Assembly: GCF_046119375.1 (NCBI RefSeq)
Contig: NW_027362764.1
Location: forward strand, 810,216,001 to 810,280,000
Length of the DNA stretch: 64,000 nt
DNA from: Phyllobates terribilis
Taxonomy: Eukaryota
Direction: 5' to 3'
Every line of letters starts with the position of its first letter. Within the stretch, counting starts at the first letter, position 1. The notes beneath the pieces were generated by a model. The model did not search any database, was not told where the DNA came from, and worked only from the letters and a program-made list of their open reading frames with translations. This document shows, piece by piece, positions 1 to 64,000 of the stretch. The translations under genes and the position numbers were made by a program.

Positions 1-3000
1 GAAGGCCGAGATCAGGGCGGCTGAGCGCTCAACGCTCTTGTAGGTTATGCGCGTGCGTGCATCTATATAGCGGGAGAAGGCCGAGATCAGGGCGGCTGAG
101 CGCTCAACGCTATTGTATGTTATGCGCGTGCGTGCATCTATATAGCGGGAGAAGGCCGAGATCAGGGCGGCTGAGCGCTCAACGCTCTTGTATGTTATGC
201 GCGTGCATCTATATAGCGGGAGAAGGCCGAGATCAGGGCGGCTGAGCGCTCAACGCTCTTGTATGTTATGCGCGTGCGTGCATCTATATAGCGGGAGAAG
301 GCCGAGATCGGGGCGGCTGAGCGCTCAACGCTCTTGTATGTTATGCGCGTGCGTGCATCTATATAGCGGGAGAAGGCCGAGATCAGGGCGGCTGAGCGCT
401 CAACGCTCTTTTATGTTATGCGCGTGCGTGCGTCTATATAGCGGGAGAAGGCCGAGATCAGGGCGGCTGAGCGCTCAACGCTCTTGTAGGTTATGCGTGT
501 GCGTGCATCTATATAGCGGGAGAAGGCCGAGATCAGGGCGGCTGAGCGCTCAACGCTCTTGTAGGTTATGCGCGTTCGTGCATCTATATAGCGGGAGAAG
601 GCCGAGATCAGGGCGGCTGAGCGCTCAACGCTCTTGTAGGTTATGCGCGTGCATCTATATAGCGAGAGAAAGCCGAGATCAGGGCGGCTGAGCGCTCAAC
701 GCTCTTGTATGTTATGTGCGTGCGTCTATATAGCGGGAGAAGGCCGAGATCAGGTCGGTTGAGCGCTCAACACTCCTTTATGTTATGCGCGTGCATCTAT
801 ATAGCGAGAGAAGGCCGAGATCAGGGCGGCTGAGCGCTCAACGCTCTTGTATGTTATGCGCGTGCATCTATATAGCGGGAGAAGGCCGAGATCAGGGCGG
901 CTGAGCGCTTAACGCTCTTGTAGGTTATGCGCGTGCGTGCATCTATATAGCGGGAGAAGGCCGAGATCAGGGCAGCTGAGCGCTCAACGCTCTTGTAGGT
1001 TATGCGCGTGCATCTATATAGCGGGAGAAGGCCGAGATCAGGGCGGCTGAGCGCTCAACGCTCTTGTAGGTTATGCGCGTGCGTGCATCTATATAGCGGG
1101 AGAAGGCCGAGATCAGGGCGGCTGAGCGCTCAACGCTCCTGTAGGTTATGCGCGTGCATCTATATAGCGGGAGAAGGCCGAGATCAGGGCAGCTGAGCGC
1201 TCAACGCTCTTGTATGTTATGCGCGTGCGTGCATCTATATAGCGGGAGAAGGCCGAGATCAGGGCGGCTGAGCGCTCAACGCTCTTGTAGGTTATGCGCG
1301 TGCATCTATATAGCGGGAGAAGGCCGAGATCAGGGCGGCTGAGCGCTCAACGCTCTTGTATGTTATGCGCATGCATCTATATAGCGGGAGAAGGCCGAGA
1401 TCAGGGCGGCTGAGCGCTCAACGCTCTTGTATGTTATGCGCGTGCGTGCATCTATATAGCGGGAGAAGGCCGAGATCAGGGCGGCTGAGCGCTCAACGCT
1501 CTTGTAGGTTATGCGCGTGCGTGCATCTATATAGCGGGAGAAGGCCGAGATCAGGGCGGCTGAGCGCTCAACGCTCTTGTATGTTATGCGCGTGCGTGCA
1601 TCTATATAGCGGGAGAAGGCCGAGATCAGGGCGGCTGAGCGCTCAACGCTCTTGTATGTTATGCGCGTGCGTGCATCTATATAGCGGGAGAAGGCCGAGA
1701 TCAGGGCGGCTGAGCGCTCAACGCTCTTGTAGGTTATGCGCGTGCGTGCATCTATATAGCGGGAGAAGGCCGAGATCAGGGCGGCTGAGCGCTCAACGCT
1801 CTTTTATGTTATGCGCGTGCATCTATATAGCGGGAGAAGGACGAGATCAGGGCGGCTGAGCGCTCAACGCTCTTGTATGTTATGCGCGTTCGTGCATCTA
1901 TATAGCGGGAGAAGGCCGAGATCAGGGCGGCTGAGCGCTCAACGCTCTTGTATGTTATGTGCGTGCATCTATATAGCGAGAGAAGGCCGAGATCAGGGCG
2001 GCTGAGTGCTCAACGCTCTTGTATGTTATGCGCGTGCGTGCATCTATATAGCGGGAGAAGGCCGAGATCAGGGCGGCTGAGCGCTCAACGCTCTTGTATG
2101 TTATGTGCGTGCGTGCATCTATATAGCGGGAGAAGGCCGAGATCAGGGCGGCTGAGCGCTCAACGCTCTTGTATGTTATGCGCGTGCGTGCATCTATATA
2201 GCGGGAGAAGGCCGAGATCAGGGCGGCTGAGCGCTCAACGCTCTTGTATGTTATGTGCGTGCATCTATATAGCGGGAGAAGGCCGAGATCAGGGCAGCTG
2301 AGCGCTCAACGGTCTTGTATGTTATGCGCGTGCGTGCGTCTATATAGCGGGAGAAGGCCGAGATCAGGGCGGCTGAGCGCTCAACGCTCTTGTATGTTAT
2401 GTGCGTGCGTCTATATAGCGAGAGAAGGCCGAGATCAGGGCGGCTGAGCGCTCAACGCTCTTGTATGTTATGCGCGTGCATCTATATAGCGGGAGAAGGC
2501 CGAGATCAGGGCGGCTGAGCGCTCAACGCTCCTGTAGGTTATGCGCGTGCGTGCATCTATATAGCGGGAGAAGGCCGAGATCAGGGCGGCTGAGCGCTCA
2601 ACGCTCTTGTAGGTTATGCGCGTGCGTGCATCTATATAGCGGGAGAAGGCCGAGATCAGGGCGGCTGAGCGCTCAACGCTCTTGTAGGTTATGCGCGTGC
2701 GTGCATCTATATAGCGGGAGAAGGCCGAGATCAGGGCGGCTGAGCGCTCAACGCTCTTGTAGGTTATGCGCGTGCATCTATATAGCGGGAGAAGGCTGAG
2801 ATCAGGGCGGCTGAGCGCTCAACGCTCTTGTATGTTATGTGCGTGCATCTATATAGCGGGAGAAGGCCGAGATCAGGGCGGCTGAGCGCTCAACGCTCTT
2901 GTATGTTATGCGCGTGCATGCATCTATATAGCGGGAGAAGGCCGAGATCAGGGCGGGAGAAGGCCGAGATCAGGGCGGGAGAAGGCCGAGATCAGGGCGG

Positions 3001-6000
3001 GAGAAGGCCAAGATCAGGGCGGAAGAAGGCCGAGATCAGGGCGGAAGAAGGCCGAGATCAGGGCGGGAGAAGGCCGAGATCAGAGCGAGAGAAGGCCGAG
3101 ATCAGGACGGCTAAGTGCTCAACGCTCTTGTATGTTATGTGCGTGCGTGCATCTATATAGCGGGAGAAGGCCGAGATCAGGGCGGCTGAGCGCTCAACGC
3201 TCTTGTAGGTTATGCGCGTGCGTGCATCTATATAGCAGGAGAAGGCCGAGATCAGGGCGGCTGAGCGCTCAACGCTCTTGTATGTTATGTGCGTGCGTGC
3301 ATCTATATAGCAGGAGAAGGCCGAGATCAGGGCGGCTGAGCGCTCAACGCTCTTGTATGTTATGCGCGTGCGTGCATCTATATAGCGGGAGAAGGCCGAG
3401 ATCAGGGCGGCTGAGCGCTCAACGCTCTTGTATGTTATGCGCGTGCGTGCATCTATATAGCGGGAGAAGGCCGAGATCAGGGCGGCTGAGAGCTCAACGC
3501 TATTGTATGTTATGCGCGTGCGTGCATCTATATAGCGGGAGAAGGCCGAGATCAGGGCGGCTGAGCGCTCAACGCTCTTGTATGTTATGCGCGTGCATCT
3601 ATATAGCGGGAGAAGGCCGAGATCAGGGCGGCTGAGCGCTCAACGCTCTTGTATGTTATGCGCGTGCGTGCATCTATATAGCGGGAGAAGGCCGAGATCG
3701 GGGCGGCTGAGCGCTCAACGCTCTTGTATGTTATGCGCGTGCATCTATATAGCGGGAGAAGGCCGAGATCAGGGCGGCTGAGCGCTCAACGCTCTTTTAT
3801 GTTATGCGCGTGCGTGCGTCTATATAGCGGGAGAAGGCCGAGATCAGGGCGGCTGAGCGCTCAACGCTCTTGTATGTTATGCGCGTGCATCTATATAGCG
3901 GGAGAAGGCCGAGATCAGGGCGGCTGAGCGCTCAACGCTCTTGTATGTTATGCGCGTGCGTGCATCTATATAGCGGGAGAAGGCCGAGATCGGGGCGGCT
4001 GAGCGCTCAACGCTCTTGTATGTTATGCGCGTGCATCTATATAGCGGGAGAAGGCCGAGATCAGGGCGGCTGAGCGCTCAACGCTCTTTTATGTTATGCG
4101 CGTGCGTGCGTCTATATAGCGGGAGAAGGCCGAGATCAGGGCGGCTGAGCGCTCAACGCTCTTGTATGTTATGCGCGTGCATCTATATAGCGGGAGAAGG
4201 CCGAGATCAGGGCGGCTGAGCGCTCAACGCTCTTGTATGTTATGCGCGTGCATCTATATAGCGGGAGAAGGCCGAGATCAGGGCGGCTGAGTGCTCAACG
4301 CTCTTGTATGTTATGCGCGTGCGTGCATCTATATAGCGGGAGAAGGCCGAGATCAGGGCGGCTGAGCGCTCAACGCTCTTGTATGTTATGCGCGTGCGTG
4401 CATCTATATAGCGGGAGAAGGCCGAGATCAGGGCGGCTGAGTGCTCAACGCTCTTGTAGGTTATGCGCGTGCGTGCATCTATATAGCGGGAGAAGGCCGA
4501 GATCGGGGCGGCTGAGCGCTCAACGCTCTTGTATGTTATGCGCGTGCGTGCATCTATATAGCGGGAGAAGGCCGAGATCAGGGCGGCTGAGCGCTCAACG
4601 CTCTTGTATGTTATGCGCGTGCGTGCATCTATATAGCGGGAGAAGGCCGAGATCGGGGCGGCTGAGTGCTCAACGCTCTTGTATGTTATGCGCGTGCGTG
4701 CATCTATATAGCGGGAGAAGGCCGAGATCAGGGCGGCTGAGCGCTCAACGCTCTTGTATGTTATGCGCGTGCGTGCATCTATATAGCGGGAGAAGGCCGA
4801 GATCAGGGCGGCTGAGCGCTCAACGCTCTTGTATGTTATGCGCGTGCGTGCATCTATATAGCGGGAGAAGGCCGAGATCGGGGCGGCTGAGCGCTCAACG
4901 CTCTTTTATGTTATGCGCGTGCGTGCGTCTATATAGCGGGAGAAGGCCGAGATCAGGGCGGCTGAGCGCTCAACGCTCTTGTAGGTTATGCGTGTGCGTG
5001 CATCTATATAGCGAGAGAAGGCCGAGATCAGGGCGGCTGAGCGCTCAACGCTCTTGTAGGTTATGCGCGTGCATCTATATAGCGGGAGAAGGCCGAGATC
5101 AGGGCGGCTGAGCGCTCAACGCTCTTGTATGTTATGCGCGTTCGTGCATCTATATAGCGGGAGAAGGCCGAGATCAGGGCGGCTGAGCGCTCAACGCTCT
5201 TGTATGTTATGCGCGTGCATCTATATAGCGGGAGAAGGCCGAGATCAGGGCGGCTGAGCGCTCAACGCTCTTGTAGGTTATGTGCGTGCGTGCATCTATA
5301 TAGCGGGAGAAGGCCGAGATCAGGGCGGCTGAGCGCTCAACGCTCTTGTAGGTTATGCGCGTTCGTGCATCTATATAGCGGGAGAAGGCCGAGATCAGGG
5401 CGGCTGAGCGCTCAACGCTCTTGTAGGTTATGCGCGTGCATCTATATAGCGAGAGAAAGCCGAGATCAGGGCGGCTGAGCGCTCAACGCTCTTGTATGTT
5501 ATGTGCGTGCGTCTATATAGCGGGAGAAGGCCGAGATCAGGTCGGTTGAGCGCTCAACACTCCTTCATGTTATGCGCGTGCATCTATATAGCGAGAGAAG
5601 GCCGAGATCAGGGCGGCTGAGCGCTCAACGCTCTTGTATGTTATGCGCGTGCATCTATATAGCGAGAGAAGGCCGAGATCAGGGCGGCTGAGCGCTCAAC
5701 GCTCTTGTATGTTATGCGCGTGCGTGCATCTATATAGCGGGAGAAGGCCGAGATCAGGGCGGCTGAGCGCTTAACGCTCTTGTAGGTTATGCGCGTGCGT
5801 GCATCTATATAGCGGGAGAAGGCCGAGATCAGGGCAGCTGAGCGCTCAACGCTCTTGTAGGTTATGCGCGTGCATCTATATAGCGGGAGAAGGCCGAGAT
5901 CAGGGCGGCTGAGCGCTCAACGCTCTTGTAGGTTATGCGCGTGCATCTATATAGCGGGAGAAGGCCGAGATCAGGGCGGCTGAGCGCTCAACGCTCCTGT

Positions 6001-9000
6001 AGGTTATGCGCGTGCATCTATATAGCGGGAGAAGGCCGAGATCAGGGCAGCTGAGCGCTCAACGCTCTTGTATGTTATGCGCGTGCGTGCATCTATATAG
6101 CGGGAGAAGGCCGAGATCAGGGCGGCTGAGCGCTCAACGCTCTTGTAGGTTATGCGCGTGCGTGCATCTATATAGCGGGAGAAGGCCGAGATCAGGGCGG
6201 CTGAGCGCTCAACGCTCCTGTAGGTTATGCGCGTGCATCTATATAGCGGGAGAAGGCCGAGATCAGGGCAGCTGAGCGCTCAACGCTCTTGTATGTTATG
6301 CGCGTGCGTGCATCTATATAGCGGGAGAAGGCCGAGATCAGGGCGGCTGAGCGCTCAACGCTCTTGTATGTTATGCGCGTGCATGCATCTATATAGCGGG
6401 AGAAGGCCGAGATCAGGGCGGCTGAGTGCTCAACGCTCTTGTATGTTATGCGCGTGCGTGCATCTATATAGCGGGAGAAGGCCGAGATCAGGGCGGCTGA
6501 GTGCTCAACGCTCTTGTATGTTATGCGCGTGCGTGCATCTATATAGCAGGAGAAGGCCGAGATCAGGGCGGCTGAGTGCTCAACGCTCTTGTATGTTATG
6601 CGCGTGCGTGCATCTATATAGCGGGAGAAGGCCGAGATCAGGGCGGCTGAGCGCTCAACGCTCTTGTATGTTATGCGCGTGCATGCATCTATATAGCGGG
6701 AGAAGGCCGAGATCAGGGCGGCTGAGTGCTCAACGCTCTTGTATGTTATGCGCGTGCGTGCATCTATATAGCGGGAGAAGGCCGAGATCAGGGCGGCTGA
6801 GCGCTCAACGCTCTTGTAGGTTATGCGCGTGCGTGCATCTATATAGCGGGAGAAGGCCGAGATCAGGGCGGCTGAGCGCTCAACGCTCTTGTATGTTATG
6901 CGCGTGCGTGCATCTATATAGCGGGAGAAGGCCGAGATCAGGGCGGCTGAGCGCTCAACGCTCTTGTATGTTATGCGCGTGCGTGCATCTATATAGCGGG
7001 AGAAGGCCGAGATCAGGGCGGCTGAGCGCTCAACGCTCTTGTATGTTATGCGCGTGCATCTATATAGCGGGAGAAGGCCGAGATCAGGGCGGCTGAGCGC
7101 TCAACGCTCTTGTATGTTATGTGCGTGCATCTATATAACGGGAGAAGGCCGAGATCAGGGCGGCTGAGCGCTCAACGCTCTTGTATGTTATGCGCGTGCG
7201 TGCATCTATATAGCGGGAGAAGGCCGAGATCCGGGCGGCTGAGTGCTCAACGCTCTTGTAGGTTATGCGCGTTCGTGCATCTATATAGCGGGAGAAGGCC
7301 GAGATCAGGGCGGCTGAGCGCTCAACGCTCTTGTATGTTATGCGCGTGCATCTATATAGCGGGAGAAGGCCGAGATCAGGGCGGCTGAGCGCTCAACGCT
7401 CTTGTATGTTATGCGCGTGCGTGCATCTATATAGCGGGAGAAGGCCGAGATCAGGGCGGCTGAGCGCTCAACGCTCCTGTAGGTTATGTGCGTGCGTGCA
7501 TCTATATAGCGGGAGAAGGCCGAGATCAGGGCGGCTGAGCGCTCAACGCTCTTTTATGTTATGCGCGTGCGTGCATCTATATAGCGGGAGAAGGCCGAGA
7601 TCAGGGCGGCTGAGCGCTCAACGCTCTTTTATGTTATGCGCGTGCGTGCATCTATATAGCGGGAGAAGGCCGAGATCAGGGCGGCTGAGCGCTCAACGCT
7701 CTTGTATGTTATGTGCGTGCATCTATATAGCGGGAGAAGGCCGAGATCAGGGCGGCTGAGCGCTCAACGCTCTTGTATGTTATGTGCGTGCATCTATATA
7801 GCGGGAGAAGGCCGAGATCAGGGCGGCTGAGCGCTCAACGCTCTTGTATGTTATGCGCGTGCATCTATATAGCGGGAGAAGGCCGAGATCAGGGCGGCTG
7901 AGCGCTCAATGCTCTTGTATGTTATGTGCGTGCATCTATATAGCGGGAGAAGGCCGAGATCAGGGCGGCTGAGCGCTCAACGCTCTTGTATGTTATGCGC
8001 GTGCATCTATATAGCGGGAGAAGGCCGAGATCAGGGCGGCTGAGCACTCAACGCTCTTGTATGTTATGCGCGTGCATGCATCTATATAGCGGGAGAAGGC
8101 CGAGATCAGGGTGGGAGAAGGCCGAGATCAGGGCGGGAGAAGGGAGAGATCAGGGCGGGAGAAGGCAGAGATCAGGGCGGGAGAAGGCCGAGATTAAGGC
8201 GGAAGAAGGCCGAGATCAGGGCGGGAGAAGGCAGAGATCAGGGCGGGAGAAGGCCGAGATCAGGGCGGGAGAAGGCCGAGATCAGGGCGGAAGAAGGCCG
8301 AGATCAGGGCGGGAGAAGGCCGAGATCAGGGCGGGAGAAGGCCGAGATCAGGGCGGCTGAGCGCTCAACGCTCTTGTATGTTATGCGCGTGCGTGCATCT
8401 ATATAGCGGGAGAAGGCCGAGATCAGGGCGGCTGAGCGCTCAACGCTCTTGTATGTTATGCGCGTGCATGCATCTATATAGCGGGAGAAGGCCGAGATCA
8501 GGGCGGCTGAGCGCTCAACGCTCTTGTATGTTATGTGCGTGCGTGCATCTATATAGCGGGAGGCCGAGATCAGGGCGGCTGAGCGCTCAACGCTCTTGTA
8601 TGTTATGTGCGTGCATCTATATAGCGGGAGAAGGCCGAGGTCAGGGCGGCTGAGCGCTCAACGCTCTTGTATGTTATGCGCGTGCATCTATATAGCGGGA
8701 GAAGGCCGAGATCAGGGCGGCTGAGTGCTCAACGCTCTTGTATGTTATGCGCGTGCGTGCATCTATATAGCGGGAGAAGGCCGAGGTCAGGGCGGCTGAG
8801 CGCTCAACGCTCTTGTATGTTATGCGCGTGCATCTATATAGCGGGAGAAGGCCGAGATCAGGGCGGCTGAGCGCTCAACGCTCTTGTATGTTATGCGCGT
8901 GCGTGCATCTATATAGCGGGAGAAGGCCGAGGTCAGGGCGGCTGAGCGCTCAACGCTCTTGTATGTTATGCGCGTGCATCTATATAGCGGGAGAAGGCCG

Positions 9001-12000
9001 AGGTCAGGGCGGCTGAGTGCTCAACGCTCTTGTATGTTATGCGCGTGCGTGCATCTATATAGCGGGAGAAGGCCGAGGTCAGGGCGGCTGAGCGCTCAAC
9101 GCTCTTGTATGTTATGCGCGTGCATCTATATAGCGGGAGAAGGCCGAGATCAGGGCGGCTGAGCGCTCAACGCTCTTGTATGTTATGCGCGTGCATCTAT
9201 ATAGCGGGAGAAGGCCGAGGTCAGGGCGGCTGAGCGCTCAACGCTCTTGTATGTTATGCGCGTGCGTGCATCTATATAGCGGGAGAAGGCCGAGATCAGG
9301 GCGGCTGAGCGCTCAACGCTCTTGTAGGTTATGCGCGTGCGTGCATCTATATAGCGGGAGAAGGCCGAGGTCAGGGCGGCTGAGCGCTCAACGCTCTTGT
9401 ATGTTATGCGCGTGCATCTATATAGCGGGAGAAGGCCGAGATCAGGGCGGCTGAGCGCTCAACGCTCTTGTATGTTATGCGCGTGCATCTATATAGCGGG
9501 AGAAGGCCGAGGTCAGGGCGGCTGAGCGCTCAACGCTCTTGTATGTTATGCGCGTGCGTGCATCTATATAGCGGGAGAAGGCCGAGATCAGGGCGGCTGA
9601 GCGCTCAACGCTCTTGTATGTTATGCGCGTGCGTGCATCTATATAGCGGGAGAAGGCCGAGATCAGGGTGGCTGAGCGCTCAACGCTCCTGTAGGTTATG
9701 CGCGTGCATACATCTATATAGCGGGAGAAGACCGAGATCAGGGCGGCTGAGCGCTCAACGCTCTTGTATGTTATGCGCGTGCGTGCATCTATATAGCGGG
9801 AGAAGGCCGAGATCAGGGCGGCTGAGCGCTCAACGCTCTTGTATGTTATGTGCGTGCGTCTATATAGCGGGAGAAGGCCGAGATCAGGGCGGCTGAGCGC
9901 TCAACGCTCTTGTATGTTATGCGCGTGCATCTATATAGCGGGAGAAGGCCGAGATCAGGGCGGCTGAGCGCTCAACGCTCTTGTATGTTATGCGCGTGCA
10001 TGCATCTATATAGCGGGAGAAGGCCGAGATCAGGGCGGCTGAGCACTCAACGCTCTTGTATGTTATGCGCGTGCATCTATATAGCGGGAGAAGGCCGAGA
10101 TCAGGGCGGCTGAGCGCTCAACGCTCTTGTATGTTATGCGCGTGCGTGCATCTATATAGCGGGAGAAGGCCGAGATCAGGGCGGCTGAGCGCTCAACGCT
10201 CCTGTAGGTTATGCGCGTGCATACATCTATATAGCGGGAGAAGACCGAGATCAGGGCGGCTGAGCGCTCAACGCTCTTGTATGTTATGCGCGTGCGTGCA
10301 TCTATATAGCGGGAGAAGGCCGAGATCAGGGCGGCTGAGCGCTCAACGCTCTTGTATGTTATGTGCGTGCGTCTATATAGCGGGAGAAGGCCGAGATCAG
10401 GGCGGCTGAGCGCTCAACGCTCTTGTATGTTATGCGCGTGCATCTATATAGCGGGAGAAGGCCGAGATCAGGGCGGCTGAGTGCTCAACGCTCTTGTATG
10501 TTATGCGCGTGCATCTATATAGCGGGAGAAGGCCGAGATCAGGGCGGCTGAGCGCTCAACGCTCTTGTATGTTATGCGCGTGCATCTATATAGCGGGAGA
10601 AGGCCGAGATCAGGGCGGCTGAGCGCTCAACGCTCTTGTATGTTATGTGCGTGCGTGCATCTATATAGCGGGAGAAGGCCGAGATCAGGGCGGCTGAGCA
10701 CTCAACGCTCTTGTATGTTATGCGCGTGCATGCATCTATATAGCGGGAGAAGGCCGATATCAGGGCGGGAGAAGGCCGAGATCAGGGCGGGAGAAGGGAG
10801 AGATCAGGGCGGGAGAAGGCAGAGATCAGGGCGGGAGAAGGCAGAGATTAAGGCGGAAGAAGGCCGAGATCAGGGCGGGAGAAGGCCGAGATCAGGGCGG
10901 GAGAAGGCCGAGATCAGGGCGGGAGAAGGCCGAGATCAGGGCGGGAGAAGGCCGAGATCAGGGCGGAAGAAGGCCGAGATCAGGGCGGGAGAAGGCCGAG
11001 ATCAGGGCGGGAGAAGGCCGAGATCAGGGCGGCTGAGCGCTCAACGCTCTTGTATGTTATGCGCGTGCGTGCATCTATATAGCGGGAGAAGGCCGAGATC
11101 AGGGCGGCTGAGCGCTCAACGCTCTTGTATGTTATGCGCGTGCGTGCCTCTATATAGCGGGAGAAGGCCGAGATCAGGGCGGCTGAGCGCTCAACGCTCT
11201 TGTATGTTATGCGCGTGCATGCATCTATATAGCGGGAGAAGGCCGAGATCAGGGCGGCTGAGCGCTCAACGCTCTTGTATGTTATGCGCGTGCGTGCCTC
11301 TATATAGCGGGAGAAGGCCGAGATCAGGGCGGCTGAGCGCTCAACGCTCTTGTATGTTATGCGCGTGCATCTATATAGCGGGAGAAGGCCGAGATCAGGG
11401 CGGCTGAGCGCTCAACGCTCTTGTATGTTATGCGCGTGCATCTATATAGCGGGAGAAGGCCGAGATCAGGGCGGCTGAGCGCTCAACGCTCTTGTATGTT
11501 ATGTGCGTGCGTGCATCTATATAGCGGGAGAAGGCCGAGATCAGGGCGGCTGAGCACTCAACGCTCTTGTATGTTATGCGCGTGCATGCATCTATATAGC
11601 GGGAGAAGGCCGATATCAGGGCGGGAGAAGGCCGAGATCAGGGCGGGAGAAGGCAGAGATCAGGGCGGGAGAAGGCAGAGATTAAGGCGGAAGAAGGCCG
11701 AGATCAGGGCGGGAGAAGGCCGAGATCAGGGCGGGAGAAGGCCGAGATCAGGGCGGGAGAAGGCCGAGATCAGGGCGGGAGAAGGCCGAGATCAGGGCGG
11801 AAGAAGGCCGAGATCAGGGCGGGAGAAGGCCGAGATCAGGGCGGGAGAAGGCCGAGATCAGGGCGGCTGAGCGCTCAACGCTCTTGTATGTTATGCGCGT
11901 GCGTGCATCTATATAGCGGGAGAAGGCCGAGATCAGGGCGGCTGAGCGCTCAACGCTCTTGTATGTTATGCGCGTGCGTGCCTCTATATAGCGGGAGAAG

Positions 12001-14934
12001 GCCGAGATCAGGGCGGCTGAGCGCTCAACGCTCTTGTATGTTATGCGCGTGCATGCATCTATATAGCGGGAGAAGGCCGAGATCAGGGCGGCTGAGCGCT
12101 CAACGCTCTTGTATGTTATGCGCGTGCGTGCATCTATATAGCGGGAGAAGGCCGAGATCAGGGCGGCTGAGCGCTCAACGCTCTTGTATGTTATGTGCGT
12201 GCGTGCATCTATATAGCGGGAGGCCGAGATCAGGGCGGCTGAGCGCTCAACGCTCTTGTATGTTATGTGCGTGCATCTATATAGCGGGAGAAGGCCGAGG
12301 TCAGGGCGGCTGAGCGCTCAACGCTCTTGTATGTTATGCGCGTGCATCTATATAGCGGGAGAAGGCCGAGGTCAGGGCGGCTGAGCGCTCAACGCTCTTG
12401 TATGTTATGCGCGTGCGTGCATCTATATAGCGGGAGAAGGCCGAGATCAGGGCGGCTGAGCGCTCAACGCTCTTGTATGTTATGCGCGTGCATCTATATA
12501 GCGGGAGAAGGCCGAGGTCAGGGCGGCTGAGCGCTCAACGCTCTTGTAGGTTATGCGCGTGCGTGCATCTATATAGCGGGAGAAGGCCGAGGTCAGGGCG
12601 GCTGAGCGCTCAACGCTCTTGTATGTTATGCGCGTGCATCTATATAGCGGGAGAAGGCCGAGGTCAGGGCGGCTGAGCGCTCAACGCTCTTGTATGTTAT
12701 GCGCGTGCATCTATATAGCGGGAGAAGGCCGAGGTCAGGGCGGCTGAGCGCTCAACGCTCTTGTATGTTATGCGCGTGCGTGCATCTATATAGCGGGAGA
12801 AGGCCGAGATCAGGGCGGCTGAGCGCTCAACGCTCTTGTATGTTATGCGCGTGCGTGCATCTATATAGCGGGAGAAGGCCGAGATCAGGGCGGCTGAGCG
12901 CTCAACGCTCTTGTATGTTATGCGCGTGCGTGCATCTATATAGCGGGAGAAGGCCGAGATCAGGGCGGCTGAGCGCTCAACGCTCTTGTATGTTATGCGC
13001 GTGCGTGCATCTATATAGCGGGAGAAGGCCGAGATCAGGGCGGCTGAGCGCTCAACGCTCTTGTATGTTATGCGCGTGCGTGCATCTATATAGCGGGAGA
13101 AGGCCGAGATCAGGGCGGCTGAGCGCTCAACGCTCCTGTAGGTTATGCGCGTGCATACATCTATATAGCGGGAGAAGACCGAGATCAGGGCGGCTGAGCG
13201 CTCAACGCTCTTGTATGTTATGCGCGTGCGTGCATCTATATAGCGGGAGAAGGCCGAGATCAGGGCGGCTGAGCGCTCAACGCTCTTGTATGTTATGTGC
13301 GTGCGTCTATATAGCGGGAGAAGGCCGAGATCAGGGCGGCTGAGCGCTCAACGCTCTTGTATGTTATGCGCGTGCATGCATCTATATAGCGGGAGAAGGC
13401 CGAGATCAGGGCGGCTGAGCGCTCAACGCTCTTGTATGTTATGTGCGTGCGTCTATATAGCGGGAGAAGGCCGAGATCAGGGCGGCTGAGCGCTCAACGC
13501 TCTTGTATGTTATGCGCGTGCATGCATCTATATAGCGGGAGAAGGCCGAGATCAGGGCGGCTGAGCGCTCAACGCTCTTGTATGTTATGCGCGTGCGTGC
13601 ATCTATATAGCGGGAGAAGGCCGAGATCAGGGCGGCTGAGTGCTCAACGCTCTTGTATGTTATGCGCGTGCATCTATATAGCGGGAGAAGGCCGAGATCA
13701 GGGCGGCTGAGCGCTCAACGCTCTTGTATGTTATGCGCGTGCATCTATATAGCGGGAGAAGGCCGAGATCAGGGCGGCTGAGCGCTCAACGCTCTTGTAT
13801 GTTATGCGCGTGCATCTATATAGCGGGAGAAGGCCGAGATCAGGGCGGCTGAGCACTCAACGCTCTTGTATGTTATGCGCGTGCGTGCGTCTATATAGCG
13901 GGAGAAGGCCGAGATCAGGGCGGGAGAAGGCCGAGATCAGGGCGGGAGAAGGGAGAGATCAGGGCGGGAGAAGGCAGAGATCAGGGCGGGAGAAGGCCGA
14001 GATCAGGGCGGGAGAAGGCCGAGATCAGGGCGGGAGAAGGCCGAGATCAGGGCGGGAGAAGGCCGAGATCAGGGCGGAAGAAGGCCGAGATCAGGGCGGG
14101 AGAAGGCCGAGATCAGGGCGGGAGAAGGCCGAGATCAGGGCGGCTGAGCGCTCAACGCTCTTGTATGTTATGCGCGTGCGTGCATCTATATAGCGGGAGA
14201 AGGCCGAGATCAGGGCGGCTGAGCGCTCAACGCTCTTGTATGTTATGCGCGTGCGTGCCTCTATATAGCGGGAGAAGGCCGAGGTCAGGGCGGCTGAGCG
14301 CTCAACGCTCTTGTATGTTATGCGCGTGCGTGCATCTATATAGCGGGAGAAGGCCGAGATCAGGGCGGCTGAGCGCTCAACGCTCTTGTATGTTATGCGC
14401 GTGCGTGCATCTATATAGCGGGAGAAGGCCGAGATCAGGGCGGCTGAGCGCTCAACGCTCTTGTATGTAATGCGCGTGCATGCATCTGTATAGCGGGAGA
14501 AGGCCGAGGTCAGGGCGGCTGAGCGCTCAACGCTCTTGTATGTTATGCACGTGCATCTATATAGCGGGAGAAGGCCGAGATCAGGGCGGCTGAGCGCTCA
14601 ACGCTCTTGTATGTTATGCGCGTGCGTGCATCTATATAGCGGGAGAAGGCCGAGATCAGGGCGGCTGAGCGCTCAACGCTCTTGTATGTTATGCGCGTGC
14701 GTGCATCTATATAGCGGGAGAAGGCCGAGATCAGGGCGGCTGAGCGCTCAACGCTCTTGTATGTTATGCGCGTGCGTGCATCTATATAGCGGGAGAAGGC
14801 CGAGATCAGGGCGGCTGAGCGCTCAACGCTCTTGTAGGTTATGCGCGTGCGTGCATCTATATAGCGGGAGGCCGAGATCAGGGCGGCTGAGCGCTCAACG
14901 CTCTTGTATGTTATGCGCGTGCGTGCATCTATAT
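1..14934. repeat. Satellite/minisatellite array, 75-bp unit with a 71-bp variant (4-bp GTGC indel) and interspersed bursts of a 22-bp sub-repeat; runs off the window start
   Basis: Unit CGGGAGAAGGCCGAGATCAGGGCGGCTGAGCGCTCAACGCTCTTGTATGTTATGCGCGTGCGTGCATCTATATAG repeats continuously. 22-bp GGGCGGGAGAAGGCCGAGATCA runs lie at about 2950-3105, 8100-8350, 10750-11030, 11600-11860 and 13915-14140. Confidence 0.98.
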
Positions 14935-15450
14935 ATCCTCATTGACAACTTTAATGTCATTTTTGTCAGAGCGGTGGATGCAGGGAAGGAGGAGGCAGCA
15001 GAGGAAGCAGCATTGTTGTGTGAACAGCAGTAAAGCACAGCGCAAGGCGGGATCCTAGTTTTGTATTTTTTTATTCCCCCCCCCTCTCAAAAAATATTAT
15101 GTAACAATAAAAAACAATGTTTTGAAGTAAATACACACAAAGGAAAATGAGCCAAACGCTGGCAGGAGGCGCAGAAGGCTCCTAAAGGTCAGTAGTAAAA
15201 CAAGTATGCAAAAATTAAAGGGGTCCCGTCCCTGGATTCCTGCTGCCCACCTCTGCCCGGTGATTGACAGGTCTTCTCCATGTTTCCCTTCAGTCACCTG
15301 GACTGGAGCCAGAAGCAGCTGGTCCAGGCAGCACCGGACAGTCGGGTCTCCCTTATGGGACTTTTCAAGCTATTTTGTCTTTGAAAGCAAAAAGCGTCAG
15401 AGAATACATTTCTGTCTTTAATCTGGAGGAATCCGTGATACAGGCGGCAC

Positions 15451-18400
15451 GAGCACCACCAGCAGCAGAACCAGCACCATGAGCACCACCAACAGCAGAA
15501 CCAGCACCATGAGAACCACCAACAGCAGAACCAGCACCATGAGCACCACCAAAAGCAGAACCAGCACCATGAGCACCACCAGCAGCAGAACCAGCACCAT
15601 GAGCACCACCAACAGCAGAACCAGCACCATGAGAACCACCAACAGCAGAACCAGCACCATGAGAACCACCAAAAGCAGAACCAGCACCATGAGCACCACC
15701 AACAGCAGAACCAGCACCATGAGCACCACCAGCCAGCAGCAGAACCAGCACCATGAGCACCACCAAAAGCAGAACCAGCACCATGAGCACCACCAACAGC
15801 AGAACCAGCACCATGAGAACCACCAGCCAGCAGCAGAACCAGCACCATGAGCACCACCAACAGCAGAACCAGCACCATGAGCACCACCAACAGCAGAACC
15901 AGCACCATGAGCACCACCAACAGCAGCAGAACCAGCACCATGAGCACCACCAACAGCAGAACAAGCACCATGAGCACCACCAACAGCAGAACAAGCACCA
16001 TGAGCACCACCAACAGCAGAACCAGCACCATGAGCACCACCAACAGCAGAACCAGCACCATGAGCACCACCAACAGCAGAACAAGCACCATGAGGACCAC
16101 CAACAGCAGAACAAGCACCATGAGCACCACCAACAGCAGAACCAGCACCATGAGCACCACCAACAGCAGAACCAGCACCATGAGCACCACCAACAGCAGA
16201 ACAAGCACCATGAGCACCACCAACAGCAGAACCAGCACCATGAGCACCACCAACAGCAGAACCAGCACCATGAGCACTACCAACAGCAGAACAAGCACCA
16301 TGAGCACCACCAGCAGCAGAACCAGCACCATGAGCACCACCAACAGCAGAACCAGCACCATGAGGACCACCAACAGCAGAACAAGCACCATGAGCACCAC
16401 CAACAGCAGAACCAGCACCATGAGCACCACCAACAGCAGAACCAGCACCATGAGCACTACCAACAGCAGAACAAGCACCATGAGCACCACCAGCAGCAGA
16501 ACCAGCACCATGAGCACCACCAACAGCAGAACCAGCACCATGAGAACCACCAGCCAGCAGCAGAACCAGCACCATGAGCACCACCAACAGCAGAACCAGC
16601 ACCATGAGCACCACCAACAGCAGAACCAGCACCATGAGCACCACCAGCCAGCAGCAGAACCAGCACCATGAGCACCACCAACAGCAGAACAAGCACCATG
16701 AGCACCACCAACAGCAGAACCAGCACCATGAGCAACACCAACAGCAGAACCAGCACCATGAGCACCACCAACAGCAGAACAAGCACCATGAGGACCACCA
16801 ACAGCAGAACAAGCACCACCAACAGCAGAACCAGCACCATGAGCACCACCAACAGCAGAACCAGCACCATGAGCACTACCAACAGAACAAGCACCATGAG
16901 CACCACCAACAGCAGAACCAGCACCATGAGCACCACCAACAGCAGAACCAGCACCATGAGCACCACCAACAGCAGAACAAGCACCATGAGCACCACCAAC
17001 AGCAGAACAAGCACCATGAGCACCACCAACAGCAGAACCAGCACCATGAGCACCACCAACAGCAGAACCAGCACCATGAGCACCACCAACAGCAGAACCA
17101 GCACCATGAGCACCACCAACAACAGAACCAGCACCATGAGCACCACCAGCAGCAGAACCAGCACCATGAGCACCACCAACAGCAGAACCAGCACCATGAG
17201 CACCACCAACAGCAGAACCAGCACCATGAGCACCACCAGCAGCAGAACCAGCACCATGAGCACCACCAGCAGCAGAACCAGCACCATGAGCATCACCAAC
17301 AGCAGAACCAGCACCATGAGCACCACCAGCAGCTGAATCAGCACCATGAGCACCACCATGAGCAGAACCAGCACCATGAGCACCACCAACAGCAGAACCA
17401 GCACCATGAGCAGAACCAGCACCATGAGCACCACCAGCAGCAGAACCAGCACCATGAGCACCACCAGCAGCAGAACCAGCACCATGAGCATCACCAACAG
17501 CAGAACCAGCACCATGAGCACCACCAGCAGCAGAACCAGCACCATGAGCACCACCAGCAGCAGAACCAGCACCATGAGCACCACCAACAGCAGAACCAGC
17601 ACCATGAGCACCACCAACAGCAGAACCAGCACCATGAGCACCACCAGCAGCAGAACCAGCACCATGAGCACCACCAGCAGCAGAACCAGCACCATGAGCA
17701 CCACCAACAGCAGAACCAGCACCATGAGCACCACCAGCAGCAGAACCAGCACCATGAGCACCACCAGCAGCAGAACCAGCACCATGAGCACCACCAGCAG
17801 CAGAACCAGCACCATGAGCACCACCAGCCAGCAGCAGAACCAGCACCATGAGCACCACCAGCCAGCAGCAGAACCAGCACCATGAGCACCACCAACAGCA
17901 GAACCAGCACCATGAGCACCAACAGCAGAACCAGCACCATGAGCACCACCAGCAGCAGAACCAGCACCATGAGCACCAACAGCAGAACAAGCACCATGAG
18001 CACCACCAACAGCAGAACCAGCACCATGAGCACCACCAACAGCAGAACCAGCACCATGAGCACCACCAACAGCAGAACCAGCACCATGAGCACCACCAAC
18101 AGCAGAACAAGCACCATGAGCACCACCAGCAGCAGAACCAGCACCATGAGCACCACAAGCAGCTGAATCAGCACCATGAGCACCACCAACAGCAGAACCA
18201 GCACCATGAGCACCACCAACAGCAGAACCAGCACCATGAGCACCACCATGAGCAGAACCAGCACCATGAGCACCACCAACAGCAGAACCAGCACCATGAG
18301 CAGAACCAGCACCATGAGCACCACCAGCAGCTGAACCAGCACCATGAGCACCACCAGCAGCAGAACCAGCATGATGAGCACCACCAACAGTAGAACCAGC

Positions 18401-19058
18401 ACCATCAACAGCAGAACCAGCACCATGAGCACCACCAACAGCAGAACCAGCACCATGAGCACCACCAGCAGCAGAACCAGCACCATGAGCACCACCAACA
18501 GCAGAACTAGCACCATGAGCACCACAAGCAGCAGAACCAGCACAATGAGCACCACAAGCAGCAGAACCAGCACAATGAGCACCACAAGCAGCAGAACCAG
18601 CACCATGAGCACCACAAGCAGCAGAACCAGCACCATGAGCACCACCAGCAGCAGAACCAGCACCATGAGCAGAACCAGCAGCAGAACCAGCACCATGAGC
18701 ACCACCAGCAGCTGAATCAGCACCATGAGCACCACCATGAGCAGAACCAGCACCATGAGCACCACCAACAGCAGAACCAGCACCATGAGCAGAACCAGCA
18801 CCATGAGCACCACCAGCAGCTGAACCAGCACCATGAGCACCACCAGCAGCAGAACCAGCATGATGAGCACCACCAGCAGCAGAACCAGCATGATGAGCAC
18901 CACCAGCAGCAGAACCAGCATGATGAGCACCACCAACAGCAGAACCAGCACCATGAGCACCACCAGCAGCAGAACCAGCACCATGAGCACCACCAACAGC
19001 AGAACCAGCACCATGAGCACCACCAGCAGCAGAACCAGCACCATGAGCACCACCAGCA
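15451..19058. repeat. 30-bp minisatellite array (about 120 units), T-poor on the + strand
   Basis: Unit GAGCACCACCAACAGCAGAACCAGCACCAT with indel variants; 10-aa periodicity in all overlapping ORFs. Confidence 0.98.
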
Positions 19059-19879
19059 GGAACTGTGCGAGACTCCACCATTACATGTCAGCAAAAAAAC
19101 ACCAGTGTAAAGCGATTCACTGGAGGTGAGGCGCCATTGCCAGCAGAACCAGTACCAGCACCACCAACAGCAGAACCGGCACCACCAGCAGGAACTGTGA
19201 GACTCGATTACAGGTAAGAAAAAACAATTGTATAGATCACACTAAGGGTGAGGCTACATTGCCAGCACCAGAGTCAGCACCAACAGCAGAACCAGTAACA
19301 GCAGAACCAGTACTACAAAAATAGAAATACCCACAATGCTGTCTGTTGTCTTACGCGTCTCACAATGCAGGACGCGCTGAAGCCAAGTCAGGATTTCTCT
19401 TCAATACGAAAATTAGCAACGATTTCCGGTCACCAACACTCTAACCCCCCCTCCGGTGTCAGCCCATACCCACCTCCCCCTCCGGTCTCTGCCCTTCCCC
19501 CTTCCGGTCTCCGCCCTTACCTCACTTCCTCCTCTCGTCTCCGCCCTTACCTCACTTCTCCCTCCGGTCTCCGCCCTTACACCCCCTTCCCCCTCCGGTC
19601 TCCACCCTTAAGAGGGAGGTCTCTGTCCTTACACGCCCCCCTCCGGTATCTGCCTTTACCCCCCTCTGATCATTATGGCTCTGGTCTGGACTCAGCAGGG
19701 GGAGAAAACATCAGAAAAGTCCCTGCAGCGCCCCCTGTGTAGTGTACGGAGCATTAGAGGGTTCGAACATTTTCTTATATTGTTGGCTGCTCCGATCAGT
19801 GGATTCCGGTCTTTTTTCGTCGCTCACAACTGACGAGCTCTTGCTTTACGTATCGCTTCGCTCCGGTTTCGGGTCGCTC

Positions 19880-22800
19880 CGCTCCGATTTCGTTCCCCGG
19901 TGTCGGGGCGCTCCGCTGCGGCTTCGTTCCTCGGTGTCGGTCCCTCTGGTCGGGCTTCGTTCCTCGGTGTCGGTCCCTCCGGTCCGGCTTCGTTCCTCGG
20001 TGTCGGTCCCTCCGGTCCGGTTTCGTTCCTCGGTGTTAGGGCGCTCCGCGGCGGCTTTGTTCCTCGGTGTCGGTCCCTACGGTCCGGTTTCGTTCCTCGG
20101 TGTCGGTCCTTCCGGTCCGGTTTCGCTCGCTCCGGTCCGGTTTCGTTCCCCGATGTCGGGGCGCTCCGCTGCAGGTTCGTTCCTCGGGGTCGGTCCATCC
20201 GGTCCGGATTCGTTCCTCAGTTTCAGTAGCTCCTGTACGGCATCGTTCCTCGGTGTCGGTCCCTCTGGTCGGGCTTCGTTCCTCGGTGTCGGTCCCTCCG
20301 GTCCGGCTTCGTTCCTCGGTGTCGGTCCCTCCGGTCCGGTTTCGTTCCTCGGTGTTAGGGCGCTCCGCGGCGGCTTTGTTCCTCGGTGTCGGTCCCTACG
20401 GTCCGGTTTCGTTCCTCGGTGTCGGTCCTTCCGGTCCGGTTTCGCTCGCTCCGGTCCGGTTTCGTTCCCCGATGTCGGGGCGCTCCGCTGCAGGTTCGTT
20501 CCTCGGGGTCGGTCCATCCGGTCCGGATTCGTTCCTCAGTTTCAGTAGCTCCTGTACGGCATCGTTCCTCGGTGTCGGTCCCTCCAGTCCGGTTTTGTTC
20601 CCCGGCGTTGGGGCACTCCGCTGCGGCTTCGTCCCTCGGTGTCGACCCCTCCGGTCTGGCTTCGTCCCTCGGTGTCGGTCCCTCCGCTCCGGCTTCCTTC
20701 CTCGGTGTCGGTCCCTCCGCTCCGGCTTCCTTCCTCGGTGTCGGTCCCTCCGCTCCGGCTTCCTTCCTCGGTGTCGGTCCCTCCGCTCCGGCTTCCTTCC
20801 TCGGTGTCGGTCCCTCCGCTCCGGCTTCCTTCCTCGGTGTCGGTCCGGCTTCCTTCCTCGGTGTCGGTCCCTCCGCTCCGGCTTCCTTCCTCGGTGTCGG
20901 TCCGGCTTCCTTCCTCGGTGTCGGTCCCTCCGCTCCGGCTTCCTTCCTCGGTGTCGGTCCGGCTTCCTTCCTCGGTGTCGGTCCGGCTTCCTTCCTCGGT
21001 GTCGGTCCGGATTCGGTCCCTCCAGGTCCGGCTTCGTTCCTCGGCGTCGGTCCCTCGGGTCTGGCTTTGTTCCTCGGCGTCGGTCCCTCGGGTCCGGCTT
21101 CGGTCCCTCGGGTCCGGCTTCGCTCCTCGGCGTCGGTCCCTCGGGTCCGGCTTTGTTCCTCGGCGTCGGTCCCGGCTTCGTTCCTCGGCGTCGGTCCCTC
21201 GGGTCCGGCTTCGTTCCTCGGCGTCGGTCCCTCGGGTCCGGCTTCGTTCCTCGGCGTCGGTCCCTCGGGTCCGGCTTCGTTCCTCGGCGTCGGTCCCTCG
21301 GGTCCGGCTTCGTTCCTCGGCGTCGGTCCCTCGGGTCCGGCTTCGTTCCTCGGCGTCGGTCCCTCGGGTCCGGCTTCGTTCCTCGGCGTCGGTCCCTCGG
21401 GTCCGGCTTCGTTCCTCGGCGTCGGTCCCTCGGGTCCGGCTTCGTTCCTCGGCGTCGGTCCCGGCTTCGTTCCTCGGCGTCGGTCCCTCGGGTCCGGCTT
21501 CGTTCCTCGGCGTCGGTCCCTCGGGTCCGGCCTTTGTTCCTCGGCGTCGGTCCCGGCTTCGTTCCTCGGCGTCGGTCCCTCGGGTCCGGCTTCCTTCCTC
21601 GGCGTCGGTCCCTCGGGTCCGGCTTCCTTCCTCGGCGTCGGTCCCTCGGGTCCGGCTTCCTTCCTCGGCGTCGGTCCCTCGGGTCCGGCTTCCTTCCTCG
21701 GCGTCGGTCCCTCGGGTCCGGCTTCCTTCCTCGGCGTCGGTCCCTCGGGTCCGGCTTTCTTCCTCGGCGTCGGTCCCTCGGTTCCGGCTTTCTTCCTCAG
21801 CGTCGGTCCCTCCGCTCCGGCTTCCTTCCTCGGCGTCGGTCCCTCCGCTCCGGCTTCCTTCCTCGGCGTCGGTCCCTCCGCTCCGGCTTCCTTCCTCGGC
21901 GTCGGTCCCTCCGCTCCGGCTTCCTTCCTCGGCGTCGGACCCCCGGCTTCGTTCCTCGGCATCGGTCCCTCGGGTCCGGCTTCGTTCCTCGGCGTCGGAC
22001 CCGGCTTCGTTCCCCGGCGTCGGTCCCTCGGGTCCGGCTTCGTTCCCCGGCGTCGGTCCCTCGGGTCCGGCTTCGTTCCTCGGCGTCGGTCCCTCGGGTC
22101 CGGCTTCGTTCCTCGGCGTCGGTCCCTCGGGTCCGGCTTCGTTCCTCGGCGTCGGTCCCTCGGGTCCGGCTTCGTTCCTCGGCGTCGGACCCTCGGGTCC
22201 GGCTTCGTTCCTCGGCGTCGGTCCCTCGGGTCCGGCTTCGTTCCTCGGCGTCGGTCCCTCGGGTCCGGCTTCGTTCCTCGGCGTCGGTCCCGGCTTCGTT
22301 CCTCGGCGTCGGTGCCTCGGGTCCGGCTTCGTTCCTCGGCGTCGGTCCCTCGGGTCCGGCTTCGTTCCTCGGCGTCGGTCCCGGCTTCGTTCCTCGGCGT
22401 CGGTCCCTCGGGTCCGGCTTCGTTCCTCGGTGTCGGTCCCTCGGGTCCGGCTTCGTTCCTCGGCGTCGGTCCCTCGGGTCCGGCTTCCTTCCTCGGCGTC
22501 GGTCCCTCATGTCCGGCTTCCTTCCTCGGCGTCGGACCCTCATGTCCGGCTTCCTTCCTCGGCGTCGGTCCGGCTTCGGTCCCTCGGGTCCGGCTTCGTT
22601 CCTCGGGTCCGGCTTCGTTCCTCGGCGTCGGTCCCTCGGGTCCGGCTTCGTTCCTTGGCGTCGGTCCCTCGGGTCCGGCTTCGTTCCTCGGCGTCGGTCC
22701 CTCGGGTCCGGCTTCGTTCCTCGGCGTCGGTCCCTCGGGTCCGACTTCGTTCCTCGGCGTCGGTCCCTCGGGTCCGGCTTCGTTCCTCGGCGTCGGTCCC

Positions 22801-25150
22801 TCGGGTCCGGCTTCGTTCCTCGGTGTCGGTCCCTTCGGTCCGGCTTCGTTCCTCGGTGTCGGTCCCTCCGGTCCGGCTTCGTTCCTCAGTGTCGGTCCCT
22901 CCGGTCCGGCTTCGTTCCTCGGCGTCGGTCCCTCGGGTCCGGCTTCGTTCCTCGGCGTCGGTCCCTCGGGTCCGGCTTCGTTCCTCGGCGTCCGTTCCTC
23001 CGGTCCGGCTTCGTTTCTCGGTGTCGGTCCCTCCGGTCCGGCTTCGTTCCTCAGTGTCGGTCCCTCCGGTCCAGCTTCGTTCCTCGGCGTCGGTCCCTCG
23101 GGTCCGGCTTCGTTCCTCGGTGTCGGTCCCTTCGGTCCGGCTTCGTTCCTCGGTGTCGGTCCCTCCGGTCCGGCTTCGTTCCGCGGTGTCGGTCCCTTCG
23201 GTCCGGCTTCGTTCCTCGGTGTCGGTCCCTCCGGTCCGGCTTCGTTCCTCGGCGTCGGTCCCTCGGGTCCGGCTTCGTTCCTCGGCGTCCGTTCCTCCGG
23301 TCCGGCTTCGTTTCTCGGTGTCGGTCCCTCTGGTCCGGCTTCGTTCCTCAGTGTCGGTCCCTCCGGTCCGGCTTCGTTCCTCGGCGTCGGTCCCTCGGGT
23401 CCGGCTTCGTTCCTCGGTGTCGGTCCCTTCGGTCCGGCTTCGTTCCTCGGTGTCGGTCCCTCCGGTCCGGCTTCGTTCCGCGGTGTCGGTCCCTTCGGTC
23501 CGGCTTCGTTCCTCGGCGTCCGTTCCTCCGGTCCGGCTTCGTTTCTCGGTGTCGGTCCCTCCGGTCCGGCTTCGTAACGCGGTGTCGGTCCCTTCGGTCC
23601 GGCTTCGTCCCTCGGTGTCGGTCCCTCCGCTCCGGCTTCCTTCCTCGGCGTCGGTCCCTCCGCTCCGGCTTCCTTCCTCGGCGTCGGTCCCTCCGCTCCG
23701 ACTTCCTTCCTCGGCGTCGGTCCCTCCGCTCCGGCTTCGTTCCTCGGCATCGGTCACTCGGGTCCGGCTTCGTTCCTCGGCGTCGGTCCCGGCTTCGTTC
23801 CCCGGCGTCGGTCCCTCGGGTCCGGCTTCGTTCCTCGGCGTCGGTCCCTCGGGTCCGGCTTCGTTCCTCGGCGTCGGTCCCTCGGGTCCGGCTTCGTTCC
23901 TCGGCGTCGGTCCCTCGGGTCCGGCTTCGTTCCTCGGCGTCGGACCCTCGGGTCCGGCTTCGTTCCTCGGCGTCGGTCCCTCGGGTCCGGCTTCGTTCCT
24001 CGGCGTCGGTCCCTCAGGTCCGGCTTCGTTCCTCGGCGTCGGTCCCGGCTTCGTTCCTCGGCGTCGGTTCCTCGGGTCCGGCTTCGTTCCTCGGCGTCGG
24101 TCCCTCGGGTCAGGCTTCGTTCCTCGGCGTCGGTCCCGGCTTCGTTCCTCGGCGTCGGTCCCTCGGGTCCGGCTTCGTTCCTCGGTGTCGGTCCCTCGGG
24201 TCCGGCTTCGTTCCTCGGCATCGGTCCCTCGGGTCCGGCTTCCTTCCTCGGCGTCGGACCCTCATGTCCGGCTTCCTTCCTCGGCGTCGGTCCGGCTTCG
24301 GTCCCTCGGGTCCGGCTTCGTTCCTCGGGTCCGCCTTCGTTCCTCGGCGTCGGACCCTCGGGTCCGGCTTCGTTCCTCGGCGTCGGTCCCTCGGGTCCGG
24401 CTTCGTTCCTCGGCGTCGGTCCCTCGGGTCCGGCTTCGTTCCTCGGCGTCGGTCCCTCGGGTCCGGCTTCGTTCCTCGGTGTCGGTCCCTTCGGTCCGGC
24501 TTCGTTCCTCGGTGTCGGTCCCTCCGGTCCGGCTTCGTTCCGCGGTGTCGGTCCCTTCGGTCCGGCTTCGTTCCTCGGTGTCGGTCCCTCCGGTCCGGCT
24601 TCGTTCCTCAGTGTCGGTCCCTCCGGTCCGGCTTCGTTCCTCGGCGTCGGTCCCTCGGGTCCGGCTTCGTTCCTCGGTGTCGGTCCCTTCGGTCCGGCTT
24701 CGTTCCTCGGTGTCGGTCCCTCCGGTCCGGCTTCGTCCCGCGGTGTCGGTCCCTTCGGTCCGGCTTCGTTCCTCGGTGTCGGTCCCTCCGGTCCGGCTTC
24801 GTTCCTCAGTGTCGGTCCCTCCGGTCCGGCTTCATTCCTCGGCGTCGGTCCCTCGGGTCCGGCTTCGTTCCTCGGCGTCGGTCCCTCGGGTCCGGCTTCG
24901 TTCCTCGGTGTCGGTCCCTTCGGTCCGGCTTCGTTCCTCGGTGTCGGTCCCTCCGGTCCGGCTTCGTTCCGCGGTGTCGGTCCCTCCGGTCCGGCTTCGT
25001 TCCGCGGTGTCGGTCCCTCCGGTCCGGCTTCGTTCCTCGGCGTCCGTTCCTCCGGTCCGGCTTCGTTTCTCGGTGTCGGTCCCTCCGGTCCGGCTTCGTA
25101 ACGCGGTGTCGGTCCCTTCGGTCCGGCTTCGTTCCTCGGTGTCGGTCGCT
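19880..25150. repeat. 33-bp CpG-rich, A-poor minisatellite array immediately upstream of CFAP20
   Basis: Unit GGTCCGGCTTCGTTCCTCGGCGTCGGTCCCTCG; 11-aa periodicity in ORFs; a 319-bp direct duplication at the start (ORF starts 20067 and 20386 are identical and offset by 319). Confidence 0.97.
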
Positions 25151-25339
25151 CTGCAGACACTAGCACTGCGGGCTCAGTAATGACCGGCCACTCTTGCTCC
25201 TTCTTTTCCGTCCTCCGCCTCCTCAAGCTCAGGAGCTGCCAGCAACAAACATGGCGGCCGTTCACATTCTTGGCCCCGCCTTTTCCGGTCAGCTGACTCA
25301 GGCGGGTCTCCAAGAGACGGAACTGTGTACTAATAAACA

Positions 25340-25477
25340 CAAGCGCGGCGGTGGGCGGGGCCTGCTGTCATGGCTACTGGAAGGGACGGAGGAGGCGTCA
25401 CCCCGGCAACCGCGGCCTAGTGACGTTATAGCAACGCGGCTGCTGCGGAGGAGAAGGCGCAGAGCGGAGGCAGCACC
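25340..25477 (+). promoter_or_regulatory. CFAP20 proximal promoter/5'UTR with a GC box and RFX X-box-like motifs
   Basis: GGGCGG near 25353. GTCACCCCGGCAAC at 25397-25410 fits the X-box consensus GTNRCC(N)RGYAAC. Weaker X-box-like GCTGTCATGGCTAC at 25364-25377 and half-site AGCAAC at 25430-25435. RFX control of ciliary genes is established; binding here is untested. Confidence 0.6.
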
Positions 25478-25561
25478 ATGTTCAAGAACACCTTCCAGTC
25501 CGGCTTCCTGTCCATCCTGTACAGCATCGGCAGCAAGCCCCTGCAGATCTGGGACAAGAAG
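25478..25561 (+). CDS. CFAP20: CFAP20 (BUG22/GTL3/C16orf80) coding exon 1, 84 nt
   Basis: Encodes [28 protein letters not shown], the recognised CFAP20 N-terminus; context GCACCATG; donor AAG|GTGAGC at 25562. Confidence 0.97.
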
Positions 25562-25586
25562 GTGAGCCTGCGCCCCCTGGTGACAG

Positions 25587-27584
25587 GAGAGTCCGGTGCG
25601 TTCCCCCCCCAGAGAGTCCGGTGCGTTCCCCCCTCCAGAGAGTCCGGCGCGTGCTCTCCCCCCCCTCCAGAGAGTCCGGCGCGTGCTCTCCCCCCCTCCA
25701 GAGAGTCCGGCGCGTGCTCTCCCCCCCTCCAGAGAGTCCGGCGCGTGCCCTCCCCCCCCTCCAGAGAGTCCGGCGCCTGCTCTCCCCCCCCCCCCCTCCA
25801 GAGAGTCCGGCGCGTGCTCTCCCCCCCTCCAGAGAGTCCGGCGCGTGCTCTCCCCCCCTCCAGAGAGTCCGGCGCGTGCTCTCCCCCCCTCCAGAGAGTC
25901 TGGCGCGTGCTCTTCCCCCCCCCCTCCAGAGAGTCTGGCGCGTGCTCTCCCCCCCCCCCCTCCAGAGAGTCCGGCGCGTGCTCTCCCCCCCTCCAGAGAG
26001 TCCGGCGCGTGCTCTCCCCCCCTCCAGAGAGTCCGGCGCGTGCTCTCCCCCCCTCCAGAGAGTCCGGCGCGTGCTCTCCCCCCCTCCAGAGAGTCCGGCG
26101 CGTGCTCTCCCCCCCTCCAGAGAGTCCGGCGCGTGCTCTCCCCCCCTCCAGAGAGTCCGGCGCGTGCTCTCCCCCCTCCAGAGAGTCCGGCGCGTGCTCT
26201 CCCCCCCTCCAGAGAGTCCGGCGCGTGCTCTCCCCCCCTCCAGAGAGTCCGGCGCGTGCTCTCCCCCCCTCCAGAGAGTCCGGCGCGTGCTCTCCCCCCC
26301 TCCAGAGAGTCCGGCGCGTGCTCTCCCCCCCTCCAGAGAGTCCGGCGCGTGCTCTCCCCCCCTCCAGAGAGTCCGGCGCGTGCTCTCCCCCCCTCCAGAG
26401 AGTCCAGCGCGTGCTCTCCCCCCTCCAGAGAGTCCGGCGCGTGCTCTCCCCCCCTCCAGAGAGTCCGGCGCGTGCTCTCCCCCCCTCCAGAGAGTCCGGC
26501 GCGTGCTCTCCCCCCCTCCAGAGAGTCCGGCGCGTGCTCTCCCCCCCTCCAGAGAGTCCGGCGCGTGCTCTCCCCCCCTCCAGAGAGTCCGGCGCGTGCT
26601 CCCCCCCCTCCAGAGAGTCTGGCGCGTGCTCTCCTCCCCCCCCCTCCAGAGAGTCTGGCGCGTGCTCTCCCCCCCCCCCCTCCAGAGAGTCTGGCGCGTG
26701 CTCTCCCCCCCTCCAGAGAGTCTGGCGCGTGCTCTCCCCCCCTCCAGAGAGTCCGGCGCGTGCTCTCCCCCCTCCAGAGAGTCCGGCGCGTGCTCTCCCC
26801 CCCTCCAGAGAGTCCGGCGCGTGCTCTCCCCCCTCCAGAGAGTCCGGCGCGTGCTCTCCCCCCCTCCAGAGAGTCCGGCGCGTGCTCCCCCCCCTCCAGA
26901 GAGTCTGGCGCGTGCTCTCCTCCCCCCCCCTCCAGAGAGTCTGGCGCGTGCTCTCCCCCCCCCCCCTCCAGAGAGTCTGGCGCGTGCTCTCCCCCCTCCA
27001 GAGAGTCTGGCGCGTGCTCTCCCCCCCTCCAGAGAGTCTGGCGCGTGCTCTCCTCCCCCCCCCCTCCAGAGAGTCTGGCGCGTGCTCTCCCCCCCCCCCT
27101 CCAGAGAGTCTGGCGCGTGCTCTCCCCCCCTCCAGAGAGTCCGGCGCGTGCTCTCCCCTCCTCCAGAGAGTCCGGCGCGTGCTCTCCCCTCCTCCAGAGA
27201 GTCCGGCGCGTGCTCTCCCCCCCTCCAGAGAGTCCGGCGCGTGCTCTCCCCCCCTCCAGAGAGTCCGGCGCGTGCTCTCCCCCCTCCAGAGAGTCCGGCG
27301 CGTGCTCTCCCCCCCTCCAGAGAGTCCGGCGCGTGCTCTCCCCCCCTCCAGAGAGTCCGGCGCGTGCTCTCCCCCCCTCCAGAGAGTCCGGCGCGTGCTC
27401 TACCCCCCCCCCCCCTCCAGAGAGTCCGGCGCGTGCTCTACCCCCCCCCCCCTCCAGAGAGTCCGGCGCGTGCTCTACCCCCCCCCCCTCCAGAGAGTCC
27501 GGCGCGTGCTCTACCCCCCCCCCCCCCCCTCCAGAGATTCCGGCGCGTGCTCCCCCCCCCCCCTCCAGAGAGTCCGGCGCGTGC
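25587..27584. repeat. CFAP20 intron 1 array A, about 31-bp unit with a variable poly-C run
   Basis: Unit CCAGAGAGTCCGGCGCGTGCTCTCCCCCCCT. Confidence 0.96.
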
Positions 27585-28565
27585 TAATGACTCTATATAA
27601 TAGATCCCTCTGTGTGTAATGACTATAGAATAGATCCCTCTGTGTGTAATGACTCTATAGAATAGATCCCTCTGTGTGTAATGACTATAGAATAGATCCC
27701 TCTGTGTGTAATGACTATAGAATAGATCCCTCTGCGTGTAATGACTCTATATAATAGACCCCTCTGCGTGTAATGACTCTATATAATAGACCGCTCTGCG
27801 TGTAATGACTCTATATAATAGATCCCACTGCGCGTAATGACTCTATAGAATAGATCGCTCTGCGCGTAATGACTCTATAGAATAGAACGCTCTGCGCGTA
27901 ATGACTCTATAGAATAGATCGCTCTGCGCGTAATGACTCTATAGAATAGATCGCTCTGCGCGTAATGACTCTATAGAATAGATCGCTCTGCGCGTAATGA
28001 CTCTATAGAATAGATCCCTCTGTGCGTAATGACTCTATAGAATAGATCCCTCTGCGCGTAATGACTCTATAGAATAGATCCCTCTGCGCGTAATGACTCT
28101 ATAGAATAGATCCCTCTGCGCGTAATGACTCTATAGAATAGATCCCTCTGCGCGTAATGACTCTATAGAATAGATCCCTCTGCGCGTAATGACTCTATAG
28201 AATAGATCCCTCTGCGCGTAATGACTCTATAGAATAGATCCCTCTGCGCGTAATGACTCTATAGAATAGATCCCTCTGCGCGTAATGACTATAGAATAGA
28301 TCCCTCTGCGCGTAATGACTATAGAATAGATCCCTCTGCGCGTAATGACTCTATAGAATAGATCCCTCTGCGCGTAATGACTCTATAGAATAGATCCCTC
28401 TGCGCGTAATGACTATAGAATAGATCCCTCTGCGCGGAATGGCTCTATAGAATAGATCCCTCTGCGTGGAATGGCTCTATAGAATAGATCCCTCTGCGTG
28501 GAATGGCTCTATAGAATAGATCCCTCTGCGTGGAATGGCTCTATAGAATAGATCCCTCTGCGTGG
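27585..28565. repeat. CFAP20 intron 1 array B, 32-bp unit (30-bp variant)
   Basis: Unit TAATGACTCTATAGAATAGATCCCTCTGCGCG. Confidence 0.96.
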
Positions 28566-31500
28566 AATGATGTATATAACCCCTATAGACGTGCAGTGTG
28601 GTCTCCACCGTGTAATGATGTATATGACCCCTATAGACGTGCAGTGTGGTCTCCCCCGTGTAATGATGTATATGACCCCTATAGATGTGCAGTGTGGCCT
28701 CCCCCGTGTAACGGTGTATATAACCCCTATAGACGTGCAGTGTGGTCTCCCTCTTGTAACGATGTATATGACCCCCTATAGATGTGCAGTGTGGTCTCCT
28801 CCCGTGTAATGATGTATATGACCCCTATAGATGTGCAGTGTGGTCCCCCCGTGTAATGATGTATATGACCCCTATAGATGTGCAGTGTGGTCTCCCCCGT
28901 GTAATGATGTATATGACCCCTATAGATGTACAGTGTGGTCTCCACCGCGTAATGATGTATATGACCCCTATAGATGTACAGTGTGGTCTCCCCCGCGTAA
29001 TGATGTATATGACCCCTATAGATGTGCAGTGTGGTCTCCCCCGTGTAATGATGTATATGACCCCTATAGATGTGCAGTGTGGTCTCCCCCTTGTAATGAT
29101 GTATATGACCCCTATAGATGTGGTCTCCCCCTTGTAATGATGTATATGACCCCTATAGATGTGCAGTGTGGCCTCCCCCTTCTAATGATGTATATGACCC
29201 CTATAGATGTGCAGTGTGGTCTCCCCCTTGTAATGATGTATATGACCCCTATAGATGTGCAGTGTGGTCTCCCCCTTGTAATGATGTATATGACCCCTAT
29301 AGATGTGCAGTGTGGTCTCCCCCTTGTAATGATGTATATGACCCCTGTAGATGTGCAGTGTGGTCTCCCCCGTGTAATGATGTGTATGACCCCTGTAGAT
29401 GTGCAGTGTGGTCTCCCCGTGTAATGATGTATATGACCCCTATAGATGTGCAGTGAGGTCTCCCCCGCGTAATGATGTATCTGACCCCTATAGATGTGCA
29501 GTGTGGTCTCCCCCGTGTAATGATGTATATGACCCCTATAGATGTGCAGTGAGGTCTCCCCCGCGTAATGATGTATCTGACCCCTATAGATGTGCAGTGA
29601 GGTCTCCCCCGCGTAATGATGTATCTGACCCCTATAGATGTGCAGTGAGGTCTCCCCCGCGTAATGATGTATATGACCCCTATAGATGTGCAGTGTGGTC
29701 TCCCCGTGTAATGATGTATATGACCCCTATAGATGTACAGTGTGGTCTCCCCGTGTAATGATGTATATGACCCCTATAGATGTGCAGTGTGGTCTCCCCC
29801 GCGTAATGATGTATATGACCCCTATAGATGTGCAGTGAGGTCTACCCCGTGTAATGATGTATATGACCCCTATAGATGTGCAGTGTGGTCTCCCCCGTGT
29901 AATGATGTATATGACCCCTATAGATGTGCAGTGTGCTCTCCTCCCATGTAATGATGTATATGACCCCTATAGATGTGCAGTGTGGTCTCCCCCGTGTAAT
30001 GATGTATATGACCCCTATAGATGTGCAGTGTGGCCTCCCCCGTGTAATGATGTATATGACCCCTATAGATGTGCAGTGTGGTCTCCCCCGTGTAATGATG
30101 TATATGACCCCTATAGATGTACAGTGTGGTCCCCCCCGTGTAATGATGTATATGACCCCTATAGATGTACAGTGTGGTCCCCCCCGTGTAATGATGTATA
30201 TGACTCCTATAGATGTGCAGTGTGGTCTCCCCCGCGTAATGATGTATATGACTCCTATAGATGTGCAGTGTGGTCTCCCCCGCGTAATGATGTATATGAC
30301 TCCTATAGATGTGCAGTGTGGTCCCCCCCGCGTAATGATGTATATGACTCCTATAGATGTGCAGTGTGGTCCCCCCCGCGTAATGATGTATATGACTCCT
30401 ATAGATGTGCAGTGTGGTCTCCCCCGCGTAATGATGTATATGACTCCTATAGATGTGCAGTGTGGTCTCCCCGCGTAATGATGTATATGACCCCTATAGA
30501 TGTGCAGTGTGGTCTCCCCCGCGTAATGATGTATATGACCCCTATGGATGTGCAGTGTAGTCTCCCCCGCGTAATGATGTATATGACCCCTATAGATGTT
30601 CAATGTGGTCTCCCCGTTTAATGATGTATATGACCCCTATAGATGTACAGTGTGGTCTCCCCGTGTAATGATGTATATGACCCCTATAGATGTGCAGTGT
30701 GGTCTCCCCCGCGTAATGATGTATATGACCCCTATAGATGTGCAGTGAGGTCTACCCCGTGTAATGATGTATATGACCCCTATAGATGTGCAGTGTGGTC
30801 TCCCCCGTGTAATGATGTATATGACCCCTATAGATGTGCAGTGTGCTCTCCTCCCGTGTAATGATGTATATGACCCCTATAGATGTGCAGTGTGGTCTCC
30901 CCCGTGTAATGATGTATATGACCCCTATAGATGTGCAGTGTGGCCTCCCCCGTGTAATGATGTATATGACCCCTATAGATGTGCAGTGTGGCCTCCCCCT
31001 TGTTATGATGTATATGACCCCTATAGATGTGCAGTGTGGTCTCCCCCGTGTAATGATGTATATGACCCCTATAGATGTGCAGTGTGGTCTCCCCCGTGTA
31101 ATGATGTATATGACCCCTATAGATGTGCAGTGAGGTCTCCCCCGTGTAATGATGTATATGACCCCTATAGATGTGCAGTGAGGTCTCCCCCACCTAATGA
31201 TGTATATGACCCCTATAGATGTGCAGTGTGCTCTCCTCCCGTGTAATGATGTATATGACCCCTATAGATGTGCAGTGAGGTCTCCCCCACCTAATGATGT
31301 ATATGACCCCTATAGATGTGCAGTGCGGTCTCCCCCTTGTAATGATGTATATGACCCCTATAGATGTATATGACCCCTATAGATGTGCGGTGAGGTCTCC
31401 CCCGCGTAATGATGTATATGACCCCTATAGATGTGCGGTGTGGTCTCCCCCGCGTAATGATGTATATGACCCCTATAGATGTGCGGTGTGGTCTCCCCCG

Positions 31501-33586
31501 CGTAATGATGTATATGACCCCTATAGATGTGCGGTGTGGTCTCCCCCGCGTAATGATGTATATGACCCCTATAGATGTGCGGTGTGGTCTCCCCCGCGTA
31601 ATGATGTATATGACCCCTATAGATGTGCGGTGTGGTCTCCCCCGCGTAACGATGTATATGACCCCTATAGATGTGCGGTGTGGTCTCCCCCGTGTAACGA
31701 TGTATATGACCCCTATAGATGTGCGGTGTGGTCTCCCCCGTGTAACGATGTATATGACCCCTATAGATGTACGGTGTGGTCCCCCCCGTGTAATGATGTA
31801 TATGACCCCTATAGATGTGCAGTGTGGTCTCCCCGTGTAATGATGTATATGACCCCTATAGATGTAGTGTGGTCCCCCCCGTGTAATGATGTATATGACC
31901 CCTATAGATGTGCAGTGTGGTCTCCCCCGTGTAATGATGTATATGACCCCTATAGATGTACAGTGTGGTCCCCCCCGTGTAATGATGTATATGACCCCTA
32001 TAGATGTACAGTGTGGTCCCCCCCGTGTAATGATGTATATGACCCCTATAGATGTACAGTGTGGTCCCCCCCGTGTAATGATGTATATGACTCCTATAGA
32101 TGTGCAGTGTGGTCTCCCCCGCGTAATGATGTATATGACTCCTATAGATGTGCAGTGTGGTCTCCCCCGCGTAATGATGTATATGACCCCTATAGATGTA
32201 CAGTGTGGTCCCCCCCGTGTAATGATGTATATGACCCCTATAGATGTACAGTGTGGTCTCCCCCGTGTAATGATGTATATGACTCCTATAGATGTGCAGT
32301 GTGGTCTCCCCCGCGTAATGATGTATATGACTCCTATAGATGTGCAGTGTGGTCTCCCCCGTGTAATGATGTATATGACTCCTATAGATGTGCAGTGTGG
32401 TCTCCCCCGCGTAATGATGTATATGACTCCTATAGATGTGCAGTGTGGTCTCCCCCGCGTAATGATGTATATGACTCCTATAGATGTGCAGTGTGGTCTC
32501 CCCCGCGTAATGATGTATATGACTCCTATAGATGTGCAGTGTGGTCTCCCCCGCGTAATGATGTATATGACCCCTATGGATGTGCAGTGTGGTCTCCCCC
32601 GCGTAATGATGTATATGACCCCTATGGATGTGCAATGTGGTCTCCCCGTTTAATGATGTATATGACCCCTATAGATGTGCAGTGTGGTCTCCCCCGTGTA
32701 ATGATATATATGACCCCTATAGATGTGCAGTGTGGTCTCCCCCGTGTAATGATGTATATGACCCCTATAGATGTGCAGTGTGGTCTCCCCCGTGTAATGA
32801 TGTATATGACCCCTATAGATGTGCAGTGTGGTCTCCCCCGTGTAATGATGTATATGACCCCTATGGATGTGCAGTGTGGTCTCCCCCGTGTAATGATGTA
32901 TATGACCCCTATGGATGTGCAGTGTGGTCTCCCCCGTGTAATGATGTATATGACCCCTATAGATGTGCAGTGTGGTCTCCCCGTTTAATGATGTATATGA
33001 CCCCTATAGATGTGCAGTGTGGTCTCCCCCGTGTAATGATGTATATGACCCCTATAGATGTGCAGTGTGGTCTCCCCCGTGTAATGATGTATATGACCCC
33101 TATAGATGTGCAGTGTGGTCTCCCCCGTGTAATGATGTATATGACCCCTATAGATGTGCAGTGTGGTCTCCCCCGTGTAATGATGTATATGACCCCTATG
33201 GATGTGCAGTGTGGTCTCCCCCGTGTAATGATGTATATGACCCCTATAGATGTGCAGTGTGGTCTCCCCGTTTAATGATGTATATGACCCCTATAGATGT
33301 GCAGTGTGGTCTCCCCCGTGTAATGATGTATATGACCCCTATAGATGTGCAGTGTGGTCTCCCCCGTGTAATGATGTATATGACCCCTATAGATGTGCAG
33401 TGTGGTCTCCCCCGTGTAATGATGTATATGACCCCTATAGATGTGCAGTGTGGTCTCCCCCGTGTAATGATGTATATGACCCCTATAGATGTACAGTGTG
33501 GTCCCCCCCGTGTAATGATGTATATGACCCCTATAGATGTACAGTGTGGTCCCCCCCGTGTAATGATGTATATGACCCCTATAGAT
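28566..33586. repeat. CFAP20 intron 1 array C, 48-bp unit (47-bp variant)
   Basis: Unit TAATGATGTATATGACCCCTATAGATGTGCAGTGTGGTCTCCCCCGTG; 16-aa periodicity in ORFs. Confidence 0.97.
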
Positions 33587-33674
33587 ACGCCGGCATTGCC
33601 TAGTGTCCTTTGTAGTCTTTGAGCAGAGGGTGTGTCCATGTAAGACCCTCCCCCTGACTCCGCCTCTTCTGTAG

Positions 33675-33754
33675 GTGCGGAACGGTCACATCAAGAGGAT
33701 AACGGACAACGACATCCAGTCTCTGGTGCTGGAGGTGGAGGGAACCAACGTCAG
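33675..33754 (+). CDS. CFAP20: CFAP20 exon 2, 80 nt
   Basis: ctgtag|GTG CGG AAC; encodes VRNGHIKRITDNDIQSLVLEVEGTNV(S); donor AG|GTGAGT. Confidence 0.96.
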
Positions 33755-34039
33755 GTGAGTGTCTGCAGCCTGGCGCCCAGGAGGTGCTGCTCTACACATC
33801 ACACAGATTGGGGTCTGGAGGGTCATGGGAGGAGTGGTGGGTTTTGGGGGGCTGCTACGGGTCACTGGAGGAGATCGGGAGGATTTTCAGTCCCTGGTCT
33901 CAGGCGGCCTTGTTTCTCCATCTCTTGGTTCTCTGATTTAAGGTTTCTGAGGTTCTCCAGTTTGGGGGTGTCCGTGTGTCCTGATGCCAGGGTGTACCCC
34001 AGATGTTGTATATGATAAGCTCCAATCTTCCTTTTTTAG

Positions 34040-34151
34040 CACCACATACATAACGTGCCCGGCAGACCCCAAGAAAACCCTGGGCATCAAGCTGCCCTTC
34101 CTGGTCATGATCATCAAGAACCTCAAGAAATATTTCACCTTTGAAGTGCAG
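34040..34151 (+). CDS. CFAP20: CFAP20 exon 3, 112 nt
   Basis: ttttttag|C ACC ACA; encodes [37 protein letters not shown]; donor CAG|GTGAGC. Confidence 0.97.
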
Positions 34152-34283
34152 GTGAGCCGCCAGTGTACTGTCCGTGCTGACGTGGGGCGACATGTTATGT
34201 GGAGCTGTCTCCGCCCACCTCAGGGTGACAGTTGGGGGTGCTGCGGCCCCTGCAGGGTATTATGGCTGTCTTGTCTTATGCAG

Positions 34284-34472
34284 GTGCTGGATGATAAGAA
34301 CGTGCGGCGGAGGTTTCGTGCTAGTAACTACCAGAGCACCACGCGGGTGAAGCCGTTCATCTGCACCATGCCCATGAGACTAGACGACGGCTGGAACCAG
34401 ATTCAGTTTAACCTCTCAGACTTCACCCGCAGGGCGTACGGCACAAATTATATCGAGACCCTCAGAGTACAG
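34284..34472 (+). CDS. CFAP20: CFAP20 exon 4, 189 nt
   Basis: atgcag|GTG CTG GAT; encodes [63 protein letters not shown]; donor CAG|GTTCGA. Confidence 0.97.
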
Positions 34473-34592
34473 GTTCGATTCTGATCCTCTCCCCCTATTC
34501 TCCACCTTGCATCTGGTCACCCCAGTGGCCCACGCCCGACCGCCCCTTCTGATGACACCCTACCTCAGGGACACTTTTTCTTCTTGTTTTAG

Positions 34593-34703
34593 ATTCATGC
34601 AAACTGCAGAATTCGACGAGTTTATTTCTCAGATCGTCTGTATTCTGAAGATGAACTGCCTGCAGAGTTCAAGCTGTACCTACCCGTACAGAACAAGGCG
34701 AAA
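34593..34703 (+). CDS. CFAP20: CFAP20 exon 5, 111 nt
   Basis: gttttag|ATT CAT GCA; encodes [37 protein letters not shown]; donor AAA|GTAAGT. Confidence 0.97.
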
Positions 34704-34861
34704 GTAAGTGCACCCAGACTCGTATTTCTGCCCCTCTCTCACCCATCCGGCCTCTTCCTTGCAGCCACTCTCCCGCGTGCCTGGCCCTGCCCTCCTCCCC
34801 AGCCTTGCTTTCCCCACCCCAATCCCTCATTTGCACCGATCGTCCTTCTCTGGTCTTGCAG

Positions 34862-34867
34862 CAGTGA
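34862..34867 (+). CDS. CFAP20: CFAP20 terminal exon coding part (CAG TGA, Gln-stop), nearest copy; 19 further equivalent copies lie downstream, the last at 37037-37042
   Basis: ccttctctggtcttgcag|CAGTGA gives the expected ...NKAKQ* end and a 582-nt CDS (193 aa). Which copy is used cannot be determined from DNA. Confidence 0.65.
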
Positions 34868-34878
34868 TTGGTGCCGGC

Positions 34879-35169
34879 TAGTGTTGAGCGAGTATGTTCT
34901 ATTAACCCTTTCGGAGAGTATGCTCGGGCCGAGCTCTGACTACTTACAGCTGCTCGGTGATATGGTTGAATCACTCCCGTGTGCATGATTTGCAACTGTT
35001 TGACAGCTTTATTACATGTGAAGAATGTCTATTTCTTACACATTCCTCACATGTAATAAAGCTGTCAGACAGTTGCAAATCATGCACACGGGAGCGATTT
35101 AACCTTATCAGCGAGCAGCTGTAAATACTCGGAACTCAGCCCGAGACAGAACATACTCACTCAACACTA
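34879..35169. mobile_element. Non-autonomous hAT-type MITE, 291 bp, near-palindromic, with an 8-bp target-site duplication
   Basis: Termini TAGTGTTGAGCGAGTATGTTCT ... AGAACATACTCACTCAACACTA (21/22 inverted match); long inner inverted repeat; flanked by GTGCCGGC at 34871-34878 and 35170-35177. An 8-bp TSD with TAG/CAG termini is characteristic of hAT elements. Confidence 0.85.
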
Positions 35170-35177
35170 GTGCCGGC

Positions 35178-37060
35178 TCTTCCCCCGCAGGCCCCTCCGC
35201 CCCAGCCTTGCTTTCCCCACTCCTCACTCCCCTCCTTTGCCCTGATCGTCCTTCTCGTAGCAGTGATTGGCGCCGGCTCTTCCTCCGCCCCAGCCTTGCT
35301 TTCCCCACCCCTCACTCCCCTCCTTTGCCCTGATCGTCCTCTTGCCTTGCAGCAGAGATTGGCGCCGTCTCTTCCTCCGCAGGCCCCTCCGCCTTGCTTT
35401 CCCCACCCCTCACTCCCCTCCTTTGCACTGATCTTCCTTCTCTTGTCTTGCAGCAGTGATTGGCGCTGGCTCTTCCATGGCGGGGCCCCTCCGCCTTGCT
35501 TTCCCCACCCCTCACTCCCCTCCTTTGCACTGATCTTCCTTCTCGTGTTGCAGCAGTGATTGGCGCTTGCTTTCCCCACCCCTCACTCCCCTCCTTTGCA
35601 CTGATCTTCCTTCTCTTGTGTTGCAGCAGTGATTGGCGCTGGCTCTTCCTCCGCATGCCCCTCTGCCTTGCTTTCCCCACCCCTCACTCCCCTCCTTTGC
35701 ACTGATCTTCCTTCTCTTGTCTTGCAGCAGTGATTGGCGCTGGCTCTTCCTCCGCGGGGCCCCTCCGCCTTGCTTTCCCCACCCCTCACTCCCCTCCTTT
35801 GCACTGATCTTCCTTCTCTTGTCTTGCAGCAGTGATTGGCGCTGGCTCTTCCTCCGCGGGGCCCCTCCGCCTTGCTTTCCCCACCCCTCACTCCCCTCCT
35901 TTGCACTGATCTTCCTTCTCTTGTGTTGCAGCAGTGATTGGCGCTGGCTCTTCCTCCGCAGGCCCCTCCGCCTTGCTTTCCCCACCCCTCACTCCCCTCC
36001 TTTGCACTGATCTTCCTTCTCTTGTCTTGCAGCAGTGATTGGCGCTGGCTCTTCCTCCGCCTTGCTTTCCCCACCCCTCACTCCCCTCCTTTGCACTGAT
36101 TTTCCTTCTCTTGTGTTGCAGCAGTGATTGGCGCTGGCTCTTCCTCCGCATGCCCCTCTGCCTTGCTTTCCCCACCCCTCACTCCCCTCCTTTGCACTGA
36201 TCTTCCTTCTCTTGTCTTGCAGCAGTGATTGGCGCTGGCTCTTCCTCCGCGGGGCCCCTCCGCCTTGCTTTCCCCACCCCTCACTCCCCTCCTTTGCACT
36301 GATCTTCCTTCTCTTGTCTTGCAGCAGTGATTGGCGCTGGCTCTTCCTCCGCCTTGCTTTCCCCACCCCTCACTCCCCTCCTTTGCACTGATCTTCCTTC
36401 TCTTGTCTTGCAGCAGTGATTGGCGCCGGCTCTTCCTCCGCCTTGCTTTCCCCACCCCTCACTCCCCTCCTTTGCACTGATCTTCCTTCTCTTGTCTTGC
36501 AGCAGTGATTGGCGCCGGCTCTTCCTCCGCCTTGCTTTTCCCACCCCTCACTCCCCTCCTTTGCACTGATCTTCCTTCTCTTGTCTTGCAGCAGTGATTG
36601 GCGCTGGCTCTTCCTCCGCCTTGCTTTCCCCACCCCTCACTCCCCTCCTTTGCACTGATCTTCCTTCTCTTGTCTTGCAGCAGTGATTGGCGCCGGCTCT
36701 TCCTCCGCCTTGCTTTCCCCACCCCTCACTCCCCTCCTTTGCACTGATCTTCCTTCTCTTGTCTTGCAGCAGTGATTGGCGCCGGCTCTTCCTCCGCCTT
36801 GCTTTTCCCACCCCTCACTCCCCTCCTTTGCACTGATCTTCCTTCTCTTGTCTTGCAGCAGTGATTGGCGCTGGCTCTTCCTCCGCCTTGCTTTCCCCAC
36901 CCCTCACTCCCCTCCTTTGCACTGATCTTCCTTCTCTTGTCTTGCAGCAGTGATTGGCGCCGGCTCTTCCTCCGCCTTGCTTTCCCCACCCCTCACTCCC
37001 CTCCTTTGCACTGATCTTCCTTCTCTTGTCTTGCAGCAGTGATTGGCACCGGCTCTTCTT
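35178..37060 (+). repeat. About 89-102-bp tandem array (20 copies) built from the CFAP20 intron 5 3' end and terminal exon start
   Basis: Unit GCCTTGCTTTCCCCACCCCTCACTCCCCTCCTTTGCACTGATCTTCCTTCTCTTGTCTTGCAGCAGTGATTGGCGCTGGCTCTTCCTCC aligns to 34800-34878. Confidence 0.95.
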
Positions 37061-37166
37061 CTCCCAGGATTTAGTGTTTTCTACGTTGAGCAGTTCCCAC
37101 TTTTCATCGACTTCTAAATTATGAAACGTTTTGGGCTGAGAGACTCAGAATCGCAGATGTTTTTGT

Positions 37167-37172
37167 AATAAA
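37167..37172 (+). terminator. Candidate CFAP20 polyadenylation signal AATAAA
   Basis: First AATAAA after the repeat array, followed by T/GT-rich sequence. Confidence 0.55.
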
Positions 37173-37420
37173 TTTGATCTTGCCGCTTCATGTGTCTCGT
37201 TCTCACGTGGGAGGGAAGGGTCGCCCTGTGCTGTGCAGAGAGGGTCACACTTCCACGACGATTCGAGTCTAGCAGTGAATGCTGGGATATGTGCTGGCTC
37301 ATTGGGACCCCCGTACACCCATTTCCCCAGTCTCTGCAGCCAAACAGCAGAGTTCACAATAATCACTCCTGTGCGGAGGTCTCTGAGGACGGACCACCTC
37401 CGTTTGGTGTAGATCAGGAG

Positions 37421-37426
37421 TTTATT
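37421..37426 (-). terminator. Candidate DGAT1 polyadenylation signal (AATAAA on - strand)
   Basis: TTTATT on + strand, about 780 nt past the DGAT1 stop; an alternative ATTAAA lies at 37597-37602. Confidence 0.45.
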
Positions 37427-38200
37427 TTCTATCACCGCGTTTTAGCGTCTGTATAACAAACGTCACTCTGCATTGAACCACGTAGTGATCTATGTCCAGG
37501 GGGCACCGGCCGCGGCCCGAGCTCGGAGTGCCCGGGATTTTCACAGGAGACAAACGATGGATAAATGAATCTCACCAGAGGATGAAAACCAACAACTTTA
37601 ATTTCACCATTTGCAAAACTTGATTCACTTTAATCTGGTGAAGCCGAAGCTTCTCCCAAGGCCAGAAGACACTTGGCCAGACACACCCTTGAAAACCGGC
37701 CGCAGCGCTGTCGTCACCTCTGCGCCATCCACCAGGTCATCAACTTGCAGAGACATCCATAGAGGGTCACCACCGTAGGGACCCTGCATCATGACAGACA
37801 GGCACATGTCAGTCACCCACCCGAGACGCAGCAGAGGTGATGCAGCACGATAGTGCACATCTCTCCGACCATCAGATTGTACCGTACAGCATACAAACAA
37901 GTGCAAAATCAAGGAGCGAGTAAGGAGAACGGGCAGGGACTGCGCCCCATAAAGCAATGACGATGGGGAGGGACGGATTATTGCCTCACATGGGAAGGAA
38001 CAACGGACAGGAAACTATAGAGGTTGTGGACGGATTTTCTAGGATGAGCAGCAAAATGTAGGATGAAAGGAGCTCGGACAGAGGAACTAGTGGGACGAGG
38101 AGGCGTCTTTTCTTCATTAATTACCAGCGGATCGATATAGTACTGATCAGAGTGAAGATGCCGGGAGCTCCAGTCCATGGCTCCATCATCTCAATGACTG

Positions 38201-38347
38201 TCACGCTCCAATTCCATAGTTTAAAATGTAGTAGTCGTGTACATACATGAGAACCGCTACAGGCTGCCCTATGATCAGCGAGATCCACACCGCTGCGTTG
38301 CCATAATTCCCTCGGAGAAACCGACCTACAAACCAGGCCAAAGGGAT
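38201..38347 (-). CDS. DGAT1: DGAT1 exon 17 (last coding exon), 147 nt
   Basis: ttttcggcag|[48 protein letters not shown]; typical DGAT1 C-terminus. Confidence 0.96.
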
Positions 38348-38417
38348 CTGCCGAAAAGAAGGCGAGCTCAGAGCTAGAGATGACAGCGGAGAACAGGGCA
38401 AGACGACTCATACAAAC

Positions 38418-38480
38418 CTGCGACATCATCCCCATGAACGCCCAGAGACGGAACATCTTCAGAGGCACGCTGACCAGGTA
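38418..38480 (-). CDS. DGAT1: DGAT1 exon 16, 63 nt
   Basis: Encodes YLVSVPLKMFRLWAFMGMMSQ; AG/GT flanks. Confidence 0.95.
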
Positions 38481-38577
38481 CTGAGAGAAGAAAGACGAGA
38501 TCCAAATCAGGAGATCAGTGAGGAGGACCAGGATCGCCATATACCAGAGCATGAGAAGCTGCCACCAGAGCCGAAAT

Positions 38578-41500
38578 CAGCACCCAGACACCACCGACCA
38601 GGCCATCAGACACGGCCCAGCACCCAGACACCACCGACCAGGCCATCAGACGCGGCCCAGCACCCAGACACCACCGACCAGGCCATCAGACGCGGCCCAG
38701 CACCCAGACACCACCGACCAGGCCATCAGACGCGGCCCAGCACCCAGACACCACCGACCAGGCCATCAGACGCGGCCCAGCACCCAGACACCACCGACCA
38801 GGCCATCAGACGCGGCCCAGCACCCAGACACCACCGACCAGGCCATCAGACGCGGCCCAGCACCCAGACACCACCGACCAGGCCATCAGACGCGGCCCAG
38901 CACCCAGACACCACCGACCAGGCCATCAGACGCGGCCCAGCACCCAGACACCACCGACCAGGCCATCAGACGCGGCCCAGCACCCAGACACCACCGACCA
39001 GGCCATCAGACGCGGCCCAGCACCCAGACACCACCGACCAGGCCATCAGACGCGGCCCAGCACCCAGACACCACCGACCAGGCCATCAGACGCGGCCCAG
39101 CACCCAGACACCACCGACCAGGCCATCAGACGCGGCCCAGCACCCAGACACCACCGACCAGGCCATCAGACGCGGCCCAGCACCCAGACACCACCGACCA
39201 GGCCATCAGACACTGCCCAGCACCCAGACACCACCCATCAGGCCATCAGACACTGCCCAGCACCCAGACACCACCCATCAGACACTGCCCAGCACCCAGA
39301 CACCACCGACCAGGCCATCAGACACTACCGACCAGGCCATCAGACACTGCCCAGCACCCAGACACCACCGACCAGGCCAACAGACACTGCCCAGCACCCA
39401 GACACCACCGACCAGGCCATCAGACACTGCCCAGCACCCAGACACCACCGGCCAGGCCATCAGACACTGCCCAGCACCCAGACACCACCCATGAGACACT
39501 GCCCAGCACCCAGACACCACCCATGAGACACTGCCCAGCACCCAGACACCACCCATCAGACACTGCCCAGCACCCAGACACCACCCATCAGACACTGCCC
39601 AGCACCCAGACACCACCCATCAGACACTGCCCAGCACCCAGACACTGCCCAGCACCCAGACACTGCCCAGCACCCAGACACTGCCCAGCACCCAGACACC
39701 ACCCATCAGACACCACCGACCAGGCCAACAGACACCGCCCAGCACCCAGACACCACCGACCAGGCCATCAGGCACCGCCCAGCACCCAGACACCACCGAC
39801 CAGGCCATCAGGCACCGCCCAGCACCCAGACACCACCGACCAGGCCATCAGACGCGGCCCAGCACCCAGACACCACCGACCAGGCCATCAGACGCGGCCC
39901 AGCACCCAGACACCACCGACCAGGCCATCAGACACCACCGACCAGGCCATCAGACACCGCCGACCAGGCCAACAGACACCGCCCATCAGACACTGCCCAG
40001 CACCCAGACACCGCCGACCAGGCCAACAGACACTGCCCAGCACCCAGACACCGCCCATCAGACACTGCCCAGCACCCAGACACCGCCCATCAGACACTGC
40101 CCAGCACCCAGACACCGCCCATCAGACACTGCCCAGCACCCAGACACCACCCATCAGACACTGCCCAGCACCCAGACACCACCCATCAGACACTGCCCAG
40201 CACCCAGACACCACCCATCAGACACTGCCCAGCACCCAGACACCACCCATCAGACACTGCCCAGCACCCAGACACCACCCATCAGACACCACCGACCAGG
40301 CCAACAGACACCGCCCAGCACCCAGACACCACCGACCAGGCCAACAGACACCGCCCAGCACCCAGACACCACCGACCAGGCCAACAGACACCGCCCAGCA
40401 CCCAGACACCACCGACCAGGCCATCAGACACCGCCCAGCACCCAGACACCACCGACCAGGCCATCAGACGCGGCCCAGCACCCAGACACCACGGACCAGG
40501 CCATCAGACGCGGCCCAGCACCCAGACACCACCGACCAGGCCATCAGACGCGGCCCAGCACCCAGACACCACGGACCAGGCCATCAGACGCGGCCCAGCA
40601 CCCAGACACCACGGACCAGGCCATCAGACGCGGCCCAGCACCCAGACACCACCGACCAGGCCATCAGACGCGGCCCAGCACCCAGACACCACCGACCAGG
40701 CCATCAGACGCGGCCCAGCACCCAGACACCACCGACCAGGCCATCAGACGCGGCCCAGCACCCAGACACCACCGACCAGGCCATCAGACGCGGCCCAGCA
40801 CCCAGACACCACCGACCAGGCCATCAGACGCGGCCCAGCACCCAGACACCACCGACCAGGCCATCAGACGCGGCCCAGCACCCAGACACCACCGACCAGG
40901 CCATCAGACGCGGCCCAGCACCCAGACACCACCGACCAGGCCATCAGACGCGGCCCAGCACCCAGACACCACCGACCAGGCCATCAGACGCGGCCCAGCA
41001 CCCAGACACCACCGACCAGGCCATCAGACGCGGCCCAGCACCCAGACACCACCGACCAGGCCATCAGACGCGGCCCAGCACCCAGACACCACCGACCAGG
41101 CCATCAGACGCGGCCCAGCACCCAGACACCACCGACCAGGCCATCAGACGCGGCCCAGCACCCAGACACCACCGACCAGGCCATCAGACGCGGCCCAGCA
41201 CCCAGACACCACCGACCAGGCCATCAGACGCGGCCCAGCACCCAGACACCACCCATCAGACACTGCCCAACACCCAGACACCACCGACCAGGCCAACAGA
41301 CACTGCCCAGCACCCAGACACCACCCATCAGACAATGCCCAGCACCCAGACACCACCCATCAGACACTGCCCAGCACCCAGACACCACCGGCCAGGCCAA
41401 CAGACACTGCTCAGCACCCAGACACCACCGACCAGGCCATCAGACACTGCCCAGCACCCAGACACTGCCCAGCACCCAGACACTGCCCAGCACCCAGACA

Positions 41501-44500
41501 CTGCCCAGCACCCAGACACCACCCATCAGACACCACCGACCAGGCCAACAGACACCGCCCAGCACCCAGACACCACCGACCAGGCCATCAGGCACCGCCC
41601 AGCACCCAGACACCACCGACCAGGCCATCAGGCACCGCCCAGCACCCAGACACCACCGACCAGGCCAACAGACACTGCCCAGCACCCAGACACCACCCAT
41701 CAGACAATGCCCAGCACCCAGACACCACCGGCCAGGCCAACAGACACTGCTCAGCACCCAGACACCACCGACCAGGCCATCAGACACTGCCCAGCACCCA
41801 GACACCACCCATCAGACACTGCCTAGCACCCAGACACCACCGACCAGGCCAACAGACACCGCCCATCAGACACTGCCCAGCACCCAGACACCACCCATCA
41901 GACACTGCCCAGCACCCAGACACCACCCATCAGACACTGCCCAGCACCCAGACACCACCCATCAGACACTGCCCAGCACCCAGACACCACCCATCAGACA
42001 CCACCGACCAGGCCATCAGACGCGGCCCAGCACCCAGACACCACCGACCAGGCCATCAGACGCGGCCCAGCACCCAGACACCACCGACCAGGCCATCAGA
42101 CGCGGCCCAGCACCCAGACACCACCGACCAGGCCATCAGACGCGGCCCAGCACCCAGACACCACCGACCAGGCCATCAGACGCGGCCCAGCACCCAGACA
42201 CCACCGACCAGGCCATCAGACGCGGCCCAGCACCCAGACACCACCCATCAGACAATGCCCAGCACCCAGACACCACCCATCAGACACTGCCCAGCACCCA
42301 GACACCACCGGCCAGGCCAACAGACACTGCTCAGCACCCAGACACCACCGACCAGGCCATCAGACACTGCCCAGCACCCAGACACCACCCATCAGACACT
42401 GCCTAGCACCCAGACACCACCGACCAGGCCAACAGACACCGCCCATCAGACACTGCCCAGCACCCAGACACCACCCATCAGACACTGCCCAGCACCCAGA
42501 CACCACCCATCAGACACTGCCCAGCACCCAGACACCACCCATCAGACACTGCCCAGCACCCAGACACCACCCATCAGACACTGCCCAGCACCCAGACACC
42601 ACCCATCAGACACTGCCCAGCACCCAGACACCACCCATCAGACACTGCCCAGCACCCAGACACCGCCCATCAGACACTGCCCAGCACCGACACCGCCCAT
42701 CAGACACTGCCCAGCACCCAGACACCGCCCATCAGACACTGCCCAGCACCCAGACACCACCCATCAGACACTGCCCAGCACCCAGACACCACCCATCAGA
42801 CACCACCGACCAGGCCAACAGACACCGCCCAGCACCCAGACACCACCGACCAGGCCATCAGACGCGGCCCAGCACCCAGACACCACCGACCAGGCCATCA
42901 GACGCGGCCCAGCACCCAGACACCACCGACCAGGCCATCAGACGCGGCCCAGCACCCAGACACCACCGACCAGGCCATCAGACGCGGCCCAGCACACAGA
43001 CACCACCGACCAGGCCATCAGACGCGGCCCAGCACACAGACACCACCGACCAGGCCATCAGACGCGGCCCAGCACCCAGACACCACCGACCAGGCCATCA
43101 GACGCGGCCCAGCACCCAGACACCACCGACCAGGCCATCAGACGCGGCCCAGCACCCAGACACCACCGACCAGGCCATCAGACGCGGCCCAGCACCCAGA
43201 CACCACCGACCAGGCCATCAGACGCGGCCCAGCACCCAGACACCACCGACCAGGCCATCAGACGCGGCCCCGCACCCAGACACCACCGACCAGGCCATCA
43301 GACGTGGCCCAGCACCCAGACACCACCCATCAGACACTGCCCAGCACCCAGACACCACCGACCAGGCCAACAGACACTGCCCAGCACCCAGACACCACCC
43401 ATCAGACAATGCCCAGCACCCAGACACCACCGACCAGGCCAACAGACACTGCCCAGCACCCAGACACCACCCATCAGACAATGCCCAGCACCCAGACACC
43501 ACCGACCAGGCCAACAGACACTGCCCAGCACCCAGACACCACCCATCAGACAATGCCCAGCACCCAGACACCACCCATCAGACACTGCCCAGCACCCAGA
43601 CACCACCGGCCAGGCCAACAGACACTGCTCAGCACCCAGACACCACCGACCAGGCCATCAGACACTGCCCAGCACCCAGACACCACCCATCAGACACTGC
43701 CTAGCACCCAGACACCACCGACCAGGCCAACAGACACCGCCCATCAGACACTGCCCAGCACCCAGACACCACCCATCAGACACTGCCCAGCACCCAGACA
43801 CCACCCATCAGACACTGCCCAGCACCCAGACACCACCCATCAGACACTGCCCAGCACCCAGACACCACCCATCAGACACCACCGACCAGGCCAACAGACA
43901 CCGCCTAGCACCCAGACACCACCGACCAGGCCAACAGACACCGCCCAGCACCCAGACACCACCGACCAGGCCATCAGGCACCGCCCAGCACCCAGACACC
44001 ACCGACCAGGCCATCAGGCACCGCCCAGCACCCAGACACCACCGACCAGGCCATCAGACACCGCCCAGCACCAAGACACCACCGACCAGGCCATCAGACA
44101 CTGCCCAGCACCCAGACACCACCGACCAGGCCATCAGACACGGCCCAGCACCAAGGCACCACCGACCAGGCCATCAGACACTGCCCAGCACCCAGACACC
44201 ACCCATCAGACACTGCCCAGCACCCAGACACCACCGACCAGGCCATCAGGCACCGCCCAGCACCCAGACACCACCGACCAGGCCATCAGACACCGCCCAG
44301 CACCCAGACACCACCGACCAGGCCATCAGACACTGCCCAGCACCCAGACCAGGCCATCAGATACTGCCCAGCACCCAGACACCACCCATCAGACACTGCC
44401 CAGCACCCAGACACCACCGACCAGGCCATCAGACACTGCCCAGCACCAAGACACCACCGACCAGGCCATCAGACACTGCCCAGCACCAAGACACCACCGA

Positions 44501-47500
44501 CCAGGCCATCAGACACTGCCCAGCACCCAGACACCACCGACCAGGCCATCAGACACTGCCCAGCACCCAGACACCACCGACCAGGCCATCAGACACGACC
44601 CAGCACCAAGACACCACCGACCAGGCCAACAGACACTGCCCAGCACCCAGACACCACCCATCAGACACTGCCCAGCACCCAGACACCACCCATCAGACAC
44701 TGCCCAGCACCCAGACACCACCCATCAGACACTGCCCAGCACCCAGACACCACCCATCAGACACTGCCCAGCACCCAGACACCACCCATCAGACACCACC
44801 GACCAGGCCAACAGACACCGCCTAGCACCCAGACACCACCGACCAGGCCAACAGACACCGCCCAGCACCCAGACACCACCGACCAGGCCATCAGGCACCG
44901 CCCAGCACCCACACACCACCGACCAGGCCATCAGGCACCGCCCAGCACCCAGACACCACCGACCAGGCCATCAGACACTGCCCAGCACCCAGACACCACC
45001 GACCAGGCCATCAGACACGGCCCAGCACCAAGGCACCACCGACCAGGCCATCAGACACTGCCCAGCACCCAGACACCACCCATCAGACACTGCCCAGCAC
45101 CCAGACACCACCGACCAGGCCATCAGGCACCGCCCAGCACCCAGACACCACCGACCAGGCCATCAGACACCGCCCAGCACCCAGACACCACCGACCAGGC
45201 CATCAGACACTGCCCAGCACCCAGACCAGGCCATCAGATACTGCCCAGCACCCAGACACCACCCATCAGACACTGCCCAGCACCCAGACACCACCGACCA
45301 GGCCATCAGACACTGCCCAGCACCAAGACACCACCGACCAGGCCATCAGACACTGCCCAGCACCAAGACACCACCGACCAGGCCATCAGACACTGCCCAG
45401 CACCCAGACACCACCGACCAGGCCATCAGACACGGCCCAGCACCAAGACACCACCGACCAGGCCAACAGACACTGCCCAGCACCCAGACACCACCCATCA
45501 GACACTGCCCAGCACCCAGACACCACCAACTAGGCCAACAGACACTGCCCAGCACCCAGACACCACCGACCAGGCCATCAGACACTGCCCAGCACCCAGA
45601 CACCACCGACCAGGCCATCAGACACTGCTCAGCACCCAGACACCACCGACCAGGCCATCAGACACTGCTCAGCACCCAGACACCACCCATCACCCAGACA
45701 CCACCGACCAGGCCATCAGACACTGCCCAGCACCCAGACACCACCGACCAGGCCATCAGACACTGCCCAGCACCCAGACACCACCGACCAGGCCATCAGA
45801 CACTGCCCAGCACCCAGACACCACAGACCAGGCCATCAGACACTGCCCAGCACCCAGACACCACCGACCAGGCCATCAGACACTGCCCAGCACCCAGACA
45901 CCACCGACCAGGCCATCAGACACTGCCCAGCACCCAGACACCACCGACCAGGCCATCAGACACTGCCCAGCACCCAGACACCACCGACCAGGCCATCAGA
46001 CACTGCCCAGCACCCAGACACCACCCATCAGACACTGCCCAGCACCCAGACACCACCCATCAGACACTGCCCAGCACCCAGACACCACCGACCAGGCCAA
46101 CAGACACTGCCCAGCACCAAGACACCACCGACCAGGCCATCAGACACTGCCCAGCACCAAGACACCACCCATCAGACACTGCCTAGCACCCAGACACCAC
46201 CGACCAGGCCAACAGACACCGCCCATCAGACACTGCCCAGCACCCAGCACCCAGACACCACCCATCAGACACTGCCCAGCACCCAGACACCACCCATCAG
46301 ACACTGCCCAGCACCCAGACACCACCCATCAGACACTGCCCAGCACCCAGACACCACCCATCAGACACTGCCCAGCACCCAGACACCACCCATCAGACAC
46401 CACCGACCAGGCCAACAGACACCGCCCAGCACCCAGACACCACCGACCAGGCCAACAGACACCGCCCAGCACCCAGACACCACCGACCAGGCCATCAGGC
46501 ACCGCCCAGCACCCAGACACCACCGACCAGGCCATCAGGCACCGCCCAGCACCCAGACACCACCGACCAGGCCATCCGGCACCGCCCAGCACCCAGACAC
46601 CACCGACCAGGCCATCCGGCACCGCCCAGCACCCAGACACCACCGACCAGGCCATCAGACACCGCCCAGCACCCAGACACCACCGACCAGGCCATCAGAC
46701 ACTGCCCAGCACCCAGATCAGGCCATCAGATACTGCCCAGCACCCAGACACCACCCATCAGACACTGCCCAGCACCCAGACACCACCGACCAGGCCATCA
46801 GACACTGCCCAGCACCAAGACACCACCGACCAGGCCATCAGACACTGCCCAGCACCCAGACACCACCGACCAGGCCATCAGACACGGCCCAGCACCAAGA
46901 CACCACCGACCAGGCCAACAGACACTGCCCAGCACCCAGACACCACCCATCAGACACTGCCCAGCACCCAGACACCACCGACCAGGCCATCAGACACCGC
47001 CCAGCACCCAGACACCACCGACCAGGCCATCAGACACTGCCCAGCACCCAGACCAGGCCATCAGATACTGCCCAGCACCCAGACACCACCCATCAGACAC
47101 TGCCCAGCACCCAGACACCACCGACCAGGCCATCAGACACTGCCCAGCACCAAGACACCACCGACCAGGCCATCAGACACTGCCCAGCACCCAGACACCA
47201 CCGACCAGGCCATCAGACACGGCCCAGCACCAAGACACCACCGACCAGGCCAACAGACACTGCCCAGCACCCAGACACCACCCATCAGACACTGCCCAGC
47301 ACCCAGACACCACCGACTAGGCCAACAGACACTGCCCAGCACCCAGACACCACCGACCAGGCCATCAGACACTGCCCAGCACCCAGACACCACAGACCAG
47401 GCCATCAGACACTGCCCAGCACCCAGACACCACCGACCAGGCCATCAGACACTGCCCAGCACCCAGACACCACCGACCAGGCCATCAGACACTGCCCAGC

Positions 47501-47640
47501 ACCCAGACACCACCGACCAGGCCATCAGACACTGCCCAGCACCCAGACACCACCCAGCACCCAGACACCACCCATCAGACACTGCCCAGCACCCAGACCC
47601 CACCCATCAGACACTGCCCAGCACCCAGACACCACCAATC
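38578..47640. repeat. DGAT1 intron 15 modular minisatellite, about 9 kb, mixing 40-bp and 32-bp units
   Basis: Units CCAGCACCCAGACACCACCGACCAGGCCATCAGACGCGGC (40) and CCCAGCACCCAGACACCACCCATCAGACACTG (32), plus shorter deletion variants. Confidence 0.97.
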
Positions 47641-47849
47641 AGGCTACCAGTCAGAGCTCAGACACCTCATATCAGGCCAGCACCTGATACCAAAAGTTTG
47701 TCTTCCACTCAGACCCCACCTGGCCACCACCCTGCACCCAGACACTACCTGGCCGGCCACCATCTTGCGCCAAAACTTTATCATCACCACATACACAGGT
47801 GGGCTTGGACAGCGACCGGCCTTTGCATTGGATCATAATATGTTCTAAC

Positions 47850-47937
47850 CTCATGGAAAAAGGCTGAAGCGAAGAAAACGGCCGTCTGTGCAGCCCATCT
47901 GGGGACACCGCGTCTCATCATTGGCTTGTAAAAGTGT
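47850..47937 (-). CDS. DGAT1: DGAT1 exon 15, 88 nt
   Basis: Encodes (R)[29 protein letters not shown], including the MBOAT catalytic His in SAFFHE; AG/GT flanks. Confidence 0.96.
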
Positions 47938-48235
47938 CTGAAAGAAACCAAAAATGGTCCAAGGAATTATAAGACGGTGTCAATTCTAGTCACTGAACCT
48001 CCGCTCATCTGTCCTTACCTCTAACCCACTCATTTACCCCACACACACACACTCCTAGCCCCACTCGACTCAATGGCGCCCCACTCGCTCCCACCTGGTA
48101 CCGCCCAACTCAACGGTGCCTCACCCAATCCCTCTTTGCTCCACCAGAGCCAACGGTGCTCCACACAGTTCCTTCTTCGCATCACTTTACAGGACCGCGC
48201 CCACCCGCCTTCACCCTTACTCCTTCTCATACTAC

Positions 48236-48301
48236 CTGCTGCACCATTTGTGGACAGGGATGTTCCAGTTCTGCCAGAAGTAGGTCACGGTTTCAGAGTT
48301 C
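48236..48301 (-). CDS. DGAT1: DGAT1 exon 14, 66 nt
   Basis: Encodes NSETVTYFWQNWNIPVHKWCS, containing the MBOAT WNIPVH motif. Confidence 0.96.
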
Positions 48302-48431
48302 CTGGAGAATCAGATTAGTAGATTGTTATGGATTCTGGCTCCTGACCATTGAGTCACCACAGACTATTATCCGATGAGCCGTGGAGCGCTGTCTGGAGGA
48401 CTATGGTTGGTCTTCGTCCATTATCACTCAC

Positions 48432-48544
48432 CACCAGTCCCTGTAAAACTCACGATCCCCAAAACGCATCAACTCAGCCACAAAGTTCATGGAAGAATGG
48501 AAGAACCAGTAGAAGAAGATCAGCCAGATCAGGTGATTGGGGAC
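48432..48544 (-). CDS. DGAT1: DGAT1 exon 13, 113 nt
   Basis: Encodes [37 protein letters not shown](W), containing the FYxDWWN acyl-CoA motif. Confidence 0.96.
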
Positions 48545-48625
48545 CTGCAAAGAGCGACGCTGTCAGTGGGCTGCATGGATGGACGTACAACACGGGAAGA
48601 GAGGTTGGGGGACGACGACACTCAC

Positions 48626-48670
48626 CGCCAACTTCAGGAGCCGCTCAATGATCCTCGAGTAATCCATATC
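48626..48670 (-). CDS. DGAT1: DGAT1 exon 12, 45 nt
   Basis: Encodes DMDYSRIIERLLKLA; ctag/gtgagt flanks. Confidence 0.95.
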
Positions 48671-48900
48671 CTAGAGGAGAGAAGACCATGAATAAGAAGT
48701 GAGGCACAGAGGAGACCTGAGCGGCCAAGGACACGAGCCATCTCCTGCCGTCTACAGCTACTAACCCCTGCCGGCTATAGCTCCTGTGGTCTGGAAGAAC
48801 AATATCAGGATTGACGTTCATGTAAATGGGGTGAAATGGACGCCACAAGTGAAAGGTAAGGATACCTCGATACTGACGGGACAAGAAGTAGGAAACTCAC

Positions 48901-48942
48901 CCGGAACGGTTTCATGGAGTTCTGGATTGCTGGGACCATCCA
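48901..48942 (-). CDS. DGAT1: DGAT1 exon 11, 42 nt
   Basis: Encodes WMVPAIQNSMKPFR; tttag/gtgagt flanks. Confidence 0.95.
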
Positions 48943-49264
48943 CTAAAAGGCAACACAAGGCAATCACACACTGCAAACTCCTGCACTGTCTGTACAACAC
49001 AGCTCAGCTACATGGCTGCCACAGCCCCCCCAACAGGCCGACTGCCAGGCCTGCCCCCTCCACCTTCTCTAACCGCCCCCAACAGCCAGGACCACCCCCT
49101 CCTCACATCTTCTCTACTATAAGACCCTGACCGGCCGAACACAAAGAACCGACCCCTCCACCTTATACAATGGTCCCCCCAACCAGCTGAACACCAGGAC
49201 CGACCCCTCCACCTTCTCCATCAACCACTGTACAGAATGAGGAGTGACGGGTTCACAAACTCAC

Positions 49265-49303
49265 CTGCTGGATCAGTCCAACCAGGAGCTGCATGATGAA
49301 CAG
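49265..49303 (-). CDS. DGAT1: DGAT1 exon 10, 39 nt
   Basis: Encodes LFIMQLLVGLIQQ; ccag/gtgagt flanks. Confidence 0.94.
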
Positions 49304-49339
49304 CTGGACGCGAGAGAAAGAGAAGTCAGTAACCGTTGC

Positions 49340-49605
49340 AAAATGAAGGGCAGGAGCAGCGAGGGCGGTAGGCGGGGGCGATGGGGCAGGAGCAGCGAGG
49401 GCGGTAGGCGGGCACGATGGGGCAGGAGCAGTGAGGGCGGGTGTGATGGGGCAGGAGCAGTGAGGGCGGTAGGCGGGTGCGATGGGGCAGGAGCAGCGAG
49501 GGTGGTAGGCGGGTGCGATGGGGCAGGAGCACCGAGGGCGGTAGGCGGGTGCGATGGGGCAGGAGCACCGAGGGCGGTAGGCGGGTGCGATGGGGCAGGA
49601 GCACA
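49340..49605. repeat. DGAT1 intron 9 minisatellite, 36-bp unit, about 7 copies
   Basis: Unit GATGGGGCAGGAGCAGCGAGGGCGGTAGGCGGGTGC. Confidence 0.9.
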
Positions 49606-49712
49606 GAGTCTCATGCTTTTGGGGTGGAGAAGTGATAGGCATGTCTCATGAGTGTGGGGGGCAGTGACGGTGGGCGGCCGCTCGCTTCCTCTTGTCGTCA
49701 TCCCCTTCTCAC

Positions 49713-49816
49713 CATCTCCAGCAGTCGTCGGAGCAGGAACCTTTTACGAATCCTTGGAGAACGAGGGAAGTTCATCTCGTAGCAGAGAGTTGGTGCGAGC
49801 ACGAAGTAATAGATAT
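49713..49816 (-). CDS. DGAT1: DGAT1 exon 9, 104 nt
   Basis: Encodes (D)[34 protein letters not shown]. Confidence 0.96.
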
Positions 49817-49889
49817 CTGAGAGGTGAAGAAACGCGGTCAGGACGGGGCTGTCACAGACCCTACAGGTGGAGCGGCATGTAGCACCCAC

Positions 49890-49964
49890 CTCGGAGCGTC
49901 AGATTCCCAGGATACGTCACCTCCGGCTTCCCAACATCTCCGTTCACTTTTCTCATCAACGGAG
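49890..49964 (-). CDS. DGAT1: DGAT1 exon 8, 75 nt
   Basis: Encodes (A)[24 protein letters not shown], containing the YPxNL motif; AG/GT flanks. Confidence 0.92.
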
Positions 49965-50073
49965 CTGAGAGACAAAATGGATGAGAGTCACAGTGCACAG
50001 ACGAGGCCGGTACTGACCCAACAGGGTCCCAGGATCACAGAAGATTGTAGGGAAGGTGGGGGGGCCATCTCAC

Positions 50074-50202
50074 CAGACTGCGTGCGGCTGAGCACCCGGA
50101 CCTGCGCCCGTCTCCGCTCCCGGCTCCAGCGGTTCACGTCTTTATAGGAGTACAGCTTCAGAAAGAGTATGGTGTAAACCATGAGGGCGAAGATGGCGCC
50201 CA
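50074..50202 (-). CDS. DGAT1: DGAT1 exon 7, 129 nt
   Basis: Encodes (V)GAIFALMVYTILFLKLYSYKDVNRWSRERRRAQVRVLSRTQS, containing the KLxSY motif. Confidence 0.93.
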
Positions 50203-50476
50203 CTGCAAAGACAGGACGAGACGGGACTCAGTGAGACCCCCAAATACAGGCTCATCTCCTCGCCCCCTCCATAGTAAGATCCCATCCTCCTGATAAGCCC
50301 CTCCCACATTACGTCTGTCCGCTGCAGACTGATTCCAAATCTACCTCCTGCCCCTCATCCCCATCCCCAGTCCTCCTCCATCCCCATCCCCCAGTCCTCC
50401 TCCATCCCCATCCCCCAGTCCTCCTCTCGCTCCTCATCCCTATGCTCCGACCCCCACCCGTCCCTGGAGTAATTAC

Positions 50477-50582
50477 CTGGAGTTATGGACATCACAGTAA
50501 AGACAACCAGCACCGGGACGCTCAGGATGGCGGAGAGGAGGACGGTGTACAGCACCAGCCCCACACGTTCCGGGAAACCTCC
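50477..50582 (-). CDS. DGAT1: DGAT1 exon 6, 106 nt
   Basis: Encodes GGFPERVGLVLYTVLLSAILSVPVLVVFTVMSITP; ctgcag/gtaatt flanks. Confidence 0.92.
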
Positions 50583-50765
50583 CTGCAGGGGATGCAAGAG
50601 AGTCACATGTTACCCCAACTCAGCCCCTCCCCCAGGTAGTCAGGCCCGCCCACATACCCCAAGGAGTAAGCCCCATCAGCATTCCACCCCTGGGGTATCG
50701 TCAGCCCCTCCCCCTGGACAGGCCGCCACATGATGCGGCACCGGCCCTTTACCCGCTCCACTCAC

Positions 50766-50818
50766 CGAGGCCAGGCGCCGCTCCAAGTGCAGGGACCCCA
50801 ATATGAAGAGGTTGGACG
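50766..50818 (-). CDS. DGAT1: DGAT1 exon 5, 53 nt
   Basis: Encodes (A)SNLFILGSLHLERRLAS; ttgcag/gtgagt flanks. Confidence 0.92.
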
Positions 50819-50839
50819 CTGCAAGAGAGAAGAACCCGC

Positions 50840-51235
50840 GTCAGATGGGAGGTGGCGAACCACCAAACAACAAGGAGAGGGGTGGGGGGACCGCAGATGG
50901 GGGGGCACGAGACAGGAAAGGAGTAGGCGAACCACCAAACAAGGAGGGGGGGCACGAGACAGGGAAGGAGGGGTCAAACCACCAAACAACGAGGGGGACG
51001 TCAGATGGGGAGGCACAAGACAGGGAAGGAGGAGGCGGACCACCAGAAAACAAGGAGAGGCGGGGTCATCAAATGGGGGGGCACAAGACACAGAAGGAGG
51101 AGGCGAACCACCAAACAACAAGGAGAGGGGGGGGGCAAGAGACAGGGAAGGAGGGGGTAAACCACCAAACAACAAGGAAGTGGGGGGGGGGGGACGTCAG
51201 ATGAGGGGGCACAAGACAGGGAACGGGGACACAGG
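50840..51235. repeat. DGAT1 intron 4 degenerate purine-rich repeat, about 60-bp unit
   Basis: Recurring GATGGGGGGGCACAAGACAGGGAAGGAGG..CGAACCACCAAACAACAAGGAGAGGG. Confidence 0.7.
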
Positions 51236-51251
51236 ATCAGACGGGGCTCAC

Positions 51252-51337
51252 CGGCCACCAGCATGAGCGCGGGCCAGCTATACGGGTCCTTGAGGAAGAG
51301 CGACACCACCTGGATGGGATCCACCAGTATCCCGTAC
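51252..51337 (-). CDS. DGAT1: DGAT1 exon 4, 86 nt
   Basis: Encodes [28 protein letters not shown]. Confidence 0.96.
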
Positions 51338-51445
51338 CTGGGAGGAGACGGCAGTTGTGGTTAATAAGCCCCCCGTCTGCGGCATTGCCAGTCATGTGAC
51401 CGGTATAGGGCGGGGCACAGACAGGACAGCTGGGGGGGCACTTAC

Positions 51446-51486
51446 TTAATGATGTTCTCAAGGAAGAGGCGTGCATTCCCCAAAAC
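51446..51486 (-). CDS. DGAT1: DGAT1 exon 3, 41 nt
   Basis: Encodes VLGNARLFLENII(K); tcag/gtaagt flanks. Confidence 0.95.
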
Positions 51487-51684
51487 CTGAAACACAAGAA
51501 CAGAACGTGATAGGTGGGCACAAGTTACATGACTGTAAATGCAGCCGCGCCCCCTCTAGAAGTCAAATGAGAGCAGCGAGGTAACGTGTCTACACATGGA
51601 GGAAACGCTCAGCACAGGAGCTGCAGACCCAGAACGGGAGGATGGTGGACGCATCAGACGCTCCGACGTCCAGAGATGGTCTGT

Positions 51685-52065
51685 GAGCCATCGCAGGACG
51701 GGGGGGGGGGCCGGGGTCTCAGCCATCGCAGGACGGGGGGGGGGGGGGGGTGGCCGGGGTCTCAGCCATCGCAGGACGGGGGGGGGGTGGCCGGGGTCTC
51801 AGCCATCGCAGGACGGGGGGGGGGGTGGCCGGGGTCTCAGCCATCGCAGGACGGGGGGGGGGGGGGTGGCCGGGGTCTCAGCCATCGCAGGACGGGGGGG
51901 GGGTGGCCGGGGTCTCAGCCATCGCAGGACGGGGGGGGGGGGGGGGTGGCCGGGGTCTCAGCCATCGCAGGACGGGGGGGGGGGGGGGGTGTGGCCGGGG
52001 TCTCAGCCATCGCAGGACGGGGGGGGGGGGGCCGGGGTCTCAGCCATCGCAGGACGGGGGGTGGC
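51685..52065. repeat. DGAT1 intron 2 array 1, about 35-42-bp unit with a variable poly-G run
   Basis: Unit GGCCGGGGTCTCAGCCATCGCAGGAC(G)n. Confidence 0.92.
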
Positions 52066-52419
52066 CGCACACCACGGCACATGCGCTACACCAGGCAATT
52101 GATAGACGTCCTGGAGCAGCAGGAGACACAGGCGGCTGAGGGCCCCGAGACCCGGTAGTAGGACCCTGTGGCACGTGCCGTCCCCCCCTGTGCCCTCCGG
52201 CATCACTCGCCTCCCTCCTTTGCCTCAGACGATCATGTGATGGGGCTGATAAGAGAGGACTCTGACCGCGCCACTCCCCCGCTATCAGCAGGAGGTCAGG
52301 GTTCTCCTCCTCACTGTCTCATCTCCACCTGGATCCACTACGAGAGAAAGACTCCGAGACCCCCGATCCCAGAGGGGGGACGTCACCACCCCATCATCAA
52401 AAAGCCCCCCGAAACCCAT

Positions 52420-53375
52420 CTGCCCCGGCCACCTCCAGAGCAAAGGCACAGAGACCCCCTTTCCCCCTGGCCACCTCCAGAGCGTCGGCACAGAGACCCC
52501 CTTTCCCCCCGGCCACCTCCAGAGCGACGGCACAGAGACCCCCTTTCCCCCCGGCCACCTCCAGAGCGTCGGCACAAAGACCCCCTTTCCCCCCAGCCAC
52601 CTCCAGAGCGACGGCACAGAGACCCCTTTTCCCCCCGGCCACCTCCAGAGCGACGGCACAGAGACCCCTTTTCCCCCCGGCCACCTCCAGAGCGACGGCA
52701 CAGAGACCCCTTTTCCCCCCGGCCACCTCCAGAGCGACGGCACAGAGACCCCTTCCCCCGAGCGACGGCACAGAGACCCCCTTTCCCCCCGGCCACCTCC
52801 AGAGCTCCGGCACAGAGACCCCCTTTCCCCGGCCACCTCCAGAGCGACAGCACAGAGACCCCTTCCCCCCGGCCACACCAGAGAGACCGCAGAGACCCCT
52901 TCCCCCCGGCCACACCGGAGGGACCGTACAGAGACCCCTTCCCCCCGGCCACACCGGAGGGACCGCACAGAGACCCCTTCCCCCCGGCCACACCAGAGGG
53001 ACCGCACAGAGACCCCTTCCCCCCGGCCACCTCCAGAGCGACCGCACAGAGACCCCTTCCCCCCGGCCACACCGGAGGGACGGCACAGAGACCCCTTCCC
53101 CCCGGCCACCTCCAGAGCGACCGCACAGAGTCCCCTTCCCCCCGGCCACCTCCAGAGCGACCGCACAGAGACCCCTTCCCCCCGGCCACACCAGAGGGAC
53201 CGCACAGAGATCCCTTCCCCCCGGCCACCTCCAGAGCGACCGCACAGAGTCCCCTTCCCCCCGGCCACACCGGAGGGACCGCACAGAGACCCCTTCCCCC
53301 CGGCCACACCGGAGGGACGGCACAGAGACCCCTTCCCCCCGGCCACCTCCAGAGCGACCGCACAGAGTCCCCTTC
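52420..53375. repeat. DGAT1 intron 2 array 2, about 40-bp C-rich unit
   Basis: Unit GAGACCCCTTCCCCCGGCCACCTCCAGAGCGACGGCACA with variants. Confidence 0.92.
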
Positions 53376-53409
53376 CGCAAGTGTTTTCTGTACTGGGGTC
53401 CGCACTCAC

Positions 53410-53497
53410 CAGCATGACGACGCACCAGTTCAGGATCCCCCGGTAGTTGCTGTAGCCGCTGGTGGAGCTGAGAAGAGATTCCTGCAGCTTGTGACAC
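53410..53497 (-). CDS. DGAT1: DGAT1 exon 2, 88 nt
   Basis: Encodes [29 protein letters not shown]. Confidence 0.96.
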
Positions 53498-53518
53498 CTG
53501 AGGAGACAGAGGAGGACG

Positions 53519-53720
53519 GAGTCACACCGAGACCGGGGGAGTCACACCGAGACCGGGGGAGTCACACCGAGACCGGGGGAGTCACACCGAGACCGGGGGA
53601 GTCACACCGAGACCGGGGGAGTCACACCGAGACCGGGGGAGTCACACCGAGACCGGGGGAGTCACACCGAGACCGGGGGAGTCACACCGAGACCGGGGGA
53701 GTCACACCGAGACCGGGGGA
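53519..53720. repeat. DGAT1 intron 1 perfect 20-bp repeat, about 10 copies
   Basis: Unit GAGTCACACCGAGACCGGGG. Confidence 0.95.
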
Positions 53721-53764
53721 GAGATGGGAGGGGGATCCTGGGGTCTCCATGGTAGAAGGGGGGA

Positions 53765-54705
53765 GGACAGATCCCGGGGGGGGGGGATATAGGGGACAGA
53801 TCCCAGGGGGGGGATATGGGGGACAGATCCCAGGGGGGGGATATGGGGGTCAGATCCCGGGGGGGGGGGATATAGGGGACAGATCCCAGGGGGGGGATAT
53901 GGGGGACAGATCCCAGGGGGGGGATATGGGGGACAGATCCCGGGGGGGGGGGGATATGGGGGACAGATCCCAGGGGGGGGATATAGGGGACAGATCCCGG
54001 GGGGGGGGGATATAGGGGACAGATCCCGGGGGGGGGGGATATAGGGGACAGATCCCGGGGGGGGGGGGGATATAGGGGACAGATCCCGGGGGGGGGGGGA
54101 TATAGGGGACAGAACCCGGGGGGGGGGGGATATAGGGGACAGAACCCGGGGGGGGGGGATATAGGGGACAGATCCCGGGGGGGGGGGATATAGGGGACAG
54201 ATCCCAGGGGGGGGATATGGGGGTCAGATCCCAGGGGGGGGATATGGGGGTCAGATCCCGGGGGGGGGGGATATAGGGGACAGATCCCGGGGGGGGGGGG
54301 GGATATAGGGGACAGATCCCGGGGGGGGGGGATATAGGGGACAGATCCCAGGGGGGGGATATGGGGGTCAGATCCCAGGGGGGGGGATATGGGGGTCAGA
54401 TCCCAGGGGGGGGATATGGGGGTCAGATCCCGGGGGGGGGGGGGATATAGGGGACAGATCCCGGGGGGGGGGGGGATATAGGGGACAGATCCCGGGGGGG
54501 GGGATATAGGGGACAGATCCCGGGGGGGGGGATATAGGGGACAGATCCCGGGGGGGGGGGATATAGGGGACAGATCCCAGGGGGGGGATATGGGGGTCAG
54601 ATCCCGGGGGGGGGGGGATATAGGGGACAGATCCCGGGGGGGGGGGATATAGGGGACAGATCCAGTGGTCTCCCGGGGGAGGGGGACGGGACAGATCCCG
54701 GGGTC
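53765..54705. repeat. DGAT1 intron 1 G-run minisatellite, about 27-32-bp unit
   Basis: Unit (G)7-12 ATATAGGGGACAGATCCC. Confidence 0.95.
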
Positions 54706-54758
54706 TCCATGGTGAGGGGTCGGGGCTCCTGGTCAGCGGGGGGGTGCAGGGTCAGTAC

Positions 54759-54886
54759 CGGAGCTCCGCCTCCCCGCGGCCTCGCTCGGGTTCCGGTTCC
54801 CCAGGACTGTGGTTCGCGCTCTGCAGCCTCTGCACCGGTTTCTTCCTCCGCACCGCTCCTCCTCCGCTGCCGCCAGCCTCCGCCAT
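54759..54886 (-). CDS. DGAT1: DGAT1 exon 1 coding part, 128 nt
   Basis: ATG in context GAGATGG; encodes MAEAGGSGGGAVRRKKPVQRLQSANHSPGEPEPERGRGEAEL(R); phase-2 donor CCG|GTACTG joins exon 2 in frame. Total CDS is 1413 nt (470 aa plus stop). Confidence 0.85.
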
Positions 54887-54959
54887 CTCTCAGCAGCTCC
54901 GCTCTCTCACCCGCGGGTCACCTGTCTTCTCCCTCTCCGCACTTAGAACTTGTCGGTTA

Positions 54960-55430
54960 CCGTCACAGTCTCCACCCACTGAAGCAATCCTCCAATCCCA
55001 TTCAGGACAGCGCCACAGACTCCGCCCCCGACGGATCAACTATTGGCGGCTACGCACAAGCCCCGCCCCCAACTCGGCAAACTTTATAGCTACACAGGGA
55101 AGTGCAGAAACTTCAGGCCCCGCCCTCTAGAGAGCGCTGGCCACGCCTACCACCTACTTCCCGCTGCCCCGCCCCAGTGATGGGACGTCCTAGCTACCAG
55201 CGCACTGCATGCTGGGATATGTAGTGTGGACGTCCTATAGCCATGTGCTCAGGGGCGTCCTAGATGGGAGGGGACTCTGTGACGTAAAAGATGCTGATTG
55301 GCTGAGAGGTTTTGGCGGAAGTGGTTGGATCCGTGTGATTGAGTCCAGCTGTTGTGCTATGACTGGAGCCGGGCCGGGAAAAGCGAAGCGGCGGCGGAAT
55401 GTCACGTGCTCGGGAGGCGCAGGTGGGAGG
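54960..55430. promoter_or_regulatory. DGAT1 upstream GC-rich promoter region, possibly bidirectional
   Basis: Multiple CCGCCC boxes (about 55022, 55064, 55119, 55169); ATTGG/CCAAT at about 55041 and 55297; TGACGT at 55280; ETS-like CGGAAGT at 55316-55322. Confidence 0.6.
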
Positions 55431-55967
55431 AGTTACCGCCAGGGGAACTACAGATCACAGCATTCCCGCAGACACTGACGGAAAATTATAATATTAATGT
55501 TACATGGTTCAGAGAGGGCGAGACCGGTGACGTGAACTCCGCGGGATCTGGGGGAACCGTCACTCAGGGCGACCATAGACGTGTGCTGCAGATAGTCACT
55601 GAGCAGACACCCCTGACGAGAGTCCTCGCGGACAGTAGAAGAGTAATGAGGCCCGAGCCGTGTACATAGCAGCAGGCTCCGGTAAGGACGGGACGGCCAA
55701 TGCCGGCTCCAGGATGTGGAGCGCACTCTGCGGCGCCGGAAGTGACGTCGGACGACGGGCGGTGGACAATGACGTCACTTCCGGCAGTTTGCGTTCCACT
55801 GTGGACCGCATCAAAAAGTTATGGGGGAAAAGAGCGGAATTCCGCCGGTGATCAGAAATCTTCACCTGGACACCGGGGGAGGAGCCCTCTAAACAGAGGG
55901 AGGCGCTGGTCCGGTCACCCATAAAAGGAGCCCTGGACAGGAAGACATCTACAGGTAGGACAAAACC

Positions 55968-57352
55968 ATGTCTGTTGAAGCTTCTCACTCTGCATCTGTA
56001 GAGCCCAGCGCCGTTCCGGTCCCAGTAAGTATGGCACTGGTAGTCCATCTCCCAGATGCAGGAAATGGTGATTATAGCTCCCCTCCCTTTCTCCCCTCTC
56101 TTGTAGGGGGACAAGGAACCTGCATCTGGAGAAAAAGTTAAACCGTCACGCAGATGTCCCATCTGTACAAAAAAACTATCGTCCTCTCATAGAAAGCCCC
56201 TATGCAAGGACTGTACGGAGAAGATGATCAGGCAGGAACAACCTTCCTTAATGGAGGAGATAAAGGGGATTGTACGTCAGGAGATCAAATCCTCCTTAGC
56301 CTCAGTCACTCTCCCTACGCCCTTACCTAGTCAGGGTCCTACATCTACTCCCTCAGCGGCCAAAAAGAGGAAAATTAGCCCGCCAGAGGGAGGGGAGGAA
56401 GACTCTCAAGATGAGATATATATCTCGGAAGATCTTCCAGAGGAAGGTGAACTAAGTCCAACCCCTGATAACTCCCAACAAGAGAGATATTACTTTCCAT
56501 CAGATAGCTTGGAGGAACTCCTCATGGCAGTAAGGAGAACTATGGAGGTCGAGGAAGAAAAAGTGCCCCAAACAGTACAGGATCAGAAGTTTGGGGGGCT
56601 ACGTTCCAGGAAAAATTGGTGTTCCCTATACACCAGAGTATTAGGGACTTTAGAGGAGTGGGAATCTCCAGAAAAGAGATTAAATACCCCTACGGAGTTA
56701 AGGGATAGATTTCCTGTAGACAATGAGACAGCAGAATGCTGGTCTGAAGTCCCAAGAGTGGATATCCAAATTGCACGAGTAGCAAAGAGAACCACACTGC
56801 TCTTTGAAGATTCCTCTAAATTAAAATACCCCTTGGAACGCAAAATGGAGGGACTACTCATAAAATCCTGGGAGACCTCGGCAACACTATTAAGCACCAA
56901 CGCAGTCTTTACGGGCGTAGCTCGATCAATGGCTCATTGGCTAGATCAACTGGAGGAACACCTAGTTTCAGGCATCCCTACCGCTTCTACAGAAAGCTAC
57001 GGGGTTTTTAGCAGACACCTCTGCAGAATCTGTGAGAGTGGCCGCAAGAGCATCTGGGCTATCAAACTCTGTAAGAAGGGCCCTATGGTTGAAACCCTGG
57101 AACGGCGACGTGGCATCAAAAATGAAGTTGTGTTCCATCCCCTTTAAGGGGAAATACATGTTCGGGCCAGTCCTAGATGATCTTCTAGAGAAGGCTTCAG
57201 ACAAGAAGAAGGCCCTCCCGGAACCAAGGAATGTGAGGAAGAGGCCCTTTCGTCCCTCCCAAGAGAAGACCCCTCAATATAGGGGTAAAGGCGAAACAGG
57301 ACAATGGAGCTACCCAAAAGGTAGAGGAGGCAAAAATCTTTTTCTCTCCTAA
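55968..57352 (+). pseudogene. DIRS ORF1 (gag-like, N-terminal CxxC-CxxC), putatively spliced, with a frameshift near 56980
   Basis: ATG 55968, putative intron 56025-56106, then CPICTKK...CKDC leading into ORF 56224-57147. The C-terminus (LLQKATGFLADTSAES...RRALWLKPWNGD...CSIPFKG..FGPVLDDLL) is in a different frame, ending at 57352. Confidence 0.75.
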
Positions 57353-57385
57353 AACCAACGTCAGAACAGACCATGACATCAGGAC

Positions 57386-59100
57386 AGTCGGGGGCCGCAT
57401 CTCGAATTTTCTCCCTCAGTGGAAAGAAATCTGCTCAGACCCATGGGTCCTGAGGGTTGTCGAGTTCGGAGTAAAAATAAATGTCTCCTCCTATCCTCCA
57501 GAGAGGATAAGGTTAACACCGCTCTCCTCTCAGAGTCGTCAGGCCACCCTGATATCCGGTCTTACAGACCTATTGTCCTCAGGGGTGATATCCCTGGTTC
57601 CTACAAGAGAGATAGGCACAGGCCATTATTCCAGTCTCTTCCTAATAAAAAAACAAATGGCTCACACCGAGTTATAATCAATCTAAGGCCACTGAATCAG
57701 TATATCCACTACCAACGATTCAAGATGGAATCCATCAGGTCGACGGTCCCCCTGATAGGACAGGACCATGTCATGGCTACAATCGACCTCCAGGATGCAT
57801 ATTACCACATCCCTATACATCCACTTCACATGAGGTTCCTAAGATTCGCAGTGACTCAAGGGGATCAAATAGTCCACTATCAATTCAATGTTCTCCCATT
57901 TGGAATTTCATCAGCCCCGCGAATATTTACAAAAGTCATGGCTTATATCAGGGGTCAGAACATTTCAATAGTACCATACCTCGACGACCTGTTATTAATC
58001 GGGCCCTCAGTACCAGTACTCTGAGAACATCTACAGTTGACCACTCGGATCCTATCGTCTCTGGGCTGGTTAGTGAACCAGAAAAAAATCAGATATGGTT
58101 CCCTCAATGACAAAAACATTTCTAGGAGTACTATTGGATTCCCACAGCCAGACATCATTACTGCCAAACAAAAACAGGTCATGATAAAAACAAAAATCAA
58201 TGTCCTAAGGAGTAGAAGATCAGTATCATTAAGAGACGCTATGTCGGTACTCGGGTCTATGACCTCCTGTATTCAGATGGTGGCCTGGGCTCAGGCGCAT
58301 ACCCGAACATTACAGACCCACATCCTTACGAATTGGGCGGCTCCTCATGGTCTTTGAACAGGAGAATCCCTATACCACCACGAGTAAGGACCTCTCTATT
58401 CTGGTGGCTGAACGGGAAAAACCTGAACAGAGGAGTACTATGGATCCAGAATCTGCTGATAACCATAAAGGTGGATGCCAGCAAAAAGGAATGGGGAGCC
58501 ATGGTCTCCCAAGAGCTATTCCAGGGTATATGGACCAAAGAGGTGAGCCAATTCATTTCAGAGAACTAAAAGCCATAGAGGAAGTCCTCAGAGCAGCAGA
58601 GCCTCTGGTCCAGAAATCTCACATTCAGATATTTTCAGACAATATCACCACGGTAGCCCACCTTCGTCATCAAGGGGGCACAAGATACGAAAGCTTAAAA
58701 GCAATCTCGGCAATAATATTCTCCTGGGCCGAAGAACATCTTCTGTCCTTGTCGGCTCTTCATATCAAAGGTTCAGTCAATATCCAGGCCGACTTCTTAA
58801 GCAGAACAAAGATTCATCCAGGAGAGTGGAGCCTAAACCCAGACTTCTTCAGATGTTAGTCAAGAGATGGGGCTATCCAGAGGTAGATCTCTTCGCCGGA
58901 CACCAGAACGCGAAAGTATCTCAATATTTCTCCCTGGATCCAAATGGCCCTTGCCTGGGCGTAGACGCATTCGCTTACAAATGGGAATTCAAACTAGCGT
59001 ATGCCTTTCCCCCACTACCTATCCTTTCAAAAACCTTACAGAAGATAAGGACCGAAGGGACCAGAGTAAGCCTAGTGGCCCCTCGCTGGCCAAAATGAAG
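57386..59100 (+). pseudogene. DIRS pol: reverse transcriptase, RNase H and N6-adenine-methyltransferase-like domain, broken by frameshifts
   Basis: VGGRISNFLPQWKEI start; IINLRPLN, IDLQDAYYHIPI, LPFGISSAPRIFTK, YLDDLL; RNase H and MT motifs are spread over ORFs 58037, 58333, 58347 and 58826. Confidence 0.9.
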
Positions 59101-59239
59101 TTGGTTCGGAACGTTAACCAGTCTGAGTGTGTAGAGCCCTCTAATAGTTCTTCCCATCAAAGATCTCCTTCTCCTGGGGGCCGATTCACCATCCGGATCC
59201 CGAGAGACTACACCTAACTGGCTGGCTTCTGAATTCCTG

Positions 59240-60256
59240 ATATTAAAAACAAGAGGCCTCTCAGAGAAGGTAATCAAAACTCTCCAGAAGAGCAGGAAAC
59301 CTGTAACGAACAACATTTACCATAAGATCTGGAAAACCTTCTTAAGGTGGTGTGCACCCACTCGCCCAGACCCTCATAGGGCTGATGTGGCTCAGATTCT
59401 AGACTTTTTACAAGAAGGTCTGAGACCTTTGTCCAGTACTCTTAAAGTCCAAATAGCGGCGTTAAGTTCATACTTCGATCAAAGACTAGCGGAACATCAG
59501 TAGGTGAGAAGATTTATGACAGCAGCCACCCGCATCCACCCTAGAGTAACAGACCTGCTTCCCCCCTGGGACCTTAACATTGTTCTGAAAGGGTTAACCC
59601 TTCCACCCTTTGAGCCCTTATCAACCATAAGACTGGACAGGCTGACCTGGAAGACTGCTTTCCTGGTGGCAATAACTACAGCCAGAAGAGTGTGTGAACT
59701 ACAGGCCCTTTCGGTCAATGAACCCTACCTGAGAATCCTAGAAGATCGTATAATTTTCCAACTTGACCCTTCATTTCTACCTAAGGTGGTCTCAAATTTC
59801 CACAGATCTCAGTAGATAATCCTTCCATCTTTTTGTGACAACCCAAAAGACAAAAAAGAGATGGAATTCCACACTCTGGATGTTCGGAGAATAGTACTGC
59901 ACTATCTTCAGGAAACAGAAGAAGGAAGGAAAGACAAGAACCTATTTGTCCATACACAAGGTCCAAAGAGAGGAAAGAAAGCAGCAAAATCCACAATAGC
60001 CAACTGGATTAAGAGGGCGATTACGGAGGCTTACCAGATCCAGGATCTATCTCCTCCAGCAAAGCTCAAGGCCCATTCTACAAGGGCGATAACTGTCTCC
60101 TGGGCTGAAAAAGCCAGCGCATCCATCGAACAGATCTGCAGAGCTGCCACATGGTCCTCAATTCATACTTTCTCCAAACACTACAGACTAGACCTAATGT
60201 CTGTTGGAGATTTAGCCTTCGGAAGGAAGGTCCTTCAGGCTATTGTCCCTCCCTAA
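59240..60256 (+). pseudogene. DIRS tyrosine recombinase with internal stops
   Basis: PPWDLNIVL, KTAFLVAITTARRVCELQAL, HTLDVRR, LKAHSTRA, ICRAATWSSIHTFSKHYRLD; in-frame TAG near 59501 and at 59813-59815. Confidence 0.9.
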
Positions 60257-60279
60257 TATATATTTGGTATACCTCCTGT

Positions 60280-60360
60280 GTGCTGTCATGGGGGGTTATT
60301 AGAGAAAATAGAATTAGACTTACCAGTAATTTGGTTTCTAATAACCCACCACGACAGCAC
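60280..60360 (+). repeat. DIRS internal complementary region (ICR) hairpin
   Basis: GTGCTGTCATGGGGGGTTATTAGA (60280-) pairs with TCTAATAACCCACCACGACAGCAC (-60360), 22/24, around a TTACCAGTAA core and directly after the recombinase stop. Confidence 0.8.
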
Positions 60361-60486
60361 GGGTAATTCCCTCCGAGGGGCTTATTGTTTCTACGACAGT
60401 TGATCAGTAGAAATAAAAATTAATTTGAAGCATCTATACGCTTGTGGTCTTTTGTAATAACACTGGAGGGAGGATGTGGGAGGGGC

Positions 60487-63400
60487 TCGGACTTGCCTTT
60501 TGAACAGTTCACACTTCTTTGGGGTCAACTTAGCTCTGTGTTGTTGATACCTCTGTAATACGGTCCTCACGTGTTCAACATGCTCCCGGAAGGTTTTTCT
60601 GTGTATCACATTGTCATCCAAGTACGGCTGGCAGATATCGTCCCTCACTCCTTCTAAACATGTCTCCATGCTCCTCTGAAATTCTGCTGGAGCTGAACTG
60701 AGCCCAAATGGTATGCGGATCCACTCATATAATCCCCACGGTGTGATGAATGCTGTCACAGGTCTACTGGACTCTTCAACAAACCATTGATGGTATGCCT
60801 TACCCTGATCAAAGAAAGCTTCTGCTATCGAAACGCGTCGTGGCATTAGAGAGCGTATTAAACAATAAAAGGTTTGTGTGTTATAACCTTAATCCCCTCC
60901 CTGTCTAGTTGTTCTAGCTCTTCCCTAACACCACACAATTCTTTCTTTCTTGATTGCTAATCTCCCCTGTGGAGAGCGGTGGAAGCTGCTCTGTTTACAA
61001 CTAGCTTACCACAGGACCTGCCGTGATGTTATTGTGAAACACGCACTTCAGTCACATGGTCCCAGTCATGTGACCGCTGAAGCAGGAAGAAACTCCTTAT
61101 AGCAGTCCCTGTTAAGCTTCGGTCATCATACAGACTCCCACCTGGAAGCGTTTTCCCTTGTTGTGCGGGGCTCCTTGGCACAACAGGACCAGGTGAGTGG
61201 TCACAATATCTCTCCCCCCCCCCCCCCCCCCCAAACTTTAGGCTCTTCACCATTGGCGCTCCAACTGTTTTTGTTTCCCTTACCCTGATCGAGGACTGAG
61301 AACAAGATACTTCCTGATATGCTGGATAGCCTATCTTGTCTCTATGGTATCGGGTGCTGATCAGGTACTGACTTTCAGTTTAGTTCCCAGTAATCACAGC
61401 AGAATCTCAACGTACTGTCCTTCTTCCTAACACAAACAATAGGAGAGGAATAAGACGACTTCGACTTTTGGACCCAACCTCTGTTGATTAGATCTTGTAT
61501 ATACTCTTTCACTTCACAGTGTAATGGTTTCGGCACAGACATGTAACTTCTGGTTACTGGGGTCGTGTGTTTCAAATTGATTTTCAATTGCAATGATGGG
61601 ATACAGCCTATATCAGAGTCCTCTTTACAGAACGCATGACACTCTTCTCTCAGCATCTGTTTTGCTACCGCTCGATCTTCAGCACACAGGTGTTCCAGGG
61701 GTACTGGGGGATCCCAGGACCCTGAGGTAGGTCATGCAATTTCCTCCCCTAGGCAACTCCTGTTCCTTGGTGGGGAGACTGAATTCACTGTAGACCCCTG
61801 GGCGGGTCTCACACTGGCTGGATATACCATTTTAACAGTTTCAATGTGACCTAACACAGTTTTTGGATCCAGTCTAATTTCATGTTTCGTAGTATTCATC
61901 ACCGATACTGTCACTCGAGCAAACCCACCAGTAGGAATCGTAAGCACAGTCTCACTTTGAACTAGGCCTTCCGGAAGTTCTGAGGAGTCTTTTGGCACGA
62001 ACAGTCTTTTCTGGACTTTTCTTCTATGTTCTATGTGGACTCCACACCTCACCCCCACCATTTGGTTTGCAGGGAGTATGGTTGGGCGCCAGCATACCTT
62101 GACTTCTTTTAGGTCTATTGTATTTTGTGCTTTCTTTACTCTATGAATCACGTTTTCCGCCACGGCGTTGGGTATGGCGAGCGATGAGGCGATTTCATCC
62201 ACCACCAGCACCCCTAACTTGTGTTTATTGATGACCTCACTGATTACATGATAACCCAGGATAGCATCCTCTGCCACTTTCTGATCACTGGTCATGAGCA
62301 AAGGTACCAAAAGCTCAATGGTGTTGCTGTTGCTCAATGGTGTTGCTCATGTCCCTAAGTTGGAAAGTCACTTCCACCCAGCCTATGAAAGGGATTTTGG
62401 TCTGGTTGACAGCTTTGCGGTGGAGTTCCACTGGTCCCAAGAGTTCTTTTAGTGACCGAAGGCAAGTGTGTGGCAGGTAGCGCCTTCTCCATTCTACATT
62501 TAAAAGGCTCGCTTGGGTTCCTGTGTCCCACAGTGCTTTTACCAGGAGTCCGTCTAGCTGGCACTGTATAAAGCACTTTTCACCGATTAGGCTGATGAGG
62601 CTATCTTTACTGACCGAGGAATCATCCTCCTCGTTCTGGGGTTTGGTGAGATTTGGATTTGCTTCTGGGGCCTCCTCCGTGTCGCTGTTACCAGTCGCCC
62701 AGCACCGGCAACCTCCTGTCTTTTAACCCAAACGACCGTGACAACTGGCATTCCTTGGCATAATGTCCTTCCTCACCTCACCACATCTTAGACAGTGGAC
62801 ACACACCGTACTCTGATTTGATGAACGGCACGCTTCACAAGCCAGGTATTCTGGAACCCACTCCTGGGTCTGAAGGATACAGGTTCTGGCCTGGAACAAA
62901 TCAACTTTTTCACCTCAATCAACTCGGCTCGCAGTTCTCCTATTACTTCCTCCCAGTCAGCGCTGGCGGTCCTCTTTTGTTGGTGATTTAAGGTTCCCTC
63001 TCGGAGGTGGCACTGGAGGGTGTCCATGACGACCTTCGGACTGGCCACCGGGGGTCTCCAACTTCAGCTGACTCATTTTGGTGATTTTAAGAGCAGAGCC
63101 TTTCTTTAACTTCTGTTCGCTTTTTGACTCCAAACTAGCTGCCTCATTCATTTTTTCAATTAGGACTTCGTCCAAAATGCCGGGATGTTCTAGGTACTGT
63201 TTCAGCTGCAACTTGATGTCTTTGTTGATTCCCAATGATCTCAAGAACTTCTTCTAGACTAGTCCAGCATCAAACTTCTCTTCCGCTTCTACATCTCTGG
63301 ATGCAAACAATAGTTTATCCTTCAGTTCAATTGCTCTGAACAAGAAACTTTGGGGTGATTCATTATTTTTCTGTGAGAGGTTAATGAGTCGGTGGAACAA

Positions 63401-64000
63401 TTCTGAAGTACTCTCTTCTTTATAGTGCCCTTTTAAAATCATCTTCAGCTGTTGCAAGGTCAATTGACTCTGACGGAGGTTCAGTCCTGGGCTGATCGCT
63501 TTCACCACCCCCTCAATGATCTCATCTGGCTGGTAGTCTTTCTGTAAGCCTGCATCGATCTGGTGCAACAAGTTCATATAAGACAGTTTCTCTTTCTGTT
63601 CACTCTCTCCAATTTGTCCCAGGATCTTGAATTCTTTCCATATGGTGATTTGTGGTGTTAGAGAGGACTGTCTCCCTGATTTATCTAACCCGAGCAGGTT
63701 AAAGGTCCTGTCTGAGTCTATCACCCATTCAGAGGTTTTGGTCGATTCCTGCAGGGCTGTTGTTAGGGCTTTGAATTGTTCTTTCAATTCCTTTAGTTCT
63801 GTCTGCGAACGGAGATTCCCTCTTTTGGTAAATGGTGCCGCCCCTCCATCCTCCAACTTCAACCTTGTTAGAAACTGTGTTAGTTCCTGGAGGAACGTCC
63901 CCATGATGTCTTCAACTTCTTTCTCCCCCAGCTCATTCATTTTTGCATTAATGGCAGCTAACAGTTGCCTGTGGTTGTGTGCTTTATAAATCTGTTCTTC
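60487..64000 (-). mobile_element. Ty3/Gypsy LTR retrotransposon remnant (gag, protease region, RT); 3' half absent; runs off the window end
   Basis: PNMA-like gag (FKILGQIGE...LSYMNLLHQI...AISPG...SQKNNESPQSFLFRA) at 63254-63940. RT N-terminus (IQDLINRGWVQKSKSSYSSPIVCVRKKD..LRFCCDY) at 61375-61656. RT core ([40 protein letters not shown]) at about 60490-60810. Many stops and frameshifts. Confidence 0.92.
60811..61277 (+). mobile_element. 467-bp insertion in the Gypsy RT, tentatively a Penelope-like pseudo-LTR fragment
   Basis: Flanked by the 13-bp direct repeat CCTTACCCTGATC (60798-60810 and 61278-61290), which duplicates the RT DQGK codons. Contains CGAAACGCGTCG, a downstream AATAAA and a CAG|GTGAGT donor. 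The family assignment is inferred. Confidence 0.55.

Follow-up and report, generated by a model that had tools for sequence, protein, structure and literature searches.

The boundary between intron 5 and exon 6 of the CFAP20 gene has been multiplied into a tandem array of 21 units in the 64-kb window analysed here, the window being the whole stretch of Phyllobates terribilis DNA (64,000 nucleotides, free of any N). Each unit carries a 3' splice site and, in all copies but one, the glutamine and stop codons with which the protein ends. The array is likely to be a locally born and still-expanding minisatellite across this boundary, which the gene tolerates and which was not built for a purpose.

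The gene had been named as CFAP20 in the original prediction, and its structure bears this out. Five exons could be placed on the forward strand: exon 1 (25478..25561, from the ATG to KK, identical to residues 1-28 of Oncorhynchus CFAP20, P0101, with the donor GTGAGC at 25562), exon 2 (33675..33754, acceptor ctgtag/GTGCGG, donor AG/GTGAGT), exon 3 (34040..34151), exon 4 (34284..34472) and exon 5 (34593..34703, ending in NKAK). The exon 5 donor, AAA/GTAAGT from 34704, is the only strong donor in the region. Exon-by-exon comparison showed that the translated exons are in order, contiguous and identical to residues 1-192 of P0101, and PF05018 (CFA20_dom) was present in all database matches to CFAP20 queries. 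It had been proposed that only Gln and a stop are needed after exon 5, and correctly spliced vertebrate proteins in the database do end in KAKQ. Queries with the exon3-intron3-exon4 frame, the exon5-intron5 frame and P0101:1-192 returned proteins of other species only from the protein collection, with no CFAP20 protein or contig of the same species, and the residues encoded by frog introns in these frames were matched by no hit there. A Pelodytes 'CFAP20-like' protein (P0289) was considered for a frog comparison and set aside as a diverged, paralogue-like sequence. Tandem arrays make up about 98% of intron 1 of the gene.

Both strands of the 64-kb window were searched with a regular expression consisting of 30 nt followed by AG/CAG[A/T]GATTGG. 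Exactly 21 sites were found, all on the forward strand, and none elsewhere in the window on either strand. The exon parts begin at 34862, 35261, 35353, 35454, 35554, 35627, 35728, 35830, 35932, 36033, 36122, 36223, 36325, 36414, 36503, 36592, 36681, 36770, 36859, 36948 and 37037. These are the same 21 acceptor-stop copies that had been listed in the original prediction, and its statements that one exception, at 35353, has lost the stop and that all other copies would give the same protein also hold: CAG TGA is kept in 20 of the 21 copies, and the third copy (35353..35358) reads CAG AGA, with a frame that stays open for 68 codons and would add 67 residues after the Gln if its acceptor were used. 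The acceptor and stop segment was likewise correctly recognised as the unit of the array; there are 21 phased units. The claim that the terminal exon has been amplified needs to be narrowed. Acceptor and stop have indeed been copied, but a unit contains only about 65 nt of the intron 5 tail (branch motif, pyrimidine tract and AG) and about 25 nt of exon 6 starting with CAG TGA, not the whole exon. When metagenomes were scanned with the 20-nt cassette, 13 single matches 21-37 nt in length came up, each attributable to chance, and no Rfam family was found anywhere in the 64-kb window.

Acceptors and donors were scored with an approximate position weight matrix, and the scores are to be read as a relative measure only. 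Copies 4-21 carry CTGAT as their branch motif, the A lying at -23, and have 82-88% pyrimidines, no upstream AG within 50 nt and an intact CAG TGA in every case, and on this approximate matrix they score 8.0-9.2 as compared to 4.7-8.6 for the four constitutive acceptors of the gene. Judged from these signals, copies 4-21 are competent in sequence as 3' splice sites. Copy 1 (34862..34867), the donor-proximal Gln-stop cassette with the acceptor TCTTGCAG/CAGTGA, has a pyrimidine tract weaker than that of copies 4-21 and an approximate score of 5.7. The contrast that had been drawn between a CTGAT with a purer tract downstream and a CCGAT in copy 1 is correct as far as it goes, but it missed a second branch candidate in copy 1, CTCAT, which is a good yUnAy match with its A at -33. 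The description of copy 1 as a poor acceptor was overstated, as 5.7 falls inside the range of the constitutive acceptors. Copy 2 (35261..35266) is degraded; TTGCAG has been lost, and its acceptor ctcgTAG/CAGTGA has an approximate score of 3.2. The predicted NAGNAG motif is present at the TGA-bearing acceptors, and overall 20 copies read CAGCAG, copy 2 being the one with TAGCAG. The salmon acceptor reads TAGCAG as well, so that the motif simply comes with CAG as the first codon. No donor-like site within the array exceeds about 0.4 bits, against 5.6 bits for the exon 5 donor. Pairing between the start of the intron and the array, as a selector model would have it, was also sought; no complementarity was found, and only the arms of the inserted element described below pair.

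As a repeat, the array spans approximately 34795..37062 on the forward strand, with unit lengths of 100-102, 73 and 89 bp. Tandem Repeats Finder (TRF) reported an array at 35205-37058 with a period of 89, 19.9 copies and a score of 1503, and 98% matches in its 3' part (36257-37058). Head-to-tail similar units with internal length classes and higher-order repeats are what is seen in minisatellites and VNTRs. In the youngest block (36325..37036, 712 bp) a higher-order repeat of 267 bp (3 x 89) is present in 2.67 copies that are 100% identical, and the segment of units 5-7 is 99.6% identical to that of units 10-12. Identity to the unit consensus runs from the 5' edge as 83%, 89%, 91% and 97% and then stays at 98-100% toward the 3' end; by this measure the age of the units decreases from the 5' edge toward the 3' side. 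Downstream of the acceptor, copies 1, 2, 3, 5 and 21 each have a unique flank, and the remaining copies can be sorted into subfamilies (CGCTGG or CGCCGG; tails of 89 or 101 nt). At the upstream flank the unique intron tail (34795-34861) is 83% identical to the unit, and at the downstream flank the sequence begins as a unit and then passes into unique 3'UTR. Both flanks thus continue one half of the unit into unique gene sequence, which argues for duplication in place. Similar CT-rich motifs lie at the two edges, CCTCCTCCCCAGCC at about 34790 and CTTCTTCTCCCAGG at about 37056. Minisatellites occupy 71% of the 64-kb window.

The exon part of unit 1 is interrupted by a 291-bp element (34879..35169) that resembles the hAT-type MITEs in its terminal inverted repeats (TIRs), its 8-bp target-site duplication, its lack of an ORF and its hairpin fold. 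The TIRs (TAGTGTTGAG...) are 23 nt long with 96% complementarity and start with TAGTG (YARNG), and the duplication GTGCCGGC is found at 34871-34878 and 35170-35177. On folding, the element forms an almost perfect hairpin about 140 bp long (-199 kcal/mol, z -27), with an AATAAA at 35055 within the stem. Such MITEs have multiple dispersed copies in a genome; within the 64-kb window this copy is the only one.

Only two AATAAA signals occur in 34700-37400, the one in the MITE stem at 35055 and the other at 37167, 130 nt past the last copy. Twelve other common poly(A) variants are absent from the same interval and no array unit contains a poly(A) signal; the several poly(A) signals of tandem-3'UTR alternative polyadenylation are not found here. 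The last copy runs into unique 3'UTR (37037..37195, the 3' end being approximate), with AATAAA at 37167-37172 followed by a GT-rich element. This segment is probably the ancestral terminal exon. CFAP20 of salmon has a single Q-stop acceptor with its poly(A) signal about 115 nt downstream, and in Arapaima a single plausible acceptor precedes the signal by about 140 nt; the layout of the last frog copy (acceptor, about 130 nt, AATAAA) is the same. The 3'UTR lengths of 0.15-2.3 kb that had been calculated for the different acceptors are arithmetically correct, provided that the signal at 37167 is the one used.

The history of the array probably began with a tandem duplication of a segment of about 95 bp over the intron 5/exon 6 boundary, and the initial slippage or unequal exchange may have been promoted by the CT-rich motifs at the edges. 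Growth would then have proceeded by single-unit duplications, by segmental duplications (units 5-7 and 10-12) and by three-unit higher-order duplications, mainly on the 3' side, while the units at the 5' end grew old and the hAT-type MITE inserted into one of them. Such an array is probably tolerated because everything that the terminal exon encodes, Gln and stop, lies inside the unit and 20 of the 21 acceptors would lead to the same 193-residue protein. In addition, the array has no usable donor, so that no 3'UTR introns would arise to expose the mRNA to nonsense-mediated decay, and the ancestral short terminal exon and poly(A) site are intact after the last copy. In the RNA, the donor at 34704 would pick among the competing acceptors, and two groups should be favoured: the acceptors nearest the donor, which are copy 1 and the first of the full-strength copies that begin at 35454, and the poly(A)-coupled last copy. 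The outcome would be a passive mixture of 3'UTR lengths with the protein unchanged. Passive use of several acceptors in this manner is quite possible, though rather less likely than not.

In a more ambitious reading the array would be a working device: the donor at 34703 would be joined to many of the 21 acceptors, one protein would come with up to about 20 lengths of 3'UTR and with a redundant stop, and this variety would have been selected for regulation or robustness. The canonical branch motif of copies 4-21, their scores above those of the other acceptors of the gene, the retention of CAG TGA and the presence of one donor with no competing donors would all be in keeping with it. However, the likeness of the copies is explained by recent amplification without selection, as the identical higher-order copies illustrate; strong acceptors with an intact CAG TGA in copies 4-21 fit very recent amplification and are also expected under selection for usable acceptors. 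The units also lack a poly(A) signal, and a single acceptor suffices for the two-codon exon in other vertebrates. A by-product is indicated rather than a device because the window is saturated with comparable arrays, because the length classes, the segmental and higher-order duplications and the age gradient are ordinary minisatellite dynamics, and because the oldest copies are decaying (the acceptor of copy 2, the stop of copy 3) and unit 1 holds a MITE. A selected device is thus quite unlikely. We give as little credence to a further idea, that of a copy-number-variable 'acceptor landing pad', in which many of the 21 acceptors would be used to place 0-20 pyrimidine/C-rich units in the 3'UTR with the hairpin optional, and the length of the array would influence how stable the mRNA of this core ciliary protein is, where it is localised or how well it is translated, with the protein itself unaffected.

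The repeat could also be passive with a single acceptor in use, at either of its ends. If only the poly(A)-coupled acceptor at 37037 were used, the MITE and the other copies would be silent decoys in an intron 5 of 2.3 kb. The last copy mirrors the fish layout, a 3' splice site and its poly(A) site are coupled in terminal-exon definition, and the 140-bp dsRNA hairpin would be removed from the mRNA. Against this, among equal 3' splice sites the donor-proximal one is usually preferred, copy 1 is made first and scores like the other acceptors of the gene, and the last copy is preceded by twenty acceptors that are intact and strong; we consider such exclusive use of the last copy rather doubtful. 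Almost exclusive use of the acceptor at 34862 would leave the MITE hairpin and 20 cassettes in a 2.3-kb 3'UTR, or would end the transcript at the AATAAA at 35055, which is 193 nt downstream of that acceptor. Intron 5 would then be at its shortest (158 nt, comparable to introns 2-4), this acceptor is transcribed first, and its score is adequate, with CTCAT at -33. This too we hold to be rather improbable, as the pyrimidine tract of copy 1 is weaker than in copies 4-21, the AATAAA is buried in the hairpin stem and a long perfect hairpin in each mRNA may be disfavoured. The copy number might in part be an artefact of assembly, from an over-expanded or mis-resolved repeat, as the 267-bp blocks that make up the last 712 bp match one another perfectly; the identity of the last 2.67 higher-order copies could be partly due to this. 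Such an artefact is nevertheless very improbable for the array, because the length differences and point changes among units 1-12 form a nested pattern that can be interpreted, unit 1 carries the MITE and the window is without any N. The tolerated minisatellite stands as the preferred explanation.

No description of an array of acceptor plus stop was found in a literature search. The closest parallels are minisatellites and VNTRs at exon-intron junctions, in which a junction segment is amplified head to tail in repeat-prone DNA and a splice signal is multiplied. Here the segment holds the acceptor of the last intron together with all the remaining coding sequence, and each copy is a protein-neutral alternative. 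Tandem alternative acceptors of the NAGNAG type are another parallel. As would be the case in the CFAP20 array, acceptors compete there for one donor, and each CFAP20 cassette is itself CAGCAG, so that the terminal Gln could be dropped. The sites of a NAGNAG, however, are separated by 3 nt and have their branch point and pyrimidine tract in common, whereas the CFAP20 array repeats complete 3' splice sites every 73-102 nt over 2.2 kb. In the tandem-duplication model of intron gain, as in potato RdRp (PMC4974935), one tandem duplication creates a new intron. Both cases would have a duplication that bears a splice site, is hidden by splicing, leaves the coding sequence unchanged and is tolerated, but in CFAP20 a terminal junction that was already there would have gone through about 20 rounds, and a new intron was not needed. 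Alternative polyadenylation and alternative last exons may also give a single protein with several 3'UTR lengths; in CFAP20, however, the length would depend on which acceptor is chosen ahead of one poly(A) site, not on several poly(A) sites.

For the annotation of this gene, it should be noted that gene predictors may settle on any one of the 21 equivalent terminal exons. Should the acceptors be in use, the locus would be a protein-neutral natural experiment with one donor, 18 near-identical strong 3' splice sites spaced by 73-102 nt, three older degraded 5' copies and one poly(A) site, in which donor proximity, transcription order and poly(A)-coupled terminal-exon definition could be weighed in vivo. 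The landing pad, if true, would at the least be a natural 21-way competition for 3' splice-site choice. If the acceptors are unused, the array would be a further example of repeat-prone gene boundaries in a very large frog genome. Runaway growth of a repeat may be tolerable at a junction whose entire downstream coding content fits into the repeat unit.

A cassette pattern (30-nt upstream context, AG, then CAG[A/T]GATTGG) searched on both strands of the whole window recovered 21 sites, all on the + strand and none elsewhere on either strand, and these are exactly the positions listed in the original prediction. The stop is retained in 20 of the 21 copies (CAG TGA), as had been stated; the copy at 35353 reads CAG AGA, and from it the frame is open for 68 codons. 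Tandem Repeats Finder delimited an array from 35205 to 37058 with a period of 89, 19.9 copies and a score of 1503; in its 3' part, 36257-37058, matches reach 98%. An array of 21 cassettes far exceeds chance. Phased by exon starts, the units measure 100-102 bp in u1 (insert removed), u3, u4, u6-9, u11 and u12, 92 bp in u2, 73 bp in u5 and 89 bp in u10 and u13-20. In each, some 65 nt from the end of the intron, running through CTCAC, CTGAT (A at -23) and a TCTTCCTTCTCTTGTCTTGCAG tract, are followed by about 25 nt of exon, CAGTGATTGGCGCYGGCTCTTCC. It had been proposed that the terminal exon of CFAP20 was amplified; an acceptor-plus-stop segment is indeed repeated, but this composition means that the junction was multiplied and not the whole exon.

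The gene itself has five + strand exons with short CFAP20 motifs and canonical splice sites (exon 1, 25478-25561; exon 2, 33675-33754; exon 3, 34040-34151; exon 4, 34284-34472; exon 5, 34593-34703). In a protein word search, the open frame spanning exons 3 and 4 and the intervening intron 3 matched only PF05018 (CFA20_dom) proteins. Residues 1-192 of P0101, an Oncorhynchus CFAP20 isoform X1 protein, are identical to the five frog exon translations, contiguous and in the same order, and the residues of exons 2 and 4 are consistent with non-amniote vertebrates. A Pelodytes match was rejected as the frog orthologue, being a diverged, paralogue-like protein. Correctly spliced CFAP20 database proteins end in KAKQ, and intron-retaining predictions from fish to mammals continue after KAK with V (GT...); the Gln-stop terminal micro-coding exon is thus ancestral. 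The Oncorhynchus 'isoform X1' proteins P0101, P0102 and P0107 are themselves intron-5 read-through products with the tail VSTNN....

In the salmon locus L014 (stretch 7543-8600) a single acceptor, ttatag/CAGTAG, lies 917 nt past exon 5, and an AATAAA follows after a further 115 nt or so; the true salmon terminal exon is reached via this lone site. The Arapaima loci (L015, L016) have a single plausible acceptor about 140 nt upstream of the AATAAA. The last frog copy, at 37037 and 130 nt before an AATAAA, has the same layout, so that the ancestral terminal exon most likely runs from 37037 to about 37195. The 2,175-bp interval from 34862 to 37037 is lineage-specific and was added as 20 repeat periods, a MITE and one copy of the target-site duplication that flanks it.

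At each flank of the array, half of the unit carries on into unique sequence: 34795-34861 is unique intron tail with 83% identity to the unit consensus, and the last copy continues into unique 3'UTR. Such continuation of the unit halves is the signature of duplication in place. Similar CT-rich motifs occur at the unit edges, CCTCCTCCCCAGCC at about 34790 and CTTCTTCTCCCAGG at about 37056, and may plausibly have seeded the initial slippage or unequal exchange. Identity to the consensus climbs from the 5' edge (83%, 89%, 91%, 97%, then 98-100%), units 10-12 repeat units 5-7 at 99.6%, and 36325-37036 is occupied by a higher-order repeat of 267 bp (3 x 89), present in 2.67 copies with 100% identity. 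Minisatellites ordinarily behave in this way, and the youngest growth here lies beside the true terminal exon; the array is a junction-derived minisatellite, young on its 3' side and decaying on its 5' side. No description of an acceptor-plus-stop array was found in the literature searched, an absence that is weak evidence, and a cassette query against metagenomes gave chance matches only.

The first unit measures 399 bp and includes a 291-bp palindromic element at 34879-35169, removal of which restores a unit of 100 bp. The element ends in 23-nt terminal inverted repeats beginning TAGTG and is bracketed by the two copies (34871-34878 and 35170-35177) of an 8-bp target-site duplication, GTGCCGGC. 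As RNA it would form a hairpin of about 140 bp that is nearly perfect (-199 kcal/mol, z -27). Its features are those of a hAT-type MITE, and the published P. terribilis draft (PMC12208295) is rich in hAT elements.

The surroundings are rich in repeats, tandem arrays making up 71% of the 64-kb window, or about 45.4 kb. These have units of 75 bp (1-14935), 30 bp (15451-19059), 33 bp (19864-25151, ending about 330 bp upstream of the CFAP20 ATG), 40 bp (38578-47644) and, in several arrays at 49.3-54.7 kb, 20-42 bp; they show extreme GC and AT skews, and the long ORFs in them were dismissed as repeat artefacts. Three abutting minisatellites (25603-33586; 31-, 32- and 48-bp units) fill about 98% of the 8.1-kb intron 1 (25562-33674). 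They begin about 40 nt past the exon-1 donor, and the exon-1 frame reads on into them for 713 codons without a stop. Retroelement remnants with RVT_1 reverse-transcriptase fragments (57419-58024 +, 60391-60846 -) and a weak Phage_integrase (tyrosine-recombinase) match (59861-60256 +) are possibly DIRS-like. We infer that the cassette array is a by-product of repeat-prone DNA, and it may have been tolerated because the unit contains all the coding sequence that is still to come, Gln-stop.

Splicing to any of 20 of the 21 acceptors would leave the protein unchanged. A scan of 34700-37400 for 13 poly(A) signal variants found none within the repeat units and only two in all, AATAAA at 35055 and AATAAA at 37167. 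The latter is followed by a GT-rich element; the former sits within the MITE stem and is therefore probably poorly accessible. The sole strong donor, AAA/GTAAGT at 34704, scores 5.6 bits on an approximate donor matrix, on which nothing in the array exceeds about 0.4 bits, and the array is thus incapable of creating 3'UTR introns. It has neither donors nor internal poly(A) signals, and an intact terminal exon of ancestral type follows the last copy. On an acceptor matrix that is approximate and valid for relative comparison only, copy 1 scores 5.7, copy 2 3.2, copy 3 4.9 and copies 4-21 7.4-9.2, against 4.7-8.6 for the four constitutive CFAP20 acceptors. The first copy is weaker than most downstream ones, as predicted, but it also carries CTCAT, with the A at -33, which matches yUnAy well and makes it a competent site. 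Apart from the MITE arms, no complementarity able to steer acceptor choice was found, and Rfam gave no match anywhere in the window.

Among equal 3' splice sites the proximal one is preferred, and co-transcriptional splicing works by 'first come, first served'; terminal-exon definition, on the other hand, is coupled to the poly(A) site. Proximity and transcription order would pull against poly(A) coupling, so that the two ends of the array would be expected to be used most. That the first copy is used almost exclusively is judged unlikely, and any mRNA spliced there would carry the long MITE dsRNA with its buried AATAAA. Near-exclusive use of the last copy is likewise a doubtful prospect. The original interpretation is partly supported, its anatomy being correct and its proposed function a prediction. 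A real mixture of acceptors is a serious possibility that falls somewhat short of probable; that such a mixture has a selected function seems very improbable. If several acceptors are used, the main value of the array would be as a natural competition assay of 3' splice-site choice.
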